From positions 47,253 to 111,252 of the forward strand of contig RHLS01000006.1 in the NCBI GenBank assembly GCA_003712145.1: 64,000 bases of DNA, read 5' to 3'. Both the position numbers and the translations under genes were made by a program. Shown piece after piece: positions 1 to 64,000 of this stretch. Under the pieces are notes generated by a model. The model saw only the letters and a program-made list of their open reading frames with translations, did no database searches and was not told where the DNA came from. How positions within the stretch are numbered: position 1 is the first letter of the stretch; every line of letters begins with the position of its first letter. Source of the stretch: Desulfuromonadales bacterium. Lineage in GTDB: Bacteria; Desulfobacterota; Desulfuromonadia; Geobacterales; Geobacteraceae.

Positions 1-491
1 AGGAGCTTGGGTTTCCAGCGCTGCAACGTCTCCATCTCGCCAGCCAGGTTGTCCATGCCGGTCCGGAAGAGATCGATCTTCACCACATCGACGATGTCGT
101 AGAGGGGCTCGTAGACCGGCTCGTAGACATGGTCGTCCAAAGCGAGGGAAAACCCCTTTTTCTTCAGCTCTTGACAGCGCTCGATGACCGTATCGGTGAT
201 GGGGACATGTTCGAGGAGCTCGAGAATCACCTGATCGGGAGGAAGGAGCTCTACCGCCTCGCTCATGAGGACGTCGGCGTTGATGTTGATGAACCCCTTG
301 TGCTTGCCGAGAATCTCCCGGAAGCCGAAACTGGAGAGGGCGTCGAAGATGACGCTGGCGCTTGCCTGGAGGTAATCGGTGACGTTGGCGTGAAGGGTGT
401 CGGCGGAGCGGAAGAGGAGCTCGAATCCGTAAAGCTTTTCCTCCCGATCGAGGATCGGCTGCCTGCCGAGAAAGAATTTTTCTTCTGCCAT
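1..491 (-). CDS. EAL-domain (EAL/HDOD, YuxH/CdgJ-like) protein, 5' part; runs off the window edge
   Basis: Manual translation from ATG at 491: MAEEKFFLGRQPILDREEKLYGFELLFRS...LELLE...FSLALDD...VVKIDL, typical of a modified EAL domain. Not in the ORF track because it is truncated. Confidence 0.8.
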   Translation of the reverse strand, partial: MAEEKFFLGRQPILDREEKLYGFELLFRSADTLHANVTDYLQASASVIFDALSSFGFREILGKHKGFININADVLMSEAVELLPPDQVILELLEHVPITDTVIERCQELKKKGFSLALDDHVYEPVYEPLYDIVDVVKIDLFRTGMDNLAGEMETLQRWKPKL

Positions 492-587
492 GCAATTCAC
501 TCCACGCTGTTTTTTCAGCCGGTTACCAGCATACCTGCGGTGAAGCAAAGCCGCAAGGAGAAAAGGCCATGACCCGGGACAAGCCCC

Positions 588-1655
588 TCACCCGCAGATC
601 CGGAGGACGTCGGCCGCGATGGCCTCCAGGGACAGCACCTTCGTCACGCCACCCCGCTTGACGGCTTCATTGGGCATGCCGAAGACGACGCAACTGGCCT
701 CGTCCTGGGCGATGGTGATGGCCCCCGCATCCTTCATCTCCCGCATGCCGCTGGCGCCGTCGTCCCCCATGCCGGTCATGATGACCCCCACGGCGTTCTT
801 GCCGGCATAGCGGGCCGCCGAGCGGAAGAGGACATCCAGCGAGGGGCGATGGCGCGAGACCAGCGGACCGTCCTTGATCTCCACGTAGTAGCGGGCTCCG
901 CTGCGCTTGAGCAACGTGTGCCGGTTGCCGGGGGCGATGAGCGCCCTCCCCCGGATGACCGTGTCGTTGTCGGCCGCCTCCTTGACGGAGATGCGGCAGA
1001 TGCCGTCGAGCCTCTGGGCGAAAGCCCGGGTGAACCCCTCGGGCATGTGCTGGACGATGACGATGGGCGGGCAGTCGGCCGGGAACGCCTCCAGAAAGAC
1101 CCGCAGGGCCTCGGTTCCACCCGTGGAGGCACCCACCACGACGATCTTTTCCGTTGTTTGAATCATGGCATGGGAGCCGGGCTTCTCCAGGATCACGTCG
1201 GCCGACAGCTTGGGGGCGATCTCCTTTGAGATACGCGGCGTGATCTTCCTGATCCGCGCCTGGCTCGCGGCCTTGACGGCGTCGCAGATCCGGACCCGTG
1301 ACTCCTCCAGGAACTGCTTCGTGCCGAGCTTGGGCTTCTGGATGATCTCGATGGCACCGTACTCCAGGGCCTTCATGGCAGTCTCCGACCCTCCCTCGGT
1401 CAGGGTGGAGCACATGACCACCGGGATCGGATGCTGGCTCATGATCTTGCGGAGGAAGGTGATGCCGTCCATGCGCGGCATCTCCACATCCAGCGTGATG
1501 ACGTCGGGGACCTCCTCCCGCATCCGCTCGGCGGCGATGAAGGGATCGCCCGCCGGGGCCATGACCTCAATCTGGGGGTCCGAGGCGAGGATCTCCGCCA
1601 TGGTCTGCCGGACCACGGCGGAATCATCGACGATGAGTACCTTTATCTTTTTCAT
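588..1655 (-). CDS. cheB: Chemotaxis response regulator protein-glutamate methylesterase
   Basis: N-terminal receiver (VLIVDDS, TLDVEMP) plus methylesterase motifs GASTGG, VQHMP and GMGDDGA. Confidence 0.97.
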
Positions 1656-1698
1656 GGCTATCCCTGCCTTCAGTAGTTCCGTACGGGAGCGTAGTCCC

Positions 1699-2199
1699 TC
1701 AACGCGGCCATTGCTGGACGACAGTATCCTCTCCGCCCCTCAACCGCCGGAGAAGGACTTCTCCGGTGCCGGTGTGGAACAGGAGCTTACGACCGCGTGT
1801 TCCCCCCACGTCGGAAACCGTCACGTCGAGCCCCTCGGCCTCGAGCACCTGGGCCGCTATCTGCACGTTGCGCCGCCCCACGCCGAGCCTGCTTCCGCCC
1901 ACGGCCATCATGTCGGCCCCGCCGAAAACCTTGACCTCCAGGGATCTCCGCGGGATGCCCGAGAAAGAAAACATTTCAAGCATGTGGACAATGGACGTAT
2001 CAACGTAGCGGAAGGCATCGGACCGCGGCCCCTCGGGGAGCAGCGCGTGGCAGATGGCGGCGGAGCCGGTGGCGCGGGAAAACATGGTGACCGACACGCA
2101 GGAGCCGAGCACCGTGGTCACCACGGTGGGACTCGTGGCAAAGTGGATTTCCCCCGGCTTGAGATAGACCCGCGGGATATCCGGGTGAAGCGCAGTCAT
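1699..2199 (-). CDS. cheD: Chemoreceptor glutamine deamidase CheD
   Basis: [14 protein letters not shown] and KVFGGA motifs; between cheR and cheB. Confidence 0.93.
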
Positions 2200-3065
2200 A
2201 GGGGCTTTCGGTAGACGGTGGAGGCAACCTGCACCAAGGGAACATCGAGCCCCGAGAGTGTCTCCGAGTGTCCCATGAAGAGGTAGCCGCCGGGGATCAG
2301 GTGTCGGCAGAACCGTTTGAGCAGTCGTTCCTGGGTCTGCTTGTCGAAGTAGATGATGACGTTGCGGCAGAAGATGACATCCATCTGCTCGCGCAGACCA
2401 TAATCGCCATCCATGAAATTGAGGCGCCGGAACCGGATCCGGCTGCGCAGTTCGGGAATGATCCGCACGAACCCCCGCTGCCCGTCCTTACCCCGCAGGA
2501 GATACTTCCGCTTGAGCGCAAGAGGCACCGGCTCGACCCGCTCTTCGTCGTAGATGGCGAGCTTCGCCTTTTCCAGGACCGTCGTGCAGATGTCGGTGGC
2601 CAGGATGGAGAAGCCGAAACCGGGATTCTGCTCGGCGAATTCCGTCAGCACCATGGCCAGGGTGTAGGGCTCTTCGCCGCTGGAGCAGCCGGCGCTCCAG
2701 ATGGCCAGGGGGGAGCGGAAACCGGTCCCTGCGCTGCCAATCAGCTCCGGCAGTGCCCGGGACACCAGGATATCGAAGTGGGCCGGCTCACGGAAGAAGT
2801 CGGTCTTGTTGGTGGTCACCACGTCGATCAGGTGGACCAACTCCTGCTCGGCCCCCTCGCGACTGAAGATGAAATCGGCGTACTCATGAAAGCCCCCGAT
2901 ACCCAGCTTGCGGAGCCGCTTCTGGAGCCGCGCCTCAAGCATGGTCTTCTTGGCCGGCGGCATCTTGATGCCGCACTGGTCATAGATGAAATCGGAGAAA
3001 CGGGCAAACTCCCGGTCGGTCATGGCGGCGGTGGCGTGATGACTGTCTATGGCTGCTGTGAACAT
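2196..3065 (-). CDS. cheR: Chemotaxis protein methyltransferase CheR
   Basis: TTNKTDFFRE, IWSAGCSSGEEPYT, DVIFCRNVIIYF and GHSETL motifs; start may be 3023. Confidence 0.97.
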   Translation of the reverse strand: MFTAAIDSHHATAAMTDREFARFSDFIYDQCGIKMPPAKKTMLEARLQKRLRKLGIGGFHEYADFIFSREGAEQELVHLIDVVTTNKTDFFREPAHFDILVSRALPELIGSAGTGFRSPLAIWSAGCSSGEEPYTLAMVLTEFAEQNPGFGFSILATDICTTVLEKAKLAIYDEERVEPVPLALKRKYLLRGKDGQRGFVRIIPELRSRIRFRRLNFMDGDYGLREQMDVIFCRNVIIYFDKQTQERLLKRFCRHLIPGGYLFMGHSETLSGLDVPLVQVASTVYRKPL

Positions 3066-3101
3066 TCAGCGTTTCCTCGTCCTGTCTCCCGGTTCCGGCC
3101 C

Positions 3102-3596
3102 TCAGGCCGCCTCGCCGACCACACCGCCGGCGGCTGCAAGGTCGTCGCCGGAGAAGGTCCTGTCGATGTCGAGGATCATGATGAACTGGCCATCATGCTT
3201 TCCCATTCCCTGGATGAAGTCGGTGTTGAGCCTGGTGCCGATCTTCGGTGCCGGCTCGATGTCACCCGGCTCAAGCTCGAAGACCTCCTGCACCGAATCG
3301 GCCAGGGCGCCGAGAACGATGATTTCCTCCTCGTGCAGCACCTCCACCACGATGATGCAGGTGTCAACCGTCTTCTCCGTCTCAGCCATGCCGAATTTCA
3401 GCCGCATGTCCATCACCGGCACCACGCTTCCCCGAAGGTTGATAACGCCCCGCATGAAATCGGGAGTACGGGGGACCTTGGTGATGGAGGTGAACTCCAG
3501 GATCTCGCGGACTTTCGCCACGTCAACGGCAAAGGTTTCCTCCGCCAGGGTGAAGGTCAGATACTGCCGGGTTTCAGTTATTGCCGCAACGCTCAT
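3102..3596 (-). CDS. cheW: Chemotaxis coupling protein CheW (copy 1)
   Basis: QYLTF...VREILE...GVINLRGSVVPVMDMR; start set at ATG 3596 after a GGAGG-like RBS. Confidence 0.95.
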   Translation of the reverse strand: MSVAAITETRQYLTFTLAEETFAVDVAKVREILEFTSITKVPRTPDFMRGVINLRGSVVPVMDMRLKFGMAETEKTVDTCIIVVEVLHEEEIIVLGALADSVQEVFELEPGDIEPAPKIGTRLNTDFIQGMGKHDGQFIMILDIDRTFSGDDLAAAGGVVGEAA

Positions 3597-3631
3597 GGCA
3601 CCCTCCCGTTGTTTGTTCGCACTCATGTATC

Positions 3632-3658
3632 ATATCGGCACCATCTGGGGATTCTTTA
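3632..3658 (-). promoter_or_regulatory. Sigma28 (FliA)-type promoter upstream of cheW-cheR-cheD-cheB
   Basis: Minus strand reads TAAA-N15-GCCGATAT, matching the TAAA-N15-GCCGATAA consensus. Confidence 0.75.
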
Positions 3659-3704
3659 CCATTGTCGGGAAATCCCTGAACAGGTCTCGCTGGTTTCCTG
3701 AATA

Positions 3705-3736
3705 ACGAAACGCCGCACAAGAGCGCGGCGTTTCGT
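3705..3736 (-). terminator. Hairpin after the MCP gene (probable intrinsic terminator)
   Basis: ACGAAACGCCGC-N8-GCGGCGTTTCGT inverted repeat. Confidence 0.6.
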
Positions 3737-3769
3737 CCATGCATCACGTTTTCCCATCCCGCAGACGCG

Positions 3770-5851
3770 CTAGAACTTCTCGAACTCCTGATCCAGGCCG
3801 TCCTGGCCATCCAGGTCCAGGTGGACGCCGGCGCCGGCAGCCGCCCTGCGTTCCTTGTGGTGGTAGCCGTTGGCGTGGGCCTGAACCGCCGGTTGATTCT
3901 TCTGGGTCCGGGCGATCGGAGCCGTCCGCCGTACCCCTGCCGTTGGACCGTCCACCCGGAAGAAGGCGATGGTGTCCTGGAGCTGCTCGGCCTGGGAGGA
4001 AAGTTCTTCGGCGGTGGAGGCCATCTCCTCGGACGCGCCGGCATTCTGCTGGATCACCTGGTCCAACTGCTGGATCGCCTTGTTGATCTGCTCGGCGCCG
4101 GTGTCCTGCTCGCGGCTGGCGGCGCTGATCTCCTGCACCAGTTCGGCGGTCCGCTGGATGTCGGGAAGAATGCGGCCAAGCATTTCGCCCGCCTTCTCGG
4201 CCACCTCGACGCTGGAGGCGGAGAGGTGACTGATCTCGCCGGCCGCCTTCTGGCTCCGCTCGGCCAGCTTCCTGACCTCGGCGGCCACCACGGCGAATCC
4301 TTTGCCGTGCTCGCCGGCCCGGGCCGCCTCGATGGCGGCGTTGAGAGCAAGGAGATTCGTCTGACGGGCGATCTCCTCGATGATGGATATTTTGCCGGCA
4401 ATCTCCCTCATGGCCGTCACTGTCTCGGTCACCGCCTTGCCGCTCAGCTTGGCGTCGTCGGCTGCCTTGAGGGCGATCCGCTCGGTCTGGATGGCGTTGT
4501 CGGCGTTCTGCCGGATATTGGCGCTCATCTGCTCCATGGAGCTGGACGCCTCCTCGGCGGCCGCGGCCTGCTCGGTGGCCCCCTGGGACATCTCCTCGGA
4601 GCTGGAGGAGAGTTGCTGGCTGCCGGATGCCACGTTGTCGGCAGCGGATTTCACATCCTTCACCACGTTGGCAAGCACGTGGACCATGGCTGCCAGTGCC
4701 TTCATCAGCTCATCCTGGGGCGAGCGCTCCTTCACCTCCACGGCAAGATTGCCCCCCGCGATCTCCTGCGCCATGGTTGTCACCTTCTCCATGGCATCGA
4801 TGAGCGTGTTGAGGCTGTTCTTGATCTCGTTGAAGTCGCCCCGGTAGGTATCGGTGATCCGCGGCGGCAGATCCCCCTTGCTGATCCGGTCCACATAGCC
4901 GGCGGCCACGGTCAGGGGCCCGACCACCGCGTCGAGGGTGTCATTGATCCCCTTGACGATGGTGCAGAACTCGCCGCTGTGCCGCGCGGTGTCTGCCCTG
5001 ACGGAAAGGTTTCCCTCCACCGCCGCCCGGGAGAGGGTATCGATGTCGCCCATGATCGCCTTGAGCCGCTCCACCATGTTCCCCATGGCGGTCAGAAGCT
5101 GCCCGGTTTCGTCGCCGGAAGTGACCGTGATCGTCTTGCTGAGATCGCCGGCGGCGATATGCCCGGCCAGATCCACCGCCTCATTCAGGGCGAGCTTTAT
5201 CTTGCGGGCCACCACGTAGGCGATGACGAAGATCAGCAGGGCGCAGAGGATGGCGGCGATGGTGATCTGCCACTTGATCTTCGCCATCTGCGCCTCCACG
5301 TCATCCACATAGATGCCGCTGCCGACGACCCAGCCCCAGTCTTTCTCGAACTTGACATAGGAGAGCTTGGGCACCGGCTTGCTCGACCCCGCCTTGGGCC
5401 ACATGTAGTTGACGAAGCCCGTCCCCTTGTCCTTGGCCACGGCGGCGAATTCCACGAAGATATGCTTCCCGTTCGGGTCCTTCATGTCGGCAACGTTTTT
5501 GCCGTCAAGCTCCGGCTTGATGGGGTGCATGATGATCTTTGGTTCGAGGTCGTTGATCCAGAAATACTCCCCGCCGTCGTACCGAAGGTTCTTGATGCTG
5601 GCAAGGGCCCTCTTCTGGGCCTCCGCCACGGAGAGTTCCCCACTCTTCACCCTTCCCTGGTAGCCCTCGATCAGGGTATCGACCACCTCCACGACCTTCT
5701 TGGTGGCGATCATTTTTTCGTTCATCAGATTTTTTTCCACCAGGGGCAACAGATAGAAAAAGATCCCCGACAGGACAATGGCAATGGTAACGATCGACAC
5801 TCCGAGGATTTTCGCCAGAATCTTCCAGTTGTTGAACCTAAGCCACTTCAT
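3770..5851 (-). CDS. Methyl-accepting chemotaxis protein (single Cache-2 sensor, HAMP domains, C-terminal EFEKF pentapeptide)
   Basis: Two TM segments flanking YFWIND...MHP...KLSYV Cache motifs; signalling tip [27 protein letters not shown]. Confidence 0.95.
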
Positions 5852-5983
5852 TGTGTCCCCCTTTCGGATAGGTGCACCATATCAATGCATAGGTACTCGT
5901 TGGCGATGGAGCCAACTGCGCCCGCCGGGTCACCGGATAACCCGCTGACCGCCATCAGTAAATTCGCCCATTGCCTACTGATC

Positions 5984-6010
5984 TGATCGGCATTTCCCCG
6001 CCCGACTTTA
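5984..6010 (-). promoter_or_regulatory. Sigma28-type promoter upstream of the Cache MCP
   Basis: Minus strand TAAA-N15-GCCGATCA. Confidence 0.65.
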
Positions 6011-6067
6011 ATCATTTTTTAACTTTTAAATCGGCGTCGTCCGGTTTGGTTTTTCCTCGCCTGCTTT

Positions 6068-6152
6068 CCCCCTCTCCCTAACCCTCTCCCACCAGGGGGA
6101 GAGGGGATTATTTCCCCTCTCCCTTCGATGGGAGGGGCTGGGGGAGGGTGAA
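6068..6152. repeat. G/C-rich palindromic intergenic repeat (CCCTCTCCC...GGGAGAGGG type)
   Basis: Two hairpins (CCCTCTCCC-acca-GGGGGAGAGGG and CCCCTCTCCC-ttcgat-GGGAGGGG) plus outer complementary arms; related to the elements at 15858 and 55079. Confidence 0.7.
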
Positions 6153-6163
6153 AGGAAGTGTTT

Positions 6164-7972
6164 TTATCCCATGACCTGACCGATTTTCTCCCTGAGTGTT
6201 TCGAGCGAGAACGGCTTTCGGATAAACGAAGCGCCAGCTCCGATCACTCCCCTGTGTTCGACGATATCCGCTGAATATCCGGACATGTAGAGTACCTTTG
6301 CCTTGGGCTGATGCGGCATGACAATCGGGATCATCTCTCCGGCATTCATGGTCGGCATGATCACATCCGTCAGAATCAGGTCGATGACCGTTCCCGACCG
6401 TTGACAGATGCCGATCGCCTCCTCCGCACCTTCGGCCACGAGCACTCTAAAGCCCGAGTGCCGGAGCATTCGCGCCGTTATCTGCCGGATCGCTTCGTCG
6501 TCATCCACAAGCAGGACGGTGCCGCCTGGCGCCGCAGGCCGCGAAACCGGCGGCGTATCGGCCTCCATTCCCTCCCCGGAAAACCGGGGCAGACAGACCG
6601 AGAAAACCGTTCCCGCGCCCGGCTCGCTCTTCACGGTTATGGCACCGTCATTCTGCTGCACGATCCCGTACACCGTCGCAAGCCCCAGGCCGGTCCCCTT
6701 CCCCAGTTCCTTGGTACTGAAAAAAGGTTCGAATATGTGCTCCATGGTCTCACTATCCATGCCACTGCCCGTATCGCTCACCGTCAACAGGACAAACTCT
6801 CCCGGCACGGCACCCTGGATCTCTCCGCAGGCGGCATCATCGAGCACGACGTTCTCTGTCCCGACCGTGACGCTGCCATTTCCGGCAATCGCATCGCGGG
6901 CGTTCAGAACGAGGTTCATGAGGAGCTGGTCCATCTGAGTCGGGTCGATCCGCACTGGCCAGAGGTCAGGGCTGAGAGCCATCCGCAGACTGATATCCTC
7001 GCCAATCAGCCTGAATAGCGATTTCTCGGCACGGGAAATCAGCAGGTTAAGATCGACGCGGGTCGGCGCCACTGCCTCATTGCGCGAGAACGTCAACAAC
7101 TGCCTGGTGATGTCCCGTGAATGCTCCGCGGCCTTGATGATCTCCTCGAGCTGATCCGCGGCATCCTCCTGCCCCAGGCCGCCAGATCTGAGCAGTTGGG
7201 CATAGCCGAGAATGACCGTGAGCTTGTTGTTGTAGTCATGGGCCACTCCGCCCGCCAGCCGGCCGACGGCTTCCATCTTCTGTGCCTGGCCCTGCTGCTG
7301 GTACGCAACGGCAAGGTATTCCCTCATTTCGTTGAAGGCATCCACCAGTGCATCGATCTCGTCGCCGTAGTGGGGTTTTTCCAGATGGAGGGGGCGTTTC
7401 ACCCGGGCAATATCCAGAGAGGTGAAATAGGTGGCGGCGGCCACAAGATGGCGGGTTACCTGCCGCTCGAAGAGCATGAAGGCGAAGAGCATCACGATAA
7501 TGATGGTCGTCGTCTGAACAGCCAGGGTGACCACCGCAGTGGCCAGCGCCTGTCGAAGGATGAGCAACCGGTCAAGCTCGATGTACAGGCTGCCCACGGG
7601 CACCTGACGGCCGTTGTACTCCGTCGACAGCGTCACTGTCCGGACGTCGACGTACCGCTCCCTTCTGGCGCCGGATTCCATGATGACTTTGCCCTGATCG
7701 AGGATGGCAACGTAGCTGATGAAGGGGTAGTTTCGTATACCCTCCATCTGTGCCGCGATCTGCTGCCGGTCAAAACTCCAGAGCGCGGCAGTGATGCCCG
7801 CATGCTGGGTCTTTTCGAGCAACTCGACTGATTTCCTGAGCGACTCCGCGCTGCGACGGTACTCGATGGCGGTAAGAACGGCTGAAAAGACGACACTGAG
7901 CGCCAGCGCCAGAAGGACTGCCTGCCTGAAGAGACGCGCGCCGATTCTGTTTCGGGGAGCAAAGAACGACAT
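6164..7972 (-). CDS. Membrane hybrid sensor histidine kinase (periplasmic domain, HAMP-like, HisKA, HATPase, receiver)
   Basis: LAGGVAHDYNN H-box, N-box NARDA, FEPFFSTK..GKGTGLGL, C-terminal receiver. Confidence 0.93.
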   Translation of the reverse strand: MSFFAPRNRIGARLFRQAVLLALALSVVFSAVLTAIEYRRSAESLRKSVELLEKTQHAGITAALWSFDRQQIAAQMEGIRNYPFISYVAILDQGKVIMESGARRERYVDVRTVTLSTEYNGRQVPVGSLYIELDRLLILRQALATAVVTLAVQTTTIIIVMLFAFMLFERQVTRHLVAAATYFTSLDIARVKRPLHLEKPHYGDEIDALVDAFNEMREYLAVAYQQQGQAQKMEAVGRLAGGVAHDYNNKLTVILGYAQLLRSGGLGQEDAADQLEEIIKAAEHSRDITRQLLTFSRNEAVAPTRVDLNLLISRAEKSLFRLIGEDISLRMALSPDLWPVRIDPTQMDQLLMNLVLNARDAIAGNGSVTVGTENVVLDDAACGEIQGAVPGEFVLLTVSDTGSGMDSETMEHIFEPFFSTKELGKGTGLGLATVYGIVQQNDGAITVKSEPGAGTVFSVCLPRFSGEGMEADTPPVSRPAAPGGTVLLVDDDEAIRQITARMLRHSGFRVLVAEGAEEAIGICQRSGTVIDLILTDVIMPTMNAGEMIPIVMPHQPKAKVLYMSGYSADIVEHRGVIGAGASFIRKPFSLETLREKIGQVMG

Positions 7973-7975
7973 GGC

Positions 7976-8695
7976 CTACCGTGCGGTTCCCTGCACCGAC
8001 GACATGATCCACCGCACCGTCCCGTCCTGCTTCATCCGCCTGAGGGCCTCCGCCATTCTGGGGACGAGCGGTGAGTATTTCCGGTTGAGGTAGAGATACA
8101 TCGCTCGTCGGGCCAGGGGGGGATTGAGGGGGATGATCTCTTTTTCCTTCGTCCTCTTCAGGTACGCCTCCCCCTGGAGCCGTTCGAAAATAATGAGATC
8201 GGCCCGGTCGCTTCGCAGCAACGCGAAGAGCGCATCGTCATCCTTTACCCTTGTCAGGGATTTCACGTCCTTCACATTTTCCTCGAGTATTTTCCAGCCG
8301 GTGATGTAGCCCACATTCCAGGGCCTGAGGCTTTCCCACCCGGCGACCCTGACGCCGCTATCCTTCGCGAACACCGTGAATTCATACTCGCAGATCGATT
8401 CCGGCACCATCACCAGGTTGGGGTATTTTTTTTCGAGCCCCGCGATCCTGAGGTATTCGCCATCCACAATCCCTTCATCCGCATTGACCAGGGAACGCTC
8501 GGAGGGAGCATAGAGAATCCTGACCTTCACTCCGGCGCGACGACAAGCCTCCCGGATGATCCGGTCGGCAAGACCGTCTCCGTCAGGGGTCGAGTAGGGG
8601 GCCGCGTCGGCGGCACTCAGACTGATAACCCTGCCATGGGCGGCATGGGTGAACAGCACCATGGTGGACAGAACCAGAAAGAAAAGCAGGCGCAT
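7976..8695 (-). CDS. Periplasmic substrate-binding protein (family 3-like)
   Basis: Signal peptide; PY..GDGLADRII.EA and LRSDRADLII patterns; 3 bp upstream of the kinase, with no permease nearby. Confidence 0.8.
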   Translation of the reverse strand: MRLLFFLVLSTMVLFTHAAHGRVISLSAADAAPYSTPDGDGLADRIIREACRRAGVKVRILYAPSERSLVNADEGIVDGEYLRIAGLEKKYPNLVMVPESICEYEFTVFAKDSGVRVAGWESLRPWNVGYITGWKILEENVKDVKSLTRVKDDDALFALLRSDRADLIIFERLQGEAYLKRTKEKEIIPLNPPLARRAMYLYLNRKYSPLVPRMAEALRRMKQDGTVRWIMSSVQGTAR

Positions 8696-8719
8696 GGGGC
8701 AACTCCTGACTCAGGCCCG

Positions 8720-9940
8720 TCACGGCGTCACCGCGACGGCCTCCTTGACCCACAGGGTACACCGGAAGGCCGACCCTCCCGGCGGGTTCGGCGCCACCTG
8801 CACTTCACCGCCAGCCATCTCGGCGTAGCGCTTCACGATGCTGAGCCCCAGGCCAGTGCCCTCATAATGCCGGGTGAACGAGCCGTCAACCTGGCTGAAC
8901 GGTTCAAAGATCCGCTCGCGCCAGGCTTCGGGCACGCCGACTCCCGAATCCGTAACAGAAAGGACAAGCAAGATGTTCTCGCCTGCCTTGAGTTGAACAG
9001 AGATATCAACGGCAACGGAGCCCGCCGGCGTGAATTTGACGGCGTTGTCGGTCAGGTGGCCCAGAATCCCGGCAAACCCCTCCCGGCTGCCCACAACAGC
9101 CTCCGGGACGGCATCGCTGACACACCAGGAGAACGAGAGACCCAGCCTGCGGCACTCCTCGGCCAGGTCCAGCGCGACGCACTGACACTCTTCCCGTGGG
9201 CTGAACGTGCCATCCGCCACATGGGGCGAATCGCCGCAGATCCGGGAATAGGTCATGATGCCGTCCATGACCCGCGTGAGCCGCAGGGCGGAATCCCTCG
9301 CATAGCCGAGGTAGGATGCGCGTTCGTCCTGATCCACCGTTTCCCGGGCGAGATCGATCATTCCCACTATCCCGTTGACCGGGGTCCTGACTTCATGGCT
9401 CATGGTGGAGATAAAACGGGACTTCAGACGAAGCGCATCCTCAGCCCGTTCCTTGGCAAGCCGTAACTCCTCCATCCGCTCCCTCAACTCCAGGGTGCGC
9501 GCCCGGACCATTTCTTCCAGGGCCGCCTTGTAGTCCCGTTCGATCTGGAGGGCGGTCCGGTGCCGTATCGCCTTCCCGACAGTGATCGTGAAGTACTCGA
9601 AATCGAGGGGCTTGGTGATGAAATCGAACGCACCGCGCTTGATCGCCGTGATGGCCGTGCCGATGTCCGCATACCCCGTCATCAGGACGACCGGCAGGTC
9701 CTGGTCAATCTGCCGTGCCTGCGCCAGAAGATCGAGCCCGGACATCTCGGGCATCATGATGTCGGTCACCAGGCCGTGGAACCTGTTTTCCTTCAGAAGG
9801 GAAATGGCCTCGAAGGGATTGACCGTCGGGGTGACGTGGTACCCCGCCGTGCGGAGGAAGGCTGCTATGGTGCCAAGAACCGCATGGTCATCATCGACCA
9901 GAAGTATTGCCTGCCCAACAGAAGCACTCGTCATGAACAC
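8720..9940 (-). CDS. Receiver-histidine kinase hybrid (REC-HisKA-HATPase)
   Basis: ILLVDDD/TDIMMP receiver; FISTMSHEVRTP H-box; NAVKFT; GTGLGLSI. Confidence 0.92.
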   Translation of the reverse strand: MFMTSASVGQAILLVDDDHAVLGTIAAFLRTAGYHVTPTVNPFEAISLLKENRFHGLVTDIMMPEMSGLDLLAQARQIDQDLPVVLMTGYADIGTAITAIKRGAFDFITKPLDFEYFTITVGKAIRHRTALQIERDYKAALEEMVRARTLELRERMEELRLAKERAEDALRLKSRFISTMSHEVRTPVNGIVGMIDLARETVDQDERASYLGYARDSALRLTRVMDGIMTYSRICGDSPHVADGTFSPREECQCVALDLAEECRRLGLSFSWCVSDAVPEAVVGSREGFAGILGHLTDNAVKFTPAGSVAVDISVQLKAGENILLVLSVTDSGVGVPEAWRERIFEPFSQVDGSFTRHYEGTGLGLSIVKRYAEMAGGEVQVAPNPPGGSAFRCTLWVKEAVAVTP

Positions 9941-9975
9941 CGCCTCGCGTAGTATACAAAAATCCCTCCCTACCT

Positions 9976-10002
9976 CTATCGTCAGTTATGGGAGATCCTT
10001 AA
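9976..10002 (-). promoter_or_regulatory. Possible sigma28-type promoter
   Basis: Minus strand TTAAG-N14-GACGATAG, the same spacing as the other sites but more degenerate. Confidence 0.4.
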
Positions 10003-10031
10003 GGGATTTGGTGAAAATATTTCGCGGGCCG

Positions 10032-10081
10032 AAAAAAAGCACCCCATCCGCCGGGTCGTACAGGGCCGGCGGATGGGGTGC
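10032..10081 (-). terminator. Intrinsic terminator after cheW copy 2
   Basis: 16-bp stem GCACCCCATCCGCCGG/CCGGCGGATGGGGTGC followed by a T-run on the minus strand. Confidence 0.75.
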
Positions 10082-10111
10082 GCAAGGTGGGGAAAATAGT
10101 ATTCCTCCCCG

Positions 10112-10612
10112 TCAGCCGTTGACCACCTCACCGATCGGATCGGCCATAACGGCAAGATCATCGCCACTGAACACCCGGTCGATGTCCAGGATGATGATGA
10201 ACTGCTCCCCGTGTCTCCCCATCCCCATGATGAACGTGGTGTCCAGCTTCGTGCCGATCCGCGGGGCCGGCTCGATACTGTCCGGCTCCAGCTCGAATAC
10301 CTCCTGCACCGAATCGGCCAGCATCCCCAGCACGATGGTCTCGTCGCCCGAGGCGATCTCCACCATGATGATACAGGTGTTGACGGTCCGCTCCGTTTCG
10401 GCCATGCCGAACTTGAGCCGCATGTCCATAACCGGCACCACGCTCCCCCGCAGGTTGATGACGCCCCGCATGAACCGCGGCGTCTGGGGAACCTTCGTGA
10501 TGGTGGTGAACTCCAGGATTTCCCGCACCTTGGCCACGTCCACCGCGAAGATCTCGTCATCCAGGCTGAAGGTCAGGTACTGCCGGGTTTCCGTTATTGC
10601 TGATACCGCCAT
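10112..10612 (-). CDS. cheW: Chemotaxis coupling protein CheW (copy 2)
   Basis: Highly similar to copy 1 (AITETRQYLTF, GVINLRGSVVPVMDMRLKFGMAETE). Confidence 0.95.
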   Translation of the reverse strand: MAVSAITETRQYLTFSLDDEIFAVDVAKVREILEFTTITKVPQTPRFMRGVINLRGSVVPVMDMRLKFGMAETERTVNTCIIMVEIASGDETIVLGMLADSVQEVFELEPDSIEPAPRIGTKLDTTFIMGMGRHGEQFIIILDIDRVFSGDDLAVMADPIGEVVNG

Positions 10613-10621
10613 GGTGGCCTC

Positions 10622-13228
10622 CTAGAATTTCTCGAATTCGCGGTCGAGACCGTCATGGCCGTCCAGGTCCAGGTGGACGCCGGCATTCACGGCCGCTCTG
10701 CGCTCCTGGGGGTGATAGCCGTTGGCGTGGGCCTGGACCGCCTGCTTCTTCGGTGCCCGGGTGACGGGAGCCGCCCGCCGTGCCACAGCGGATGACGCAT
10801 CAACCCGGAAGAAGGCTATGGTGCTCTGGAGCTGCTCGGCCTGGGAAGAGAGCTCTTCGGCGGTGGAGGCCATCTCTTCGGCGGCGCTGGCGTTCTGCTG
10901 GATCACCTGGTCCAGTTGCTGGATCGCCTTGTTGATCTGCTCGGCGCCGGTGTCCTGCTCCTTGCTGGCGGCGCTGATCTCCTGCACCAACTCGGCGGTC
11001 CGCTGGATGTCGGGAAGGATCCGGGCCAGCATCTCGCCCGCCTTCTCGGCCACCTCCACGCTGGAGGCGGAGAGCTCGCTGATCTCGCCGGCAGCCTTCT
11101 GGCTCCGCTCGGCCAGCTTCCTCACCTCGGCGGCCACCACGGCGAACCCTTTGCCGTGCTCGCCGGCTCGCGCCGCCTCGATGGCCGCGTTCAGGGCCAG
11201 GAGGTTCGTCTGCCGGGCGATCTCTTCGATGATCGATATCTTTCCGGCGATCTCCTTCATGGCGGTCACCGTCTCGGCCACGGCCTTGCCACCATGCTTG
11301 GCGTCGTCGGCGGCCTTGAGGGCGATCTTCTCGGTCTGGATGGCGTTATCGGCGTTCTGCCGGATATTGGAGCTCATCTGCTCCATGCTGCTCGATGCCT
11401 CCTCGGCGGCGGCAGCCTGCTCGGTGGCACCCTGGCTCATCCCCTCGCTGCCGGAGCTCATCTCGCGGCTGCCGGCGGCCACATTGTCAGCGGCGGACTT
11501 CACGTCGGAGACCACCTCGGAGAGCTTCCTGACCATGGCGGAGAGGGCCTTCATCAGCTCATCGTTGTCGGAGCGCTGCCTGAGCTCAACGGTCAGATCG
11601 CCGGCGGCCACCTGCTGGGCCCCCTTGACGATGCCGTTTGTCGCTTCGATGAGGGCGTTCAGGTTCTGCTTGATGAGGTTGTACTGCCCCTTGTACTCCT
11701 TGGTGATGATCGCCGGCATGTCACCCTTGCTGATCTTGTCAACGTAGTCGGCGGTCACCAAGAGCGGCTCGACGATGTTGGTGACGGTGTCGTTGACCCC
11801 GGCCGCCAGCTGGTTCCAGCCCCCCACGAAGAGGGCCGCGTCGGCACGCTTGTCCAGTTGGCCATCGGCGGCAGCTTTGATGAGGATGTTTACCTGCTCC
11901 TCGAACTTCTTCAGGTTTGACCGTACCCCTTCGATGATTTCGTTGATGAACGCCTTCTTGCCCGGGAATTTCTCCAGTTCGGCGTCGAAGTTCCCCTTGC
12001 CGAACTCGGCCACGCACGCCATGGCCTTCTTCTTGACGCTGATGTGGCCGTTCACCATGTGATTGATCCCCTGGGCCATGATGCGATAGGATCCCTGGTA
12101 GTTGTCGGCGGGGATAGTGACGTCGATGTCGCCCAGATCGTGCATCTTCGACATCTCGTTCATGTCGGAGACAAGTCCGTTCAGGGTGTCGATGCACTGG
12201 TTCAGGTTGTTCTTGACCTCGTTGAAGTCGCCGTTGTAGCTGTCGGTGATCCGCGGCGGAATGTCCCCCTTGGAGATCCGGTCCACGTACTCGGCAGCCA
12301 CGTTCAGGGGGCCGATGACCGCATCCAGCGTGTCGTTGACCCCTTCCACGATCTTGCGGAAATCCCCCTGGTGCTTCGTGGCGTCGGCCCGGGTGGCGAG
12401 ACGGCCGGCCACGGCCGCTTCCGACAGGGCATTGGCATCGCCGATGAGCGCCTTGATGGCGTCTGCCATCTTGCTCATGGCCACCTGCAGCAACCCGGTT
12501 TCATCCTTGCCGGTTACGTCAAGGGCCACGTTGGTGTCGCCGGCGGCGATCTTCTCGGCCGCGGCCATGCAGGCGCCGAGCGGACGGGTTATGGATCGGG
12601 TCACAAAGAGCGCGACGACAAACGCCAGGACAATCGCCGCCACGAGCAGGCCGATCACCATGTTGCGCCCCGTGGCATAAGCCTGCATGGCGGAACTTCC
12701 CACCCCCTCGACCATCTTGTCCTGGAACTCCTGCAGCTTCTCCACGGACTTCATATAGTTGAGCTGCAGATTGCGATAGGAGCCCAGCAGCATGGTGGTC
12801 GCGGCGTCCCTCTTTCCGGACTGGATGAGGGAGATCAGCTGCTTCTGCTCCTCGCGGTAGGGAGCCCGGGCCTCCACCATCGCCTTGAGCAGCGCCTTCC
12901 CTTCCTCGCTCTGGATCGTTTTGGTCAGCTTGTCGATCCGGTCGTTCACCACCTCGCCGGCATCGGAGACGCGCTTCAACTCGTCCTGGATCTTCTGCTG
13001 ATCGGTGACGAGGAGGCAGTTACGGAGCGACCGGGCGACAATGTTCACCTGCTCGTTGATGTCATTCAGCCAGACTGCTTTTTTCCACTTGTCCTTGATC
13101 AGGTCCTCGACCTGGAGGTTTATCTGTCGCATGCTACTGATGCCGACGCCCCCCAGAACCACCATCAGCAGGAGTACCAATGCGAAACCGCCTCCCAACC
13201 GTGTTCCAATCTTCATGTTCTTGAACAT
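10622..13228 (-). CDS. Methyl-accepting chemotaxis protein (four-helix-bundle sensor, poly-HAMP, EFEKF tail)
   Basis: Two TMs; repeated GDF(N)E(V/I)KNNLN HAMP units; canonical signalling tip. Confidence 0.95.
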
Positions 13229-13454
13229 TTACCCTCCTCCTTGTGCTGAAAATTACCGGAAACAACCCGATGGAATCCCTCGTTCCGACCCGCGAAACCG
13301 CGAATATAATTGTCATGGAATAGTGATGCAATACACACCGCCACGTACGGATGCATACTTCCTCTTCGACCTGAATGAGGCACTATTCATAGGGGAATCC
13401 CCGATGATTGGGGAGCGTTTACCCTACACGATTTTTCATGAGAGATATCCAGAT

Positions 13455-13489
13455 AAAAAAACGCCGCGAGTGACATCGCGGCGTTTTTT
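13455..13489. terminator. Intrinsic terminator after the LuxR-family regulator
   Basis: AAAAAAACGCCGCGA-N6-TCGCGGCGTTTTTT. Confidence 0.75.
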
Positions 13490-13528
13490 CCCTACCTGCT
13501 GGAGGGGGAGGCACTGCGGGGAAAGGCA

Positions 13529-14179
13529 TCAGTCGAGGGTGGTGAGCCCCTCGCGGATGGCGTATTTGGTCAGCTCGGCAATGCTGGAGGTCTTCAGCTT
13601 CTTCATGATCTGGGAACGCTGGGTTTCGATGGTCTTGACGCTGACATCCAGGGTGAAGGCCACCTCCTTGGTGTTCTTTCCCTCGGCGATGAGCTGGAGC
13701 ACCTCCCGCTCGCGGGGGGAGAGGCGTGCAACAGGGGAAGCCGCGGTCCGGCCACGGCTTCCCAGAAAGTTCCTGACCACGACGCCGGCAATGCGGGGGC
13801 TCAGGTAGAAGCGGCCGGCCACCACCTCGCGAATGGCACCCACCAACTCGTCGAAGGCGCAGTCCTTGAGGAGGAAGCCCTGGGCACCGGCGGCCAGGGC
13901 TTCTTCGATGAAGCGGCGGTCGGAATGCATTGAGAGGGCAAGAACCCGCGGCCCGGGACATTCACTGACAATACGCCGGGTGGCATCGATGCCGTTCATC
14001 TCCGGCATGGTCAGATCCATGAGGATCACGTCGGGTGCAAGGTCCTTCGCATACTGGACCGCGTGCCTGCCGTTGTCGGCCTCGCCGATGACTTCCAAAT
14101 CGCTTTCCCTGGCCAGCAGGGACTTAAGCCCCTCCCGCATGATTTTATGGTCATCGACGATCAATACTCGAATACTCAC
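13529..14179 (-). CDS. NarL/LuxR-family response regulator
   Basis: Receiver plus LSPREREVLQLIAEG...TIETQRSQIMKKL HTH; GTG start after a GGGGAG RBS. Confidence 0.93.
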   Translation of the reverse strand: MSIRVLIVDDHKIMREGLKSLLARESDLEVIGEADNGRHAVQYAKDLAPDVILMDLTMPEMNGIDATRRIVSECPGPRVLALSMHSDRRFIEEALAAGAQGFLLKDCAFDELVGAIREVVAGRFYLSPRIAGVVVRNFLGSRGRTAASPVARLSPREREVLQLIAEGKNTKEVAFTLDVSVKTIETQRSQIMKKLKTSSIAELTKYAIREGLTTLD

Positions 14180-14246
14180 GCTGCTCCCCCGAAACTCCAC
14201 CGGATTATTCGCCAGGCGGGTACCATAGCTTTTTTGGCCACCATTT

Positions 14247-15794
14247 TCAATGCCCCTGGTGCCCTGCCCCGAGGGGCGCCACGACCGTGACCACCGCCCC
14301 CTGACCCGGACGGGAATCGATCACCACCTGCCCGCCCAGGTGCTCGATTCGCTGGCTGATATTGAAAAGGCCGAACCCCGCGCCGCTGCGTTTGCTGTCG
14401 GCAACGCGGGCCACGTCGAAGCCCTTGCCGTCGTCCGCGATGCGAAGGATCACGCGACGGTTGTTCCGGCGCACGCTCAGTTCCACCCGTCCGGCAAGGG
14501 CGTGCTTTGCCGTGTTGATGAGCACCTCCCGCGCCACCTGGAACAGGGTAACCTTCATCTCTTCCCCCAGGGGCTTGGGCTCGCCGTCGTCCTCATAGTC
14601 GACCCGGATGCCGTGTTCCTTCTGGAAGTTCTCGGCCAGCCACTCCAGGGCGGCCTCCAGCCCCACCTCATAGAGGAGCGGCGGACTGATCTCGAAGATG
14701 AGGGTACGGACGTCCTGGATCACCTGATCCAGAAGTTCGGTGAGTTCCGACAGGTTCCCGCCCCCCGTGCCGGCAAGATGCTCCCGCAGGCTGCCCGCCT
14801 TGATCTTGGCAAAGGCGAGGCTCTGGCCGATCTTGTCGTGGAGCCCCGTGGCCAGACGGCGCCGCTCCCGTTCCTCGGCGCGGGAAAGTTCGGCGGCAAG
14901 GTTACTGAGCTGCTCCTGGTACATGAGAAGGGTATTCTCGGCGTGACTCCGGTCCGTGATGTCCTCGCCGATGCTCATGGTGCCGGTTACCGTGCCGTCG
15001 AAATCCCTGAGGACGGTGTTGGTCCAGGAGATGAAGCGGCGCGCGCCGCTACGGGTCACGATGTCGTTCTGGAAGTGGGTCGGGATCCTGCCTTCTCGGA
15101 TAGATGCAAAAAACACCTTCCGGACCGTCACCTGATCAGGGGGGACGAAACGGTCGAACCAGTTGGCTCCGATGACCTCTGCGCGGCCCCATCCCACCAA
15201 CTCCAGGAAGAAATCGTTGCAGAACTCGACGGTGCCGTCCGTTCCGATCCGCACGGCGATGAGCCTGATGTTCTCGAAGGTCTCCCGGAAGCGCTTCTCC
15301 GAAACCCGCAGGGCCTGCTCCGTTGTGATCCGCTCGGTGATGTCGTAGCTGGAGCCGATGTAGCCGCCGAAGTTACCCTCAAGATCCTGGTAGGGGCGCC
15401 CGGTGGAAACGATCCAGCGATACTCGCCGTCATGGCGGCGGAAGCGGAACTCCGCCTCGAACGGCTGGCGGGCGCCATACGCCGCGTCTCTCCGGGCGCC
15501 GACACGCTCGAGGTCGGCGGGATGAATCAGGTTTACCCACCCGTCAGCAAGGGCCTCGTCGAGCTGCAAACCGGTGAACTGGAGCCACTCGCGGTTGACA
15601 TAGTCACACCTGCCGTCAACACCGGTCCGCCAGACGAGGGTCGGGAAATCGTCAAAGAGGCTCAACTGGAAATCCCGCGACCTGCGGAGCATCTCCTCGG
15701 CCTTGATTCTTCGCGCCACCTCCCGCCTGAGTTCAAGCCAGCGGCGGATATAGAGAATGGCGAGCGCCGCCGCCAGTATTGCTATCCCTGTCAT
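14247..15794 (-). CDS. PAS-PAS sensor histidine kinase (HisKA_3 type)
   Basis: Single N-terminal TM, two PAS/PAC domains, ERRRLATGLHDKIGQ H-box, DDGKGFD; cognate with the adjacent LuxR regulator. Confidence 0.92.
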   Translation of the reverse strand: MTGIAILAAALAILYIRRWLELRREVARRIKAEEMLRRSRDFQLSLFDDFPTLVWRTGVDGRCDYVNREWLQFTGLQLDEALADGWVNLIHPADLERVGARRDAAYGARQPFEAEFRFRRHDGEYRWIVSTGRPYQDLEGNFGGYIGSSYDITERITTEQALRVSEKRFRETFENIRLIAVRIGTDGTVEFCNDFFLELVGWGRAEVIGANWFDRFVPPDQVTVRKVFFASIREGRIPTHFQNDIVTRSGARRFISWTNTVLRDFDGTVTGTMSIGEDITDRSHAENTLLMYQEQLSNLAAELSRAEERERRRLATGLHDKIGQSLAFAKIKAGSLREHLAGTGGGNLSELTELLDQVIQDVRTLIFEISPPLLYEVGLEAALEWLAENFQKEHGIRVDYEDDGEPKPLGEEMKVTLFQVAREVLINTAKHALAGRVELSVRRNNRRVILRIADDGKGFDVARVADSKRSGAGFGLFNISQRIEHLGGQVVIDSRPGQGAVVTVVAPLGAGHQGH

Positions 15795-15857
15795 CCGATT
15801 GGCACTCCTGTGCTCGTGTGTCTCTGATTGCCCTGAAATCAGGAATCAACGAAGAAC

Positions 15858-16035
15858 CTGATTAGCACCAATCTTCCGCTAGCCTCGCCAAACATTCCCT
15901 CCCCCTTGACGGGGGAGGGTCAGGGTGGGGGTGAAAGAGCCATATATTCAGCCGGTTGAAACATCACCCACCCCCTTGCCCCCTCCCATCAAGGGAGGGG
16001 GATGACCTTGGTGGCGGAAAATTAGTGCTAATCAG
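15858..16035. mobile_element. MITE-like/REP-like palindromic element, about 180 bp
   Basis: 11-bp terminal inverted repeat CTGATTAGCAC/GTGCTAATCAG enclosing CCCTCCCCC..GGGGGAGGG hairpins; a related inverted copy is at 55079-55192. Confidence 0.65.
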
Positions 16036-16095
16036 CACGAAGAATAAGACAGCACGACGCACCATCGCAAGAGGATTGTCATCCTGGAGAAAAAC

Positions 16096-16127
16096 AAAAA
16101 GCCGCCGCGACGGAGGATCGCGGCGGC
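16096..16127 (-). terminator. Intrinsic terminator after cheA
   Basis: GCCGCCGCGA/TCGCGGCGGC stem with a T-run on the minus strand. Confidence 0.7.
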
Positions 16128-16152
16128 GGTGTGACGAACTGATGCGAGCAAA

Positions 16153-18264
16153 TCAGCGGGCCTGCTCCTCCCGCTCCACGTCGCGGACCAACTGGGGGAT
16201 GTCAAGGATGAGGGCCACGGAGCCGTCCCCCAGAATGGTGGCGCCGGAAAGCCCCTTCACATCCTTGTACATCTTGCCGAGAGATTTGATGACCGTCTGG
16301 TGCTCGCCGATGACGTTGTCCACCACGAACCCGACCCGGCTCCCCTGCACCTGGGTTATGACGATCTGCTCGATCTCGGGCGCTTCGCCGCGGATGGTGA
16401 AGCGCTCACGCAGCGGGATGTACGGGACGATCTGGTCCCGCACATTGGCCAGGTGCCGACCGTGGGCGCTCTTCACATCCTCCCGGGTCAGCTCCACACA
16501 CTCTTCCACGATGGAGAGGGGGAGGACGAAGCAGTCTTCGCCGATCTTCACCAGCAGGCTCTCGATAATGGCCAGGGTCAGCGGCAGCTTGATGGTAATA
16601 ACCGTCCCCTTCCCCCGCTCGCTCATGATGTCGATGGTGCCGCGCAGGGCGTCGATGGCCCGCTTCACCACGTCCATGCCGACCCCGCGCCCCGAGACGC
16701 TGGTGACCTTCTTGGCCGTGGAGAAGCCGGGGGCGAAGATCAGGTTGAAGATCTCCTTGTCCGACAGCTCCGCAGTGGCCGGGATGATCCCCCGTTCCAC
16801 CCCCTTGGTCCGGATCGCTTCCCTGTCGAGGCCGGCGCCGTCGTCGGTGATGGTTATGAGGACGCTGTCTCCCGAGTGGACCGCGGCCAGATGCACCGTC
16901 CCCTGCCGGGGCTTGCCGGCGGCGGCGCGCTCGTCGGGGAGTTCGATGCCATGGTCGATGCTGTTGCGGATGAGATGCACCAACGGATCGTTCAGCTTTT
17001 CGATGACCGTCTTGTCCAACTCCGTGTCGGCGCCGTCGGTGGTCATCTCGATATCCTTGCCCAGCTCCACCGACAGGTCACGCACCAGCCGCTTGAACTT
17101 GCTGAAGGTGGTGCCAATGGGGAGCATCCGGATGTTGAGGGCCGTGTCGCGCAGCTCGTTGGTGAGTCGCTCCACCTCCTCGGCGATGGCCACCAGCAGT
17201 GCGTCGCCACGGCCGGCGGCGGTCTGGGAGAGCCGCGCCTGGACCGTCACCATCTCGCCCACGAGGTTCACCAGGAGATCGAGCTTCTCCGCCGGCACCC
17301 GGATGCTGGAGGCGCTCTCCTGGGCCTGGCGCTCCTTGCGGACCTCCTTCACGTGCTGCTGCTCCGCAAGGGCCGACGCCACCTTCTCGGGGGTAACGAT
17401 CCCCTGCTCCACCAGCAGTTCGCCGAAGCGCTTCTGCCGTGCGAGGATATCTTGCATGTCCTGGCGGGTCAGGTCCCCCCGCTCGGTCAGGATGTAACCC
17501 AGCTTCTTGTAGTCGGTGTCGCAGTCCAGGATGCCGCCGTCGTCGATGACGTCGATCTTCAGCTCGCAGTCGTCCTCGATGAAGATGAAGACATCCCTGA
17601 TGGCGTCAACTCCCCGCCTTGTGGTGAGGATCACGTCCCAGAAGACATAGCAGTTCTCGGGGTTGATCTCCCCGAGTTCCGGCACGTTCGCCATCTGGGC
17701 CACCATGCGGCAGCTTCCCAGTTGCCGCAGCTCGGCCAGGAGCAGGAGCGGGTTGGTCCCGTTGCTGGTCACCTCGGGAGCCGGCACGAAACGGATCCGG
17801 TAGGTGATCGCCACCTCCCCCTTCGATCCTCCAGCGTCGGGCCTGCCCGTCGCCCCACCCGCCGCCGGGCTATTCTCTCCCCCTGCGGCGGCCGGCACGA
17901 GCCGCCGAAGCCCCGCGATGACATCCTCGGCCTCGCGCCCTTCCATCGGCTCGCCCCCGTCGGAGGAATCGAGCATCCCCTTGATCAGGTCCCGGGCCCG
18001 CAGGGTCAGGTTCACCAGATCACGGCTCACCCGGATCTGACCGTTGCGCACCTTGTCGAAGACCGTCTCCACCTCGTGGGTGAAGGTGGCGATGTCGTCA
18101 AACCCGAACATGGCCCCCGACCCCTTGATGGTGTGCATGGCCCGGAAGACCCGGCCGATGAGGTCCATGTCCTCCGGGTTCTCCTCCAGTTCCAGGAGGG
18201 AGGTTTCCAGCTCCGCCAGAAGTTCGTAGGCCTCTTCCTTGTATGCCTGTCTATGGGCGTCCAT
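16153..18264 (-). CDS. cheA: Chemotaxis histidine kinase CheA
   Basis: Hpt FRAMHTIKGS, dimerisation SIRVPAEKLD.LVNLVGE, NSIDHGIE, SGRGVGMDVV, C-terminal CheW domain; start overlaps the cheY stop (TGATG). Confidence 0.97.
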   Translation of the reverse strand: MDAHRQAYKEEAYELLAELETSLLELEENPEDMDLIGRVFRAMHTIKGSGAMFGFDDIATFTHEVETVFDKVRNGQIRVSRDLVNLTLRARDLIKGMLDSSDGGEPMEGREAEDVIAGLRRLVPAAAGGENSPAAGGATGRPDAGGSKGEVAITYRIRFVPAPEVTSNGTNPLLLLAELRQLGSCRMVAQMANVPELGEINPENCYVFWDVILTTRRGVDAIRDVFIFIEDDCELKIDVIDDGGILDCDTDYKKLGYILTERGDLTRQDMQDILARQKRFGELLVEQGIVTPEKVASALAEQQHVKEVRKERQAQESASSIRVPAEKLDLLVNLVGEMVTVQARLSQTAAGRGDALLVAIAEEVERLTNELRDTALNIRMLPIGTTFSKFKRLVRDLSVELGKDIEMTTDGADTELDKTVIEKLNDPLVHLIRNSIDHGIELPDERAAAGKPRQGTVHLAAVHSGDSVLITITDDGAGLDREAIRTKGVERGIIPATAELSDKEIFNLIFAPGFSTAKKVTSVSGRGVGMDVVKRAIDALRGTIDIMSERGKGTVITIKLPLTLAIIESLLVKIGEDCFVLPLSIVEECVELTREDVKSAHGRHLANVRDQIVPYIPLRERFTIRGEAPEIEQIVITQVQGSRVGFVVDNVIGEHQTVIKSLGKMYKDVKGLSGATILGDGSVALILDIPQLVRDVEREEQAR

Positions 18265-18629
18265 CAGCCGAGCACCTTTTTCACCACTGCCACGAGTTGC
18301 TCGGGCTTGAAGGGTTTCACGATCCAACCTGTGGCGCCGGCCGCCTTCCCCTCAGCCTTCTTCGAATCCTGGGACTCGGTGGTCAGCATGACGATGGGGG
18401 TGAACCGGTAGGCGGGGTTTGCCCTCACCCCCTTGATGAGCCCGATGCCGTCCAGGTTCGGCATGTTCAGGTCGGTGATCACCATATCCACCTTGTGGCC
18501 CGGCAGCTTTGCCAGGGCATCCTTGCCGTCCACCGCCTCCACCACGTCATAGCCATTTTGCTTGAGGGTGAAGCTGACCATCTGGCGCACGCTGGCGGAA
18601 TCGTCAACCGTCATGATTGTCTTGGCCAT
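18264..18629 (-). CDS. cheY: Chemotaxis response regulator CheY
   Basis: MAKTIMTVDDS...ITDLNMP...WIVKPF; start overlaps the STAS stop (TAATG). Confidence 0.95.
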   Translation of the reverse strand: MAKTIMTVDDSASVRQMVSFTLKQNGYDVVEAVDGKDALAKLPGHKVDMVITDLNMPNLDGIGLIKGVRANPAYRFTPIVMLTTESQDSKKAEGKAAGATGWIVKPFKPEQLVAVVKKVLG

Positions 18630-18982
18630 TACTCGCATCCTCCCATCCATATACAGGTTTTCGCCGCGTCCCTCACGCATCCCACATGCCGGCAGAAGCC
18701 CGCAAGATTAACCGCCTCGGCAAATGCAGGGTTCGCTACCCCTTCGAGGCCGAAAACCTTCTCCCGCGCGGCCGCCGTACGATGGGCCGAGCAGAGAAGC
18801 TGCAGCCCCGTAAGGTCAACGGTGCACACCTTCTCAACGTTCACGACAATCCTCCCGGCCACATCCAGCGCATCCAGGAGAGCGTCCCTGAATTCACCCG
18901 CGAAGGGAATGGTCAACTCCCCCTCCAGGCCGAGGCCAAACATCTCATCCGTCTGTGTCCGCTCTATTGTCAGTCCGTCCAT
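18629..18982 (-). CDS. STAS-domain protein of the chemotaxis operon
   Basis: LEGELTI...VDLTGLQLLCSAHRTA STAS pattern; start reassigned to ATG 18982. Confidence 0.88.
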   Translation of the reverse strand: MDGLTIERTQTDEMFGLGLEGELTIPFAGEFRDALLDALDVAGRIVVNVEKVCTVDLTGLQLLCSAHRTAAAREKVFGLEGVANPAFAEAVNLAGFCRHVGCVRDAAKTCIWMGGCE

Positions 18983-19037
18983 TGTCTCTCCTGTCCGGGG
19001 CTTCGTCCAAAAGTCTTGCGGCCGCCGGTCCCCGTTT

Positions 19038-20921
19038 CTAGAACAATTCCACGTTGTCGCCAAAACCGTCATCGGACGCCGCAACCGCCGCGGGCGTGGC
19101 AAAACCCGCGGATGCCGCACCGGCCCGCTTCGCGCTTCCCCTACCGACGATGGTTTCGTGAACCTTCCGCTCGCTGTGCATGGTGTAGCGCTCGACAAGC
19201 TCCCGCAGCCGCCTCTCCTGCACACCTGCCGCCGCGGCTGGAACAAGGGGCCGCACCTCGCGCACCACTTCGTCCAACCCAGCAATAGCCTCACCGATTA
19301 CCCCGGCAACCGTCTGGTGAACGCCCACGGTACTTGTCGCTCCGTCGATGTCGCGGGAAAGGGCCTGGACCTCCCCGTCCATGGAGCCCAAGAGCGACAG
19401 CAGCTGCCCGTTCACCCCGCGCACCGAGCTGAGGAGCCCCTTGAGCTCCGCAATGAGACTGTTCACCTCCGTGGCAATGGTGCCGGCGGTGGCATCGAAC
19501 CCGCTACTCAGGCTCTCAGTCACTTCGGTGACCTTCCGCAGGGTGTCGGATACGGCACCCGTGCGGGCCCGGGCCTCCACCGAGAGGTGCTGGATCGCCT
19601 CGGCCAGGACGCCGAGAGCGGCTCCCCCCTCGCCGGTGTTTGCCGCTTTCACCTGGGAGTTGAGGGCGATCAGCTCGATCTCGGAACCGATCTCTTCAAT
19701 GGCGGTGACAAAGTCGGCGATATCCCGCACTGACGCCACCACCGATCCCATGGCCGAGACAAGGTTATGGTTGGCGGCGGCATTCTCTGAGAGCACCTCC
19801 GCCACCCGCCCCATGTCCCGCTCCATCTCGGCGAAGAAGGAGTCTCCCGCCCCGTCGGCTGTGCCGGCCATCTCACGGGTCTCGTCCGACATGCGGGTTT
19901 CTTTCCGGGCGATGGCGCGCAGGTTGTCCACGATCCTCTCCACGGCGGTGACCAGCTCATCACGGGCATGGCTGAGCTGGGCCACCTGGAGCCCGCAGAC
20001 GTCGGCCACCTCCGCCGCCGTGCTTGAGGGGTCGGCGCTCCTGTCACCGAGCAGCGCGCAGAGCTCGTCCATGGCCTCGCTCACATGCTCGATCTGCTGG
20101 CGGGTGATGTCGTGGAACTGGAGGGAGGTGACGACCTCGCCAATCCCCTCGGCCACTTCCGCCGAATGGCTGGAAACCAGTGCAGCGGCAGCGGAGCACC
20201 GGCCATGGATCCCGGTCAGGGTGGCGATGCTGTGCCTGGTCCGGTCGAGAATGAGACGGGCGTTGGCACGCTGTTCGGCTTCCAGGGTGGTTACCCGGGA
20301 CAGGGTCTCGCCGATCATGCGGGCGAGGGTTTCCTTCTCCCCAATGATGTCGGCCGACTTTTCCTTGATGGAAACCGAGAGACGCTCCACATCGTCGGCC
20401 AGGGTGGTGAATCCCGCCGCGCCCTCGCCCAGGCGGGCACTCTCGATCTTCACGGCAGTGCTCAACATGTGGAGGTTCTTGATGATCTTGCGGAAGCCGT
20501 CCAGGGAGTCGTCCACATGGTCGATGAACCCGAGGATCGTATCGAGGGTGCGGGTGCTCTCTTCGGTTTCCCTCTCGGCATGGCTCAGGTAGTCGGCAAT
20601 CCGGTCGAGGATCTCCTGGAGCGCGCCCATGTCGCGGCCGATCTCCTCACCCAGGATCAGGTCCGTCACCCTCCGGGACGTACGCTCGATCTCTCCGGCC
20701 CGGGCGTAGAAATCATGCAGCCTGGCACCGATGGCAAGGAACTCCTCCTCGGTGGAACCGTTCAGGAACTGGAGCCGCTCCCCCAGGGAAACGAGCATTC
20801 CGGACCACCCGCCGAACCTCTCCACCAGGGGATTGTCGGCGGCCTCGCTGGAGAATGCACCGGCCGGGCCTGCAGCCATGTCAGGCTTTTGTGTGAATTT
20901 ATGCAGAAAGGATAATTCCAC
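19038..20921 (-). CDS. Soluble chemoreceptor-like protein with two degenerate signalling tips
   Basis: No TM segments; two tip-like segments (AVKIESARLGEGAAGFTTLA and IALNSQVKAANTGEGGAALGVLA); C-terminal DNVELF. Confidence 0.8.
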   Translation of the reverse strand: MELSFLHKFTQKPDMAAGPAGAFSSEAADNPLVERFGGWSGMLVSLGERLQFLNGSTEEEFLAIGARLHDFYARAGEIERTSRRVTDLILGEEIGRDMGALQEILDRIADYLSHAERETEESTRTLDTILGFIDHVDDSLDGFRKIIKNLHMLSTAVKIESARLGEGAAGFTTLADDVERLSVSIKEKSADIIGEKETLARMIGETLSRVTTLEAEQRANARLILDRTRHSIATLTGIHGRCSAAAALVSSHSAEVAEGIGEVVTSLQFHDITRQQIEHVSEAMDELCALLGDRSADPSSTAAEVADVCGLQVAQLSHARDELVTAVERIVDNLRAIARKETRMSDETREMAGTADGAGDSFFAEMERDMGRVAEVLSENAAANHNLVSAMGSVVASVRDIADFVTAIEEIGSEIELIALNSQVKAANTGEGGAALGVLAEAIQHLSVEARARTGAVSDTLRKVTEVTESLSSGFDATAGTIATEVNSLIAELKGLLSSVRGVNGQLLSLLGSMDGEVQALSRDIDGATSTVGVHQTVAGVIGEAIAGLDEVVREVRPLVPAAAAGVQERRLRELVERYTMHSERKVHETIVGRGSAKRAGAASAGFATPAAVAASDDGFGDNVELF

Positions 20922-20992
20922 GGGATGGACTCCTCAATGACGGCAGATGGCTGATACACTGTGCACCAAGCGGGCACCATGTAGTGTTTACT

Positions 20993-21019
20993 GTATCGTC
21001 ACATCCGCACGATTCTTTA
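20993..21019 (-). promoter_or_regulatory. Sigma28-type promoter for the receptor-STAS-cheY-cheA operon
   Basis: Minus strand TAAA-N15-GACGATAC. Confidence 0.55.
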
Positions 21020-21081
21020 AAGAAACGATAGATCCATCAGGAATTCCCTGATCAGGTCCCTCCAAAAACGGGTGACTCTGG

Positions 21082-21477
21082 TCAGATGAGGCCATGGCTC
21101 CTGATCTCCTTCATCAGCTTCTGCCTGGTGATGGGCTTCACCAGGTACGATGTGGCCCCGCCCTTGTAGAAGGCCTCCACCACGTTCTTCGGATCGTCCA
21201 GGGCCGTGGTCATGATCACCTTCACTTCCAGCGCCCCCCCCACCCCCAACTGGCGCTCCATCTCGCGGATCTGCTCCAGAGCCTCGTGGCCGTCCATGTT
21301 CGGCATCATGATGTCCATACAAATCAGGTCATAGGGGCGCTTTTCCTCGTGGGCAAGCCGGAAGGCCTTGACCGCTTCCGTTCCGTCAATGGCGATGTCG
21401 CACTCGCCCAGGGGGGTGATCAGCTCCTTCATGATCTTGCGTGAAATGAAATCATCCTCGACTATCAGCGTCTTCAT
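21082..21477 (-). CDS. Single-domain response regulator (CheY-like)
   Basis: LIVEDD, CMDIMMP and YLVKP receiver motifs. Confidence 0.9.
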   Translation of the reverse strand: MKTLIVEDDFISRKIMKELITPLGECDIAIDGTEAVKAFRLAHEEKRPYDLICMDIMMPNMDGHEALEQIREMERQLGVGGALEVKVIMTTALDDPKNVVEAFYKGGATSYLVKPITRQKLMKEIRSHGLI

Positions 21478-21627
21478 TCCGTTCGTCTCCTTTCAACCTC
21501 TGCGTCCGTCGTCGGCACGCATGTCCGACCCCGTTCACCCCGTCTGCATTCACGTTCGTGTTCTCAATCAGTCTATCGTATCCCTGCCCTCCGGGAAACG
21601 CACCGGATTACCGGATACTCATCTTGC

Positions 21628-21654
21628 TTATCGGTCGCCATGAAGATTTATTGA
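21628..21654 (-). promoter_or_regulatory. Possible sigma28-type promoter
   Basis: Minus strand TCAA-N15-ACCGATAA. Confidence 0.5.
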
Positions 21655-21708
21655 GGAAAAAGTGCGCCACTCGGAAAATTCCTGGGAACAGCTGGAAAAA
21701 TCCCGAAA

Positions 21709-21742
21709 AAAAGAGCACCGGGGCTTCCCCTGGTGCTCTTTT
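21709..21742. terminator. Intrinsic terminator (bidirectional form)
   Basis: AAAAGAGCACCGGGG-CTT-CCCCTGGTGCTCTTTT. Confidence 0.7.
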
Positions 21743-21806
21743 AATGGCTGCCGCCAAGGCCTCGGTTATCTGGTTGCCATCCGGAAACTCCGGATGAGCA
21801 ACTACC

Positions 21807-21950
21807 AGTTTTCGATTCGGAAACGAGGGATTTTTCGTCCTGGCAAGGAAATCAAGGAATTGCGCGGAGGCGTACTACTTGTACGCCGCACAAGCAATCC
21901 CGCAGATTGACACCGCCAGGGCGGAAAAGAACCGTTTCCGGACGAAAACT
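21807..21950. mobile_element. MITE-like element E1, about 144 bp
   Basis: Imperfect TIR AGTTTTCGATTCGGAAACG / CGTTTCCGGACGAAAACT; central hairpin GGCGTAC-tactt-GTACGCC; abuts the stop codon of the cytochrome gene. Confidence 0.75.
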
Positions 21951-22416
21951 ATCTGAAATCGGCGTACTTCGAAATAACCAGCCCGGTGTCCTTGGCATCC
22001 TTCAGGTGGCACTCGTAGCAGTTCTTCACCGGATCGACGCCAGACGGCTTCCCCTCAGGGGTAAAGCCGGCAAAGAGCCAGCCGCCGGTTGCGGCCTGCT
22101 TGGCATCCTTTTTCATGAGGACAACCATGCTCTTCTTACCCTTGACCGGCTTTCCCCCTTCGTCCTTGATCGTGTAGTTGACCACAACGAAGCGGGCACC
22201 TTCGGGGTACTTCCCCCCCGCCTTGTAGGCGGGCATCGCCTTCTTATCGACGTAAATGTAGTGGATGCCGTAGAAGAGCGAGCTCTTGTCACTCACAACC
22301 TTTTCCTTGCTCTTTTCCCACTTCTCGTAATCCTTGGGCAGCGCAACACTGTCGGCGGCGGTGGCGGCCGAGGCTGCCAGGAGTAACGATACCGCCATCC
22401 ATGCGATTATTTTCAT
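21949..22416 (-). CDS. Cytochrome P460/c'-beta family monohaem cytochrome c
   Basis: Signal peptide; YPEG..FV, VLMKKD..ATGGWLFA pattern; C-terminal CYECH haem motif. Confidence 0.8.
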   Translation of the reverse strand: MKIIAWMAVSLLLAASAATAADSVALPKDYEKWEKSKEKVVSDKSSLFYGIHYIYVDKKAMPAYKAGGKYPEGARFVVVNYTIKDEGGKPVKGKKSMVVLMKKDAKQAATGGWLFAGFTPEGKPSGVDPVKNCYECHLKDAKDTGLVISKYADFR

Positions 22417-22473
22417 AGCTTCCCCCCCGTGAGTAGTTTGAGCGGAAAAGATAACCGAACGAAGCCTTATTGT

Positions 22474-23322
22474 CTACCTCTTCGCCACCTGCTTCGGCTT
22501 GGCGCGGGAGAGGTCGAACTGTACCGTAAGGTACCCGTAGTGGATGTCGTCGTTACTCCCGGAGGCATCGCGAAAGAACTTTCCAGTGAAGAACCGGTCA
22601 TAGCTGGCGATGACGGAAAGGTTGTCGCTCATGGCGTAGGTGGGGGTGAAGTCGGTCTCAAGGCCGATCCGGCGGCTTGCCCCCTCGGGTGCGTGGTTGG
22701 CAAGGAAATAGCGGCCGGTGGCCGAGAGGTTCAGCACCTTCGTCAGGTCGACGCCCCAGCCGAGGGTGCAGATCTGGAGGCCGCTGGCGTGCAGGTCGCC
22801 CACGTCGAGCCCCGAGAGGTCACCCACCACGTTCATATCACCGGTGAGCGAAGTGTCGGTGGCCTGGTTCAGGAACTCCTGGCGGCCGGCCTTCAGGGAG
22901 TTACCCTCCAGCATAGGGCAGAGGATCTCGGCAAACCCCTGGTAGAGTGAAACCTTGCCGAGGTACTGACTGCCACCGGTATAGCCGTACCCCTGCCCCT
23001 CGGCATGGAGGTCGAGCCATTCGGTCGGGTGCCAGTAGAGATAGGGCTTCACCCGGTAGAGGAAACGTCCTTCGGTGTGTCCCGGCGCGTAGCTGAAATC
23101 AGGGAGACGGAAGGTGCCAGCCCCCTCCCCCCTGACAAAGCCATTCACGCCGATCCGGTATACATAATCATAGAGATCGGGCTTGGCGATTACCTCCTGC
23201 ACGCTCTCCTGAACGGTATGGGGTCTTTGGGAGTCCGCAATGGCTACCTCGGCGGCCGATGCCCCTGCGGCGCCGAAGACCCCCACCGCCACAACCGCGC
23301 ACAGCATGTTTCTACTTTCCAC
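22474..23322 (-). pseudogene. Alginate-export-family outer-membrane beta-barrel, apparently shortened by an in-frame internal deletion
   Basis: Signal peptide (GTG start after AGGAGG); beta-strand pattern; GRQEF runs directly into C-terminal-type sequence; only about 282 aa. The deletion is inferred from recalled family length. Confidence 0.5.
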
Positions 23323-23344
23323 ACACTCCTCCTGTTCGTCACTA

Positions 23345-24094
23345 TCAACGACCGCAGACCGGGCACCCCTGCAGGGAAAGGGGACGCTCAAGCCGACAGG
23401 CGGCCAGCAGTTCATCGTTGCCGAAAATCTCCCGCGTCGGCCCGTCGGCCGCCACCCTTCCCTCCCGCAGGACGATGGTCCGTTCGCAGAGCTCCATGAC
23501 CATATCGAGGTCGTGGGAGGTGACGATCTTCGTGTGCCGAAACTCCCGCAGAAGCCCCATGAGCTGCCGGCGGGCGTAGGGGTCCAGCCCGGTGGTCGGC
23601 TCGTCGAGCACCAGGATGTCGGGACTCATGGACAGGACCGTGGCAATGGCGGCCCGCCGCTTCTCCCCCCCCGACAGGCGGTAGGGAGGCTTGTCGCGCA
23701 GGTGGGCGCACCCCACCCGCTCCAGGGCGTCGATCACCCGGCGCTCAACCTCCTCCGGGGGAAGCCCCAGGTTCTGGGGACCGAAGGCAACGTCGTCGAA
23801 GACAGTCGGCATGAAGAGCTGGTCATCCGGGTCCTGGAAGACCATGCCGACGGTCCGGCGCACCTCGGGGAGCGTCGTGCGGACCACGGGGGTGTCGCCG
23901 ATCCGCACCTCCCCCCCCGATGGGGCCAGATAGCCGTTCAGGTGGAGGAGCAGCGTCGACTTGCCGGCCCCGTTGGCGCCAATCACCGCCACCGACTCAC
24001 CGTGGTGAATTTTGAAGGTGATCCCACGCAGAGCCTCGGTGCCGTCCGGGTAGGTGTGGCGCAAATCCCGCACCTCAACAATATGATGACTCAT
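23345..24094 (-). CDS. cbiO: ECF-type Ni/Co transporter ATPase (NikO/CbiO)
   Basis: GANGAGKST Walker [23 protein letters not shown]. Confidence 0.93.
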
Positions 24095-24903
24095 TGGAAC
24101 ACCCCCGTGACCAGCGCGCCGACCAGGTGCGGCACGTTGATGAAGCGAAGCAGCATGAAGATCGAGCACCAGCCGGCGGTGAACAGCAGCTCGCCCCGCC
24201 CGAATCGGCTAGTGCGCCGCACATGAAACTCGCCCCGGAAGCCCCGGGAGAGCATCGCCATGTGGATCCGCTCGGCCCGATTCCAGGTACGGAGCAGCAG
24301 ACTCCCCACCAGCGCTCCGTAGGCCTTCAGCCCCATACCCCGCCCCCCGAAGGAGCGCAGTTCCCGGGCCCGGGTCATTCGCGCCCCCTCGTCCCCGAGA
24401 ACAAAGATATACCGGTAGAGAAAGAGAAGCTGCAACACGAAGGCCTGGGGAACCCCGAAACGCTCCAGCGCCATGCAGATCCCTGCGAAACCGGTCACGG
24501 CCACAAGGACCAGCGCCGCGCTCACGGTGAGCATGGCCCGAAGGATGATCGAAATAAACGAGACCCACCCTCCGGATACCGCCACGGGGCCGATAGTCAT
24601 CAGCGTTGCCCGGTCGAAGAGCGGATTGAAGAGCCCCACCACGGCGGCAAACGATAGAACCACCAGGAGCTTGCGCCCAAGGATGCCCGGCGGGAGGCCG
24701 CCAGCGGCAACCATCACCATCGGGAAAACGGCAAAGGGGATGAGGGCCGAAACCTCGTAGCGACCGAAGGAAACCACCGTCACCAGGAACACGAGGACGA
24801 CGAGCACCTTTGCCCGGGGATCGAGACGGTGGATGGCCGAATCCCCACCGGCCAGGAGGTCGAGGCGGTTCAGGTCGCGGAGGGCTGTCTCAATGTGGGC
24901 CAT
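24091..24903 (-). CDS. cbiQ: ECF-type Ni/Co transporter T component (NikQ/CbiQ)
   Basis: IHRLDPRAK, LYRYIFVL, RAERIHMAMLSRGF motifs. Confidence 0.93.
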   Translation of the reverse strand: MAHIETALRDLNRLDLLAGGDSAIHRLDPRAKVLVVLVFLVTVVSFGRYEVSALIPFAVFPMVMVAAGGLPPGILGRKLLVVLSFAAVVGLFNPLFDRATLMTIGPVAVSGGWVSFISIILRAMLTVSAALVLVAVTGFAGICMALERFGVPQAFVLQLLFLYRYIFVLGDEGARMTRARELRSFGGRGMGLKAYGALVGSLLLRTWNRAERIHMAMLSRGFRGEFHVRRTSRFGRGELLFTAGWCSIFMLLRFINVPHLVGALVTGVFQ

Positions 24904-24973
24904 GGTATAGGGAACTCAGGGGGGAGCGCACGGGGCACTCCCCTTGGAATGAATGGGGTCACTGCTGGACGAA

Positions 24974-26032
24974 TTATGATGAGGTGCGCCGGCGCAGAAC
25001 GAAACCAATGACGAAGGCCATAACAAGCGTCAAGGCCCCGCCGACAATTCCGGACACCGAGGTGCCGAGCCTGCCGTCCCCTGCCGGGGCAGTCGCAGGG
25101 TTCGCATGGGCGGAGACATCAGGGGACACCGGCCCGTTCCCGGCGGGCTTCCCGAAGGAGTAGTCGGGCAGGAAAGCGATCTTTTCCTGAAGAGTCGCCA
25201 GGGTACCGTGAACACCATCCTTTGGAACCTCCAGTTCATCCCTGCCGGTTACCCCTTTGATCGCCCACTCGAGGCCGTCCGGGTTTTCGGAGGCGAACCA
25301 GGATACAGCTCCACCGGTAATCACGGCCACGGCGAGAAGCGAAGCCATCACCTGCCTGAAACCGAGGCCGCCCGCCGCGGCCCGGACCTGCGCCGGGACA
25401 CCGATGATTTCGGGGTTGGCCTTCGCCACGAAACCGACAACCGCCGCGGTGACGAGCCCCTCCACGATGCCGATGGCCAGGTGGATCGGCTGCATCAAAA
25501 GGACGAAGGAGGAAAAGGGAAGTGCCGATATCCCCGAGAAAACCGTTTCCAGCACCACGGCAAAGGCACCGAGCAGAAGCCCCGCCACCGCAGCCGCGAG
25601 CGATGCGGCCATGATCCGCCCCTGGCCAACGCCGGCGGGTGCAATCGTGCGGTAGATGACGGGATAGGCGACGAAGGCAGGGAACATTCCCAGGTTGAAG
25701 ATGTTGCACCCCAGCGCCAGAAGCCCCCCATCGGCGAAAAACAGAGCCTGGACCACAAGGACCGACGCGATGGTCAGAAACGCCGCATGGGGCCCCAGCA
25801 GGACCGCCAGCAGCAATCCGCCACCCAGGTGGCCGCTGGAGCCGGTTCCCGGAATGCTGAAGTTGATCATCTGGGCGGCAAAGACGAAGGCACCCAGGAC
25901 ACCCATGAGCGGCACCTTCCGTTCGTCCAGGTCATGGCGCACCTTTTTCGCGCAGTAGGCAATGGTTCCGGCTGTAGCTGCCCACATGGCGCCGCCGACC
26001 GCCGGTGAAACGAGTGCATCTGCCATGTGCAT
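24974..26032 (-). CDS. nikMN: ECF-type nickel transporter S component, fused NikMN (CbiM plus PDGLE domain)
   Basis: MHMADAL N-terminus after an [26 protein letters not shown], and PDGLEW domain. Confidence 0.88.
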   Translation of the reverse strand: MHMADALVSPAVGGAMWAATAGTIAYCAKKVRHDLDERKVPLMGVLGAFVFAAQMINFSIPGTGSSGHLGGGLLLAVLLGPHAAFLTIASVLVVQALFFADGGLLALGCNIFNLGMFPAFVAYPVIYRTIAPAGVGQGRIMAASLAAAVAGLLLGAFAVVLETVFSGISALPFSSFVLLMQPIHLAIGIVEGLVTAAVVGFVAKANPEIIGVPAQVRAAAGGLGFRQVMASLLAVAVITGGAVSWFASENPDGLEWAIKGVTGRDELEVPKDGVHGTLATLQEKIAFLPDYSFGKPAGNGPVSPDVSAHANPATAPAGDGRLGTSVSGIVGGALTLVMAFVIGFVLRRRTSS

Positions 26033-26062
26033 AATCTTCCTCCTTGCCGGGGACGCCCGCGC

Positions 26063-26089
26063 GTGCCACGAATCAAATTTTAGTGCTAC
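26063..26089. promoter_or_regulatory. Putative NikR operator
   Basis: GTGCCAC-N13-GTGCTAC about 30 bp upstream of nikMN; resembles the GTGYTAC-N13-GTGYTAC arrangement I recall for Geobacter NikR. Confidence 0.6.
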
Positions 26090-26424
26090 CAGACAGATAC
26101 CGAAAAACAACGACGATGTCAAGGGCACTCTGCCCTCTTGGAAAGATAGCAACAATCGGGCCGACTCCAGAATTTCCATCGCATTCACGAGCGATAGAAT
26201 CCGACGGGCGGCACTGCAAACCTTGCCGCAGCCAAAAAATCCTGATCAGAAAAGGGATTGAGTGCGCTGGAGGGTTAAGATTGTCCTGAAGGCGGTATCA
26301 ACAGCGGTTTGATGAGGTGTGCGGGCGGCGGCAACTACGTCAGATCCTGGACGTCAGGGGCCATTTCCCCCATGTTCGGAGGGGGATGTCGTCGTGGGTT
26401 TTGGTGGTCTGTCTGCGGTGCTCG

Positions 26425-27708
26425 CTATTTTTTCTGACTCGTCACTGCCAGATAATTGGCGGTGAACAGGTAGTCATCAACGTAATCCCTCTTTCCGTCT
26501 CCATTCAAGTCGAAGGCCGGAGCATTTTCGGTCCCGCGCTGGGAGAGGAAGAGGCTGAAATCGGCGTCGGTCACCACGCCTTTTTTGTCGATGTTCACAT
26601 CCACGGGCGGAGCTATGGTGAGAGGGAAATCAACCATGCGCTCACCGTTCACGATGGTAAGGGTCGCCTCGAACCTGCCGGCTTCCGGCACTGCCTCCAC
26701 AACCCATCGATTGTTTCCGTCCTTCTTCAGCGACGTGAGACGTGCCCCCCGCAGAGCGAAGTTGGGCGCGCTCGTTTCGGAGCTGTCCACGTCGATTATC
26801 ACCTTGAGGAGCGACTTCCCGTCATTGATGAATAGTGCCGGCTCCTGCCTGATCGTGGCTGCAACGGGCTCCCTGAAGAGCCCCTCAAAGGCTTTCAGCG
26901 ACTTTTCATCCGTATACTCTTTGAATCGGGTAAGGATGCCCTTGTAACTGATGTATTTTTCCTGTTGAGGAGCCACCTTAGGCTGAACCGCCCCCTGGTC
27001 GTCCGCGGGCTGGTCGACGTCCCCTTCCGGTTCGGGGGCTTCGGGAGGAAGTGGTTGATCGCCAGGGTCGTTGATTTCCCCAGGCGCAAGGGACTCGGGA
27101 GTTTCGGTGCTTACGGGGCTGCTCCCAGCGCCAAGGTTTACAGTCCCGGGTAGATGCATAAGATTGCCATCCTGAAGAGGTTTGTTGGCATATATACCCT
27201 CGTCGGTCACCATAGTCTTAGGTTCAGCAGAGGTACCAGTACTGTCATTAGTTTTCTTGATTCCATCGGAGCTATCGCTGCTGCCTCCAGTTTTCATGGA
27301 ATCGTTTTGTGCCGTGGAGGTGATCGGATCGCACATGATGACAGGTTCCCTCAAGGAACTCTTTAACGTGATGGTTGCCACCAGATCGGTTCCAGAGACG
27401 GGTTCGGAACTCCGCATTTGTAATAAGTGTTTTCCCGTCCCGTTGTTAATGGGGGGAATGAACACCCAACTCCCCAGTTCCCCGTTGAGTGGGACCAGCC
27501 TCTCAATCACCGAGGGGTCGAGCGTAACCATGCAACTCACGGTAAGAACGTCAACAAGCCCGTTCGCGTAGACGTGAAAGACGCCATTCCCCATGTTCTG
27601 GGCTCTCACCAGCGCCTGGCCATAAGCATGGGTGGTCAAGAGCGCACCACTCACCACCATTGCGACGCACAAGCTTTTCAGTTTCATCACAGTTCCTCCG
27701 CATTTCAT
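26425..27708 (-). CDS. Secreted protein with a cohesin-like N-domain, Pro/Glu-rich linker and C-terminal dockerin/EF-hand-like repeats
   Basis: Signal peptide; beta-rich domain; low-complexity linker; DVNIDKKGVVTDADF and DLNGDGKRDYVDDY motifs. Confidence 0.6.
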   Translation of the reverse strand: MKCGGTVMKLKSLCVAMVVSGALLTTHAYGQALVRAQNMGNGVFHVYANGLVDVLTVSCMVTLDPSVIERLVPLNGELGSWVFIPPINNGTGKHLLQMRSSEPVSGTDLVATITLKSSLREPVIMCDPITSTAQNDSMKTGGSSDSSDGIKKTNDSTGTSAEPKTMVTDEGIYANKPLQDGNLMHLPGTVNLGAGSSPVSTETPESLAPGEINDPGDQPLPPEAPEPEGDVDQPADDQGAVQPKVAPQQEKYISYKGILTRFKEYTDEKSLKAFEGLFREPVAATIRQEPALFINDGKSLLKVIIDVDSSETSAPNFALRGARLTSLKKDGNNRWVVEAVPEAGRFEATLTIVNGERMVDFPLTIAPPVDVNIDKKGVVTDADFSLFLSQRGTENAPAFDLNGDGKRDYVDDYLFTANYLAVTSQKK

Positions 27709-27810
27709 TCTTACACAGTCAATCGAGAAAAAAAAGCCCGAAAAGACCTGGCGTAATCCGGCTCAGCGAGAGTGTAACGTCCATCACGCACTGGCCCACG
27801 ATCCGAAATT

Positions 27811-27858
27811 TTGACCTTTTCTTGATACCCTTCCCCTGCATCTTGACCCCGTCTTTAT
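27811..27858 (+). promoter_or_regulatory. Possible KdpE (OmpR-family) binding boxes
   Basis: Two pairs of TTGAC/TT(G/T)AT half-sites, each 11 bp apart (27811/27822 and 27843/27854), upstream of the kdp operon. Confidence 0.3.
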
Positions 27859-27911
27859 CCCCCCTGCGCTAGAGTGATACTCACAGGACAGCAGCACACA
27901 GGGGGAGTACC

Positions 27912-28169
27912 GTGAAAATCTATCGTTTCAATCCGGTAAACGGAATGTATCTGGGAGAAGACTTCGCGGACGAAGGCGGCTTGCGGGGGGACTCTCTTGT
28001 TGTCCCCTCCGACGCGACGACGGTTCCGCCACCTTCGGCTGGACCGGGAGAGGTCCCCGTATTCGACAGCCAGGGACAATGCTGGAAGGTTCGCCTTGCC
28101 CGCGCCCGGACGGCCCCCCCATTGCGTGGTAAACTTGATGAGCATTCGCCATTAAGGGAATCTCCATGA
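27912..28169 (+). CDS. Small protein resembling the N-terminal domain of phage tail-fibre assembly (Tfa) chaperones
   Basis: IYRF...YLGED...[17 protein letters not shown]....W pattern; GGGGAG RBS; stop overlaps the kdpA start (ATGA). Confidence 0.6.
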
Positions 28170-29869
28170 GCGCATATGACTTGACAGAAACTGTTCTTTT
28201 TTTCGCCGTCCTCCTGGCTTTCACGAAACCCTTCGGCGCTTTCATGGCCAGGGTATACCAGGGAGAGAGGACCATTCTGTCGCCCCTCATCGCGCCCTGT
28301 GAAACTCTGGTCTATCGGCTCTGCGGTGTCGACAGAAACGAAGAGATGGAGTGGAAACGGTATGCCGGCGCCATGCTCCTCTTCAACGGGGTACTCTTCG
28401 CGGGGCTTTTCGCCATGCTGATGCTCCAGCATCTCCTGCCGCTCAACCCGCAGAAGATGCCTCCCTTTCCCTGGCCCCTGGCGCTGAACACCGCCATAAG
28501 CTTCGTGACCAACACCAACTGGCAGGCCTACGCGGGGGAGCAGGCTGCCAGCTACTTCACCCAGATGGCGGGTATCACGGTCCACAACTTCGTCTCCACC
28601 GCCACCGGCATGGCGGTGGTGGTCGCCCTGATCCGCGGCTTTGCGCGGCGCACGACCTCGGCCCTGGGAAACTTCTGGGTGGATCTCACCCGCGGCATCC
28701 TCCATATCCTTCTGCCGCTGTCGCTGGTCGCCGCCATTGTCCTGGTTTCCCAAGGGGTGATCCAGAACGTTGCCCCGTACAGGAGTGTTCCTCTCGTGCA
28801 GGCAACGGACAACGTCCAGGAAGTGACCATCCCCATGGGTCCGGTCGCCTCCCAGGAGGCCATCAAGGAGCTCGGCACCAACGGCGGCGGTTTTTTCAAC
28901 GCCAACTCGGCCCATCCCTACGAGAACCCCACACCCCTCTCCAATTTCGTGGAGATCCTTCTGATCCTTCTCATCCCGGCCGGCCTGACCCACACCTTCG
29001 GCCTGTTGGTGGGGAACCCGCGCCAGGGATGGGGCATCCTGGCCGCCATGCTCGTTCTCCTCATCCTGTCGTTCGGCATCCTTCAGTGGGCGGAGAGCGA
29101 CGGAAACCCTCTGGTGGCAGGGCTCGGGGTCCAGGGGGCCAATCTGGAAGGGAAGGAGGTCCGCTTCGGCCTGGCAGGCAGCAGCCTCTTCACCGTGGCG
29201 ACCACCGGCACCTCCTGCGGCGCGGTCAACACCATGCACGACTCCCTCACCCCCCTGGGCGGGATGGTGCCGCTGATGCTGCTCCTCTCCGGCGAGGTGG
29301 TCTTCGGCGGGGTCGGCTCCGGCCTCTACACCATGCTGGCCTTCGTGGTGATCGCGGTCTTCGTGGCGGGGCTGATGATCGGCAGAACCCCGGAGTACCT
29401 CGGAAAGAAGATCGAGGTGCGGGAGATGTGGCTCTCGATCGTGACCATCCTGACCGCCGGGGTCGTGGTCCTCATCGGTTCGGGGGTAGCGCTCCTCGTC
29501 CCGTCGGCGGTGGCCTCCATGGCCAATCCCGGTGCCCACGGGCTCTCCGAGGTGCTCTACGCCTTCGCCTCCACCGCCAACAACAACGGCAGCGCCTTCG
29601 CTGGCCTGAACGCCAACACCCTCTTCTATAACCTGCTGCTGGCGGTCGCCATGCTCCTGGGACGCTACGTCCCGGCGGTGGCGATCCTCGCCTTGGCCGG
29701 CTCATTGGCGGAGAAGAAGTACGTTCCCCCCAGCCTCGGCACCCTGCCGACCGACAAGGCACCCTTTGTGGTCTGGCTGGTGCTGGTGATCCTGATCGTC
29801 GGGGCACTGACCTTTTTCCCGGCCCTGGCCATGGGACCGATCGTCGAACAACTGATCATGATCCGGTAG
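28166..29869 (+). CDS. kdpA: K+-transporting ATPase subunit A
   Basis: [33 protein letters not shown] motifs. Confidence 0.98.
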
Positions 29870-29878
29870 GAGAAACAG

Positions 29879-31948
<2,070 letters not shown>

Positions 31949-31973
31949 ACGATTGTGTCCAGGGAGACACCCA

Positions 31974-32543
31974 ATGAACGATATCCGTCCGGCCATACTC
32001 CTCTTTGTCGCGTTCACCATCCTCTGCGGCGGCATCTATCCCTCCCTCGTCACCGGTATCGCCCAGACGGTCTTTCCCCACCAGGCCAACGGAAGCCCCC
32101 TTGCCGACCGGAGCGGCCGCGTTGTCGGCTCCGCCCTGATCGGCCAGCCGTTCACTGACCCGAAATACTTCTGGCCCCGCCCCTCGGCCACCGCAGAGTT
32201 CGGTTACAACCCGCTCGCCTCGGGGGGCTCCAACCTCGGCCCAACCAACCCCGACCTCCTCAGACAGGTGGGTGAGCGCGTGAAGAACCTCCGCGCCGCC
32301 GGGCTTGCCGGACCGGTACCCGCCGACCTGGTGCTCGCCTCGGCCAGCGGGCTCGATCCGCATATCACGCCGGCGGCGGCCCGGCTTCAGACGGCACGTG
32401 TAGCCACGGCACGGGGAGTGGGCGAAGATGTGGTGGCAAAGCTCGTGGCAGACCACACCGAAGACCGCCAGTTCGGCATCCTGGGCGAGCCACGGGTGAA
32501 TGTCCTTGCGCTGAACCTGGCATTGGATAAACTCACCCCATGA
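31974..32543 (+). CDS. kdpC: K+-transporting ATPase subunit C
   Basis: [36 protein letters not shown]. Confidence 0.97.
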
Positions 32544-35245
32544 CCGCAAACGATGATGACATGCGCCCTTCCCCCGAGGCGATGCTGAAGCTGGCCCAAA
32601 CCGAGGAGGCCGAGACGGGCCAGGGAAAGCTGAAGATCTTCCTCGGCTACGCCGCCGGGGTCGGGAAGACCTACGCCATGCTTGAGGCCGCCCGCCAGCG
32701 CATGCTGGATGGACGTGACGTGGTGGTGGGGTACGCAGAGTCCCACGGCAGGTCCGAGACCGATGCCTTGCTGGAGGGGCTCGAGGTCCTCCCCCGGAAA
32801 GAGGTCGACTGGCAGGGGGTCCTCCTCCCCGAGATGGACCTGGACGCCCTGCTGGCCCGCAAACCCCAGATCGCCCTGGTGGACGAACTGGCCCACACCA
32901 ACGTCCCCGGATCGCGCCACGAAAAGCGCTGGCAGGATGTGGAGGAACTCCTCGCCGCCGGCATCGACGTCTATACCACCGTCAACATCCAGCACTTCGA
33001 GAGCCTGAACGACGTCATCACCCAGGTGACCGGCGTGGTGGTGCGCGAGACCATCCCCGACCGGCTGCTGGACCTGGCGTTCGAGATCAGGCTCGTGGAC
33101 ATTCCTCCCGAGGACCTGCTCCAGCGCCTGCACGAGGGGAAGGTCTACGTCCCCGAACAGGCGGCCTGGGCCGTGGAAAAGTTCTTCAGGCCCGGCAACC
33201 TGATGGCCCTGCGGGAGCTCTCGCTGCGGCGAACCGCTGCCCGCGTGGACGAGCAGATGCGGGCCTACATGGAGACCCGGGCCATCGCCGGACCGTGGCC
33301 GGCGGCGGAGCGGCTCATGGTCTGCGTGAGCGGCAGCCCTTTCAGCGAAAAGCTCATCCGCGCCACCTGCCGGCTGGCGGACGAACTGAAGGCCCAGTGG
33401 TTCACCGTCTACATCGAGACGCCGGGAGGAGGCAGGCATGTCCGCGAAAACCGCGAGCGGGTCTGGCGCGACATGCGGCTGGCCGAGAGCCTGGGCGCCC
33501 AGGTTGCGACCCTCACGGCCACCTCCGTTCCCAACGCCGTCATCGACTATGCCGCCAGGCACAACATCACCCGGATCGTGGTCGGCAAACCGACAAAACC
33601 CCGCTGGCAAGAACTGCTCCGGATCCCCATCGTGGACCAGATCATCCGCCAGAGCGGGGCAATCGACGTGGTTGTGGTCAGCTTCGGGCCGACCGAATCG
33701 TCGACACCTGCTCCGGCACCGACGATTCGCCACCCGTTCCCGCTCAGGGGCTACGCGGCAAGCCTTCTGCTCGTCGGCGGCGCGTCAATGGTCTGCGAGC
33801 TTTTCCGCCCCTTCCTGGACCCGACCAACATGGTCATGGTCTATCTCCTGGCGGTGGTCCTTGCGGCGGTGCGCCTCGGCAGGAGACCCGCCATGGCCAC
33901 GGCATTCCTGGGGGTGCTGGCGTTCGATTTCTTCTTCGTCCCACCCCGGTTTTCGTTTACCGTCTCCGACACCCAGTACCTGCTGACTTTTGTGGGGCTC
34001 TTCGTGGTGGGCGTGGTCATCAGCACCCTGGTCTCCCGGGCCAGTGAGCGGGCCGAGGTCATACGGACCCGCGAGGTCCAGACCGCAAGCCTCTACTACC
34101 TGAGCCGCGATCTGGCCGCGGCTGCCGATATCGGTGCCGTCATGAAGGCAGTCATCGGCAATATCGAAGAAGCCCTGAATGCCAGGCTCGCCCTGTTTCT
34201 TCCGGAGGGGGAGCGACTGGAGATGATGGCAGCCAGCGCGGACCTGACGCTCGACCTCAAGGAGCAGGCGGTGGCCGACTGGACCTTCCGCAACCGCCAG
34301 CCGGCCGGCCGGGGGACAGACACCCTCATATCCTCAAACCTCATCTACCTCCCCCTCCAGACCATGGCCAGCGTGCTTGGGGTCATGGGGGTACAGTTGG
34401 AAAGCGAGGAGGAGTATCGCTCCCAGGAGAGCCGACGCCTGCTGGATGCTTTCGCCACCCAGGCAGCCATGGCCATGGAGCGGGTGCAGTTCTCACGGCA
34501 GGCGGAACAGGCCCAGATCCTCCAGGCCCGGGAAAACCTCGAACGCGCCCTGCTCAACTCCATCTCCCACGACCTGCGTACCCCGCTGGTCTCCGTCACC
34601 GGCGTCCTGGGCTCGCTCAGGGACGAGGAAGAGCATCTCTCCGACCGGGCGCGCCGTGAACTCCTGAAGACCGCCTGTGACGAGGCCGCGCGTCTGAACC
34701 GTTTCGTCGGCAACCTGCTGGACATGACCCGTATCGAAGCCGGCGCGGTCAGGCTGAACGTCGAGCCGTGCGACGCACAGGACCTGATCGGCTGCGCCCT
34801 GGCCGCCATCGAGCAGCGCCTGGGCGACCGGGAGGTGAGGGTGGAACTCCCTGACGGTCTGCCGCTGGTCTCCCTGGACCTGGTGCTGATGACCCAGGTG
34901 CTGGTGAACATTCTGGACAATGCCGCGAAATACGCGCCCCGGGAGAGCGCCATCGACATAGCCGCCCGCGCCAATGACACCTGGCTGACCCTGGAGGTAT
35001 CCGACCGCGGACCCGGTGTGCCCGAGCACGATCTGAAGCGGGTCTTCGACAAGTTCTACCGCATTCCGGTTCCCGAAGGCGCCGGCGGGACAGGACTGGG
35101 TCTTTCCATCTGCAAGGGGATCGTCGAAGCCCATGGAGGGAGGATCAAGGCGGAAAACCGTGACGGCGGAGGACTGACCATCACGATTCGGCTGCCGCTG
35201 GCACGGCCGGCGGACTGGAAGGGAGTAGGCGGGCATGGCGTCTGA
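32540..35245 (+). CDS. kdpD: Osmosensitive K+ sensor kinase
   Basis: [23 protein letters not shown], Usp domain, 4 [13 protein letters not shown]. Confidence 0.97.
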
Positions 35246-35942
35246 GCAAACGGGGGAACATCTCCCCCGCATCCTGGTAATCGACGACGAGGCAGCGATC
35301 AGGCGCTTCCTTCGAACCGTGCTGTCAGAGGAGGAGTTCTCGCTGCACCTGGCCGAGGGGGGGCACGCGGGGCTGGCAGCCACCGCGGCGGTTCGGCCTG
35401 ACGTGGTCCTGCTGGATCTGGGGCTGCCAGACCTAGATGGGATCGAAGTGATCAGGCGGATTCGCGAGTGGTCGCAGGTGCCGATCATCGTGCTCTCGGT
35501 GCGGGACCGCGAGGATGACAAGGTGGCCGCCCTGGATGCCGGCGCCGACGACTACCTCACCAAGCCGTTCGGCGTGGGCGAGCTGCTGGCCCGCATCCGG
35601 GCAGCCCTGCGACGATCGCTCCTACAGGCCCCCGAGCCAGTCTTCACCAGCGGCGGACTGATGATGGACCTGACCCGACGCCGCGTGACCGTGGACGGCG
35701 CAGAGGTCCAGCTCACGCCGACCGAATACGATCTCCTGCGCCTGCTGGTGGTCCACGCCGGCAAGGTCCTGACCCACAACCAGATTCTCCGGCAGGTATG
35801 GGGCATCGCCTACCTGGAGCAGCCCCACGTGCTCAGGGTCAACATCAGCAACCTGCGCCGCAAGATCGAGTCTGATCCGTCACGCCCCCGGCACATCATC
35901 ACCGAGCCCGGTGTGGGATACCGGCTGAAGGTTGATTGGTGA
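35235..35942 (+). CDS. kdpE: Response regulator KdpE
   Basis: OmpR-type regulator; C-terminal HIITEPGVGYR; follows kdpD. Confidence 0.95.
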   Translation: MASEQTGEHLPRILVIDDEAAIRRFLRTVLSEEEFSLHLAEGGHAGLAATAAVRPDVVLLDLGLPDLDGIEVIRRIREWSQVPIIVLSVRDREDDKVAALDAGADDYLTKPFGVGELLARIRAALRRSLLQAPEPVFTSGGLMMDLTRRRVTVDGAEVQLTPTEYDLLRLLVVHAGKVLTHNQILRQVWGIAYLEQPHVLRVNISNLRRKIESDPSRPRHIITEPGVGYRLKVDW

Positions 35943-36154
35943 ACGTCGTGGGGGCGCAGCAGCGAATCGGCTGAGAGCACACCGACTTGGCCGGTGTGGC
36001 GCCTGGTTCTCAAGCCTGACCCTATTACCCCCCTGACCCTATTCCCCCCCCTCAGTCCTCTTTCTCAATCTCCGGGGAGATCGGCGAGGTGAATCTTTAT
36101 TCTCGTGGGTGGCGGTGAGGGAGGTAGGACTTCGGAGGTGTCAGAGGAAGAAAG

Positions 36155-36178
36155 CATGCCGGCCTTGCGGCCGGCATG
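36155..36178 (-). terminator. Hairpin after ideR
   Basis: CATGCCGGCC-ttgc-GGCCGGCATG followed by CTTTCTT on the minus strand. Confidence 0.6.
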
Positions 36179-36210
36179 GGTAGGGATGCCCCGGAATGGA
36201 CGCAGGGAAT

Positions 36211-36855
36211 TCAGCGCCTAACGTGTATCTCCCGGGCGAGATTCGTGTCGATGGCGAATTCGGAGTAGCCGATGCGGAAGATGTAGGAGGGGAAGGTCTG
36301 CATGAGATTGATCCGGTTCCCCGGCAGGACCCCCATGGCCATGAGCTTTCGCATCTTCGTGTCGTCTTCGGTGAGGATGTAGGCAATCTCCCCCTCCTCC
36401 CCCGCCTTCAGTTCGGTAAGCGGCACCACCCCGAGGTCGCCGCTCTTTCTGGCCGTGTCGCAGCAGTCGCCGGGCGGGATGGGCTTGCCGTGGGGGCAGG
36501 TTGAGGGGTGGTTGAGCATGGTGCAGACCTTGGTGTCGACCTCCTCATGGAGCAGGTGCTCGAACTCGCAGGCCTTGGCCTCGGCGCTGTCACCGCGGAT
36601 ATTGAACACGTCCATCATAAGGCGCTCGGCGAGCCGGTGGCGCCGCACCGTCCGCTTCCCCTCCTCCTTTCCCTCGGGACGCAGGTAGACGCGGCCCTCA
36701 CGAACCTCTATGAAGGCCAGGGTGGCCAGCTCCCGGTAGGCCGGATCGTCAGCCGCAACCGAGATCCTTTCCAAATCCATGTGGAGATTTCCCTCCTCTT
36801 CGCAGGCCACCCAGAGGGCTTCGAGGATTTCTTCCGCTTTATCGGACAGCTTCAT
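36211..36855 (-). CDS. ideR: DtxR/IdeR-family metal-dependent regulator with a C-terminal FeoA domain
   Basis: RRHRLAE, ACEFEH, CPHGKPIP, followed by a FeoA-like SH3 domain. Confidence 0.9.
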   Translation of the reverse strand: MKLSDKAEEILEALWVACEEEGNLHMDLERISVAADDPAYRELATLAFIEVREGRVYLRPEGKEEGKRTVRRHRLAERLMMDVFNIRGDSAEAKACEFEHLLHEEVDTKVCTMLNHPSTCPHGKPIPPGDCCDTARKSGDLGVVPLTELKAGEEGEIAYILTEDDTKMRKLMAMGVLPGNRINLMQTFPSYIFRIGYSEFAIDTNLAREIHVRR

Positions 36856-36896
36856 GATGTTCTCCTTTATGGTTTTCAAACGACGACACCGTAATT

Positions 36897-37079
36897 TTAT
36901 CGCGTTTTACCGTCTCTTTTCAGTACACCCTTCAATGCCTTGATCACCTTCGGCTCAGGCGGATTTTCGTAGAAGCATTTGGGGCAGCGGACCGACCGGC
37001 AGGGTTTGCCGCAGCGGCCGCACCCCTTGATTCCCTCCTCCTCGGCAAACTCGTAACCGCAAAAGCCGCAGCGGATCAT
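36897..37079 (-). CDS. Small Cys-rich protein, 60 aa (zinc-ribbon/FeoC-like)
   Basis: MIRCGFCGYEF...CGRCGKPCRSVRCPKCFYENP; start overlaps the feoB stop (ATGA); hidden inside a longer spurious ORF in the track. Confidence 0.8.
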   Translation of the reverse strand: MIRCGFCGYEFAEEEGIKGCGRCGKPCRSVRCPKCFYENPPEPKVIKALKGVLKRDGKTR

Positions 37080-39067
37080 ACGATTCCCGTCACTAGAAGG
37101 AAGCGGTTGAGGAGGTAGCCGCTCCCGAAGGCCACGAAGGAAACGAAGACCGCGATAAGGGTGGCGCTCTTGAGCCCCCGCTCCTTCTTCATCATGAGAA
37201 ACTGGGCCACGCACGGGACAAAAAGGGTAAGGGTGACCGCCGCCACCACCAGCTGCCGCGGCTCCATGAGCCCCTTCTCCTGGAGGTCGTAGAGGCCGGC
37301 GGCTCCGTAGTCGCGCCGGAAAAAGCCGAAGATGAAAGCCACCGCCGCCTCCTTGGGAAGCCCGATGGAGGCCATGACCGGCTCCATCCATGCCACGAGC
37401 TTCTCGAAAAAGTGGGTGATCTTGCCAAGCCACAGGAGCACCGAGGCGAGGATGAAAAGGGGAAGGATCTCCAGAAAGTACCACTGCATCCGGGTGTAGG
37501 TCTTGGTCAAGACGTTGGAGAACTGGGGGAGCCGCATGGGAGGGAGCTCCATGTAGAACATGGGGGTCTCCCCCGGCATGATCCGGGAGGCCAGGAGCCC
37601 GATCACCAGGAAGATGGCCAAAAGGCATACGCTCCAGACCGCCAGGGCACCCGGTGCCTTGGAGAGAAGGGCGATGATGACCCCCAGCTGGGCCGAGCAG
37701 GGGATGGCCAGGGCCAGGAGCACCGTGGCGATGATCCGCTCCCGCACCGTCTCCAGGGTCCGGGTGACCATGGTTGCCATGGTGTCGCAGCCGAAGCCCA
37801 GAACCATGGGGATTACCGCCCGGCCCGTAAGGCCGATCTTCTTGAAGATCCTGTCCACCAGGAGCGCCAGCCGCGGAAAGTAGCCGCTGTCCTCAAGGAG
37901 CGAGAAGAAGAGGAAGAAGGTGGCGACGATGGGGAGGATGATCCCCACGGCGTAGCGGAGCCCGAGGGTGATGACACCGTATTCCCCCACGAAGAGCTCC
38001 TGGATGATCTCCCACGGCACGATCCCCTTGACGAAGCCGGTGACCCAGGGGTTGAAATACTCCTCGAAGAGGGTTCCCTCCAGGAAGTCGACGAGGGTTC
38101 CTGCCCCGAAGACCCCCACGAACTGGTAGAGCCCGTAGTAGAGGGCGATAACGAGAAGCGGAACGCCGGTAACCGGATGGACCGCCCAGGAGGAGAGGCG
38201 CTCGCCGAAGGTTATCCGCCGCTTGTCGGGAACCTTGACAACCCCCGCCAGAAGCCCTTTCACGATCCCCTTGCGCTCCAGCGAGAGATCGAGATGGAAC
38301 GATTCCCGCCGCTCGAAGCTCTTCTCCTTCACCCGCTCGGCGATGAGAGGGGCCCGCGCCCCTTCCTTCCGGGCCACGAGCTGCGCGATCTCGTCGTCAC
38401 GCTGGAGGAGGAGAAGCGCCAGGGCCTTCTTCTCCAGGGTGTACTCCCCCTGGAGAAGCTCCGCAATCCCGGCGATATCCGCTTCGAGCCGGCGGCTGTA
38501 GCCGAAGGTCCCGTGGTGGCTGCTGTCGTAGGAAGCGATCGCCCGGCGGATCTCGGGAAGCCCCCGCTTCTTGGCGGTGGCGGCACCGATGACCGGTATC
38601 CCCAGCTTTTCCTGCAGGAGAGCAATGTCGATGGAGAGTCCCATCCGCTCCGCCTCGTCCATGATGTTCACCACCAGGATCACCGGGAGCCCCGCCTCCA
38701 CAAGCTGGAGCGTCATGGAGAGCATCCGCTCCAGGTTCCGGGCGTCGAGGACATGGAGCACCACGTCGGGGCGCTCGTTCAGGAGGATCTCCCGGGCAAC
38801 CCGCTCCTCCTCGGTAATGGGAAGGATGGAGTACATGCCGGGGGTGTCAATGATCTCGTAATGCTCCCCCTCCATGGTGGTGGAACCGCGGGAGACCTCC
38901 ACCGAGGTTCCGGGATAGTTGGAAACCGCCACGTAGGCGCCGGTCAGGGCATTGAAGAGGACACTCTTTCCCACGTTGGGGTTCCCCACCAGGGCCACCT
39001 TCCTCACGTTCGCAGCCGAACCCGCGACACTGTCCCGGTTGGTGGATTTACGCTCGAACATTCCCAT
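37076..39067 (-). CDS. feoB: Ferrous iron transporter B
   Basis: GNPNVGKS, NYPGTSVE, DTPG; gate motifs GFGC and IPCSAQ. Confidence 0.97.
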   Translation of the reverse strand: MGMFERKSTNRDSVAGSAANVRKVALVGNPNVGKSVLFNALTGAYVAVSNYPGTSVEVSRGSTTMEGEHYEIIDTPGMYSILPITEEERVAREILLNERPDVVLHVLDARNLERMLSMTLQLVEAGLPVILVVNIMDEAERMGLSIDIALLQEKLGIPVIGAATAKKRGLPEIRRAIASYDSSHHGTFGYSRRLEADIAGIAELLQGEYTLEKKALALLLLQRDDEIAQLVARKEGARAPLIAERVKEKSFERRESFHLDLSLERKGIVKGLLAGVVKVPDKRRITFGERLSSWAVHPVTGVPLLVIALYYGLYQFVGVFGAGTLVDFLEGTLFEEYFNPWVTGFVKGIVPWEIIQELFVGEYGVITLGLRYAVGIILPIVATFFLFFSLLEDSGYFPRLALLVDRIFKKIGLTGRAVIPMVLGFGCDTMATMVTRTLETVRERIIATVLLALAIPCSAQLGVIIALLSKAPGALAVWSVCLLAIFLVIGLLASRIMPGETPMFYMELPPMRLPQFSNVLTKTYTRMQWYFLEILPLFILASVLLWLGKITHFFEKLVAWMEPVMASIGLPKEAAVAFIFGFFRRDYGAAGLYDLQEKGLMEPRQLVVAAVTLTLFVPCVAQFLMMKKERGLKSATLIAVFVSFVAFGSGYLLNRFLLVTGIV

Positions 39068-39098
39068 GTACGGTCACTCCTTCATGAAGCTATGCTAT

Positions 39099-39113
39099 TG
39101 ATATTCACTTTCA
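39099..39113. promoter_or_regulatory. Fur-box-like site upstream of feoB
   Basis: TGATATTCACTTTCA; 13/15 identical to the reverse complement of the box upstream of fur. Confidence 0.55.
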
Positions 39114-39166
39114 GCAGACAGGGCAAAAAAATACACGGCGGGCTGATTCCGTCGCGCTCTGGCAGG

Positions 39167-39598
39167 CTACGGGCGGCATTTTGCGCAGAGGCCGTAGAGT
39201 TCCAGCTTGTGGTGCTTGATGAGAAAACCGTGGGCCACCGCCACCTCGTCCTGGAGCTTCTCAATGCTCTCGTTCTCGAACTCGATGATGGCACCGCACT
39301 CCGTACAGACCAGATGATCGTGGTGTTCCCCCTCGGTCACATGCTCGTAACGGGTCTGGCCGTCACCAAACTGGATCTCCCGGGCGATCCCCGAATCCGC
39401 GAAGAGTTTCAGGGTCCGGTAGACCGTGGCGTAACCGATATTGGGATGCTTTGCCCTGAGCTTGAGGTAGAGCTCCTCGATACTCAGGTGCCGGTCCGAC
39501 GACAGAAAGGCATCGAGGATGATGTCACGCTGGCGGGTCGACTTGAGCCCCTGCTTGGCGATGTAATCCTGGAATATTTTCTGTTTGGCCCGCTTCAT
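39167..39598 (-). CDS. fur: Ferric uptake regulator
   Basis: KSTRQR, GYATVYRTL, HHDHLVCTECG, C-terminal CAKC. Confidence 0.96.
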   Translation of the reverse strand: MKRAKQKIFQDYIAKQGLKSTRQRDIILDAFLSSDRHLSIEELYLKLRAKHPNIGYATVYRTLKLFADSGIAREIQFGDGQTRYEHVTEGEHHDHLVCTECGAIIEFENESIEKLQDEVAVAHGFLIKHHKLELYGLCAKCRP

Positions 39599-39611
39599 AT
39601 CCGACCTCGAT

Positions 39612-39626
39612 TGAAAGTGATTTTCA
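39612..39626. promoter_or_regulatory. Fur-box-like 7-1-7 inverted repeat upstream of fur
   Basis: TGAAAGTGATTTTCA in an AT-rich promoter region. Confidence 0.6.
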
Positions 39627-39803
39627 CTCTAAGAAATTGACGCGGACGAGTCAACACTTATTTTAACCGCATCTACCGTACTTCCGTCGCTTTTCGGGAG
39701 CCCACACGGAAAGAATTCGTGCCCCCCGCTTTCAATCCCGCATTGAGTAACTATAATTACATGGATACCGCACAACAATTTATAGCCTTTACGGTCCATA
39801 CCC

Positions 39804-40550
39804 ATGGCAACCAGAATTCTCGTCGTTGAAGACAACCTTGAAATCGCCCAGCTCATACGGCAGCACCTCGAAAGCGACGGCTACGACGTCACCCTGACCC
39901 ACGACGGCACAGCCGGACTATCGGAAGTGGAGAGTCAGCCGTACGATCTCATCATCCTGGATCTGATCCTTCCGGGTATTGACGGGATCGAGCTTTGCCG
40001 GCTGATCCGGGCGCAGAAAGGATATATCCCCATCCTTATGCTCACATCGAAGGACGACGTTGTCGACAGGGTCATCGGCCTCGAAGTAGGCGCCGACGAT
40101 TACCTGACAAAGCCCTTCAGTTTTCGGGAACTCACTGCCAGGGTCAGAGCGATTGTGCGGCTGGTGGAAAAACTCGGCACCAGGGAAAGCCCCGACGACG
40201 ACGGAATCGTGCGTGTCGGCTCTCTCGTCCTGGACCCGGAGAGACGGAGCGTTTCCAGGAATGGCAGAGAAATCAGACTCACCACCCGGGAGTTCGAGAT
40301 CCTTTCGCTCCTGACCAGACATCCCGGCAAGGTATTTTCCAGGAGCCAGCTCCTCCGCGAGGTATGGGGATACACCAACGACTGCTACGCCCATACGGTC
40401 GACTCCCACATGAGCAGACTCCGCTCCAAGCTTGAAGACAATCCATCCCGGCCGGATCTTGTGCTGACCGTCTGGGGTGTCGGATACAAGCTCAACGATG
40501 AAGGGATTGAGCGGTCTACGCAGGAGTGTAAAGGGGAAACAGGACCCTGA
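39804..40550 (+). CDS. OmpR-family response regulator
   Basis: Receiver plus winged helix (TVDSHMSRLRSKLE, TVWGVGY). Confidence 0.93.
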   Translation: MATRILVVEDNLEIAQLIRQHLESDGYDVTLTHDGTAGLSEVESQPYDLIILDLILPGIDGIELCRLIRAQKGYIPILMLTSKDDVVDRVIGLEVGADDYLTKPFSFRELTARVRAIVRLVEKLGTRESPDDDGIVRVGSLVLDPERRSVSRNGREIRLTTREFEILSLLTRHPGKVFSRSQLLREVWGYTNDCYAHTVDSHMSRLRSKLEDNPSRPDLVLTVWGVGYKLNDEGIERSTQECKGETGP

Positions 40551-42045
40551 AAACGGTTCCCTTGCCCGGTTCGCTCTCCACCGTAACGGCACCGTCGTGC
40601 TGCCTGACGATACCGAACACGATGGAAAGCCCGAGCCCCGTCCCCGTCCCCGGTTCCTTCGTGGTAAAAAACGGCTCGAAAATACTTCGTGCCGTAGTGT
40701 CATCCATCCCATTTCCCGTGTCGCCGACCGTCATGAGGGCATACCGTTCCGCCTCCGGAAGAATGGCCTGTTCGGTCGTCACGTCGGAGCGAAGGACTAT
40801 TTCCGTCCTGATGGTGAATTCACCCCCTTCGGGCATGGCGTCACGGGCGTTGGAGGCGAAGTTCATCAGGATTTGGGCGATCTGCACCGGATCGGCGACG
40901 ATGACCGGGTCGGCGACGCTCAGGGCGGTGGTGATCCGGATCCCTTTACCGAGGAGTCGTCCCAGGAAGTCGAGCCGTTCCTCGATGACGTCGTTCAGGG
41001 GAACCGGCCTGAATTCGGACGCGTGCCTGCGGCTGAACGTCAGAAGTCCCCTGTTGATCGCCGCCGCATGCCCGACCGACGCGAGGATCTGTTGGGCATT
41101 ATACCGTGCGGCCTCCCCTGTTGCCGGATCGTCGGCGATCAACTCGGCGTAGCCGGTTATGGCGGTGAGGATATTGTTGAAGTCATGGGCGACCCCTCCG
41201 GCCATCCGACCGAGGGCCCGCATCTTCTCCGAATGGAGCAGCTGCTCCTCCATCTCCTTTTTCTCCCGGATGTCCCGGGCAATGGAATCGCACATCAGAA
41301 AATCCTGCCGCTCGTCACAGATGACCTTCGACTTGACGAAGACCGGCAGATGCCGACCGTCCCGCGCCAGGAATTCCATTTCCCCCTCGAAATATCCCTT
41401 CTTTTTCAGCTTCTGGAAACGATCAAAGCTCCATCGCAGGGACTCGGGGGTCAGGAAGTCGGCGAGACTTCTGCCGATCATCTCGTCCGGCTCGTAGCCG
41501 AGGTTCGCGGCCATGGTCCGGTTGCAGAGCATGATGGCGGCATCGCCGTTTAGGGAATACATCATGTCCGGCGCGCCATCGTAGAGCTTGCGGTATTTGT
41601 CCACCGCATCCACGAGCTTCTGCTCCAGGTTGACCCGGCTGGTCACGTCGAGCATCGTCATGACGACGAGCCTCACCGAGCCGTCGGCATGGATCAGTGG
41701 ATAGGCACTGGTGCCGAGATAGCGGGGATCATCACCACAGGTGTAGACAACGTGCAGGTCCTTCTGGCGCAGGCCGGTATCGAAGCAGGCGCCGGCCGCG
41801 CAGCGATACTTATCGAACTTGATGTGGCAGGGTTTTTCCGGATTGTGGTGGATCTCATAACAGCGGCTGCCGATCACCTCGCTCGGCGTCTTGCCGAATT
41901 TTTCGCCGTAGGCCCGGTTGGCGTAGACGATGGAGCAGTCCTCCTTCACGACGATGATACTGACGCCGATGGTGTCGAGGATGGACGAAAGAAAGTCTTC
42001 CCGCTCTCCGCCTACCGCTCCGCGCTCATCCATCCCCCTGCTCAT
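40516..42045 (-). CDS. Cytoplasmic PAS-PAS histidine kinase
   Basis: Cys/His-rich PAS, second PAS, MAGGVAHDFNN, FEPFFTTK; its 3' end overlaps the convergent regulator. Confidence 0.9.
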   Translation of the reverse strand: MSRGMDERGAVGGEREDFLSSILDTIGVSIIVVKEDCSIVYANRAYGEKFGKTPSEVIGSRCYEIHHNPEKPCHIKFDKYRCAAGACFDTGLRQKDLHVVYTCGDDPRYLGTSAYPLIHADGSVRLVVMTMLDVTSRVNLEQKLVDAVDKYRKLYDGAPDMMYSLNGDAAIMLCNRTMAANLGYEPDEMIGRSLADFLTPESLRWSFDRFQKLKKKGYFEGEMEFLARDGRHLPVFVKSKVICDERQDFLMCDSIARDIREKKEMEEQLLHSEKMRALGRMAGGVAHDFNNILTAITGYAELIADDPATGEAARYNAQQILASVGHAAAINRGLLTFSRRHASEFRPVPLNDVIEERLDFLGRLLGKGIRITTALSVADPVIVADPVQIAQILMNFASNARDAMPEGGEFTIRTEIVLRSDVTTEQAILPEAERYALMTVGDTGNGMDDTTARSIFEPFFTTKEPGTGTGLGLSIVFGIVRQHDGAVTVESEPGKGTVFRVLFPLYTPA

Positions 42046-42267
42046 GACATCGTCCCCCTGGTCATTTTCCTGACGCGACTCTCCCTGTCCCAAGCTTAGT
42101 TATAGCATCCCCCTTGCCGGACTCAACCGCACGGGCGCGCCTTCCCTCCCGAAATCGCCAGAAAAACGTGAATCATTTGTGATTGTTTCGTGATTAATTC
42201 GCCGCCCGCCCCCGTAAACTTTTACCAGACAACACGGTCACAATGGATCGCTCCGGGGGTGAAGAGT

Positions 42268-44964
<2,697 letters not shown>

Positions 44965-44986
44965 CCTGAAACGGAGACGATCCGCC

Positions 44987-45787
44987 ATGCTCGACGCCCT
45001 CAGGAACCACTGGCCCGAATACCTCATGGAGGCAGCGGGACTCGGCACCTTCATGGTATCGGCCGGACTCTTCGGGGTCATCCTCTTCCATCCGGCCTCG
45101 GCAATGGTCCAGGCAATCCCCGCCCCGCTGCCGCGCCGGCTCCTCATGGGGCTCGCCATGGGGCTGACCGCCATCGGCATCATTTACTCCCCCTGGGGGC
45201 GGCAGTCGGGGGCCCACCTGAACCCGGCGGTGACCCTCACCTTCACCGCCCTCGGCAAGGTGGCCCCCTGGGATGCGTTCTTTTACATCCTCGCCCAGTT
45301 CGTCGGCGGCATGACAGGGGTCTACCTGGCGCTTGTCCTTCTTGGAGAGCGGTTCGCCCGGCCGCCGGTCTCCTACGTGGCGACCATGCCGGGGAAGTAT
45401 GGCCCCTGGGTCGCCTTCGCCGCCGAGGCGGTCATCACCTTCATCCTCATGACGGTGGTCCTCACCACGAGCAACATCCGCAGGACCTCCCGCTACACCG
45501 GGCTCTTCGCCGGCTGTCTCGTGGCCACCTACATCACCCTCGTGGCACCCATCTCGGGGATGAGCATGAATCCAGCCCGCTCCTTCGCCTCCGCCTTTCC
45601 CGGGGGGCTCTGGGACAACCTCTGGATCTACTTCACGGCGCCCCCCCTCGGGATGCTGGCTGCGGCGGGCTTCTACCGGGGGATTCTGAAGGGGCACGAC
45701 ATCTACTGCGCCAAGCTGAACCACCACACCACGCGGCGCTGCATCTTTCTCGGCTGCCGGTTCGGCGACCTGCTGAAAGGGAAATGA
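44987..45787 (+). CDS. MIP-family channel (aquaporin) with a Cys/His-rich C-terminal tail
   Basis: SGAHLNPAVT and SGMSMNPARS NPA motifs; six TM segments. Confidence 0.93.
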   Translation: MLDALRNHWPEYLMEAAGLGTFMVSAGLFGVILFHPASAMVQAIPAPLPRRLLMGLAMGLTAIGIIYSPWGRQSGAHLNPAVTLTFTALGKVAPWDAFFYILAQFVGGMTGVYLALVLLGERFARPPVSYVATMPGKYGPWVAFAAEAVITFILMTVVLTTSNIRRTSRYTGLFAGCLVATYITLVAPISGMSMNPARSFASAFPGGLWDNLWIYFTAPPLGMLAAAGFYRGILKGHDIYCAKLNHHTTRRCIFLGCRFGDLLKGK

Positions 45788-45788
45788 C

Positions 45789-46802
45789 ATGGTTTCACGG
45801 ATGCGGATAGCGGCAACGGTCCTTGTGCTCACGCTCATGGCTACCCTCCCCGCCTTCGCCGCGCCGAAGGTGGTCGGGGTGGGCGCCATCGGCATGACGG
45901 TCGCGGACATGGAGCGCTCCGTCGCCTTCTACACGGAGGTGCTCGGCTTCCGGACGCTTTCGGACGCCGAGTTCCACGACCCCCGCTTCGACCGGCTCAC
46001 CGGGGTCTTCGGCGCCCGGGTGCGGGTGGTGCGGCTGGCCCTGGGGAAGGAGGAGGTGGAGCTGACCGAATACCTCACCCCCTCATGCCGGCCGGTCCCC
46101 CCCGACTCCCGGAGCAATGACGGGTGGTTCCAGCACATCGCCATCGTGGTGCGGGACATGGACGCCGCCTGGGAGCGGCTGCGCAAACACCGTGTGAAAC
46201 CGATCTCGGTGGCCCCCCAGCGGATCCCCGACTGGAACCGGGCCGCCGCCGGCATCCGCGCCTTCTATTTCCGCGACCCGGACGGCCATCCCCTGGAGCT
46301 TATCTGGTTTCCCGCCGGCAAGGGGGATCCCCGCTGGCAGGAGAAGACGGAGGGCCTCTTCCTCGGCATCGACCACACCGCCATCGCCGTCGGCGACACG
46401 GAACAAAGCCTCGCCTTCTACCGCGACACACTGGGGCTCGCCGTGGCGGGGGAGAGCCTCAACCACGGCATCGAGCAGGAGTACCTCAACCACGTCTTCG
46501 GCTCCCGGGTCCGGATCACCGGCCTCAAGGCGCCTGCTGGTCCGGGGATCGAGTTTCTGGAGTACGTCGTCCCCCGGGACGGCCGCCCCTACCCCGACGA
46601 TGCCCGGCCGTGCGACCTCTTCCACTGGCAGGTGACCCTGCGGGTGGAGGAGGCAGAGGGGTTCCGGGGGAGGCTCGCCGAAAGGCGGACCCGCTTCGTC
46701 TCGCCGGAGGTGGTCGATGTCACGAACCTGGGACTGGAGGGAGCGAAGGCCCTCATGGTGCGCGACCCGGACCGCCACGCATTGCGGCTGGTTGAGCAGT
46801 AG
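45789..46802 (+). CDS. Two-domain VOC (glyoxalase-like) protein with a signal peptide
   Basis: HIAIVV..., YFRDPDGHPLEL, IDHTAIAV, IEFLEY; N-terminal Sec signal (PAFA-A). Confidence 0.85.
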   Translation: MVSRMRIAATVLVLTLMATLPAFAAPKVVGVGAIGMTVADMERSVAFYTEVLGFRTLSDAEFHDPRFDRLTGVFGARVRVVRLALGKEEVELTEYLTPSCRPVPPDSRSNDGWFQHIAIVVRDMDAAWERLRKHRVKPISVAPQRIPDWNRAAAGIRAFYFRDPDGHPLELIWFPAGKGDPRWQEKTEGLFLGIDHTAIAVGDTEQSLAFYRDTLGLAVAGESLNHGIEQEYLNHVFGSRVRITGLKAPAGPGIEFLEYVVPRDGRPYPDDARPCDLFHWQVTLRVEEAEGFRGRLAERRTRFVSPEVVDVTNLGLEGAKALMVRDPDRHALRLVEQ

Positions 46803-46838
46803 CAGCAGACAACACGCCATCCGTTAATGGAGGAAACC

Positions 46839-48404
46839 ATGAACAGCGAGCGTTACGACGTCATCATCATCGGCAGCGGAGCGGGCGGAGGAACCCTGGC
46901 GCACCGCCTGGCCCCCTCCAGCAAGCGGATCCTCCTCCTGGAGCGGGGAGAGTACGTCTCCCGGGAGAAGGACAACTGGAACCCGCGGGCCGTGAACGTG
47001 GAGGGGAAGTACCAGACGAAGGAGCTCTGGCACGACCGGGACGGGAAGGAACTCCACCCCCACACCAACTACTGGGTCGGGGGGAACACCAAGTTCTACG
47101 GGGCGGCCCTCTTCAGGCTCCGGAAGGAGGACTTCGGGGAGCTTCGCCACCACGGCGGCATCTCCCCCGCCTGGCCTATCACCTACGATGAACTGGAGCC
47201 CTACTACACCCAGGCGGAAGAGCTCTATCAGGTCCACGGCCGGCGGGGCGAGGACCCCACGGAGCCGCCGGCGAGCGCCCCCTACCCCTGCCCCCCGGTG
47301 AGCCACGAGCCGCGGATCCAGGAGCTTTCCGACGACTTCGCCCGCCTGGGGCTGAAGCCCTTCCACACGCCGCTGGGGATCCTTCTGGACGAAGGGAACC
47401 CGCGCAGCCGCTGCATCCGCTGCAACACCTGTGACGGCTACCCCTGCCTGGTCTACGCCAAGTCCGACGCCCAGGTGCTGGCCGTGGACGAGGCGATCAG
47501 TCACCCCAACGTGACGCTCATGACCGGCGCCTGCGTGGAGCGGCTGGAGACGGGCCCGTCGGGGCGCGAGGTGACGAAGGTGATCGTCAGTCGCAACGGC
47601 GCCCGGGAGGAGTTCGCGGCCGACATCGTGGTGGTCTCCTGCGGGGCCATCAACTCGGCGGCGCTCCTGCTTCGGTCGGCCAACGACCGGCATCCCAACG
47701 GCCTCGCCAACGGGTCGGACGTGGTGGGGCGCCACTACATGGGGCACGTGAACTCCGTGCTCATGGCCATCTCCAAGTGCCCGAACCCGACGGTCTTCCA
47801 GAAGACGCTGTCCTTCAACGACTTCTACCTCGCCTCAAAGGAGTGGGAATACCCCATGGGGCACATCTCCTTCGTCGGCAAGCTCGACGCCGAGACCCTG
47901 AAGGCCGGCGCTCCGGCCCTCACCCCCGGCTTCACGCTGGAGTACATGGCGAACCACTCCATCGACTTCTGGCTCACCTCGGAGGATCTCCCGGACCCCG
48001 CCAACCGGGTAACCATCGACCGCCAGGGGAACATCGTCCTCGCCTACCAGCCCAACAACGAGGAGGGGCATAAGCGCCTCATCGCCAAGCTGAAGAACTT
48101 GATGCAACAGCAGACTGCGTGCCCCGAGCACGGCCATGAGTGCCACCAGGGGCTCTTCGCCCGTAACCTCTTCGTGGGGCAGCGGATCCCCCTTGCCGGC
48201 GTGGCCCACCAGAACGGCACGGTCCGCTTCGGCACCGACCCGCAGACCTCGGCCCTCGACCGAAACTGCAAGGCCCACGAGGTAGACAACCTCTACGTGG
48301 TGGACGCCAGCTTCTTCCCTTCGTCCGGAGCGGTGAATCCGGCCCTCACCGTCATGGCCAACGCCCTGCGGGTGGGGGACCACCTCCTGGCACGTCTGAA
48401 GTAA
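46839..48404 (+). CDS. GMC-family FAD oxidoreductase
   Basis: IIGSGAGGG, VGGNTKFYGA, CIRCNTCDGYPC, HQNGT, NPALT. Confidence 0.92.
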   Translation: MNSERYDVIIIGSGAGGGTLAHRLAPSSKRILLLERGEYVSREKDNWNPRAVNVEGKYQTKELWHDRDGKELHPHTNYWVGGNTKFYGAALFRLRKEDFGELRHHGGISPAWPITYDELEPYYTQAEELYQVHGRRGEDPTEPPASAPYPCPPVSHEPRIQELSDDFARLGLKPFHTPLGILLDEGNPRSRCIRCNTCDGYPCLVYAKSDAQVLAVDEAISHPNVTLMTGACVERLETGPSGREVTKVIVSRNGAREEFAADIVVVSCGAINSAALLLRSANDRHPNGLANGSDVVGRHYMGHVNSVLMAISKCPNPTVFQKTLSFNDFYLASKEWEYPMGHISFVGKLDAETLKAGAPALTPGFTLEYMANHSIDFWLTSEDLPDPANRVTIDRQGNIVLAYQPNNEEGHKRLIAKLKNLMQQQTACPEHGHECHQGLFARNLFVGQRIPLAGVAHQNGTVRFGTDPQTSALDRNCKAHEVDNLYVVDASFFPSSGAVNPALTVMANALRVGDHLLARLK

Positions 48405-48427
48405 CGTTTGCGAAAGGAGATTCTGCC

Positions 48428-49522
48428 ATGAGCACCATGAAAGCCGTTGCCGTCACCCCCGGCGTTGCCCGGAGCGCCCGCCTGATCCAGGTCCCGGTGC
48501 CGGAACTGTCCGCTGACCAGGTCCGGGTAAAGATGATCCGCGTCGGCATCTGCGGCACCGACCTGGAGATCGACCGGGCCGAGTACGGCCAGGCTCCGCC
48601 GGGCGAGGAGGACCTGATCCTCTGCCACGAGAACTTCGGCAAGGTGGAATCGGTCGGCGCAAACGTGAAGGGGATCGCCCCCGGCGACCACGTGGTCGCC
48701 ATGGTCCGGCGTCCCGACGACTGCCCCAACTGCCGCGCCGGCGAGCAGGACATGTGCATCACCGGCAACTATACGGAGCGGGGGATCAAGGGGCGGCACG
48801 GCTTCCTCTCCGAATTCTACGTGGAGTCCCCCGAGTATCTCATCCCCATCCCCCCTGAACTCAGGGAGGTGGCGGTGCTCCTGGAACCGCTGACCGTGGT
48901 CGAGAAGGGGATCCGCCACGCCTGGGCCGCCCAGGAGCGCATGCGGGCCTGGACGCCGCAGCGGGCCCTGGTTCTGGGCGCCGGCCCCATCGGGATGATG
49001 GCCGCGGTGGTGCTGCGGTTGAGGGGGCTGGAGACGATCGTCTACGCCCGCGACACGAGCCCGGTCATCACGGACCGGGTGGCGGCCATCGGCGCCCGGT
49101 ATATCCCCCAGCTGGACGAGAAGGGGGAGATGATCAACCACATCGGCGAGCTTCCCAAGCAGTGCGGGGGCTTCGATTTCATCCTGGAGGCGACCGGGGC
49201 CGAGCAGATTGCCCTGAGCGCCATGCGGATCATCGGCCTCAACGGCATTCTCTGCCTCACCTCGGTCACCGGGAGCGAGAAACCGATGGAGATCTGCCCC
49301 GGCTGCCTCAATCTCGAACTCGTCCTCGGCAACCGGAGCGTCTTCGGCAGCGTCAACGCCAACAGGGTCGACTTCGAGCAGGGGGTCAGGGACCTGGCCG
49401 CCGCCCGGGAGCGGTGGCCCGGCTGGCTCGAAAACGTCATCACGCGCCGCGTGCCGATCGACCGCTTTCGCGATTCCTTCGAGCGGGAGCCCGGCGACCT
49501 GAAGGTTGTGGTGGAATTGTAG
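48428..49522 (+). CDS. Zn-dependent glucose 1-dehydrogenase-like MDR enzyme
   Basis: GICGTD, CHE, RRPDDCPNC...DMC, VLLEPL, VLGAGPIG, GSVNA; resembles archaeal-type glucose dehydrogenase. Confidence 0.8.
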   Translation: MSTMKAVAVTPGVARSARLIQVPVPELSADQVRVKMIRVGICGTDLEIDRAEYGQAPPGEEDLILCHENFGKVESVGANVKGIAPGDHVVAMVRRPDDCPNCRAGEQDMCITGNYTERGIKGRHGFLSEFYVESPEYLIPIPPELREVAVLLEPLTVVEKGIRHAWAAQERMRAWTPQRALVLGAGPIGMMAAVVLRLRGLETIVYARDTSPVITDRVAAIGARYIPQLDEKGEMINHIGELPKQCGGFDFILEATGAEQIALSAMRIIGLNGILCLTSVTGSEKPMEICPGCLNLELVLGNRSVFGSVNANRVDFEQGVRDLAAARERWPGWLENVITRRVPIDRFRDSFEREPGDLKVVVEL

Positions 49523-49548
49523 CGAGAGAACGCAAAGGAGATGCACCA

Positions 49549-50079
49549 ATGGCCAGTCCCACGGTCATTGACGAAAATATCCGGCAGCTGCAGCAGGGGC
49601 TCGACCTGATCGCCCGGCTCACCGACCCGCTGTACCAGACCACCGTCGGCCCCTGCTTCAATACCGGCGTCGGAATGCACTTTCGCCACATCCTCGACTA
49701 CTACACCTGCTTTCTTGCCGGCATGGAGAGGATCATCGACTACGACGCCCGGGAACGCAACGAGCTCCTTGCCCGGGAACGCAGCCGCGCCATGGGAAAG
49801 ATCCGGAGAACCATCGACGAGCTGGACGTGCTCCGGTTTCAGTCAGGGCTCCTGGAAAGCCGCGTACTGGTCAGGGACAACGAGCAGGACGACGGCACGG
49901 GGAAACCTTCCCCCTGTCATTCCACCGTCGGACGGGAGCTGAAGTTCCTCCTCTCCCACACGGTGCACCACTTCGCCATCATCGCGATGATGCTTCGGAT
50001 CCAGGGATTCGAGCCCTTCGAGGAGTTCGGCATCGCCGCGTCAACCATCGAGTGCCGACGGCGCTATGCCGTGAAATAA
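49549..50079 (+). CDS. DinB-superfamily protein
   Basis: His triad: GMHFRHILDYY ... FLLSHTVHHFAII; AAGGAG RBS. Confidence 0.85.
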   Translation: MASPTVIDENIRQLQQGLDLIARLTDPLYQTTVGPCFNTGVGMHFRHILDYYTCFLAGMERIIDYDARERNELLARERSRAMGKIRRTIDELDVLRFQSGLLESRVLVRDNEQDDGTGKPSPCHSTVGRELKFLLSHTVHHFAIIAMMLRIQGFEPFEEFGIAASTIECRRRYAVK

Positions 50080-50090
50080 AGATAAAGAAA

Positions 50091-50232
50091 GAGGCTCCTG
50101 CAAAACGTAATGAGGAGGTCGGGATGCTAGGCGCAAGTGAGCGAGGAAGCGAGGCGTACCCATTGGTACGTTGAGCTTTCGAGAGAGCGGCAACAACGCA
50201 GACCGGCCCCGCAATAGTTTTGCAGGAGCCTC
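50091..50232. mobile_element. MITE E2, 142 bp
   Basis: Perfect 16-bp TIR GAGGCTCCTGCAAAAC/GTTTTGCAGGAGCCTC; flanking 4-bp direct repeat GAAA; central GAGGCGTACC-catt-GGTACGTTGAG hairpin. Confidence 0.8.
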
Positions 50233-50245
50233 GAAAGGATCTCCT

Positions 50246-50641
50246 ATGCTCAGTAAAGGACTAAAGACCATCAGTTGGATTCTGCGGATCGTGGCGGCCG
50301 TCATCCTCCTCCAGACCCTCTTCTTCAAGTTCACCGGCGCCCCGGAATCGGTCTACATCTTCTCCACCCTGGGGATGGAGCCCTGGGGCCGGATCGGCTC
50401 GGGGGTGGTGGAACTGGTGGCCTCCATCCTGCTCCTCATGCCCCGCACGGTGGCGGTCGGCGCCATCATCGCCCTCGGCACCATGGCGGGGGCCATCGGC
50501 GCCCACCTGACCAAGCTCGGGATCGAGGTGATGGGCGACGGCGGCACCCTCTTCATCCTCGCCCTGGTCACCTTCGCAAGCTGCGCGGTGGTGCTCTTCC
50601 TCCACCGCCGGGAGATCCCGGTGATCGGCGGCAAGCTGTAG
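50246..50641 (+). CDS. DoxX-family membrane protein
   Basis: LQTLFFKFTGAPES...GRIGSGVVEL...GAIGAHLT; four TM segments. Confidence 0.88.
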   Translation: MLSKGLKTISWILRIVAAVILLQTLFFKFTGAPESVYIFSTLGMEPWGRIGSGVVELVASILLLMPRTVAVGAIIALGTMAGAIGAHLTKLGIEVMGDGGTLFILALVTFASCAVVLFLHRREIPVIGGKL

Positions 50642-50672
50642 CCGCCACAACATCGAAACAGGAGGGACAACA

Positions 50673-50912
50673 ATGCACTTTCTCTGGTTTATCCTGATCG
50701 GAATCGCTGCCGGCTGGCTGGCCGGCCAGATCATGAGGGGTGGCGGATTCGGCCTCGTCGGAGACCTCGTCGTCGGTGTCATCGGGGCACTGTTCGGCGG
50801 TTTCCTGTTTGGTCTTCTCGGCCTCTCCGCCTTCGGCCTGTTGGGCCAGCTCGTCACCGCAACGGTCGGCGCAATCGTCCTGCTCTTTCTGCTCCGCCTG
50901 ATCAAGCGCTGA
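50673..50912 (+). CDS. GlsB/YeaQ/YmgE (transglycosylase-associated) membrane protein
   Basis: IGIAAGWLA...GDLVVGVIGALFGG...GAIVLL. Confidence 0.9.
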   Translation: MHFLWFILIGIAAGWLAGQIMRGGGFGLVGDLVVGVIGALFGGFLFGLLGLSAFGLLGQLVTATVGAIVLLFLLRLIKR

Positions 50913-50940
50913 ACCGGCCGGGGAGCCGAAGGAGTCGACC

Positions 50941-52779
50941 ATGGACGGTTCTTCTCAATCGACAGACATCTTCCGCATCGCCAACCCCTTCCGGGACCCC
51001 CTTCGCCGCGGCGCCTTCGCCCTGGCGGCAGGATTGGCGGAGCACCTCTTCGGCCTGCGGCGCTGCGCGGGACTCTACGGGCGGATAACTTCAGGAGATA
51101 AGGACGAAGGCTTCCCGGCCCGGGCGCTGGAAATCCTCGGGATTGAATGCGCCGCCCACCCTGCGGAGCTGGCCCAGGTGCCGGGCAGCGGCCCCGTGGT
51201 CGTGGTGGCCAACCACCCCTTCGGCGCCGTGGAGGGAATCGTTCTTGCCCGGCTGCTCCGCCAGATCCGTCCCGACGTGAAGTTTCTCGCCAACTACCTC
51301 CTGGGCCGCCTCCCCGAGATGCGCCACCTCTTCATCGGCGTCGATCCCTTCGGCGGACGCGGAGCAGGGGGACGAAACGTCGGGCCTCTCCGCGAAGCGA
51401 TCCGCTGGCTCCGGGAAGGGGGAATGCTCGTCGTCTTCCCGGCCGGCGAGGTCTCGCACCTCTCCATCCGGCGGCGGGAGGTGTCCGACCCCCGCTGGAG
51501 CGAGACCCTGGCCCGCATCGTCCGCCATGGCGGCGCTGCGGCGGTGCCGGTCCATTTCGCCGGGCGCAACTCTCCCCTCTTCCATGGCGCCGGGCTCGTT
51601 CACCCTCTCCTGCGCACCGCCCTTCTCCCACGGGAGCTCCTCAACAAGCGGGACTCGACGATCCGGGTGCGGGTCGGCACCCCGGTCCCGAACCGCAAGC
51701 TCTGCGGCTTCGCCACCGACCGGGAGATGGTCGCTTATCTCCGTTTACGGACCTACCTCCTCGGCAGCGCCAGCGAAACCGAAACCGGCGCGAAGCAGAC
51801 CGCCTCCCTCTCCGGATTCGGGCCCCTCGCCATCCCCGTCGAGCCGGAGCTTCTCGCGGCCGAGATCGGAAACCTTCCGGACGACCACTTCCTCGTCGAG
51901 AGCGGCCCCTTCCGGGTGGTCGTGGCGGAAGCAGGCCGGATCCCGGCAACCCTGCGGGAGATCGGGAGGCTGCGGGAGATTACCTTCCGCCAAGTGGGTG
52001 AAGGTACCGGCCGTCCCTCGGACCTGGACCGGTTCGACGCCCACTATCGCCACCTCTTCATCTGGAATCGGGAGAAATGCGAGCTGGTGGGGGCCTACCG
52101 GCTGGGAGAGACCGACACGATCATCCAGCAGTTTGGCATGGAAGGACTCTACACCAGCACCCTCTTCACCTACCGCGTCGATTTCCTCGACCGGATCGGC
52201 CCTGCCCTTGAGGTGGGGAGATCCTTCGTCCGACCCGAGTACCAGAAATCGTACACCCCTCTGCTGCTCCTCTGGAAAGGGATCGGCCGCTTCGTGGCCG
52301 CAAATCCCCGCTACCGGGTCCTCTTCGGGGCGGTCAGCATCAGCCGTGAGTACAGCGACCTCTCCCGGCAGCTCATCGTCAGTACTCTCCAGCAGGGGCG
52401 CCTCATCCCCGAGCTGGCCCGGATGGTCACCGCCCGGACCCCCCTGAGACTCAAGCCCCTCAGGGTCCGGGGTTGCGAACCGGCCGGCGACTGGCCCGCG
52501 GCCCTCGACCTGGAGGACGTTGCCGCCATGGTCGCGGACATCGAGGTGGATCATAAGGGGGTACCGGTCCTCCTGCGGCACTACGTCAATCTGGGGGGGA
52601 AATTTCTGGGCTTCAACATCGACCGGGAATTCAGCGACGTCCTTGACGGCCTCGTCCTCGTGGACCTCCTGGAGACTGAGGGAAAGACCCTGGAGCGGTA
52701 CATGGGGAAGGACGGGGCAAGGGCGTTTCTCGCCTGGCACTCCCGGGAGGGGAATGAGGCCGTGCGGCGGAGCGCGTAG
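50941..52779 (+). CDS. Bifunctional acyltransferase (PlsC-like plus GNAT/OlsB-like), OlsF-like aminolipid synthase
   Basis: N-domain ANHPFGAVEG and FPAGEVS; C-domain EIGRLREITFR.VGEG...DLDRFD, LEVGRSFV..EYQK. Confidence 0.75.
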   Translation: MDGSSQSTDIFRIANPFRDPLRRGAFALAAGLAEHLFGLRRCAGLYGRITSGDKDEGFPARALEILGIECAAHPAELAQVPGSGPVVVVANHPFGAVEGIVLARLLRQIRPDVKFLANYLLGRLPEMRHLFIGVDPFGGRGAGGRNVGPLREAIRWLREGGMLVVFPAGEVSHLSIRRREVSDPRWSETLARIVRHGGAAAVPVHFAGRNSPLFHGAGLVHPLLRTALLPRELLNKRDSTIRVRVGTPVPNRKLCGFATDREMVAYLRLRTYLLGSASETETGAKQTASLSGFGPLAIPVEPELLAAEIGNLPDDHFLVESGPFRVVVAEAGRIPATLREIGRLREITFRQVGEGTGRPSDLDRFDAHYRHLFIWNREKCELVGAYRLGETDTIIQQFGMEGLYTSTLFTYRVDFLDRIGPALEVGRSFVRPEYQKSYTPLLLLWKGIGRFVAANPRYRVLFGAVSISREYSDLSRQLIVSTLQQGRLIPELARMVTARTPLRLKPLRVRGCEPAGDWPAALDLEDVAAMVADIEVDHKGVPVLLRHYVNLGGKFLGFNIDREFSDVLDGLVLVDLLETEGKTLERYMGKDGARAFLAWHSREGNEAVRRSA

Positions 52780-52923
52780 GGATCAACGCCGGATATTCCA
52801 GGAAGGGGACATGACATCTCATGCCGGGAAGAGGAGGAGCCCCAAAGGGCCGTCCGTGTGACGGCTCACAACCGTCAAGCCTTCCCTCTTTGAGGGAGCG
52901 TTATGACATCAGGAGGTAAGAAC

Positions 52924-55059
52924 ATGAAGCACGAACCGAAAGGGCAGTTTGCGCAGGCCGCTGATCGACAAGGAAACACTCCAACGGCGAAGCCGGTCGA
53001 CCGGCATTTATTCCCGAAGAAGGTGGTCGGCACCCTGGCCGCTTTCCTGTTGTGTTGCGGAGTCGCTTCGGCTAATCAGGTTCAGGGGAACAACCCCACC
53101 AAGCTGCGCCAGTTCATCGACCAGCAGGTCAGCGGCATCCAGAAGCTGATGGTTCCGGCGAAGGATGCGGACCTCCCGCAGCCGCGGCTTCCCAATGGAA
53201 TGCCCGACCCGTTCTTCCAAACGACCGAGGCGAAGCGTTACCTCGGCAAACAACTCTTCCACGACCCGGTCCGGATGGTCAGAATTCGGCCGGAGTTCGG
53301 TGGCATCCCCGCCACCGCGCAGACCGCCTCCTGCGCCACCTGCCACCAGGGCGAATCGGCGTCGAAGGCCGGCACGCTGTTCAACTTCGCCGCCGGCGGC
53401 GAGGGGCGGCACTACACGGACGCGGAGGGAAACTTCATTCCGCGCCGGCGGCCCAACATGGCCATCCTCCCGATCCTGCGGCAGACCCCTCTCTTCCCCG
53501 GTGACGCACTGGTGGACGAGATCCCCACCCTCACGGACATCTACGAATTCGCGGTGGGGAGCCCGGCCCGGGGCCGCAAGCTGCCGGACCCTGGTCGGCT
53601 GCTGCGAACCGGTCGACTCGACGCCCTGGACAGCGTCGCGCGCAATGCGCCAGGCTGTATCGGCGCCGCCTTCAACAACCGCCTCCTGATGGGAGGGTTC
53701 GCCGGAGAGCCCGACGCATCGCCCGGGGGCCTCAATCCGTTCGGGCATCCAGCCCAGGAAAACATCGCGCTCCTGCTCCTCGATGCTCACCGGATGCTGG
53801 AAGCCCAGTCAGCTGAACTCCAGAAGTACGCGACCTATCGGAAGCTCTTCCGGGATGCGTTCCCCGAGGAGGCCGCCCAGGCCGACGCCGTGGGCGACTT
53901 GAACCTCCTGATCAACGACATGAACGTCTTTCGGGCGACGGCGACCTTCCTGCGAACCACGGTCACCCGGGACACCCCCTGGGACCGGTTCCTGGCCGGA
54001 GATAATCGTGCGCTGACGCTCAAGCAGCGCCGGGGCGCCAAACTCTTTTTCACGCCGGCGACAGAGGGTGGAGCCGGTTGCTACACCTGCCACAGCGGCC
54101 CGATGCTCAACAAACAAGTAAACGACCCCGACGTGGCCGGCGTCGGTCAGTTCGTGGAAGAGAACTTCCACAACCTCGGGCTCACCGACCACCCGCTCCA
54201 GGCCTTGAACAAAGTAGCGAGAAACGATCCCAACTTCCGCGATGACGGAAGGAGGGAAATCACGGGCCGTGACAGCGACGCCTTCAAGTTCCGCACGCTG
54301 ACGCTGCGGCAGCTCAAGGACGCCCGGTTCTTTTTCCATAACGGCTCGTTCACGAGCGTGAAGGCTGTGGTGCGGTATTTCAACGCCGGTGTGCCACAGG
54401 ACGCAGAGGCCGCTGCGGCAGGGACCCTCTCGCCCCGCTTCACGCACCCGCGCGGACCGGGCTCGCCTGCCGGCCTGGGCCTGAGCGACGCTCAGGTGGA
54501 CGATCTCGCCGACTTCCTCGAGAACGGCCTCTACGATCCCGCGTTCGTGCACTACAATCCCAAATCACCGACGAGGATGTTCCAGTTGAGCCCACCGGAC
54601 TTCCTCTATTCGGTCCACCGTCCGAATCTCGCGGCGCTGGGCGCCATTGACGGCCGGCCCCTCAGCGGCCTCCCGCAGGACAACAACGACGCCCTCTCCC
54701 GGCGCGACATGGGACTTGAGTTCCTGGACGTGACGGGGCAGATGGACAAGGCACTGAGCAACTCCACCCGCAGGGGCAACGGTCGGAGCCAGATAGACGA
54801 CTACAGGTTCACCAACAGCAGTTCGTCGATGGTGGACACGCACCTTCTCGTGGTCGTCAAAGGCCTTTCGCAGCAAAGCCGGCTGGACAACGCCAGCGGG
54901 ACCACGAGCGCCGGCGATCCCTATCTCCGCGTGTTCCTCCCCAATGGTGTCCTTCTTCCCGGCCAGAGCATCGACGTGAAGCTGTTCTTCAAGCAGCAGC
55001 ACTACGCGCCACCGCCGACATACTCGCTGACGCTCCTCTCGGGACAGGGGAACCCATAA
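52924..55059 (+). CDS. Dihaem cytochrome c peroxidase/MauG-superfamily protein with large inserts and a C-terminal extension
   Basis: LGKQLFHD, CATCH, CYTCH, FRTLTLRQ...FFHNGS; signal peptide; AGGAGG RBS. Confidence 0.85.
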   Translation: MKHEPKGQFAQAADRQGNTPTAKPVDRHLFPKKVVGTLAAFLLCCGVASANQVQGNNPTKLRQFIDQQVSGIQKLMVPAKDADLPQPRLPNGMPDPFFQTTEAKRYLGKQLFHDPVRMVRIRPEFGGIPATAQTASCATCHQGESASKAGTLFNFAAGGEGRHYTDAEGNFIPRRRPNMAILPILRQTPLFPGDALVDEIPTLTDIYEFAVGSPARGRKLPDPGRLLRTGRLDALDSVARNAPGCIGAAFNNRLLMGGFAGEPDASPGGLNPFGHPAQENIALLLLDAHRMLEAQSAELQKYATYRKLFRDAFPEEAAQADAVGDLNLLINDMNVFRATATFLRTTVTRDTPWDRFLAGDNRALTLKQRRGAKLFFTPATEGGAGCYTCHSGPMLNKQVNDPDVAGVGQFVEENFHNLGLTDHPLQALNKVARNDPNFRDDGRREITGRDSDAFKFRTLTLRQLKDARFFFHNGSFTSVKAVVRYFNAGVPQDAEAAAAGTLSPRFTHPRGPGSPAGLGLSDAQVDDLADFLENGLYDPAFVHYNPKSPTRMFQLSPPDFLYSVHRPNLAALGAIDGRPLSGLPQDNNDALSRRDMGLEFLDVTGQMDKALSNSTRRGNGRSQIDDYRFTNSSSSMVDTHLLVVVKGLSQQSRLDNASGTTSAGDPYLRVFLPNGVLLPGQSIDVKLFFKQQHYAPPPTYSLTLLSGQGNP

Positions 55060-55078
55060 CCGGGCGATATTTTAACCT

Positions 55079-55192
55079 CATTAGCACTGATCCTCCGCCA
55101 CCAAGATCTTTCCCCCTCCCTTGACGGGAGGGGGCTTGGGGGTGGGTAATGTTTCAATCGGCTGAATTTATGGCGCTTTCACCCCCACCCTC
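55079..55192. repeat. Truncated inverted copy of the 15858-16035 element
   Basis: TTAGCACT..CCGCCACCAAG..TCCCCCTCCCTTGACGGGAGGGGG..GGGGGTGGGTAATGTTTCAA..GCTGAAT..CTTTCACCCCCACCCT aligns with the reverse complement of about 15915-16032. Confidence 0.75.
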
Positions 55193-55265
55193 CGCCCTGG
55201 GGGACAGGAACCCGGGGGACATGTTATTTTCCTCTCCACGCAACACTGAAACACGGAGGTTCACC

Positions 55266-55718
55266 ATGAAAACGCTGTCATCACTCATGCTCGTCGGCCT
55301 CATGCTCGTCATCGCCGCCCCCATCGCCTGGGGGGCCAAGGGCGAGATCAACACCACCCTCATCGGCAAGAAGGCGATCAAGGGGTACGACCCGGTCGCC
55401 TATTTCACCGACGGGAAGCCGGTGGAGGGGAAGAAGGAGTTCACCTACGAATGGAAGGGGGCCAAGTGGTTCTTCGCAAGCGCGGAGCACCGCGACCAGT
55501 TCAAGGCCGACCCGGACAAGTACGCGCCCCGGTATGGCGGCTACTGCGCCTATGCGGTGGCCATGGGGAAGACCGCCGACATTGACCCAAAGGCCTGGAA
55601 GATCGTCGACGGCAAGCTCTACCTGAACTATGACCAGGACATCCAGAAGAAGTGGCAGGCGGACATCCCCGGATTCATCGAGAAGGCCAACAGGAACTGG
55701 CCCGGCGTCCTGAAGTAG
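55266..55718 (+). CDS. Periplasmic YHS-domain protein (Cys form of a family with Sec variants)
   Basis: Signal peptide; GYDPVAYF, WFFASAEHRDQFKADPDKYAPRYGGYCAYAV. Confidence 0.85.
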   Translation: MKTLSSLMLVGLMLVIAAPIAWGAKGEINTTLIGKKAIKGYDPVAYFTDGKPVEGKKEFTYEWKGAKWFFASAEHRDQFKADPDKYAPRYGGYCAYAVAMGKTADIDPKAWKIVDGKLYLNYDQDIQKKWQADIPGFIEKANRNWPGVLK

Positions 55719-55721
55719 CCC

Positions 55722-57371
55722 TTGGAGTTCGCCCGCTGGTTCATGGAGCTCGCCCGCGGGGCCATGGGGATGCCTCTCCTCCAGGGGGCCATCGCCGCCC
55801 TCTGCACCTTCGTCCTGGAAGACCCGACCACCGTCGGGAGCGGCCTTCTGGTGGCGGCGGGAAAGATGTCGTTCACCACCGCCTTCGTGGGGCTCACCCT
55901 CGGGATTGCCGGCGGGGATTTCGGCCTCTACCTCCTGGGGCGGTTCGCCCAGGGACGGGTGGAACGGTGGGGTATCATCGACCGGGAGCGGCTGGAGCGG
56001 GCCTCTGCCTGGTTCGGACGGAACCTGATTTCGGCGGTCCTCTCGTCCCGCTTTCTGCCGGGGATGCGGCTCCCCACCTACGTGGCGGCGGGCATTCTCA
56101 AGGTGCCGGCGGGGAGGTTCCTCGCCGTGGCCGTGGCCGCGTCGGTCGCCTGGACCCTCATCCTCCTCTCCCTCACCGTCCGCCTCGGGGGGGCGGCCCT
56201 GGAGCGGGCGGGGCGGATGAAGCTCCCCTTGGGACTCGCCCTCGTGGTGCTCATCGCCTTCGGCCAGTGGCTGGGGGCGCGGCGGCGCCGACGGTTCGAA
56301 CGGGAGGGTGCGGAGCCGGTCACGTCGGGCTTTGAATTCTGGCCCCCGTGGCTCTTCTACCTGCCGGTCGTCCCCTGGTGGCTCTGGCTCTCCCTGCGGC
56401 ACCGGGGGGTGCTCCTGCCGACGGCGGCCAACCCCTCCATCCATGCCGGGGGATTCATCGGGGAGTCGAAGGGGGCGATCCTGAGCCTCGTGCCCCGGGA
56501 ACAGCGGCGGTGGGTAGCCCCATGGGTGGCCTGGCGGAAGGAAGCCGGTGCCTCCATCGACGCTGCCTGCGCCGAAGCAGCCGCCATCATGGAACGGAAC
56601 GCCCTCGTCTTCCCCCTCGTGGCAAAGCCCGACGTGGGACAGCGGGGAGCGGGGGTAAGGCCCCTTCAGGACAGTCGGCAACTCAGGGAATACCTGGAGG
56701 CGTTTCCGGCCGGCGCCCGGTTGATCCTCCAGACGCTCGTTCCCTTTCCCCACGAGGCGGGGATCCTCTGGTACCGGCTGCCGGGGGAGGATCGGGGGAG
56801 GATCTTCTCCGTCACCCGGAAGGAATTCCCCGCAGTGACGGGCGACGGGCAACGGACCCTGCGGGATCTGATTCTGGCGGACCCCCGGGCCCGGCGCCTG
56901 CGGCGGGTCTACCTCCGACGCCACCGGGAGCGGCAGGAGGCGATTCCGGCGGCCGGAGAGCGGGTGCCCCTGGTCTTTGCCGGCAACCACTGTCAGGGGG
57001 CGATCTTCCGCAACGGCGCGGAGCTGGCATCACCAGAGCTTGCCGCCCGGATCGACGAAATCGCCCGCTCCATTCCGGAGTTCCACTTCGGCCGCTTCGA
57101 CCTCCGCTTCCGGTCCGAGGAAGAGCTTTCGCGGGGCGAAGGGTTCGTCATCGTGGAGATCAACGGCGCCGGTGCCGAGGCGACTCACATCTGGGATGCC
57201 CGGACCCGCCTCGGCGATGCCTACGCCGTGCTCTTCGCGCAGTTCCGCATCCTCTTCGAGATCGGCGCCCGGAACCGGGAACGGGGGTTTCGCCCAGTCA
57301 CCGTTTGGCAGTTTCTCGGTGACCTCTTAGCCTATCGGCGACTGGCACAGGGGTATCCGGAAACCTGGTAA
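55722..57371 (+). CDS. DedA/VTT membrane domain fused to an ATP-grasp ligase domain
   Basis: DedA: [30 protein letters not shown]-grasp: [29 protein letters not shown]. Confidence 0.8.
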
Positions 57372-57391
57372 AGCACAGAAGGAGAAATGAC

Positions 57392-57913
57392 ATGAAACCG
57401 CTGAAAGTGCTTATGGCATCACTGGTACTCTTCGCCCTGGCTGCGGCCGCCTCGGGAGAAAAGGGGAAATCGGCCACCATCAAACTCTACTCGGCACAAA
57501 AGAAGGGGTACATCATGAGTGAAAAGGTCATCAAGAGCGACGCCGAATGGCGCAAGCAGCTGACCCCCGAGCAGTACCACATCACCCGCGAGAAGGGAAC
57601 CGAACGGGCCTTCTCGGGCCAGTACGCGAACCATCACGATAAGGGGATCTACCAGTGCGTCTGCTGCGACAACGACCTCTTCAGCTCGGAACACAAGTTC
57701 GAATCGGGGACCGGCTGGCCCAGCTTCTGGCAGCCGATCGCCCCGGAGAACATTACAACCAAGCCCGACCGCAGCCTCTTCATGACCCGGACGGAGGTCC
57801 TCTGCAGCCGCTGCGACGCCCACCTGGGCCATGTCTTTGACGACGGACCGAAGCCGACCGGACTGCGCTATTGCATGAACTCCGCAGCCCTCAAGTTCAG
57901 GAAAGCCGATTGA
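57392..57913 (+). CDS. msrB: Peptide methionine-(R)-sulfoxide reductase, exported
   Basis: [35 protein letters not shown]; signal peptide. Confidence 0.96.
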
Positions 57914-57950
57914 CCGGAAATTCCGGCACACCGGCGAACAGGATCGCGCC

Positions 57951-59225
57951 ATGAAACGTGTCGTTATCGTCGGCGGCGGCTTCGGCGGACTGAACGCCGC
58001 GAAGGTGCTGGGGAGCAGGCCGGGGGTCGAGGTGACCCTCATCGACCGGAAGAACCACCACCTCTTCCAGCCCCTCCTCTACCAGGTGGCGACGGCGGGG
58101 CTTTCCCCGGCCGACATCGCCGCGCCGATCCGGGTGCTCCTGGCTCGGCACCGCAACGTCCACGTCCACCTGGGGGAGGTACGCGGTGTCGACCTCGCCG
58201 GGCGCACCGTCATGACCAGCACGGACACCTACCCCTACGATTACCTCGTCCTCGCCTGCGGCGCCCAGCACGCCTACTTCGGCCACGAGGAGTGGGAGGA
58301 ATCCGCTCCGGGGCTGAAGACCCTGGAACAGGCAACGGAGATCCGGCGCCGGGTCCTCTCGGCCTTCGAGGAGGCGGAGCTGGAAAAGGACCCCCAGAGG
58401 CAGCGGAAGCTCCTTACCTTCGCCGTCGTCGGCGGGGGAGCAACGGGGGTCGAGCTGGCCGGCGCCATCGGGGAGATGAGCCGGTACACCCTGATCCGGG
58501 ACTTCCGGAGCATCGATCCGACCATGAGCCGGGTGATCCTGATCGAGGCGGGACCGCGGATACTCTCCGCCTTTGCGGAAAAGCTCTCCGCCGACGCTGT
58601 CCGCTACCTGGAAGAGCTCGGCGTCGAGGTGATGACCTCCCGGGCGGTAACGCGGATCGACGCGGAGGGGGTGGAGCTGGGGGGGGAGTTCATCCCGGCT
58701 GCAACGGTGCTCTGGGGAGCCGGGGTGAAGGCATCTTCCCTCGGGACGGAACTTGGGGTGGAAACCGACCGCCAGGGTCGGGTCATCGTGCAACCGGACC
58801 TGAGCGTGCCAGGGTATCCGGAACTCTTCGTCATCGGCGATCAGGCCAACTGTCAAAACGAAAAAGGGGAGCCGCTCCCCGGCCTCGGCCCCGTCGCGCT
58901 TCAGCAGGGGCGTCACGCGGCCCGGAACATCCTTCGTGAACTGGCAGGCAAGCTACGCCGCCCCTTCCGTTACCTCGACAAGGGTCACATGGCAACCATC
59001 GGCAGAAGCCGGGCCATTGGCGAGATCCGCCGGATACGCTTCTCCGGCTTCATCGCCTGGCTCGCCTGGCTCTTCGTCCACATCTATTTCCTGGCGGGCT
59101 TCCGCAACCGCTTCTTCGTCGTCCTCCAGTGGGGATGGTCGTATCTCTCCTTCGGCCGGGGAGCCCGCCTGATCACGAGTCGGGAATGGCGCTCCTATCC
59201 CGGCAGCACAGGAGGCGACAGATGA
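57951..59225 (+). CDS. ndh: Type II NADH:quinone oxidoreductase-like flavoprotein
   Basis: VIVGGGFGG, FQPLLYQVAT, VVGGGATGVE, FVIGD, F.YLDKG.MATIGR. Confidence 0.9.
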   Translation: MKRVVIVGGGFGGLNAAKVLGSRPGVEVTLIDRKNHHLFQPLLYQVATAGLSPADIAAPIRVLLARHRNVHVHLGEVRGVDLAGRTVMTSTDTYPYDYLVLACGAQHAYFGHEEWEESAPGLKTLEQATEIRRRVLSAFEEAELEKDPQRQRKLLTFAVVGGGATGVELAGAIGEMSRYTLIRDFRSIDPTMSRVILIEAGPRILSAFAEKLSADAVRYLEELGVEVMTSRAVTRIDAEGVELGGEFIPAATVLWGAGVKASSLGTELGVETDRQGRVIVQPDLSVPGYPELFVIGDQANCQNEKGEPLPGLGPVALQQGRHAARNILRELAGKLRRPFRYLDKGHMATIGRSRAIGEIRRIRFSGFIAWLAWLFVHIYFLAGFRNRFFVVLQWGWSYLSFGRGARLITSREWRSYPGSTGGDR

Positions 59226-59297
59226 CAGTGTGGTGGAGCGATAAAACATCTATTCATTTTTCTGAATATATGGTACTGTTTTACAGGAGGTGAAACC

Positions 59298-59450
59298 ATG
59301 AATGAACTCTTGATGGTGGGAGGTTTTCTGGCTTTCTGGATTGTCCTCAACAAAGTGGTCCTTCCCCGGCTCGGGGTAGAGACGTGAATGGCTGATGCCT
59401 GTCCTTCCGGGAAGAAGGACAAGAAACAAACCGACAAAAAAGGGGCGTGA
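59298..59450 (+). CDS. Candidate 50-aa membrane-anchored selenoprotein (UxxxxC)
   Basis: AGGAGG RBS; MNELLMVGGFLAFWIVLNKVVLPRLGVET-UGA-MADACPSGKKDKKQTDKKGA-stop; SECIS-like hairpin after the UGA. Confidence 0.6.
59400..59421 (+). promoter_or_regulatory. Putative bacterial SECIS element
   Basis: TGTCCTTC-CGGGAA-GAAGGACA: 8-bp stem starting 12 nt after the UGA (59385-59387), with a G-rich apical loop. Confidence 0.55.
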
Positions 59451-59469
59451 GTTTCACGCCCCTTTTTTG
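59435..59469. terminator. Bidirectional intrinsic terminator
   Basis: CAAAAAAGGGGCGTGA-GTT-TCACGCCCCTTTTTTG between convergent genes. Confidence 0.85.
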
Positions 59470-59491
59470 TGTCATCATGCTTTACACACGG

Positions 59492-59902
59492 TCACCGCGG
59501 ACCCCTTGCCTCCTCAATCACCAGCAGGTACCCATCCGGATCGAAGCACCAGAACTCCTTGACCCCGTAAGGTTTATGCTCCAGCGGGTAGAGAATCTCC
59601 AACTCCTCTTCCAGTATCGCCTCGTAGATCTCCATGATGTCATCCACGGTGACATGGATCGTCATCCCCACCCCTTTGGGGTATTCCTCGAAACGCTCCC
59701 CCAGGATCGGATGGGCGCGCACTACAGCCCCCTCCTCCACAAAGATGATCTCCCAGCCGTCATGCCGCAGGATCAGGTGCTCGGGCGCTCCCCGGGCCGT
59801 CAGCGCCCGCATGACGTCCAGCTCCAGGATGCCGGCATAGAACGCCTCGGTGGTGCTCAGGTCGGCGACCGTCAACTGGATGGAGACGCCAGCCCTACTC
59901 AC
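59492..59902 (-). CDS. VOC-family protein (single domain)
   Basis: FYAGIL, KPYGVKEFWCFDPDGYLL. Confidence 0.85.
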   Translation of the reverse strand: MSRAGVSIQLTVADLSTTEAFYAGILELDVMRALTARGAPEHLILRHDGWEIIFVEEGAVVRAHPILGERFEEYPKGVGMTIHVTVDDIMEIYEAILEEELEILYPLEHKPYGVKEFWCFDPDGYLLVIEEARGPR

Positions 59903-60623
59903 CTCCGAACCACTTCAGACTGTAACGGGAAAGGACACTCAGATAGTTGGTGAAGATCATGAACCCGACGATGACGAGGAATACACCGGTGACGATCTCG
60001 AAAATACGGATGTACTTCTTGAACCGGTTGAAAACGACAAGGAACTGGTGCATGGCCAGGGAAGAGAGAAAAAAAGGAATTGCCAACCCCATGGAGTAGG
60101 TAAAGAGAAGAAGGATGCCTTGGGTGACCGTCTCCTCCGTAGCCGCCACCATGAGAATGGAGGCGAGAATCGGGCCGATGCAGGGGGTCCAGCCGGCGGC
60201 AAAGGCGAGCCCCACGAGGAAGCTTCCCAGGTATCCGGCCGGCTTGCGATGCACGGTGACCCGCTTCTCGCCCAGCAGCAGGTGGATGGGGACAAGCCCC
60301 GAGACATGGATGCCGAAGATGATGATCAGTATCCCTCCCACCTTGCGTATGGCGTTCATGTGCTCATGGAGAAAACCGCCGATGAAGGTCGCCGATGCGC
60401 CGAGGAGCACGAAAACGGTGGTGAATCCCGCGATGAAGAGGAGCGTATGGACAATGGTCTGTTGCCGTACTTTGTGGCTCGGGTGCTCCGCCTGGAGATC
60501 GGAAAAGGAGAGCCCCGTGATGTAGGTGATGAAGGAGGGGATCAGCGGCAGCACGCAGGGAGAGAGAAACGAAAGAAGCCCCGCGACGAACGCGCCGAAA
60601 AAGGTGACGTTGGAAGATTCCAT
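59895..60623 (-). CDS. ccdA: Cytochrome c biogenesis thiol-disulfide transporter CcdA
   Basis: FLSPCVLPLIP and GWTPCIGPIL motifs. Confidence 0.93.
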   Translation of the reverse strand: MESSNVTFFGAFVAGLLSFLSPCVLPLIPSFITYITGLSFSDLQAEHPSHKVRQQTIVHTLLFIAGFTTVFVLLGASATFIGGFLHEHMNAIRKVGGILIIIFGIHVSGLVPIHLLLGEKRVTVHRKPAGYLGSFLVGLAFAAGWTPCIGPILASILMVAATEETVTQGILLLFTYSMGLAIPFFLSSLAMHQFLVVFNRFKKYIRIFEIVTGVFLVIVGFMIFTNYLSVLSRYSLKWFGGE

Positions 60624-60642
60624 GAATGACCTCGGTCTCTTA

Positions 60643-60822
60643 GGGACTCGGAACAAACAAATATACCGTATTACATCTCATCTTCAGGCCATCTTCGCCG
60701 CTCCCTCAATTGCAAAATCCTCGACGTAGCCCTGCTACGCCTGCGGCTTTGCTCAATCAGGAGCGACAAATCTGTCCCAAATCTGAGCGTAAAACTTGGT
60801 ATATCAGTTTATTCCGAGTCCC
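60643..60822. mobile_element. MITE E3, 180 bp, inserted at the tlpA stop codon
   Basis: 25-bp TIR with 22/25 matches (GGGACTCGGAACAAACAAATATACC); TTA direct repeats at 60640-42 and 60823-25; central CGTAGC-cct-GCTACG hairpin. Confidence 0.8.
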
Positions 60823-61325
60823 TTACTTGTTCATCGCCTCGTTAAGGAAGCCGATTACCTCGGGCTGGTCCCACTCCATGGCGCCGACGACTTTCTTGAG
60901 TATAACACCGCTCTTGCTGATGACAAAGGTTTCCGGCACGCCGGTGAGCCCGTAGAGCTTCCCTGCCCGCTTGTCCCCATCCAGAAGCGCCGGGAGCGTG
61001 AACCCGCTCTTGCGGAAGAACTCCTCGACAGCCACCTTCCCCCCATCATCGATGGAGACGCAGAGCATCCGGAACGGCTTGCCGGCCATGGCGGCGTTGA
61101 GACGCATCATGGAGGGAATCTCCTGCCGACAGGGAGGGCACCAGGTGGCCCAGAAGTTCAGGAGCACCACCTGCCCCCTGAGCTCTGAAAGCTTCACCAC
61201 CTCTCCGTTCAGGGTGTTAAGGGTAAAGTCCGGGGCCGGGTTTCCCTCAAGGGCCGGTTTCGTTTCCTTGGAGCAGCCGAGCAGGGCCACGAGCATGAGC
61301 AGCGGCAGCAGGCGGATAATCGTTC

Positions 61326-61329
<4 letters not shown>
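60823..61329 (-). CDS. TlpA/ResA-family thiol-disulfide oxidoreductase lipoprotein
   Basis: Lipobox LLGC; LNFWATWCPPC; VPETF. Confidence 0.92.
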
Positions 61330-62690
<1,361 letters not shown>

Positions 62691-62721
62691 TTTCGCCTCC
62701 TCACTCCTCACTCCTCACACA

Positions 62722-63825
62722 CTATACGGGCAACCGCACCCGAAACGTTGTACCCCGGCCCTGCTCGCTCTCCACCGAAACGCTTCCCCCATGCCCCTCG
62801 ACGATCCGCTGCGTAATGGCTAGTCCCAGACCCGTCCCACCCTCTTTGGTCGTAAAGAAGGGGCCAAATATCCGCTCCAGATTTTCCCGCGCAATACCTG
62901 CACCGTTGTCATTGAACGACAGCTCCACAAAGGCCGGCTCGTCACCGCTGCGGGGAACCTCCCTGACGCGCACCGTAACGCTTCCGCCGGCCGTTGTGGC
63001 CTGTATGCCATTGAGAAGCAGGTTGAGGAACGCCTGCCGCAGCCTCTCCGGGTCACCGGCCACAGGGGGGATATCATCCGCGTCGAGTGTGAGGCGAACG
63101 CCGCGGGTCACAGCCTCGGCATCCAGCAGCTTCACCAGTTCCCGCAACTCGGCGGCCAGATCGCAGGTCCTTTTCTCCACCTCGACGGGGCGGGCAAGGC
63201 GCAGAAAGTCCTCCACCACCCGGTTCAGTCGATCGGTCTCCTTCAGCAGGATATCAAGGAACTCCTGCTTCGGGTGCCCGGAGGGAAAGTCGTCACGCAG
63301 GATCTCGGCTGTCCCCCGGATGGACCCAAGGGGATTACGGATCTCGTGGGCCAGCATGGCGGAGAGTTCGCCGATGGCCGAAAGGCGCTCGGCCCGCCGG
63401 AGTTGCTCCTCGATGCCGATAATGAGATCGGCCTGGCTCCGGAGCGTGCGGTACGAATCCTCCAGGCGCCGGGCCGCCCGTTCGAGCTCCTCCCGCCGTT
63501 CCTCCTCCTTCTGGCAGAGAAAACCGGTAACGCCGCCAACCACGTTGTACAGGAGGATCTCCAGAAACTTCTCCATGTCCAGAGACGGCCGGGCTCCCCA
63601 CTGGAACAGAATGTGGGGCGCATAGAGGCAGCTGACCACGATGGAGGCCGCAAGCCCCCCGCGGAGTCCGAACCAGAAGGCGGCAAGGATGATCGGCAGG
63701 TAGTAGAGTCGTTGGAAGATGTCGTGGAGCGCAGGGAGGTGAAGCGGGGTCAGGTAGTGGAAGAGACTGATCCCGATGATGGAGACGGCCAGAACCAGAA
63801 TGCGCAGTGTTCCCGTCAGCTTCAT
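62722..63825 (-). CDS. Membrane sensor histidine kinase with a His-rich TM sensor
   Basis: Four TMs (FHYLTPLHLPALHDIFQRLYYLP), LAHEIRNPL, FFTTKEGGTGLGL. Confidence 0.92.
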   Translation of the reverse strand: MKLTGTLRILVLAVSIIGISLFHYLTPLHLPALHDIFQRLYYLPIILAAFWFGLRGGLAASIVVSCLYAPHILFQWGARPSLDMEKFLEILLYNVVGGVTGFLCQKEEERREELERAARRLEDSYRTLRSQADLIIGIEEQLRRAERLSAIGELSAMLAHEIRNPLGSIRGTAEILRDDFPSGHPKQEFLDILLKETDRLNRVVEDFLRLARPVEVEKRTCDLAAELRELVKLLDAEAVTRGVRLTLDADDIPPVAGDPERLRQAFLNLLLNGIQATTAGGSVTVRVREVPRSGDEPAFVELSFNDNGAGIARENLERIFGPFFTTKEGGTGLGLAITQRIVEGHGGSVSVESEQGRGTTFRVRLPV

Positions 63826-63894
63826 GGTGTATCTCGGTGAAATGACGACTGGTAGGCCAGAACCTTGGACCAGGCTGGGGCAGTCTTTGGCAGG

Positions 63895-64000
63895 CTAGAG
63901 CTTGCGGCTTACAACGTAGTCGGCAAGCTCCACGAGCGCACGCTTTTCCACCGAATCGGGGAAGGCTTCCAGATAGTCCTTGCAGCGGGCGATGTAGTCG
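63895..64000 (-). CDS. ispB: 3' end of a polyprenyl (octaprenyl) diphosphate synthase, partial
   Basis: ...CKDYLEAFPDSVEKRALVELADYVVSRKL-stop resembles the IspB-family C-terminus; only 34 codons are visible. Confidence 0.6.
   Translation of the reverse strand, partial: DYIARCKDYLEAFPDSVEKRALVELADYVVSRKL

Follow-up and report, generated by a model that had tools for sequence, protein, structure and literature searches.

Known aminolipid and ligase systems

Aminolipids help bacteria to withstand scarce phosphate and low salt as well as acid, heat and cationic peptides, and to our knowledge hydroxylation, methylation and taurine transfer are the only forms of tailoring described for these lipids so far. 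Synthesis and flipping are combined in MprF, an aminoacyl-phosphatidylglycerol synthase fused to a flippase that is linked to cationic-peptide resistance, while in cyanophycin synthetase, GshF and Ddl an ATP-grasp domain converts a carboxylate to an acyl phosphate and then adds an amino group. The closest described aminolipid locus is that of Vibrio cholerae, where VCA0646 (OlsF) is the last gene of the four-gene operon VCA0649-VCA0646, makes ornithine lipid and adds polymyxin tolerance, and is induced by low salinity and not by low phosphate (PMC12186959). By itself, VCA0646 gives rise to plain ornithine lipid in E. coli (PMC12186959).

The gene array and its predicted aminolipid synthase

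The window, by which we mean the whole 64,000-nucleotide stretch of DNA analysed, comes from a Geobacter-like bacterium with freshwater sediment as its source habitat. The genes named in the original prediction are all found at their positions on the + strand between 49549 and 59450, while a di-haem peroxidase, a YeaQ/GlsB gene and a dispersed repeat within the same array had been overlooked. No strong terminator lies inside the array, and the sole strong intrinsic terminator of the region is a bidirectional one at 59434-59470 (17-pair stem, T runs on both sides), which closes the + strand genes and overlaps the stop codon of the last small ORF; intergenic gaps of 123-300 nt do occur between several of the genes. 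The common orientation without a strong internal terminator, together with the fact that the relative L094 retains the gene order of the window, favors the reading that all nine or ten genes, from DinB to the Sec peptide, belong to a single envelope-stress system in which lipid or thiol chemistry is joined to the repair of oxidised proteins under O2, a reading that is taken up again below with the evidence from other genomes.

The OlsF-like gene (50941-52779, + strand) encodes a putative bifunctional aminolipid synthase, with an N-terminal Acyltransf_2 O-acyltransferase (PF19576, 52.5 bits) and a C-terminal OlsB-like GNAT N-acyltransferase (PF13444, 82.7 bits), which is the same bifunctional architecture as that of V. 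cholerae OlsF. The protein falls under the NCBIfam OlsF equivalog cut-off (NF052615, 394.7 bits against 620), as does the module-linked OlsF of Vibrio aquimaris (424 bits), to which, as encoded in a seven-gene array on the V. aquimaris chromid, it is 44.5% identical. VCA0646 closes its operon just as OlsF closes the V. aquimaris module, although the V. cholerae operon is matched by position only, and formation of ornithine lipid has been demonstrated for VCA0646 whereas for the window protein it is a predicted product. The partner genes of the module described here are mentioned neither in PMC12186959 nor in a review of such lipids from 2026. Since VCA0646 alone yields ornithine lipid, basic synthesis appears to need no such partners, which may have another target.

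The DedA::ATP-grasp fusion

The anchor gene of the module (55743-57371, + strand) encodes a DedA/VTT domain at residues 39-151, which passes the Pfam cut-off (PF09335, 53.8 bits against 33.9), fused to an ATP-grasp domain. In profile comparison with the PDB the latter matches cyanophycin synthetase 2 and cyanophycin synthetase 1 (E 3e-7), and Foldseek matches an AF2 model of the fusion (pLDDT 85) to the ATP-grasp domains of cyanophycin synthetase, GshF and Ddl (E 5e-9). K302, E345 and R462 are invariant and E479 and N481 nearly invariant in an alignment across phyla. The predicted fold and the intact ATP/Mg residues thus place the domain in the ATP-grasp superfamily as judged by sequence and model, and the original call of an ATP-grasp domain was correct. 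These three enzymes provide the closest sequence-profile and fold matches, but identity amounts to just 14-21%, NCBIfam scores are far under the cut-offs, the window protein is without the other domains of cyanophycin synthetase, and ahead of its ATP-grasp domain stand the DedA domain and a conserved, hydrophobic segment (FEFWPP). Assignment as a full cyanophycin synthetase was rejected, the models of 862-871 positions giving 15.6-18.5 bits in the ATP-grasp region only, against cut-offs of 850-877.

The best NCBIfam match of the DedA domain is the undecaprenyl-phosphate transporter UptA, yet at 47.7 bits it is far under the cut-off of 250 and was likewise rejected as an assignment. It does raise the possibility that a UptA-like DedA acts with a Ddl- or D-aspartate-ligase-like ATP-grasp on polyprenyl-phosphate-linked precursors of cell wall or glycan, and Ddl enzymes are indeed strong structural matches; the surveyed neighbourhoods of the fusion are however devoid of recurring peptidoglycan or glycan genes, whereas aminolipid acyltransferases recur, and we regard a role in such precursors as highly improbable. 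The resemblance to MprF is one of architecture only, in that a single polypeptide holds a lipid-translocating membrane domain and a cytoplasmic enzyme that modifies head groups. There is no homology between the two, VTT being the only Pfam family found and no MprF-type domain being present, and where MprF is a tRNA-dependent transferase acting on phosphatidylglycerol, the fusion joins an ATP-grasp ligase to DedA/VTT with an aminolipid as the presumed substrate.

The ligase and the DedA membrane domain are fused or overlap in nearly all loci, and stand-alone versions of the ATP-grasp occur in the loci L041 and L045 and on a Paracoccus plasmid. Such versions, like the sufficiency of VCA0646 for ornithine lipid, would fit with a fusion that supplies or imports an amino-acid or dipeptide substrate, or that does no more than transport ornithine lipid, its ATP-grasp having a regulatory or energising role. 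However, the retention of the ATP/Mg catalytic residues across phyla argues for real ligase chemistry, and we know of no role for ATP-grasp domains as transport motors, which makes a function confined to supply or transport unlikely.

Conservation of the module across phyla

Neighbourhoods were surveyed at 83 DedA::ATP-grasp loci from at least nine phyla, counting a partner if it was found within 7 kb of the anchor. The commonest neighbour is an N-acyltransferase (GNAT) of the OlsB/OlsF type (53 of the 83 loci), followed by DinB (44), YHS (36), DoxX (35, nearly always adjoining YHS) and TANGO2 (29), while NDH-2 is found in nine loci and MsrB and the di-haem peroxidase in just two each. When only the 40 loci with full flanks are considered, one or more core partners are present in 31 and no partner lies nearby in nine, and in all five genomes tested among those with a solitary fusion a PF13444 acyltransferase is encoded elsewhere in the genome. 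All seven genes stand head to tail on the Vibrio aquimaris chromid, in the order DedA, ATP-grasp, DinB, TANGO2, YHS, DoxX and OlsF, and at least 590 species-level genomes hold a relative of the fusion. The gene order of the module varies by phylum, and since it is unlike between phyla the core module can be considered conserved. That DinB, DoxX, YHS and this type of ATP-grasp cluster in other phyla had been stated in the original prediction, and profiling of the ATP-grasp family bears this out by revealing recurrent co-occurrence, in many phyla and several gene orders, of a module that joins an aminolipid synthase, DedA::ATP-grasp, DinB, DoxX and YHS. A search of the literature turned up no paper describing it.

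The nine-gene system as originally proposed is on the other hand not conserved as a unit. MsrB, with its two loci, and the Sec peptide, which lies in a native flank common to same-genus genomes without the acquired segment described below, are not members, and NDH-2 accompanies the module in some lineages but is uncommon overall, so the suggested repair of oxidised envelope proteins reflects a local juxtaposition and is not a property of the module. Furthermore, its hosts include many aerobes (Burkholderiales, Vibrio and Acetobacteraceae), which makes it unlikely that the module serves specifically when an anaerobe is exposed to oxygen. A single envelope-stress system spanning the array might still draw on the CcdA-TlpA pair, which adjoins the exported MsrB and could reduce it, and on the presence of NDH-2 with the module in Methylomirabilis, but the rarity of MsrB and peroxidase near the anchor, the occurrence of Sec peptide and CcdA-TlpA as native flank in five same-genus genomes and the many aerobic hosts leave it decidedly unlikely.

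The survey also bears on the proposal that the product is a soluble low-molecular-weight thiol or peptide, made by a glutathione-synthetase-like ATP-grasp and handled by DinB as a thiol S-transferase and by YHS and DoxX in redox reactions, with the lipid genes as mere neighbours. GshF is among the top Foldseek matches of the ATP-grasp, bacillithiol and mycothiol transferases share the DinB fold, and the cysteine of the YHS protein is invariant. Nonetheless, the near-universal association of the ligase with a membrane domain, the predominance of an aminolipid N-acyltransferase among its neighbours and the fact that no cysteine ligase or other thiol-biosynthesis partner recurs among the loci render this highly unlikely, and the original alternative of a small ligated thiol is not supported.

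An acquired island and its local additions

The segment from about 49.5 to 59.2 kb constitutes the right half of a horizontally acquired island of about 19.6 kb (window positions of about 39630-59243), since five same-genus genomes are without it and join about 39626 directly to about 59256. A GH63/MGH1-like hydrolase and an aquaporin are also encoded on the island. In 150 further genomes of the order, neither the DedA::ATP-grasp fusion nor the OlsF-like gene was found, and the ATP-grasp was absent from all 350 genomes of the phylum searched. The nearest block is found in Methylomirabilis, in identical order and with 66-74% identity.

In the window the fusion is accompanied by DinB and the aminolipid N-acyltransferase. 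The DinB-like protein (49549-50079, + strand), a core module member, scores below the Pfam DinB cut-off by itself (17.7 bits against 23), while 13 of 15 family members match PF12867, the HxRH, DYD and HxxHH motifs are invariant in the family alignment, and an AF2 model (pLDDT 91.5) matches YizA, YfiT and BH3987 in Foldseek. These data assign it to the DinB/YfiT superfamily, as a predicted four-helix bundle with a His-rich metal site. TANGO2 is absent from the cluster in the window. In the 90%-identical relative L094 a TANGO2/NRDE Cys-Ntn gene (256 aa) occupies the site at which the window has a 140-nt dispersed repeat (50091-50233, no strand assigned) with 16-bp terminal inverted repeats. This repeat has seven more matches at about five other sites in genome G000 (84-92% identity) and many copies in same-genus genomes; TANGO2 has thus been lost in the window copy, with a repeat element in its place, although a canonical TANGO2 of another subtype is encoded elsewhere in the genome. 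The pathway may therefore be incomplete or altered here. Compared with the TANGO2-bearing module, the window copy further differs in having a YHS-DoxX-NDH-2 accessory set and local passengers and in residing on a defined acquired island.

The exported YHS protein (55266-55718, + strand; NF041384, 178 bits against 70) is a Cys-form member of a (seleno)protein family. It carries the motif GGYC, the cysteine of GG[YWF]C is invariant in the family, and of the 52 motif matches from the fetched loci every one is a Cys form and none a Sec form; the family furthermore occurs without the module in 12 genomes of the order. DoxX (50246-50641, + strand), a membrane protein just above its cut-off (PF07681, 24.6 bits against 23.6), is an accessory partner of YHS, and the NDH-2 type NADH:quinone oxidoreductase (57951-59225, + strand; PF07992, NDH2_C), which is found directly downstream of DedA::ATP-grasp in the Methylomirabilis locus L096 (74% identical), is a lineage-restricted accessory.

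Three further genes are lineage-specific passengers outside the conserved module. The first encodes a YeaQ/GlsB/YmgE small stress membrane protein of 79 aa (50673-50912, + strand; PF04226, 47 bits), is absent from L094 and has an 86%-identical copy elsewhere in genome G027. The second encodes a di-haem CCP/MauG/MbnH-like peroxidase of 718 aa (52903-55059, + strand; PF03150, two CxxCH motifs), which reaches 102 of the 363 bits required by the TIGR04039 cut-off. The third encodes an exported MsrB (57392-57913, + strand; TIGR00357, 201 bits) with a signal-peptide-like N-terminus, which has CcdA and a TlpA-like redoxin nearby, an arrangement reminiscent of extracytoplasmic systems for methionine-sulfoxide repair that are fed by a thioredoxin-like protein and CcdA. 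Here, however, CcdA and TlpA are native while MsrB is island-borne, so that their adjacency arose at island insertion and any coupling is putative.

The small ORF at 59298-59450 (+ strand) is a good candidate for a membrane selenopeptide of 50 aa. Its in-frame TGA at 59385 and the downstream frame are kept in seven of seven genomes, also across an in-frame 3-nt deletion, a hairpin after the TGA is conserved with one covarying pair, and the genome encodes Sec machinery (SelB, 374 bits; tRNA-Sec, 75.6 bits). Same-genus synteny begins at 59243, which puts the ORF outside the island, and it is native to the genus, a neighbour of the island and not part of the module.

Proposed pathway and implications

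The idea of a module for making and flipping an amino-acid or peptide lipid gives the best fit to context, and we infer its mechanism as follows. The OlsF-like enzyme would make an acyloxyacyl amino lipid, probably ornithine lipid, and the cytoplasmic ATP-grasp domain would phosphorylate the free carboxylate of its head group, in the lipid or a lyso intermediate, and then ligate an amine or amino acid to it, by analogy with the ATP-grasp domains of cyanophycin synthetase, GshF and Ddl as the closest folds. The fused DedA domain may carry the lipid across the inner membrane, as suggested by the synthase-flippase design of MprF, and the head group could be trimmed or recycled by DinB and the TANGO2-type Cys-Ntn protein, the latter being lost here. 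The exported YHS(Cys) protein, the membrane protein DoxX and, in this sub-lineage, NDH-2 would then serve as a quinone-linked accessory on the periplasmic side. On balance, we lean towards the reading that the window holds an acquired copy of a widespread aminolipid module in which OlsF-like synthesis is followed by ATP-grasp head-group ligation and DedA flipping. As the trigger, osmotic or envelope stress (low ionic strength, for instance) is more likely than oxygen.

A more tentative and rather doubtful extension is that the module defines a new lipid class, a ligase-extended acyloxyacyl aminolipid with its own flippase, turned over by DinB as a metalloenzyme and by a TANGO2-type protein as a cysteine amidase, and attended by a quinone-linked YHS(Cys/Sec)-DoxX pair in the periplasm. 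If true, this would name a class of lipid substrate for the proteins of the TANGO2 family, over whose function in human disease there is disagreement, and place a second, tRNA-independent 'synthesise and flip' design beside MprF, in which ATP-dependent head-group ligation is coupled to flipping. The module as such provides testable bacterial partners for TANGO2, DinB, DoxX and YHS, all of them large families with few assigned functions, and the window copy shows it travelling within an island into a lineage otherwise without such lipid genes in the genomes searched.

Gene content of the locus

An ORF listing combined with Pfam and NCBIfam scans of the window confirmed that the genes of the original prediction form a run on the plus strand, encoding a DinB-like protein (49549-50079), DoxX (50246-50641), an OlsF-like bifunctional acyltransferase (50941-52779), a member of the YHS (seleno)protein family in its Cys form (55266-55718), a DedA/VTT protein fused to a C-terminal domain (55743-57371), an exported MsrB (57392-57913), NDH-2 (57951-59225) and a small ORF (59298-59450) with a TGA in frame. 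Two genes had been missing from that list, namely a 79-residue YeaQ/GlsB/YmgE gene (50673-50912) between DoxX and the OlsF-like gene, and a di-haem CCP/MauG/MbnH-like gene of 718 codons (52903-55059) between the acyltransferase and YHS, and a 140-nt repeat (50091-50233) had been overlooked as well. The di-haem protein has about 170 additional C-terminal residues and is common only to the window and its close relative. The sole strong terminator found is bidirectional and lies at 59434-59470, an Rfam scan of 44-64 kb of the window gave no match above threshold, and matches to a sigma-54 promoter pattern stayed below chance expectation, with none upstream of the cluster. The adjoining NtrC/histidine kinase pair is native and probably does not regulate the module.

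The DedA::ATP-grasp fusion protein

VTT is the only domain that Pfam detects in the fusion. A profile of 22 homologues does, however, match the ATP-grasp domains of cyanophycin synthetases 2 and 1 in the PDB (E 3e-7), and a Foldseek search with an AF2 model (pLDDT 85) finds those of cyanophycin synthetase, GshF and Ddl with E-values down to 5e-9. Residues K302, E345 and R462 are invariant in the alignment of these homologues and E479 and N481 nearly so. Given these profile and fold matches and the conserved residues, the ATP-grasp assignment was correct, and the enzyme looks active.

The family is large, with 3287 clusters at E ≤ 0.001 and relatives in at least 590 species-level genomes, and identity between phyla amounts to 50-60%. 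Split versions exist in model or culturable organisms: on plasmid 1 of Paracoccus denitrificans PD1222 an ATP-grasp gene annotated as hypothetical adjoins genes for an alpha/beta hydrolase and a VTT protein, and a Salinivibrio chromid carries, in this order, genes for VTT, an ATP-grasp protein (annotated as D-alanine--D-alanine ligase), a DinB-like protein and NRDE. Fusion, GNAT and PlsC genes also occur in a MAG labelled Paceibacterota, which would not be expected of a reduced CPR genome, and this contig may be mis-binned.

Recurrence of the neighbourhood

Neighbours of the fusion gene were detected by tblastn with the window's proteins, de novo ORF clustering and jackhmmer families in 83 loci, of which 80 were taken with 10-kb flanks and three came from close relatives, and a partner was counted if found within 7 kb of the fusion, both in all 83 loci and in the 40 with full flanks. 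An OlsB/OlsF-type aminolipid N-acyltransferase (GNAT) is the most frequent partner (53/83 loci; 27/40 fully flanked), followed by DinB (44/83; 21/40), YHS (36/83; 17/40), DoxX (35/83; 17/40), TANGO2/NRDE proteins with Cys2 and the NRD motif (29/83; 14/40) and a PlsC/OlsA-type acyltransferase (20/83; 9/40). NDH-2 is found in 9/83 loci (4/40), while MsrB and the di-haem peroxidase each occur in two, both fully flanked. At least one core partner is present in 31 of the 40 fully flanked loci; since each partner family has few copies per genome, we infer that a member of one such family would lie within about 14 kb by chance in about 1% of loci.

The gene order varies considerably, being DinB-TANGO2-fusion-GNAT-PlsC in Hydrogenedentota and Sumerlaeota, DinB-TANGO2-fusion-OlsF in Acidobacteriota, YHS-DoxX-DinB-TANGO2-fusion with a convergent OlsF in Planctomycetota, and a divergent GNAT followed by fusion-DinB-YHS-DoxX, often with an ECF sigma factor alongside, in Burkholderiales. 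In Bdellovibrio, PlsC, GNAT, DoxX and YHS are divergent from the fusion, and on a Vibrio aquimaris chromid DedA, ATP-grasp, DinB, TANGO2, YHS, DoxX and OlsF follow each other head to tail. Such shuffling across at least nine phyla argues for a functional link between the genes. Where the fusion stands alone, a PF13444 acyltransferase was found elsewhere in all five genomes tested. YHS also occurs apart from the module: in 12 genomes of the order it is present in the absence of the ligase, and the stretches of about 1.5 kb on either side of YHS in these genomes showed no DoxX. Predicting a complex of DoxX and mature YHS gave a score of 0.00, which speaks neither for nor against their pairing.

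From this recurrence the core module is an aminolipid synthase, the DedA::ATP-grasp protein and DinB, together with TANGO2 and/or YHS-DoxX, and excludes MsrB, the peroxidase and the selenopeptide. The nine-gene envelope-stress system originally proposed was thus an over-extension, although the co-occurrence it anticipated is indeed found for the core genes. We can conclude that this is a real and conserved module that is still uncharacterised; its parts belong to known superfamilies and no counterpart of the whole combination is described in the literature searched.

An acquired island

Neither the fusion nor the OlsF-like gene was found in 150 other genomes of the order, where the fusion had plain DedA matches only, and the ATP-grasp domain was found in none of 350 genomes of the phylum, making a phylum-level phyletic profile uninformative. 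Five same-genus genomes match the window up to about 39630 and then again from about 59243, two points which are just 80 bp apart in one of them (G002), and the intervening DNA is therefore an island of about 19.6 kb, whose origin is outside the phylum. Its first genes encode a response regulator of the OmpR type (39804-40550), a PAS histidine kinase (40516-42093, on the minus strand) and a hydrolase resembling GH63/MGH1 (42190-44964); genes for aquaporin, a VOC protein, a GMC oxidoreductase and glucose dehydrogenase follow, and after them the module locus. Neither an integrase nor a tRNA was noticed in passing at the ends of the island. Genes of the aquaporin/VOC/GMC/glucose-dehydrogenase set also adjoin the module in distant phyla, at the loci L066, L056 (Planctomycetota) and L077 (Pyrinomonadaceae), the GMC proteins of L066 and L077 being 73-77% identical to that of the window, and set and module may travel together.

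The nearest block is that of a Methylomirabilis MAG, in which DoxX (74% identity), OlsF (66%), YHS (73%), fusion (66%) and NDH-2 (74%) are arranged as in the window. NDH-2, rare as it is elsewhere, is thus part of the block in this sub-lineage.

A Geobacter sp. MAG with 90% identity is colinear with the window and has a 256-residue TANGO2 gene between DinB and DoxX. Exactly this position is occupied in the window by a 140-nt element (50091-50233) with 16-bp perfect terminal inverted repeats. The genome contains seven more matches to it at some five other sites, 84-92% identical, and copies are numerous in the five same-genus genomes. The element resembles a MITE or a repeat of the REP type, and the loss of TANGO2 from this copy of the module is repeat-associated. 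The other TANGO2 of the genome is canonical, of a different subtype and on another contig. The YeaQ/GlsB/YmgE gene is missing from the same Geobacter relative and has an 86%-identical copy at another site in a same-genus genome, which suggests that a piece of native DNA entered the island once this had been acquired. A second dispersed repeat, with roughly 80% identical copies scattered in same-genus genomes, lies at 60674-60789 between CcdA and a TlpA-like gene.

A selenopeptide candidate in the native flank

The small ORF encodes a 50-residue membrane peptide with a U-x4-C motif that matches no Pfam or NCBIfam family. Its TGA is kept in 7/7 genomes (the window's, the Geobacter relative and the five of the same genus), as is the downstream MAD-x-C frame, even where 3 nt are deleted in frame. 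Substitutions relative to the Geobacter MAG in the part upstream of the TGA are mostly synonymous as counted from the alignment, a hairpin about 12 nt past the TGA is conserved and shows one covarying pair, and both SelB and tRNA-Sec are encoded in the genome. The ORF is accordingly a good selenoprotein candidate on comparative grounds, but it sits in the native flank and is unrelated to the island, so that its proposed place in the system is lost.

Possible function of the module

In the mechanism that we infer, the OlsF-like enzyme would supply an ornithine-type lipid, whose free carboxylate the ATP-grasp domain would activate for addition of an amine, a chemistry that its closest structural relatives perform on the carboxylates of peptides or amino acids. 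The DedA domain would then translocate the lipid, in an architecture analogous to that of MprF. Trimming or recycling of the head group would fall to DinB, the fold of which is confirmed by modelling, and to TANGO2, whose Cys-Ntn fold suits the hydrolysis of amides, while YHS, DoxX and NDH-2 hint at a redox or metal step on the periplasmic side, linked to quinones. The sigma-F DoxX operon of Caulobacter (PMC3511200) was dropped from the comparison, its DoxX context being different.

No DedA, ATP-grasp, TANGO2 or DinB partner appears in a 2026 review of ornithine-type lipids. VCA0646 of V. cholerae, the last gene of a four-gene operon, is by itself sufficient for making ornithine lipid in E. 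coli, is induced at low salinity and not at low phosphate, and raises polymyxin tolerance (PMC12186959). Together with the compatible-solute-type hydrolase and aquaporin of the island and the freshwater source, these findings in Vibrio suggest that osmotic or envelope stress, rather than the oxygen exposure first envisaged, is the likely trigger of the module.

Follow-up and report, generated by a model that had tools for sequence, protein, structure and literature searches.

A DedA membrane domain fused to a predicted ATP-grasp ligase: a candidate enzyme of bacterial aminolipid modification

Aminolipids, of which ornithine lipids are an example, occur widely in bacterial membranes and have been connected with stress resistance and with host interaction; E. 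coli does not make them. The DedA proteins have been recognized as lipid flippases only recently. To our knowledge, no DedA protein bearing an enzyme domain has been characterized, no structure of the family has been solved and no member has a cargo that is coupled to an enzyme. A gene found in a 64,000-nucleotide stretch of the genome of a Desulfuromonadales bacterium (the whole stretch is referred to below as the window) raises the question of what a DedA membrane domain could accomplish when it is prolonged, in the same polypeptide, by an ATP-grasp enzyme. The preliminary description of this gene had proposed such a fusion and stated that no characterized enzyme is known to have this architecture. 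Indeed, none was found in the literature consulted, which included a March 2026 review of ornithine lipids.

The fused gene and its membrane domain

The gene occupies positions 55722..57371 of the forward strand as a single open reading frame of 549 codons, starting with TTG and followed by a stop codon, as given by the list of open reading frames and its translation. A database twin of this protein has its start placed at the ATG of position 55743 and is therefore 542 residues long. The upstream TTG is a plausible start codon, because a 'WF' conserved in the alignment of homologues is located 5' of this ATG and because the TTG lies 3 nt past the stop codon of the preceding YHS gene. The possibility that the fusion was a sequencing artefact absent from homologues had been raised at the outset. 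A database search returned more than 3,273 full-length homologues (49-100% identity), and relatives of the protein are present in at least 590 species; the fusion is therefore genuine. Among the 150 best representatives of clusters built at 50% identity, 76 carry DedA and ligase fused together and about one third are ligases without a fused DedA. The gene is rare in its own class, in which it is carried by 2 of 251 genomes, and in the source genome it is located on an accessory island.

The DedA/VTT membrane domain (55773..56291, forward strand) corresponds to residues ~18-190 and contains the conserved charged residues E33, D34, R110 and R116. When the whole protein is submitted to Pfam, VTT_dom (PF09335) is the only domain reported, at residues 39-151 (53.8 bits; cut-off, 33.9). 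The fold of this part resembles that of E. coli YohD over residues 18-189 (TM 0.68 by hit), and the VTT domain and a predicted re-entrant-loop fold are shared with the DedA transporters, namely YqjA, YghB and YohD of E. coli and UptA and PetA of B. subtilis. In the alignment to YqjA, D34, R110 and R116 match D51, R130 and R136, and the three residues are invariant. In YqjA these membrane-embedded charged residues are required for function, as is E39 (10.64898/2026.09.20.752871). The latter belongs to a 13-residue segment that is missing from the fusion protein, which has instead an E33-D34 pair; judging from the alignment, E33 may substitute for E39. The C-terminus of YqjA was shown by SCAM to be cytoplasmic, and an ATP-using domain placed at the C-terminus therefore fits this topology; by analogy, the ligase domain would be on the cytoplasmic side. 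The source genome encodes four further DedA paralogues.

The ATP-grasp domain and its membrane anchor

The ATP-grasp ligase domain (56403..57281, forward strand; residues ~228-520) escapes Pfam, which gives no match for residues 205-549 even at E = 10. It can be recognized by profile and by structure. A profile of 30 homologues searched against the PDB retrieved CphA2-type ATP-grasp chains (E = 6e-6), and the AlphaFold model (pLDDT 86) was matched by Foldseek to the G domain of cyanophycin synthetase (E = 7e-9). A comparison with VIA aligned residues 210-514 with the CphA1 G domain (Z 16.2) and placed LysX, Ddl, RimK and CPS at Z 12-14; CphA1, GshAB, LysX and Ddl are among the structure matches of Foldseek and VIA. 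The domain and Foldseek checks called for by the preliminary description thus bear out its reading of the protein, with a VTT_dom above the Pfam cut-off at the N-terminus and an ATP-grasp fold at the C-terminus. The nearest folds, those of the CphA G domain, GshAB, Ddl and LysX, all belong to enzymes that activate a C-terminal carboxylate by phosphorylation and then attach an amino acid or an amine.

The same description had pointed out that an ATP-grasp domain devoid of catalytic residues would contradict an enzymatic role. These residues are present and conserved. K302 (56625-56627) is part of the motif VAKPDxGQRGxGV, aligns with K144 of DdlB and with the CphA2 segment VKPVAGHKGIGV, and is invariant in both alignments, of 30 and 36 diverse sequences. 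The motif R458-x-D460 ... E479-x-N481 is conserved in the same alignments: R458 (57093-57095) and D460 (57099-57101) are invariant, E479 (57156-57158) and N481 (57162-57164) are kept by 90% or more of the sequences, and the stretch 'VEINGA' aligns to 'IEINAA' of CphA2. All these codons are on the forward strand, and E345 is a further key residue. As judged from sequence conservation, all the nucleotide- and Mg-binding residues are intact and the domain is most likely an ATP-dependent ligase. A non-catalytic domain, acting as a nucleotide sensor that regulates the DedA transporter, could be imagined from the homologue P0073, which has lost the E-x-N motif, and from the third of the family that is not fused to DedA, which indicates that the two domains are able to function apart. 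Such a sensor is highly improbable in view of the Lys/Arg/Asp/Glu/Asn catalytic set and glycine-rich loop, which are invariant or nearly so across both alignments.

The best matches in sequence and fold, the G domain of CphA1/CphA2 and the ATP-grasp domain of GshAB, share with this domain the Lys, R-x-D and E-x-N set as well as a 'GDG..T..EL' insertion. The identity is however only ~15-18%, and the fusion protein has neither the N or M domains of CphA nor the GshA domain; it also has a predicted membrane anchor, and only ~80 residues remain of its N-terminal substrate domain. Cyanophycin synthetase itself was rejected, with an NCBIfam score of 18.5 bits where 877 are required and an alignment restricted to the G-domain region. 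Some stand-alone homologues bear the NCBI name D-alanine--D-alanine ligase. A housekeeping Ddl was likewise rejected, the gene being missed by PF07478 and residues 205-549 being without any Pfam match; the canonical Ddl of the same genome is encoded on another contig (PF07478, 200 bits).

Between the two domains, an Arg-rich cytoplasmic stretch (RRRRR) is followed by an aromatic segment (56277..56402 together, forward strand). The latter covers residues 204-227 and forms two short helices in the AlphaFold model, at residues 209-213 and 216-226. It begins with a conserved 12-residue aromatic motif (56331-56366, forward strand; residues 204-215) in which F204, E205, W207, F212, Y213 and P215 are invariant among 30 homologues. 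The motif as a whole is invariant or nearly so, and the alignment of 36 sequences shows that the stand-alone ATP-grasp homologues keep it as well. An amphipathic linker had been announced at this place: the 12-residue motif does exist, but it is not a classical amphipathic linker. With a Wimley-White interfacial sum of -11.3 kcal/mol and a Kyte-Doolittle mean of 0.48, it is an aromatic interfacial anchor that forms part of the ligase module and is retained by stand-alone ligases.

Conservation of the gene neighbourhood

The preliminary description had linked the fusion to a nearby acyltransferase gene, and this association extends over many phyla. Among the 49 loci flanked on each side by 5 kb of sequence or more, in which partners were detected by TBLASTN with reference queries, an OlsB-type N-acyltransferase (GNAT) or its OlsF-type equivalent is encoded within 5 kb of the ligase in 31 (63%). 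The other recurrent partners are DinB (25 loci), an alpha/beta-hydrolase (24), YHS (20), DoxX (20), TANGO2 (15) and PlsC (11). The linkage between the ligase and OlsB/OlsF is found in at least six gene orders and on both sides of the root of the tree. A GNAT gene was not found within 5 kb in the remaining 18 loci, and PF13444 is encoded elsewhere in nine of ten genomes of this kind. Some homologues are fused to an alpha/beta-hydrolase and others to TANGO2 plus a hydrolase; among the 150 representatives, none was seen to have the ligase fused to a GNAT or PlsC domain. In the tree, the protein of the window groups with Acidobacteriota proteins (96/92 support), all of whose genes have an OlsF-type gene beside them.

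The recurrent set of alpha/beta-hydrolase, DinB-like, DoxX, TANGO2-like and YHS genes is found in the window, where the OlsF-like, DinB-like, DoxX and YHS genes lie, like the ligase gene, on the forward strand. The product of 50941..52779 combines an N-terminal PF19576 O-acyltransferase with a C-terminal PF13444 N-acyltransferase, in the two-domain layout of the bifunctional aminolipid synthase OlsF, and scores 394.7 bits for the NCBIfam OlsF model against a cut-off of 620. It is proposed to be a relative of OlsF that makes the lipid substrate of the ligase, from whose gene it is separated by 3 kb. In this interval, a MauG/MbnH-like di-haem peroxidase gene (52903..55059, forward strand; Pfam and NCBIfam) is inserted between the synthase and YHS genes. 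The di-haem gene was rejected as a module member, being near the ligase in 2 of the 49 loci; its distribution indicates a lineage-specific insertion. The YHS-domain gene (55149..55718) belongs to a (seleno)protein family (Pfam YHS; NCBIfam NF041384, 178 bits) with direct BLAST homologues in 33 other loci. The DoxX-like membrane protein is encoded at 50171..50641 (Pfam DoxX/DoxX_2), and the small DinB-like protein, of 176 residues, at 49549..50079. On the other side, an MsrB gene (57392..57913, forward strand; Pfam SelR) starts 20 nt 3' of the ligase gene and is probably co-transcribed with it; no terminator-like site was found on the forward strand from 57371 to 59434. An NDH-2 gene is also located downstream. 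A scan of positions 49000-61500 with Rfam gave no match.

The recurrence of DinB-like, YHS (a Cys/Sec family) and DoxX genes, together with MsrB and NDH-2 downstream of the ligase in the window, could be taken to indicate an envelope redox-stress pathway in which the ligase makes a soluble dipeptide or thiol conjugate that DedA exports. Pairs of a soluble ATP-grasp dipeptide ligase and a DinB-containing enzyme do exist (PMC13674229). This soluble product is nevertheless improbable. The membrane anchor belongs to the ligase itself and is retained by unfused ligases, some ligases are fused to lipase-type alpha/beta-hydrolases, and DedA proteins of known substrate transport lipids (10.64898/2026.09.20.752871). 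MsrB, present in just 2 of the 49 loci, was rejected as a conserved partner, and the DinB-like protein is a stand-alone one with a weak Pfam match (E = 0.0035) and no sulfoxide-synthase catalytic domain among its Pfam matches. The thiohistidine-dipeptide systems were themselves rejected as a model: their ATP-grasp enzymes are described as RimK-like and stand beside full sulfoxide synthases, and membrane association is not mentioned in their description (PMC13674229). The thiol or redox flavour of the DinB, YHS and DoxX partners is left unexplained by a lipid substrate.

A different arrangement is observed in the Acetobacteraceae, where DedA and the ligase are separate genes that adjoin bacA/uppP. 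The order DedA > ATP-grasp > BacA/UppP was found in 6 of 12 short loci and in 9 of 10 long ones, and no aminolipid genes were found within 8 kb of these loci. The ligase is carried by 102 of 201 genomes of this family, of which 100 have PF13444, as do 95 of the 99 ligase-negative ones; with PF13444 in 195 of the 201 genomes, the phylogenetic profile of the ligase against OlsB-like genes is uninformative. One Acetobacteraceae copy of the ligase was also seen in food-fermentation metagenomes.

This arrangement is an argument for a DedA part acting as a UptA-like transporter of undecaprenyl phosphate (Und-P) or lipid II, with a Ddl-like ligase modifying the carboxylate of a lipid-linked precursor such as the stem peptide of lipid II. 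The ATP-grasp fold is near that of Ddl, the best NCBIfam match of the DedA part is UptA (NF052604, E = 1.9e-12), and DedA proteins are proven Und-P flippases according to the work cited in 10.64898/2026.09.20.752871. Membership in UptA was however rejected, since the score of 47.7 bits is far below the equivalog cut-off of 250. The linkage to bacA is confined to a single clade of the tree and bacA occurs within 10 kb in only 1 of 84 other loci, the partners elsewhere being acyl-lipid enzymes (GNAT, PlsC, alpha/beta-hydrolase). The genome under study has moreover its own Ddl and its other DedA paralogues. A polyprenyl-phosphate substrate is therefore considered unlikely.

A proposed aminolipid ligase and its possible cargo

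The presence of the ligase gene beside amino-acid-lipid synthesis genes in many phyla makes the modification and movement of an aminolipid the most likely function, and the retention of the aromatic anchor by stand-alone ligases is consistent with a membrane substrate. The protein would be an enzyme of the inner membrane made up of two functional parts. On the cytoplasmic face, the ATP-grasp part, tethered to the bilayer surface by its own anchor, would use ATP to convert a carboxylate into an acyl-phosphate and would then join it to an amine, possibly a hydroxyl or a thiol. The carboxylate is most likely the alpha-carboxyl left free in the acyloxyacyl amino-acid lipid that the co-clustered OlsF-like synthase would make; the reaction would yield an aminolipid whose head group is extended or amidated. 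The DedA part would bind the lipid and present it to the ligase, and/or shift the substrate or the product across leaflets. The identity of the lipid, the added group and the coupling to flipping are all three inferred from the domains and their genomic context. Flipping may not be obligatory, because roughly one ligase in three lacks a fused DedA. Several observations count against an aminolipid substrate: the 18 loci with no GNAT within 5 kb, the Acetobacteraceae loci beside bacA/uppP, the lack of a ligase fusion to a GNAT or PlsC domain, and, in the window, the 3 kb and the non-conserved di-haem gene that separate synthase and ligase.

This working mode recalls MprF without any kinship. In both cases a single polypeptide would unite a cytoplasm-facing head-group synthase with a multi-pass domain that moves the product, and both would change the charge or the chemistry of the membrane surface. 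MprF differs in using aminoacyl-tRNA, a GNAT-like synthase and a flippase fold of its own, whereas the fusion protein has a predicted ATP-grasp (acyl-phosphate) chemistry and a DedA/VTT membrane part placed first rather than last. Membership in the MprF family was rejected, VTT_dom being the only Pfam domain and the resemblance being one of architecture. In these general terms, the view of the protein as a ligase of lipid head groups that faces the cytoplasm and is linked to a domain for binding or flipping lipids has, in our estimation, an even chance of being correct.

The analogy with MprF could be carried as far as the substrate. A glycerophospholipid would then be modified, by amidation of the carboxyl of PS or by tRNA-independent esterification of an amino acid to PG, before being flipped by DedA. 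The layout of synthase plus flippase, the PlsC-type genes of the cluster and the known ability of VanA-type ATP-grasp enzymes to form esters are consistent with this substrate. We regard it as of low probability, the conserved neighbour being specifically a PF13444 N-acyltransferase of aminolipid pathways; pssA and pgsA were not noticed in an unsystematic look at the loci.

Returning to the aminolipid ligase, its gene clusters with aminolipid synthase genes as do those of OlsC, OlsD, OlsE and OlsG, but these enzymes of ornithine-lipid tailoring are hydroxylases or methyltransferases and not ligases. Another counterpart is the orphan taurine transferase of Gluconobacter cerinus, since an ATP-dependent amide formed at the ornithine carboxyl is just the kind of bond that an ATP-grasp enzyme could make. 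The transfer of taurine onto the carboxyl of ornithine lipid is the sole ATP-dependent modification known for an aminolipid head group, and no gene has been assigned to it (PMC12971839, 2026). The ligase, which 102 of 201 Acetobacteraceae genomes carry, is a candidate for this activity. A more specific proposal follows, in which a 'ligate-and-flip' machine attaches a second amine to the head-group carboxyl of ornithine-type lipids (taurine for the acetic acid bacteria, other amines for the remaining carriers) and DedA brings the product to the outer leaflet; we advance it tentatively, as a possibility with clearly less than an even chance.

Serine-glycine lipids (flavolipin) are common in Bacteroidales. 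A general role as the serine ligase of flavolipin was rejected, since the ligase is present in only 5 of 201 sampled Bacteroidales genomes; flanking aminolipid genes were not found at three Bacteroidales ligase loci.

The conserved DedA-ligase fusion of the aminolipid clusters provides a single testable candidate for both the orphan taurine gene and a DedA cargo. The module also opens a bacterial route to the study of the TANGO2-like proteins encoded in the same clusters, whose relative in humans causes a metabolic disease. If the 'ligate-and-flip' proposal is true, it would identify the enzyme forming cerilipin, an orphan for 50 years, it would reveal a new class of aminolipids with extended head groups in hundreds of species, and for the first time a DedA protein would have a defined cargo coupled to an enzyme.

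The fused protein and its catalytic residues

The DedA::ATP-grasp gene (55722-57371, forward strand) is an uninterrupted open reading frame of 549 codons with a TTG start. Its database twin is annotated from the ATG at 55743, and no clear Shine-Dalgarno sequence precedes either candidate start (55718-55745). The longer form is plausible because the N-terminal 'WF' conserved in the homologue alignment lies upstream of this ATG, and because the TTG is located only 3 nt beyond the stop codon of the YHS gene, a spacing that suggests translational coupling of the two genes.

Pfam, profile and model-structure matches indicate that both domains are real. The VTT/DedA domain is detected by Pfam at residues 39-151 (53.8 bits for a cut-off of 33.9), and residues 18-189 of the AlphaFold model (pLDDT 86) match the E. 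coli DedA protein YohD. In alignment, the invariant D34, R110 and R116 fall on D51, R130 and R136 of E. coli YqjA, which are reported to be required for function and to line a lipid site (10.64898/2026.09.20.752871). The 13-residue segment holding YqjA E39 is absent from the fusion family, in which E33 adjoins D34. Residues 205-549 have no Pfam match, even at E = 10, and only weak NCBIfam matches, all to cyanophycin synthetase. A profile of 30 homologues retrieved CphA2-type ATP-grasp chains (E = 6e-6), then Ddl, CPS and L-amino-acid ligases. The model matches the G domain of cyanophycin synthetase (Foldseek E = 7e-9; VIA Z 16.2, residues 210-514) and, further, the GshAB ligase domain, LysX/ArgX, Ddl/VanA and RimK.

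Conservation was scored in 30 fusion proteins, then in 36 sequences including 29 stand-alone ligases. K302 (in VAKPDxGQRGxGV), E345, R458-x-D460 and E479-x-N481 are invariant or at least 90% conserved in both sets. Since K302 is the alignment partner of DdlB K144, and the E-x-N and Asp segments align with their CphA2 counterparts, the objection that this ATP-grasp might lack catalytic residues fails. One full-length homologue, P0073 (L001:8001-9647), carries IALKGAGGE in place of the family VEINGAGAE and misses the Mg-binding Glu and Asn; this protein could be inactive, or its sequence misassembled. Several stand-alone relatives (P0274, P0277, P0290, P0312 and others) bear the NCBI name 'D-alanine--D-alanine ligase', probably an over-annotation, since the Ddl Pfam model misses the family and the carrier genomes own a separate Ddl.

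The aromatic segment at residues 204-227, the first part of which (204-215) was previously described as an amphipathic linker, turned out otherwise. With a Kyte-Doolittle mean of merely 0.48 and a Wimley-White interfacial energy of -11.3 kcal/mol, and modelled by AlphaFold as two short helices, it is an aromatic interfacial anchor, neither a transmembrane helix nor a simple linker; its retention in stand-alone ligases makes it part of the ligase. RRRRR follows the final DedA helix, the C-terminus of YqjA is cytoplasmic by cysteine accessibility, and no hydrophobic window was found in residues 228-549. Together with the anchor, these features place the ligase at the membrane surface, on the cytoplasmic face.

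Distribution of the family and the accessory island

More than 3,273 relatives were scored in a word-indexed search, and an exhaustive search that used just the ligase domain as query gave 2,922 cluster representatives. The relatives are encoded by at least 590 species representatives, among Hydrogenedentota, Sumerlaeota, Acidobacteriota, Planctomycetota, Verrucomicrobiota, Gemmatimonadota, Bdellovibrionota, Burkholderiales, Alphaproteobacteria and a few Bacteroidales. Among the best 150 cluster representatives, DedA plus ligase is found in 76, so the fusion is genuine and no sequencing artefact. The ligase stands alone in 47, follows an alpha/beta-hydrolase (with or without DedA) in 17 and an N-terminal extension without assigned domain (with or without DedA) in 8; TANGO2 + hydrolase + DedA + ligase and DinB + ligase occur once each. 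None of these 150 is fused to a GNAT or PlsC.

In the window's own lineage the gene is rare: among 251 high-quality genomes in the class, the ligase profile matches 2, and it has no match in 9 further genomes of the genus or in 45 of the family. DNA syntenic with window positions ~44000-59243 is absent from all same-genus genomes, and synteny restarts at ~59243 with 74-80% identity. A strong bidirectional terminator-like hairpin with a 17-bp stem (59434-59470) ends the co-directional gene run. The cluster is therefore on an accessory island, probably acquired horizontally; the closest relatives of the ligase are from Acidobacteriota. Two further stretches were also observed. The 254 bp between the DoxX and OlsF-like genes (50659-50912), without Rfam match, recur at 85-86% identity in two same-genus genomes from which the remaining cluster is missing, and could belong to a mobile element or serve in regulation. 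About 187 bp at 60639-60825, without Rfam match at the gathering threshold, look like a dispersed repeat, with 90-94% identical copies on another contig of the same genome and in several relatives.

Gene context

Reference proteins were mapped onto the window and 83 fetched loci, neighbours within 5 kb of the ligase were counted in those 49 loci that extend 5 kb or more to both sides, and representatives were confirmed with Pfam. An OlsB-like PF13444 N-acyltransferase (GNAT) is a neighbour in 31 loci, followed by DinB-like (25), alpha/beta-hydrolase (24), YHS and DoxX (20 each), TANGO2-like (15), PlsC-type O-acyltransferase (11) and OlsF N-terminal domain (8) genes. Gene order varies by lineage: ligase > GNAT > PlsC; ligase > OlsF; GNAT > PlsC > hydrolase > ligase; an opposite-strand GNAT lying upstream of, and divergent from, hydrolase > ligase; or a ligase convergent with an opposite-strand OlsF. 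The GNAT linkage is found on either side of the midpoint root in a maximum-likelihood tree of the ligase domain, and 9 of 10 genomes without a GNAT near the ligase have PF13444 elsewhere. The proposed tie to a nearby acyltransferase is supported by gene context across varied gene orders.

In the window, this module comprises DinB-like (49549-50079), DoxX (50171-50641), OlsF-like (50941-52779) and YHS (55149-55718) genes, in the order OlsF > MauG > YHS > ligase. The window ligase clusters with Acidobacteriota proteins (96/92 support), whose genes all adjoin fused OlsF-type synthases. The MauG/MbnH-like di-haem peroxidase gene (52903-55059, 718 aa) between synthase and YHS genes is a lineage-specific insertion, as only 2 of 49 loci have one near the ligase; MsrB is likewise found in 2, and both are local additions. 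The DinB, YHS and DoxX partners point to thiol or redox chemistry for which a lipid model does not account. In E. coli K-12 (locus L102, 3247773-3252010), yqjA (DedA) is followed ~2 kb downstream by yqjF (DoxX family) and yqjG (glutathionyl-hydroquinone reductase), an echo of the DedA-DoxX pairing that may be coincidental.

A different context is seen in Acetobacteraceae (loci L104-L113 and L092-L101), where DedA and ATP-grasp are separate, overlapping genes, with no aminolipid gene or other gene of the module (DinB, TANGO2, YHS, DoxX) within 8 kb. They lie directly upstream of bacA/uppP (undecaprenyl-diphosphatase) in 6 of 12 short loci; the long loci show this order in 9 of 10 cases, frequently with a gap of just 40-55 nt. 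From this linkage, the ligase might have a role tied to polyprenyl-phosphate or lipid II; the linkage, however, is confined to a single clade of the ligase-domain tree. The phylogenetic profile of the ligase against OlsB-like genes is uninformative in Acetobacteraceae, where the latter are almost universal.

A putative head-group ligase

The CphA G domain, GshAB, Ddl and LysX all phosphorylate a C-terminal carboxylate, then add an amino acid or amine, and an acyloxyacyl aminolipid has a free carboxyl of just this kind at the surface of the membrane. Since aminolipid synthase genes are the conserved neighbours of the fusion gene, the most economical model has the ATP-grasp part acting as a head-group ligase on a lipid which the DedA part would bind, present or flip. 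Such a protein would functionally resemble MprF, to which it is not homologous. The TANGO2-like (Ntn-type) and alpha/beta-hydrolase partners could, we infer, supply amidase and esterase turnover.

The transfer of taurine onto the ornithine carboxyl is ATP-dependent and its gene unknown, according to a March 2026 ornithine-lipid review that mentions neither DedA nor ATP-grasp (PMC12971839). The presence of the ligase in 102 of 201 sampled Acetobacteraceae genomes is compatible with this role. A general flavolipin serine-adding enzyme was ruled out, since only 5 of 201 sampled Bacteroidales genomes carry the ligase.

Full-text literature searches (DedA/ATP-grasp; aminolipid or ornithine lipid/ATP-grasp; DedA or TANGO2/ornithine lipid) returned no description of the protein, in agreement with the preliminary description, which knew of no characterised enzyme of this architecture. 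On sequence evidence, the DedA::ATP-grasp fusion is real, widespread and, judging by its residues, catalytically intact. With a putative substrate and product, it is firmly linked by gene context to aminolipid synthesis.

Follow-up and report, generated by a model that had tools for sequence, protein, structure and literature searches.

The window, a stretch of 64,000 nucleotides from a Desulfuromonadales bacterium (assembly GCA_003712145.1, contig RHLS01000006.1, positions 47,253 to 111,252), contains on its forward strand a short gene that the annotation cuts down at an in-frame UGA. The AGGAGG ribosome binding site (RBS) read from the sequence is separated by 7 nt from an ATG that opens 29 sense codons; these are followed by a TGA, 20 further open codons and a second TGA (Table 1). 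Reading through the first TGA yields a 50 amino acid product, which consists of a hydrophobic helix, the segment LPRLGVET-U-MADAC and a lysine-rich tail. The strong RBS, the 29-codon hydrophobic open reading frame ending in TGA and the read-through product had all been named in a preliminary description of the locus and are present as described, and the same is true for a perfect 8-bp stem with a CGGGAA loop starting 12 nt after the UGA and for a second stop codon that falls inside a terminator. The 101-nt region folds with an energy of -47 kcal/mol, compared with -24.4 kcal/mol for shuffled sequences (z = -7.5). We consider it likely that positions 59298 to 59450 are a real, monocistronic gene that encodes a selenoprotein of 50 residues, a judgement which also takes in the function proposed for the product below.

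Table 1. Features of the small gene and its surroundings, in window coordinates
Feature	Position	Strand	Details and basis
Promoter-like block	59251-59279	+	-35-like TATTCA at 59251-59256; 17-nt A/T-rich spacer with GAATAT; extended -10 TGgTACTGT at 59271-59279
RBS AGGAGG	59285-59290	+	GGAGG-type sites at the equivalent place in orthologues
Putative selenoprotein CDS, 50 codons, Sec at codon 30	59298-59450	+	Stop codon TGA 59448-59450; orthologues in 52 of 60 relatives
Predicted single TM helix, residues 2-24	59301-59369	+	Hydrophobicity; AlphaFold2 on Cys homologues; ends at L22-P23
UGA, codon 30, very likely read as Sec	59385-59387	+	TGA in relatives, Cys column in homologues, Sec machinery
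Cys35 codon UGU, predicted partner of Sec30 in U-x4-C	59400-59402	+	Opens the putative SECIS stem with its three bases; unchanged throughout alignments A2, A3 and A5
Putative bSECIS hairpin, 8-bp stem, loop CGGGAA	59400-59421	+	Arms 59400-59407 and 59414-59421; tracking of Sec versus Cys forms, shuffles, compensatory changes
Bidirectional intrinsic terminator	59434-59470	.	17-bp G+C-rich stem between A-run and T-run; includes the stop codon of the small gene
Context: convergent glyoxalase-like gene (59492-59902), ccdA/DsbD_TM (59895-60656), TlpA-like redoxin (60823-61329)	59492-61329	-	Pfam matches
Context: upstream NDH-2-type flavoprotein (ndh)	57951-59225	+	Neighbour not conserved

Probable promoter and gene neighbourhood

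In 24 of 30 relatives, the orthologue is likewise preceded by a block of the form TATnCA-N17-TGnTAnnnT. A PWM of this conserved block reaches 50.2 bits at the small gene and at most 24.4 bits elsewhere in the genome; no second site was found in the source genome, and the regulon search gave no regulatory clue. A simple consensus promoter scan did not call the block. From the sequence, we infer that it is the gene's own promoter. At the other end, the terminator probably serves both the small gene and the convergent transcript of the glyoxalase-like, ccdA and tlpA genes.

The preliminary description had placed the gene directly after ndh, which holds for the source genome only; the upstream genes differ in the relatives, where they code for FeoB, Fur, a prepilin peptidase and others. 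A functional grouping with the upstream ndh and msrB genes was rejected, as this synteny is absent in relatives. The hydrophobic leader at the N-terminus of the MsrB protein encoded in the window (57392-57913, forward strand; TIGR00357, 201 bits) suggests an exported methionine-sulfoxide reductase, and the msrB gene is followed by the NDH-2-type gene. The convergent arrangement of the glyoxalase-like, ccdA and TlpA-like redoxin genes is found in 20 of the 30 relatives and at 3 of 18 further loci. Within the order, no conserved operon partner was detected, the only recurrent neighbour being this convergent one. In eight of the 30 relatives (L015, L017, L018, L025, L026, L030, L033 and L035), feoB is located divergently within the upstream 1.5 kb, with a Fur-family gene or an unnamed open reading frame of 160-260 amino acids between feoB and the small gene.

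Orthologues and cysteine-containing homologues

When 60 related genomes were searched in six frames (tblastn-type), 55 strong matches were obtained, with E-values between 1e-5 and 7e-29. They come from 53 genomes, namely the source genome and 52 of the 60 relatives, and only one of the five sampled families is not represented. The gene is present twice in genomes G041 (contigs C70 and C60) and G037 (contigs C206 and C333), and both copies contain the in-frame TGA. Every one of the 55 matches contains exactly one in-frame TGA, always at the same codon and never replaced by TAA or TAG, and the matches extend to residues 44-50. In an alignment of 30 sequences (A2), residues M1, G9, W14, L22, P23, G26, T29, U30, M31, and C35 are invariant, so that conservation continues beyond the TGA, where the codons differ at synonymous third positions (GCT/GCG/GCC, GAT/GAC and TGT/TGC in DNA alignment A1), which is a signature of translation. 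Open reading frame, TGA and hairpin are all found again in 52 of the 60 relatives, which, together with the folding z-score given above, is far beyond what is expected by chance. The small gene was not found in eight of the 60 relatives, two of which are represented by assemblies that are only 70% and 85% complete.

Homologues with either TGA or a cysteine codon at this position, for which the preliminary description had proposed to search, both exist: all strong matches among the relatives have TGA, and cysteine is found in many homologues elsewhere. A profile run against 5.8 billion proteins had 365 matches, most of them the 29-residue open reading frame and either unnamed or listed as "hypothetical protein", while some full-length matches have cysteine at the Sec column, with the motif LPWFGVQT-C-MSGAC. 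At E<=1e-3, HMMER detected 859 matches when 1.84 billion representatives were searched exhaustively. Among the best 150 of these 859 representatives, 82 contain CxxxxC, 39 end at T29 and 16 have tryptophan at the Sec column. The tryptophan entries (P0002, P0003, P0015, P0128 and others) are most likely annotation artefacts, caused by the use of genetic code 4 on the contigs, and not natural tryptophan forms. In named genomes, other phyla included, 77 loci bearing the motif were collected, of which 40 have TGA and 37 a cysteine codon. The family is common in the Planctomycetota (Planctomycetaceae, Isosphaeraceae, Pirellulales, Thermoguttaceae and Candidatus Kuenenia) and also occurs in Syntrophobacteraceae, Desulfomonile, Geopsychrobacter and Verrucomicrobiota. 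A near-identical protein is encoded with TGC in L096 and with TGA in L104 and L112. The cysteine form of L096 (Planctomycetales bacterium 71-10, about 1436-1600) keeps a SECIS-like hairpin of 7 bp whose loop is GUC, and this case looks like a recent replacement of Sec by Cys with a relic SECIS.

Decoding of the UGA codon

The complete set of sel genes, whose presence in the genome had been left as a point to check, is encoded in the source assembly (99.75% complete): the tRNA-Sec gene (selC) scores 75.6 bits at a cut-off of 47, selB 374 bits and selA 625 bits, and selD, which lies outside the window (contig C7:153689-154612; TIGR00476, 362 bits), has one in-frame TGA, so that SelD is itself a selenoprotein in this organism. 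Among the source genome and its 60 relatives, selA was found in 58 of 61 genomes, and neither selA nor the small gene was found in G038 (91% complete) and G040 (100%). The TGA form is absent from selA-negative genomes with one exception, a genome that is 78% complete. Similarly, selA is present in three planctomycete genomes with the TGA form, and the Lacipirellula genome L068, which has only the cysteine form, is without selA. In one relative, G045, selA and the small gene are about 2.8 kb apart (contig C1:524805-529144), a single case which may be a coincidence.

According to the bSECIS model, a G stands first or second in the small apical loop of the hairpin and precedes a G or U, and the loop starts 16-37 nt from the UGA (PMC13188914). 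The hairpin of the small gene, for which a bacterial SECIS geometry had been claimed, fits this published model, its loop being located 23 nt from the U of the UGA. We applied a strict criterion that called for at least 6 contiguous base pairs, a loop of 3-7 nt with G (at position 1 or 2) and then G or U within its first three bases, and a loop start at 16-37 nt. This was passed by 59 of 77 TGA forms (33 of 38 from the relatives, 26 of 39 from other phyla), compared with 3 of 37 cysteine forms and, after synonymous-codon shuffling of the TGA forms, 5.8% of the shuffled sequences; the hairpin thus tracks the TGA forms and not the cysteine forms. Most of the 18 TGA forms that fail on the contiguous stem show bulged hairpins when inspected by eye. 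The loop begins 23-26 nt after the UGA in 61 of 62 cases and at 18 nt in the remaining one, and the loops seen are GGA, GUC, GUU, GGUC, GGC and CGGGAA. The 36 nt past the motif have a mean MFE of -11.35 kcal/mol, compared with -5.58 kcal/mol for synonymous shuffles and -6.57 kcal/mol for the equivalent upstream segment. In the G+C-rich planctomycetes, raw MFE differs weakly between Sec and Cys forms (p=0.056).

In the codon-anchored alignment, 72.9% of cells are paired, despite the shifted register of one genus. Compensatory changes are seen in five of the seven stem pairs, and the covariation score of 0.381, compared with 0.228, was reached by none of 500 shuffles, with slid controls at 0.225 or below. 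The RNAalifold consensus on the same alignment comprises only three pairs, as two registers of the hairpin are present. The peptide past Cys35 varies by lineage (SSGKK, DLGDRG, APGDRG and SPAGRG) in step with the stem, so that this part of the protein seems to be shaped mainly by the RNA, and the purine-rich 3' arm of the SECIS accounts in part for the lysine residues of the tail.

We propose that SelB carrying Sec-tRNA(Sec) would bind the hairpin, which overlaps codons 35-42, and would deliver selenocysteine at the UGA of codon 30, after which translation would stop at the second UGA inside the terminator. One sequencing run labelled RNA-Seq gave a single 201-nt contig over positions 59253-59450, which is probably DNA. 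Judged from the sequences compared here, it is very likely that UGA at codon 30 encodes selenocysteine and that the gene is a selenoprotein gene, so that the selenoprotein reading of the preliminary description is supported. Were the UGA an ordinary stop codon, translation would yield a hydrophobic peptide of 29 residues, and the conservation past the UGA would have to come from an RNA element or from a second, 20-codon open reading frame translated by termination-reinitiation at the adjacent AUG. An AUG does directly abut the UGA, and gene callers and databases list the 29-residue product. However, the cysteine homologues form one continuous open reading frame with the same TCM...C motif, M31 is also kept in these cysteine forms, in which no restart is needed, and in L057 and L061 the TGA is followed by CTG and not by ATG. 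The invariant C35 codon with its synonymous variation, the association of the hairpin with the TGA forms and the use of TGA as the sole stop type at codon 30 likewise speak against termination, which we therefore regard as very unlikely. Bacteria show low-level UGA read-through, which could in principle yield a 50-residue peptide without selenium by insertion of near-cognate tryptophan or cysteine, but the conserved SECIS-type hairpin, the link of the TGA form to selA and the cysteine form in a selA-less genome make this extremely improbable.

Relation to known families and possible function

The small selenoprotein was compared with several resources. In Pfam-A, 30 Sec and 10 Cys forms gave only chance-level matches (E>=0.008, below the cut-offs), and in NCBIfam release 20.0 (June 2026), which includes TsoA (NF045695), no family matched the Sec form or five cysteine homologues at E<=1. 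A look-alike search of the ESM Atlas returned unnamed clusters only. Among the 119 prokaryotic selenoprotein families in Table 1 of a review from May 2026 (PMC13188914), there is no entry with the motif and none with a name or domain that resembles the architecture. In Geobacter sulfurreducens, deep-Sep reported 13 known and no new selenoprotein genes, and the small selenoprotein is not mentioned in earlier Geobacter selenoproteome lists and stop-codon read-through screens. Within Pfam, NCBIfam and the literature compared, it very probably represents an undescribed family, with a decoding mechanism that is standard.

Its predicted layout resembles that of the single-pass ER membrane proteins SELENOK and SELENOS, in which a single membrane helix at the N-terminus is followed by a cytosolic tail that is charged and disordered and contains Sec, with SELENOS forming a Cys-Sec selenenylsulfide. 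This is an analogy of design and not family membership: no Pfam match was found at E<=1, the Sec of the small protein lies at the end of the helix whereas it is C-terminal in SELENOK and SELENOS, and the small gene appears to be decoded via a bacterial SECIS within the open reading frame. The FeoB-associated Cys-rich membrane proteins (PF12669), which have about 50-60 residues and an N-terminal helix followed by a Cys motif, share with the small protein the proximity to feoB in the eight relatives mentioned above, though there in a separate operon; none of 30 Sec and 10 Cys forms matched this family at E<=1, and the motif of the small protein, T-C/U-M-S/A-G/D-x-C, is different. The MerT-like and SO_0444 selenoproteins are multi-pass transporters. 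As bacterial membrane selenoproteins with Sec/Cys pairs close to the membrane, the MerT-like and SO_0444 Cu/Zn efflux proteins are similar to the small protein (PMC13188914; bioRxiv 10.1101/2022.07.06.499078), which is, in contrast, a 50-residue single-pass peptide for which no homology to them was found with Pfam. It is also comparable to TsoA (LULAxC, NF045695), KCU-star/DUF466 and the dual-CXXC small protein, all of which are small, combine a Sec with a downstream Cys and are routinely truncated by annotation (PMC13188914). However, the spacing is U-x4-C here and U-x3-C there, and the names and domains of those entries suggest no membrane anchor.

For 75 natural cysteine homologues, AlphaFold2 predicts a helix at residues 2-24 with a pLDDT of about 91, and low-confidence coil for the rest, the motif region included. 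The N-terminal tail has about 3.5 residues and is slightly acidic (mean K+R 0.58, D+E 0.86), whereas the C-terminal flank is net positive (K+R 3.5, D+E 2.1). By the positive-inside rule, this charge bias suggests a single-pass helix with N-out/C-in topology, which would place U30 and C35 of the T-U-M-x-x-x-C motif right at the cytoplasmic face of the membrane.

The gene neighbourhoods of the homologues point to thiol or reactive-sulfur stress, with soft-metal handling as the main alternative. At the 77 loci collected across phyla, a Lactamase_B-rhodanese fusion of the persulfide-dioxygenase type is encoded immediately upstream in 14 cases and TauE immediately downstream in nine, and a sulfur-trafficking gene is found within 4.5 kb at 29 loci. 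Also near homologues are genes for ArsR (11 of the 77 loci), ECF sigma factors (11), zf-HC2 anti-sigma factors (7) and thioredoxin (10), as well as for a YgaP-type membrane rhodanese, a methyltransferase-DsrE fusion and a 398-residue Pyr_redox_2 protein. Efflux genes are represented by CusB/HlyD-type membrane-fusion proteins at 15 of the 77 loci, RND pumps at five, and MacB and ABC proteins at five and four, respectively. We tentatively propose that the protein acts in thiol or reactive-sulfur homeostasis as a membrane-tethered selenol/thiol pair, which might undergo selenenylsulfide cycling or serve as a sulfane-sulfur carrier. More speculatively, one might imagine that the Sec/Cys-x4-Cys peptide takes up sulfane sulfur (or selenium) at the cytoplasmic face of the membrane and relays it among membrane rhodanese/SQR-type enzymes, persulfide dioxygenase and exporters, and could in this way be an unrecognised part of sulfide and persulfide handling, but such a role is doubtful.

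Alternatively, the protein might be a membrane peptide for soft metals or metalloids (Cu, Hg, Cd, As, or selenium), in which T-U/C-M-x-x-x-C chelates the ion and hands it over to efflux. The motif brings together Sec or Cys, Met and Cys as in metal sites, homologues adjoin genes for CusB/HlyD-type, RND, MacB/ABC and ArsR-family proteins, in L042 the genes for an OEP, a CusB/CzcB-like protein and an ACR_tran pump follow directly downstream, and the MerT-like and SO_0444 Cu/Zn efflux proteins are known bacterial membrane selenoproteins (PMC13188914). Nevertheless, the tightest operon links are those to the persulfide dioxygenase-rhodanese (14 loci) and TauE (9 loci), the HMA, MerT and MerF families are unmatched, and no efflux genes lie beside the small gene in the window, so that we regard metal binding as rather unlikely. 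As a further alternative, the protein could assist a membrane transporter of the LysE superfamily as an accessory subunit, the partner being TauE in planctomycetes and CcdA in the order, and G9 and W14 of the helix would be used for docking; TauE and DsbD/CcdA presumably belong to one superfamily. The invariant residues within the helix would agree with this, as would the start of tauE 2 nt past the small gene in L043, the nine loci with TauE immediately downstream and the nearby convergent ccdA at 23 of 48 loci of the order. On the other hand, ccdA is convergent and not co-transcribed, neither TauE nor ccdA is found at most loci, and no TauE/SafE protein (PF01925) was detected in the whole source genome (99.75% complete), while 13 of 14 control genomes have one; a subunit role thus appears quite unlikely. 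An obligate partnership with TauE was rejected, as the source genome has no TauE. Complex prediction for the natural cysteine homologue P0004 and its adjacent TauE gave a score of 0.00 and poor folds, which speak neither for nor against an interaction.

Inferences on selenium dependence and redox biology draw on selenoproteomes, from which the small gene appears to be missing, although it is present in most genomes of an intensively studied metal-reducing order and in many Planctomycetota. Selenoproteins of micro-protein size evade gene callers and Cys/Sec homology pipelines, and the cysteine homologues of the small protein are short, unnamed and without a Pfam family. With 50 codons, one helix and one Sec, the gene offers a minimal and genetically tractable system for the constraints that a SECIS places on coding, for the replacement of Sec by Cys and for selenium chemistry at the membrane surface. 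If the proposed relay of sulfane sulfur is true, the protein would be a prokaryotic counterpart in design of SELENOK and SELENOS and among the smallest selenoproteins known, and if the operon link to persulfide dioxygenase and TauE is functional, it would be a new player in reactive-sulfur detoxification.
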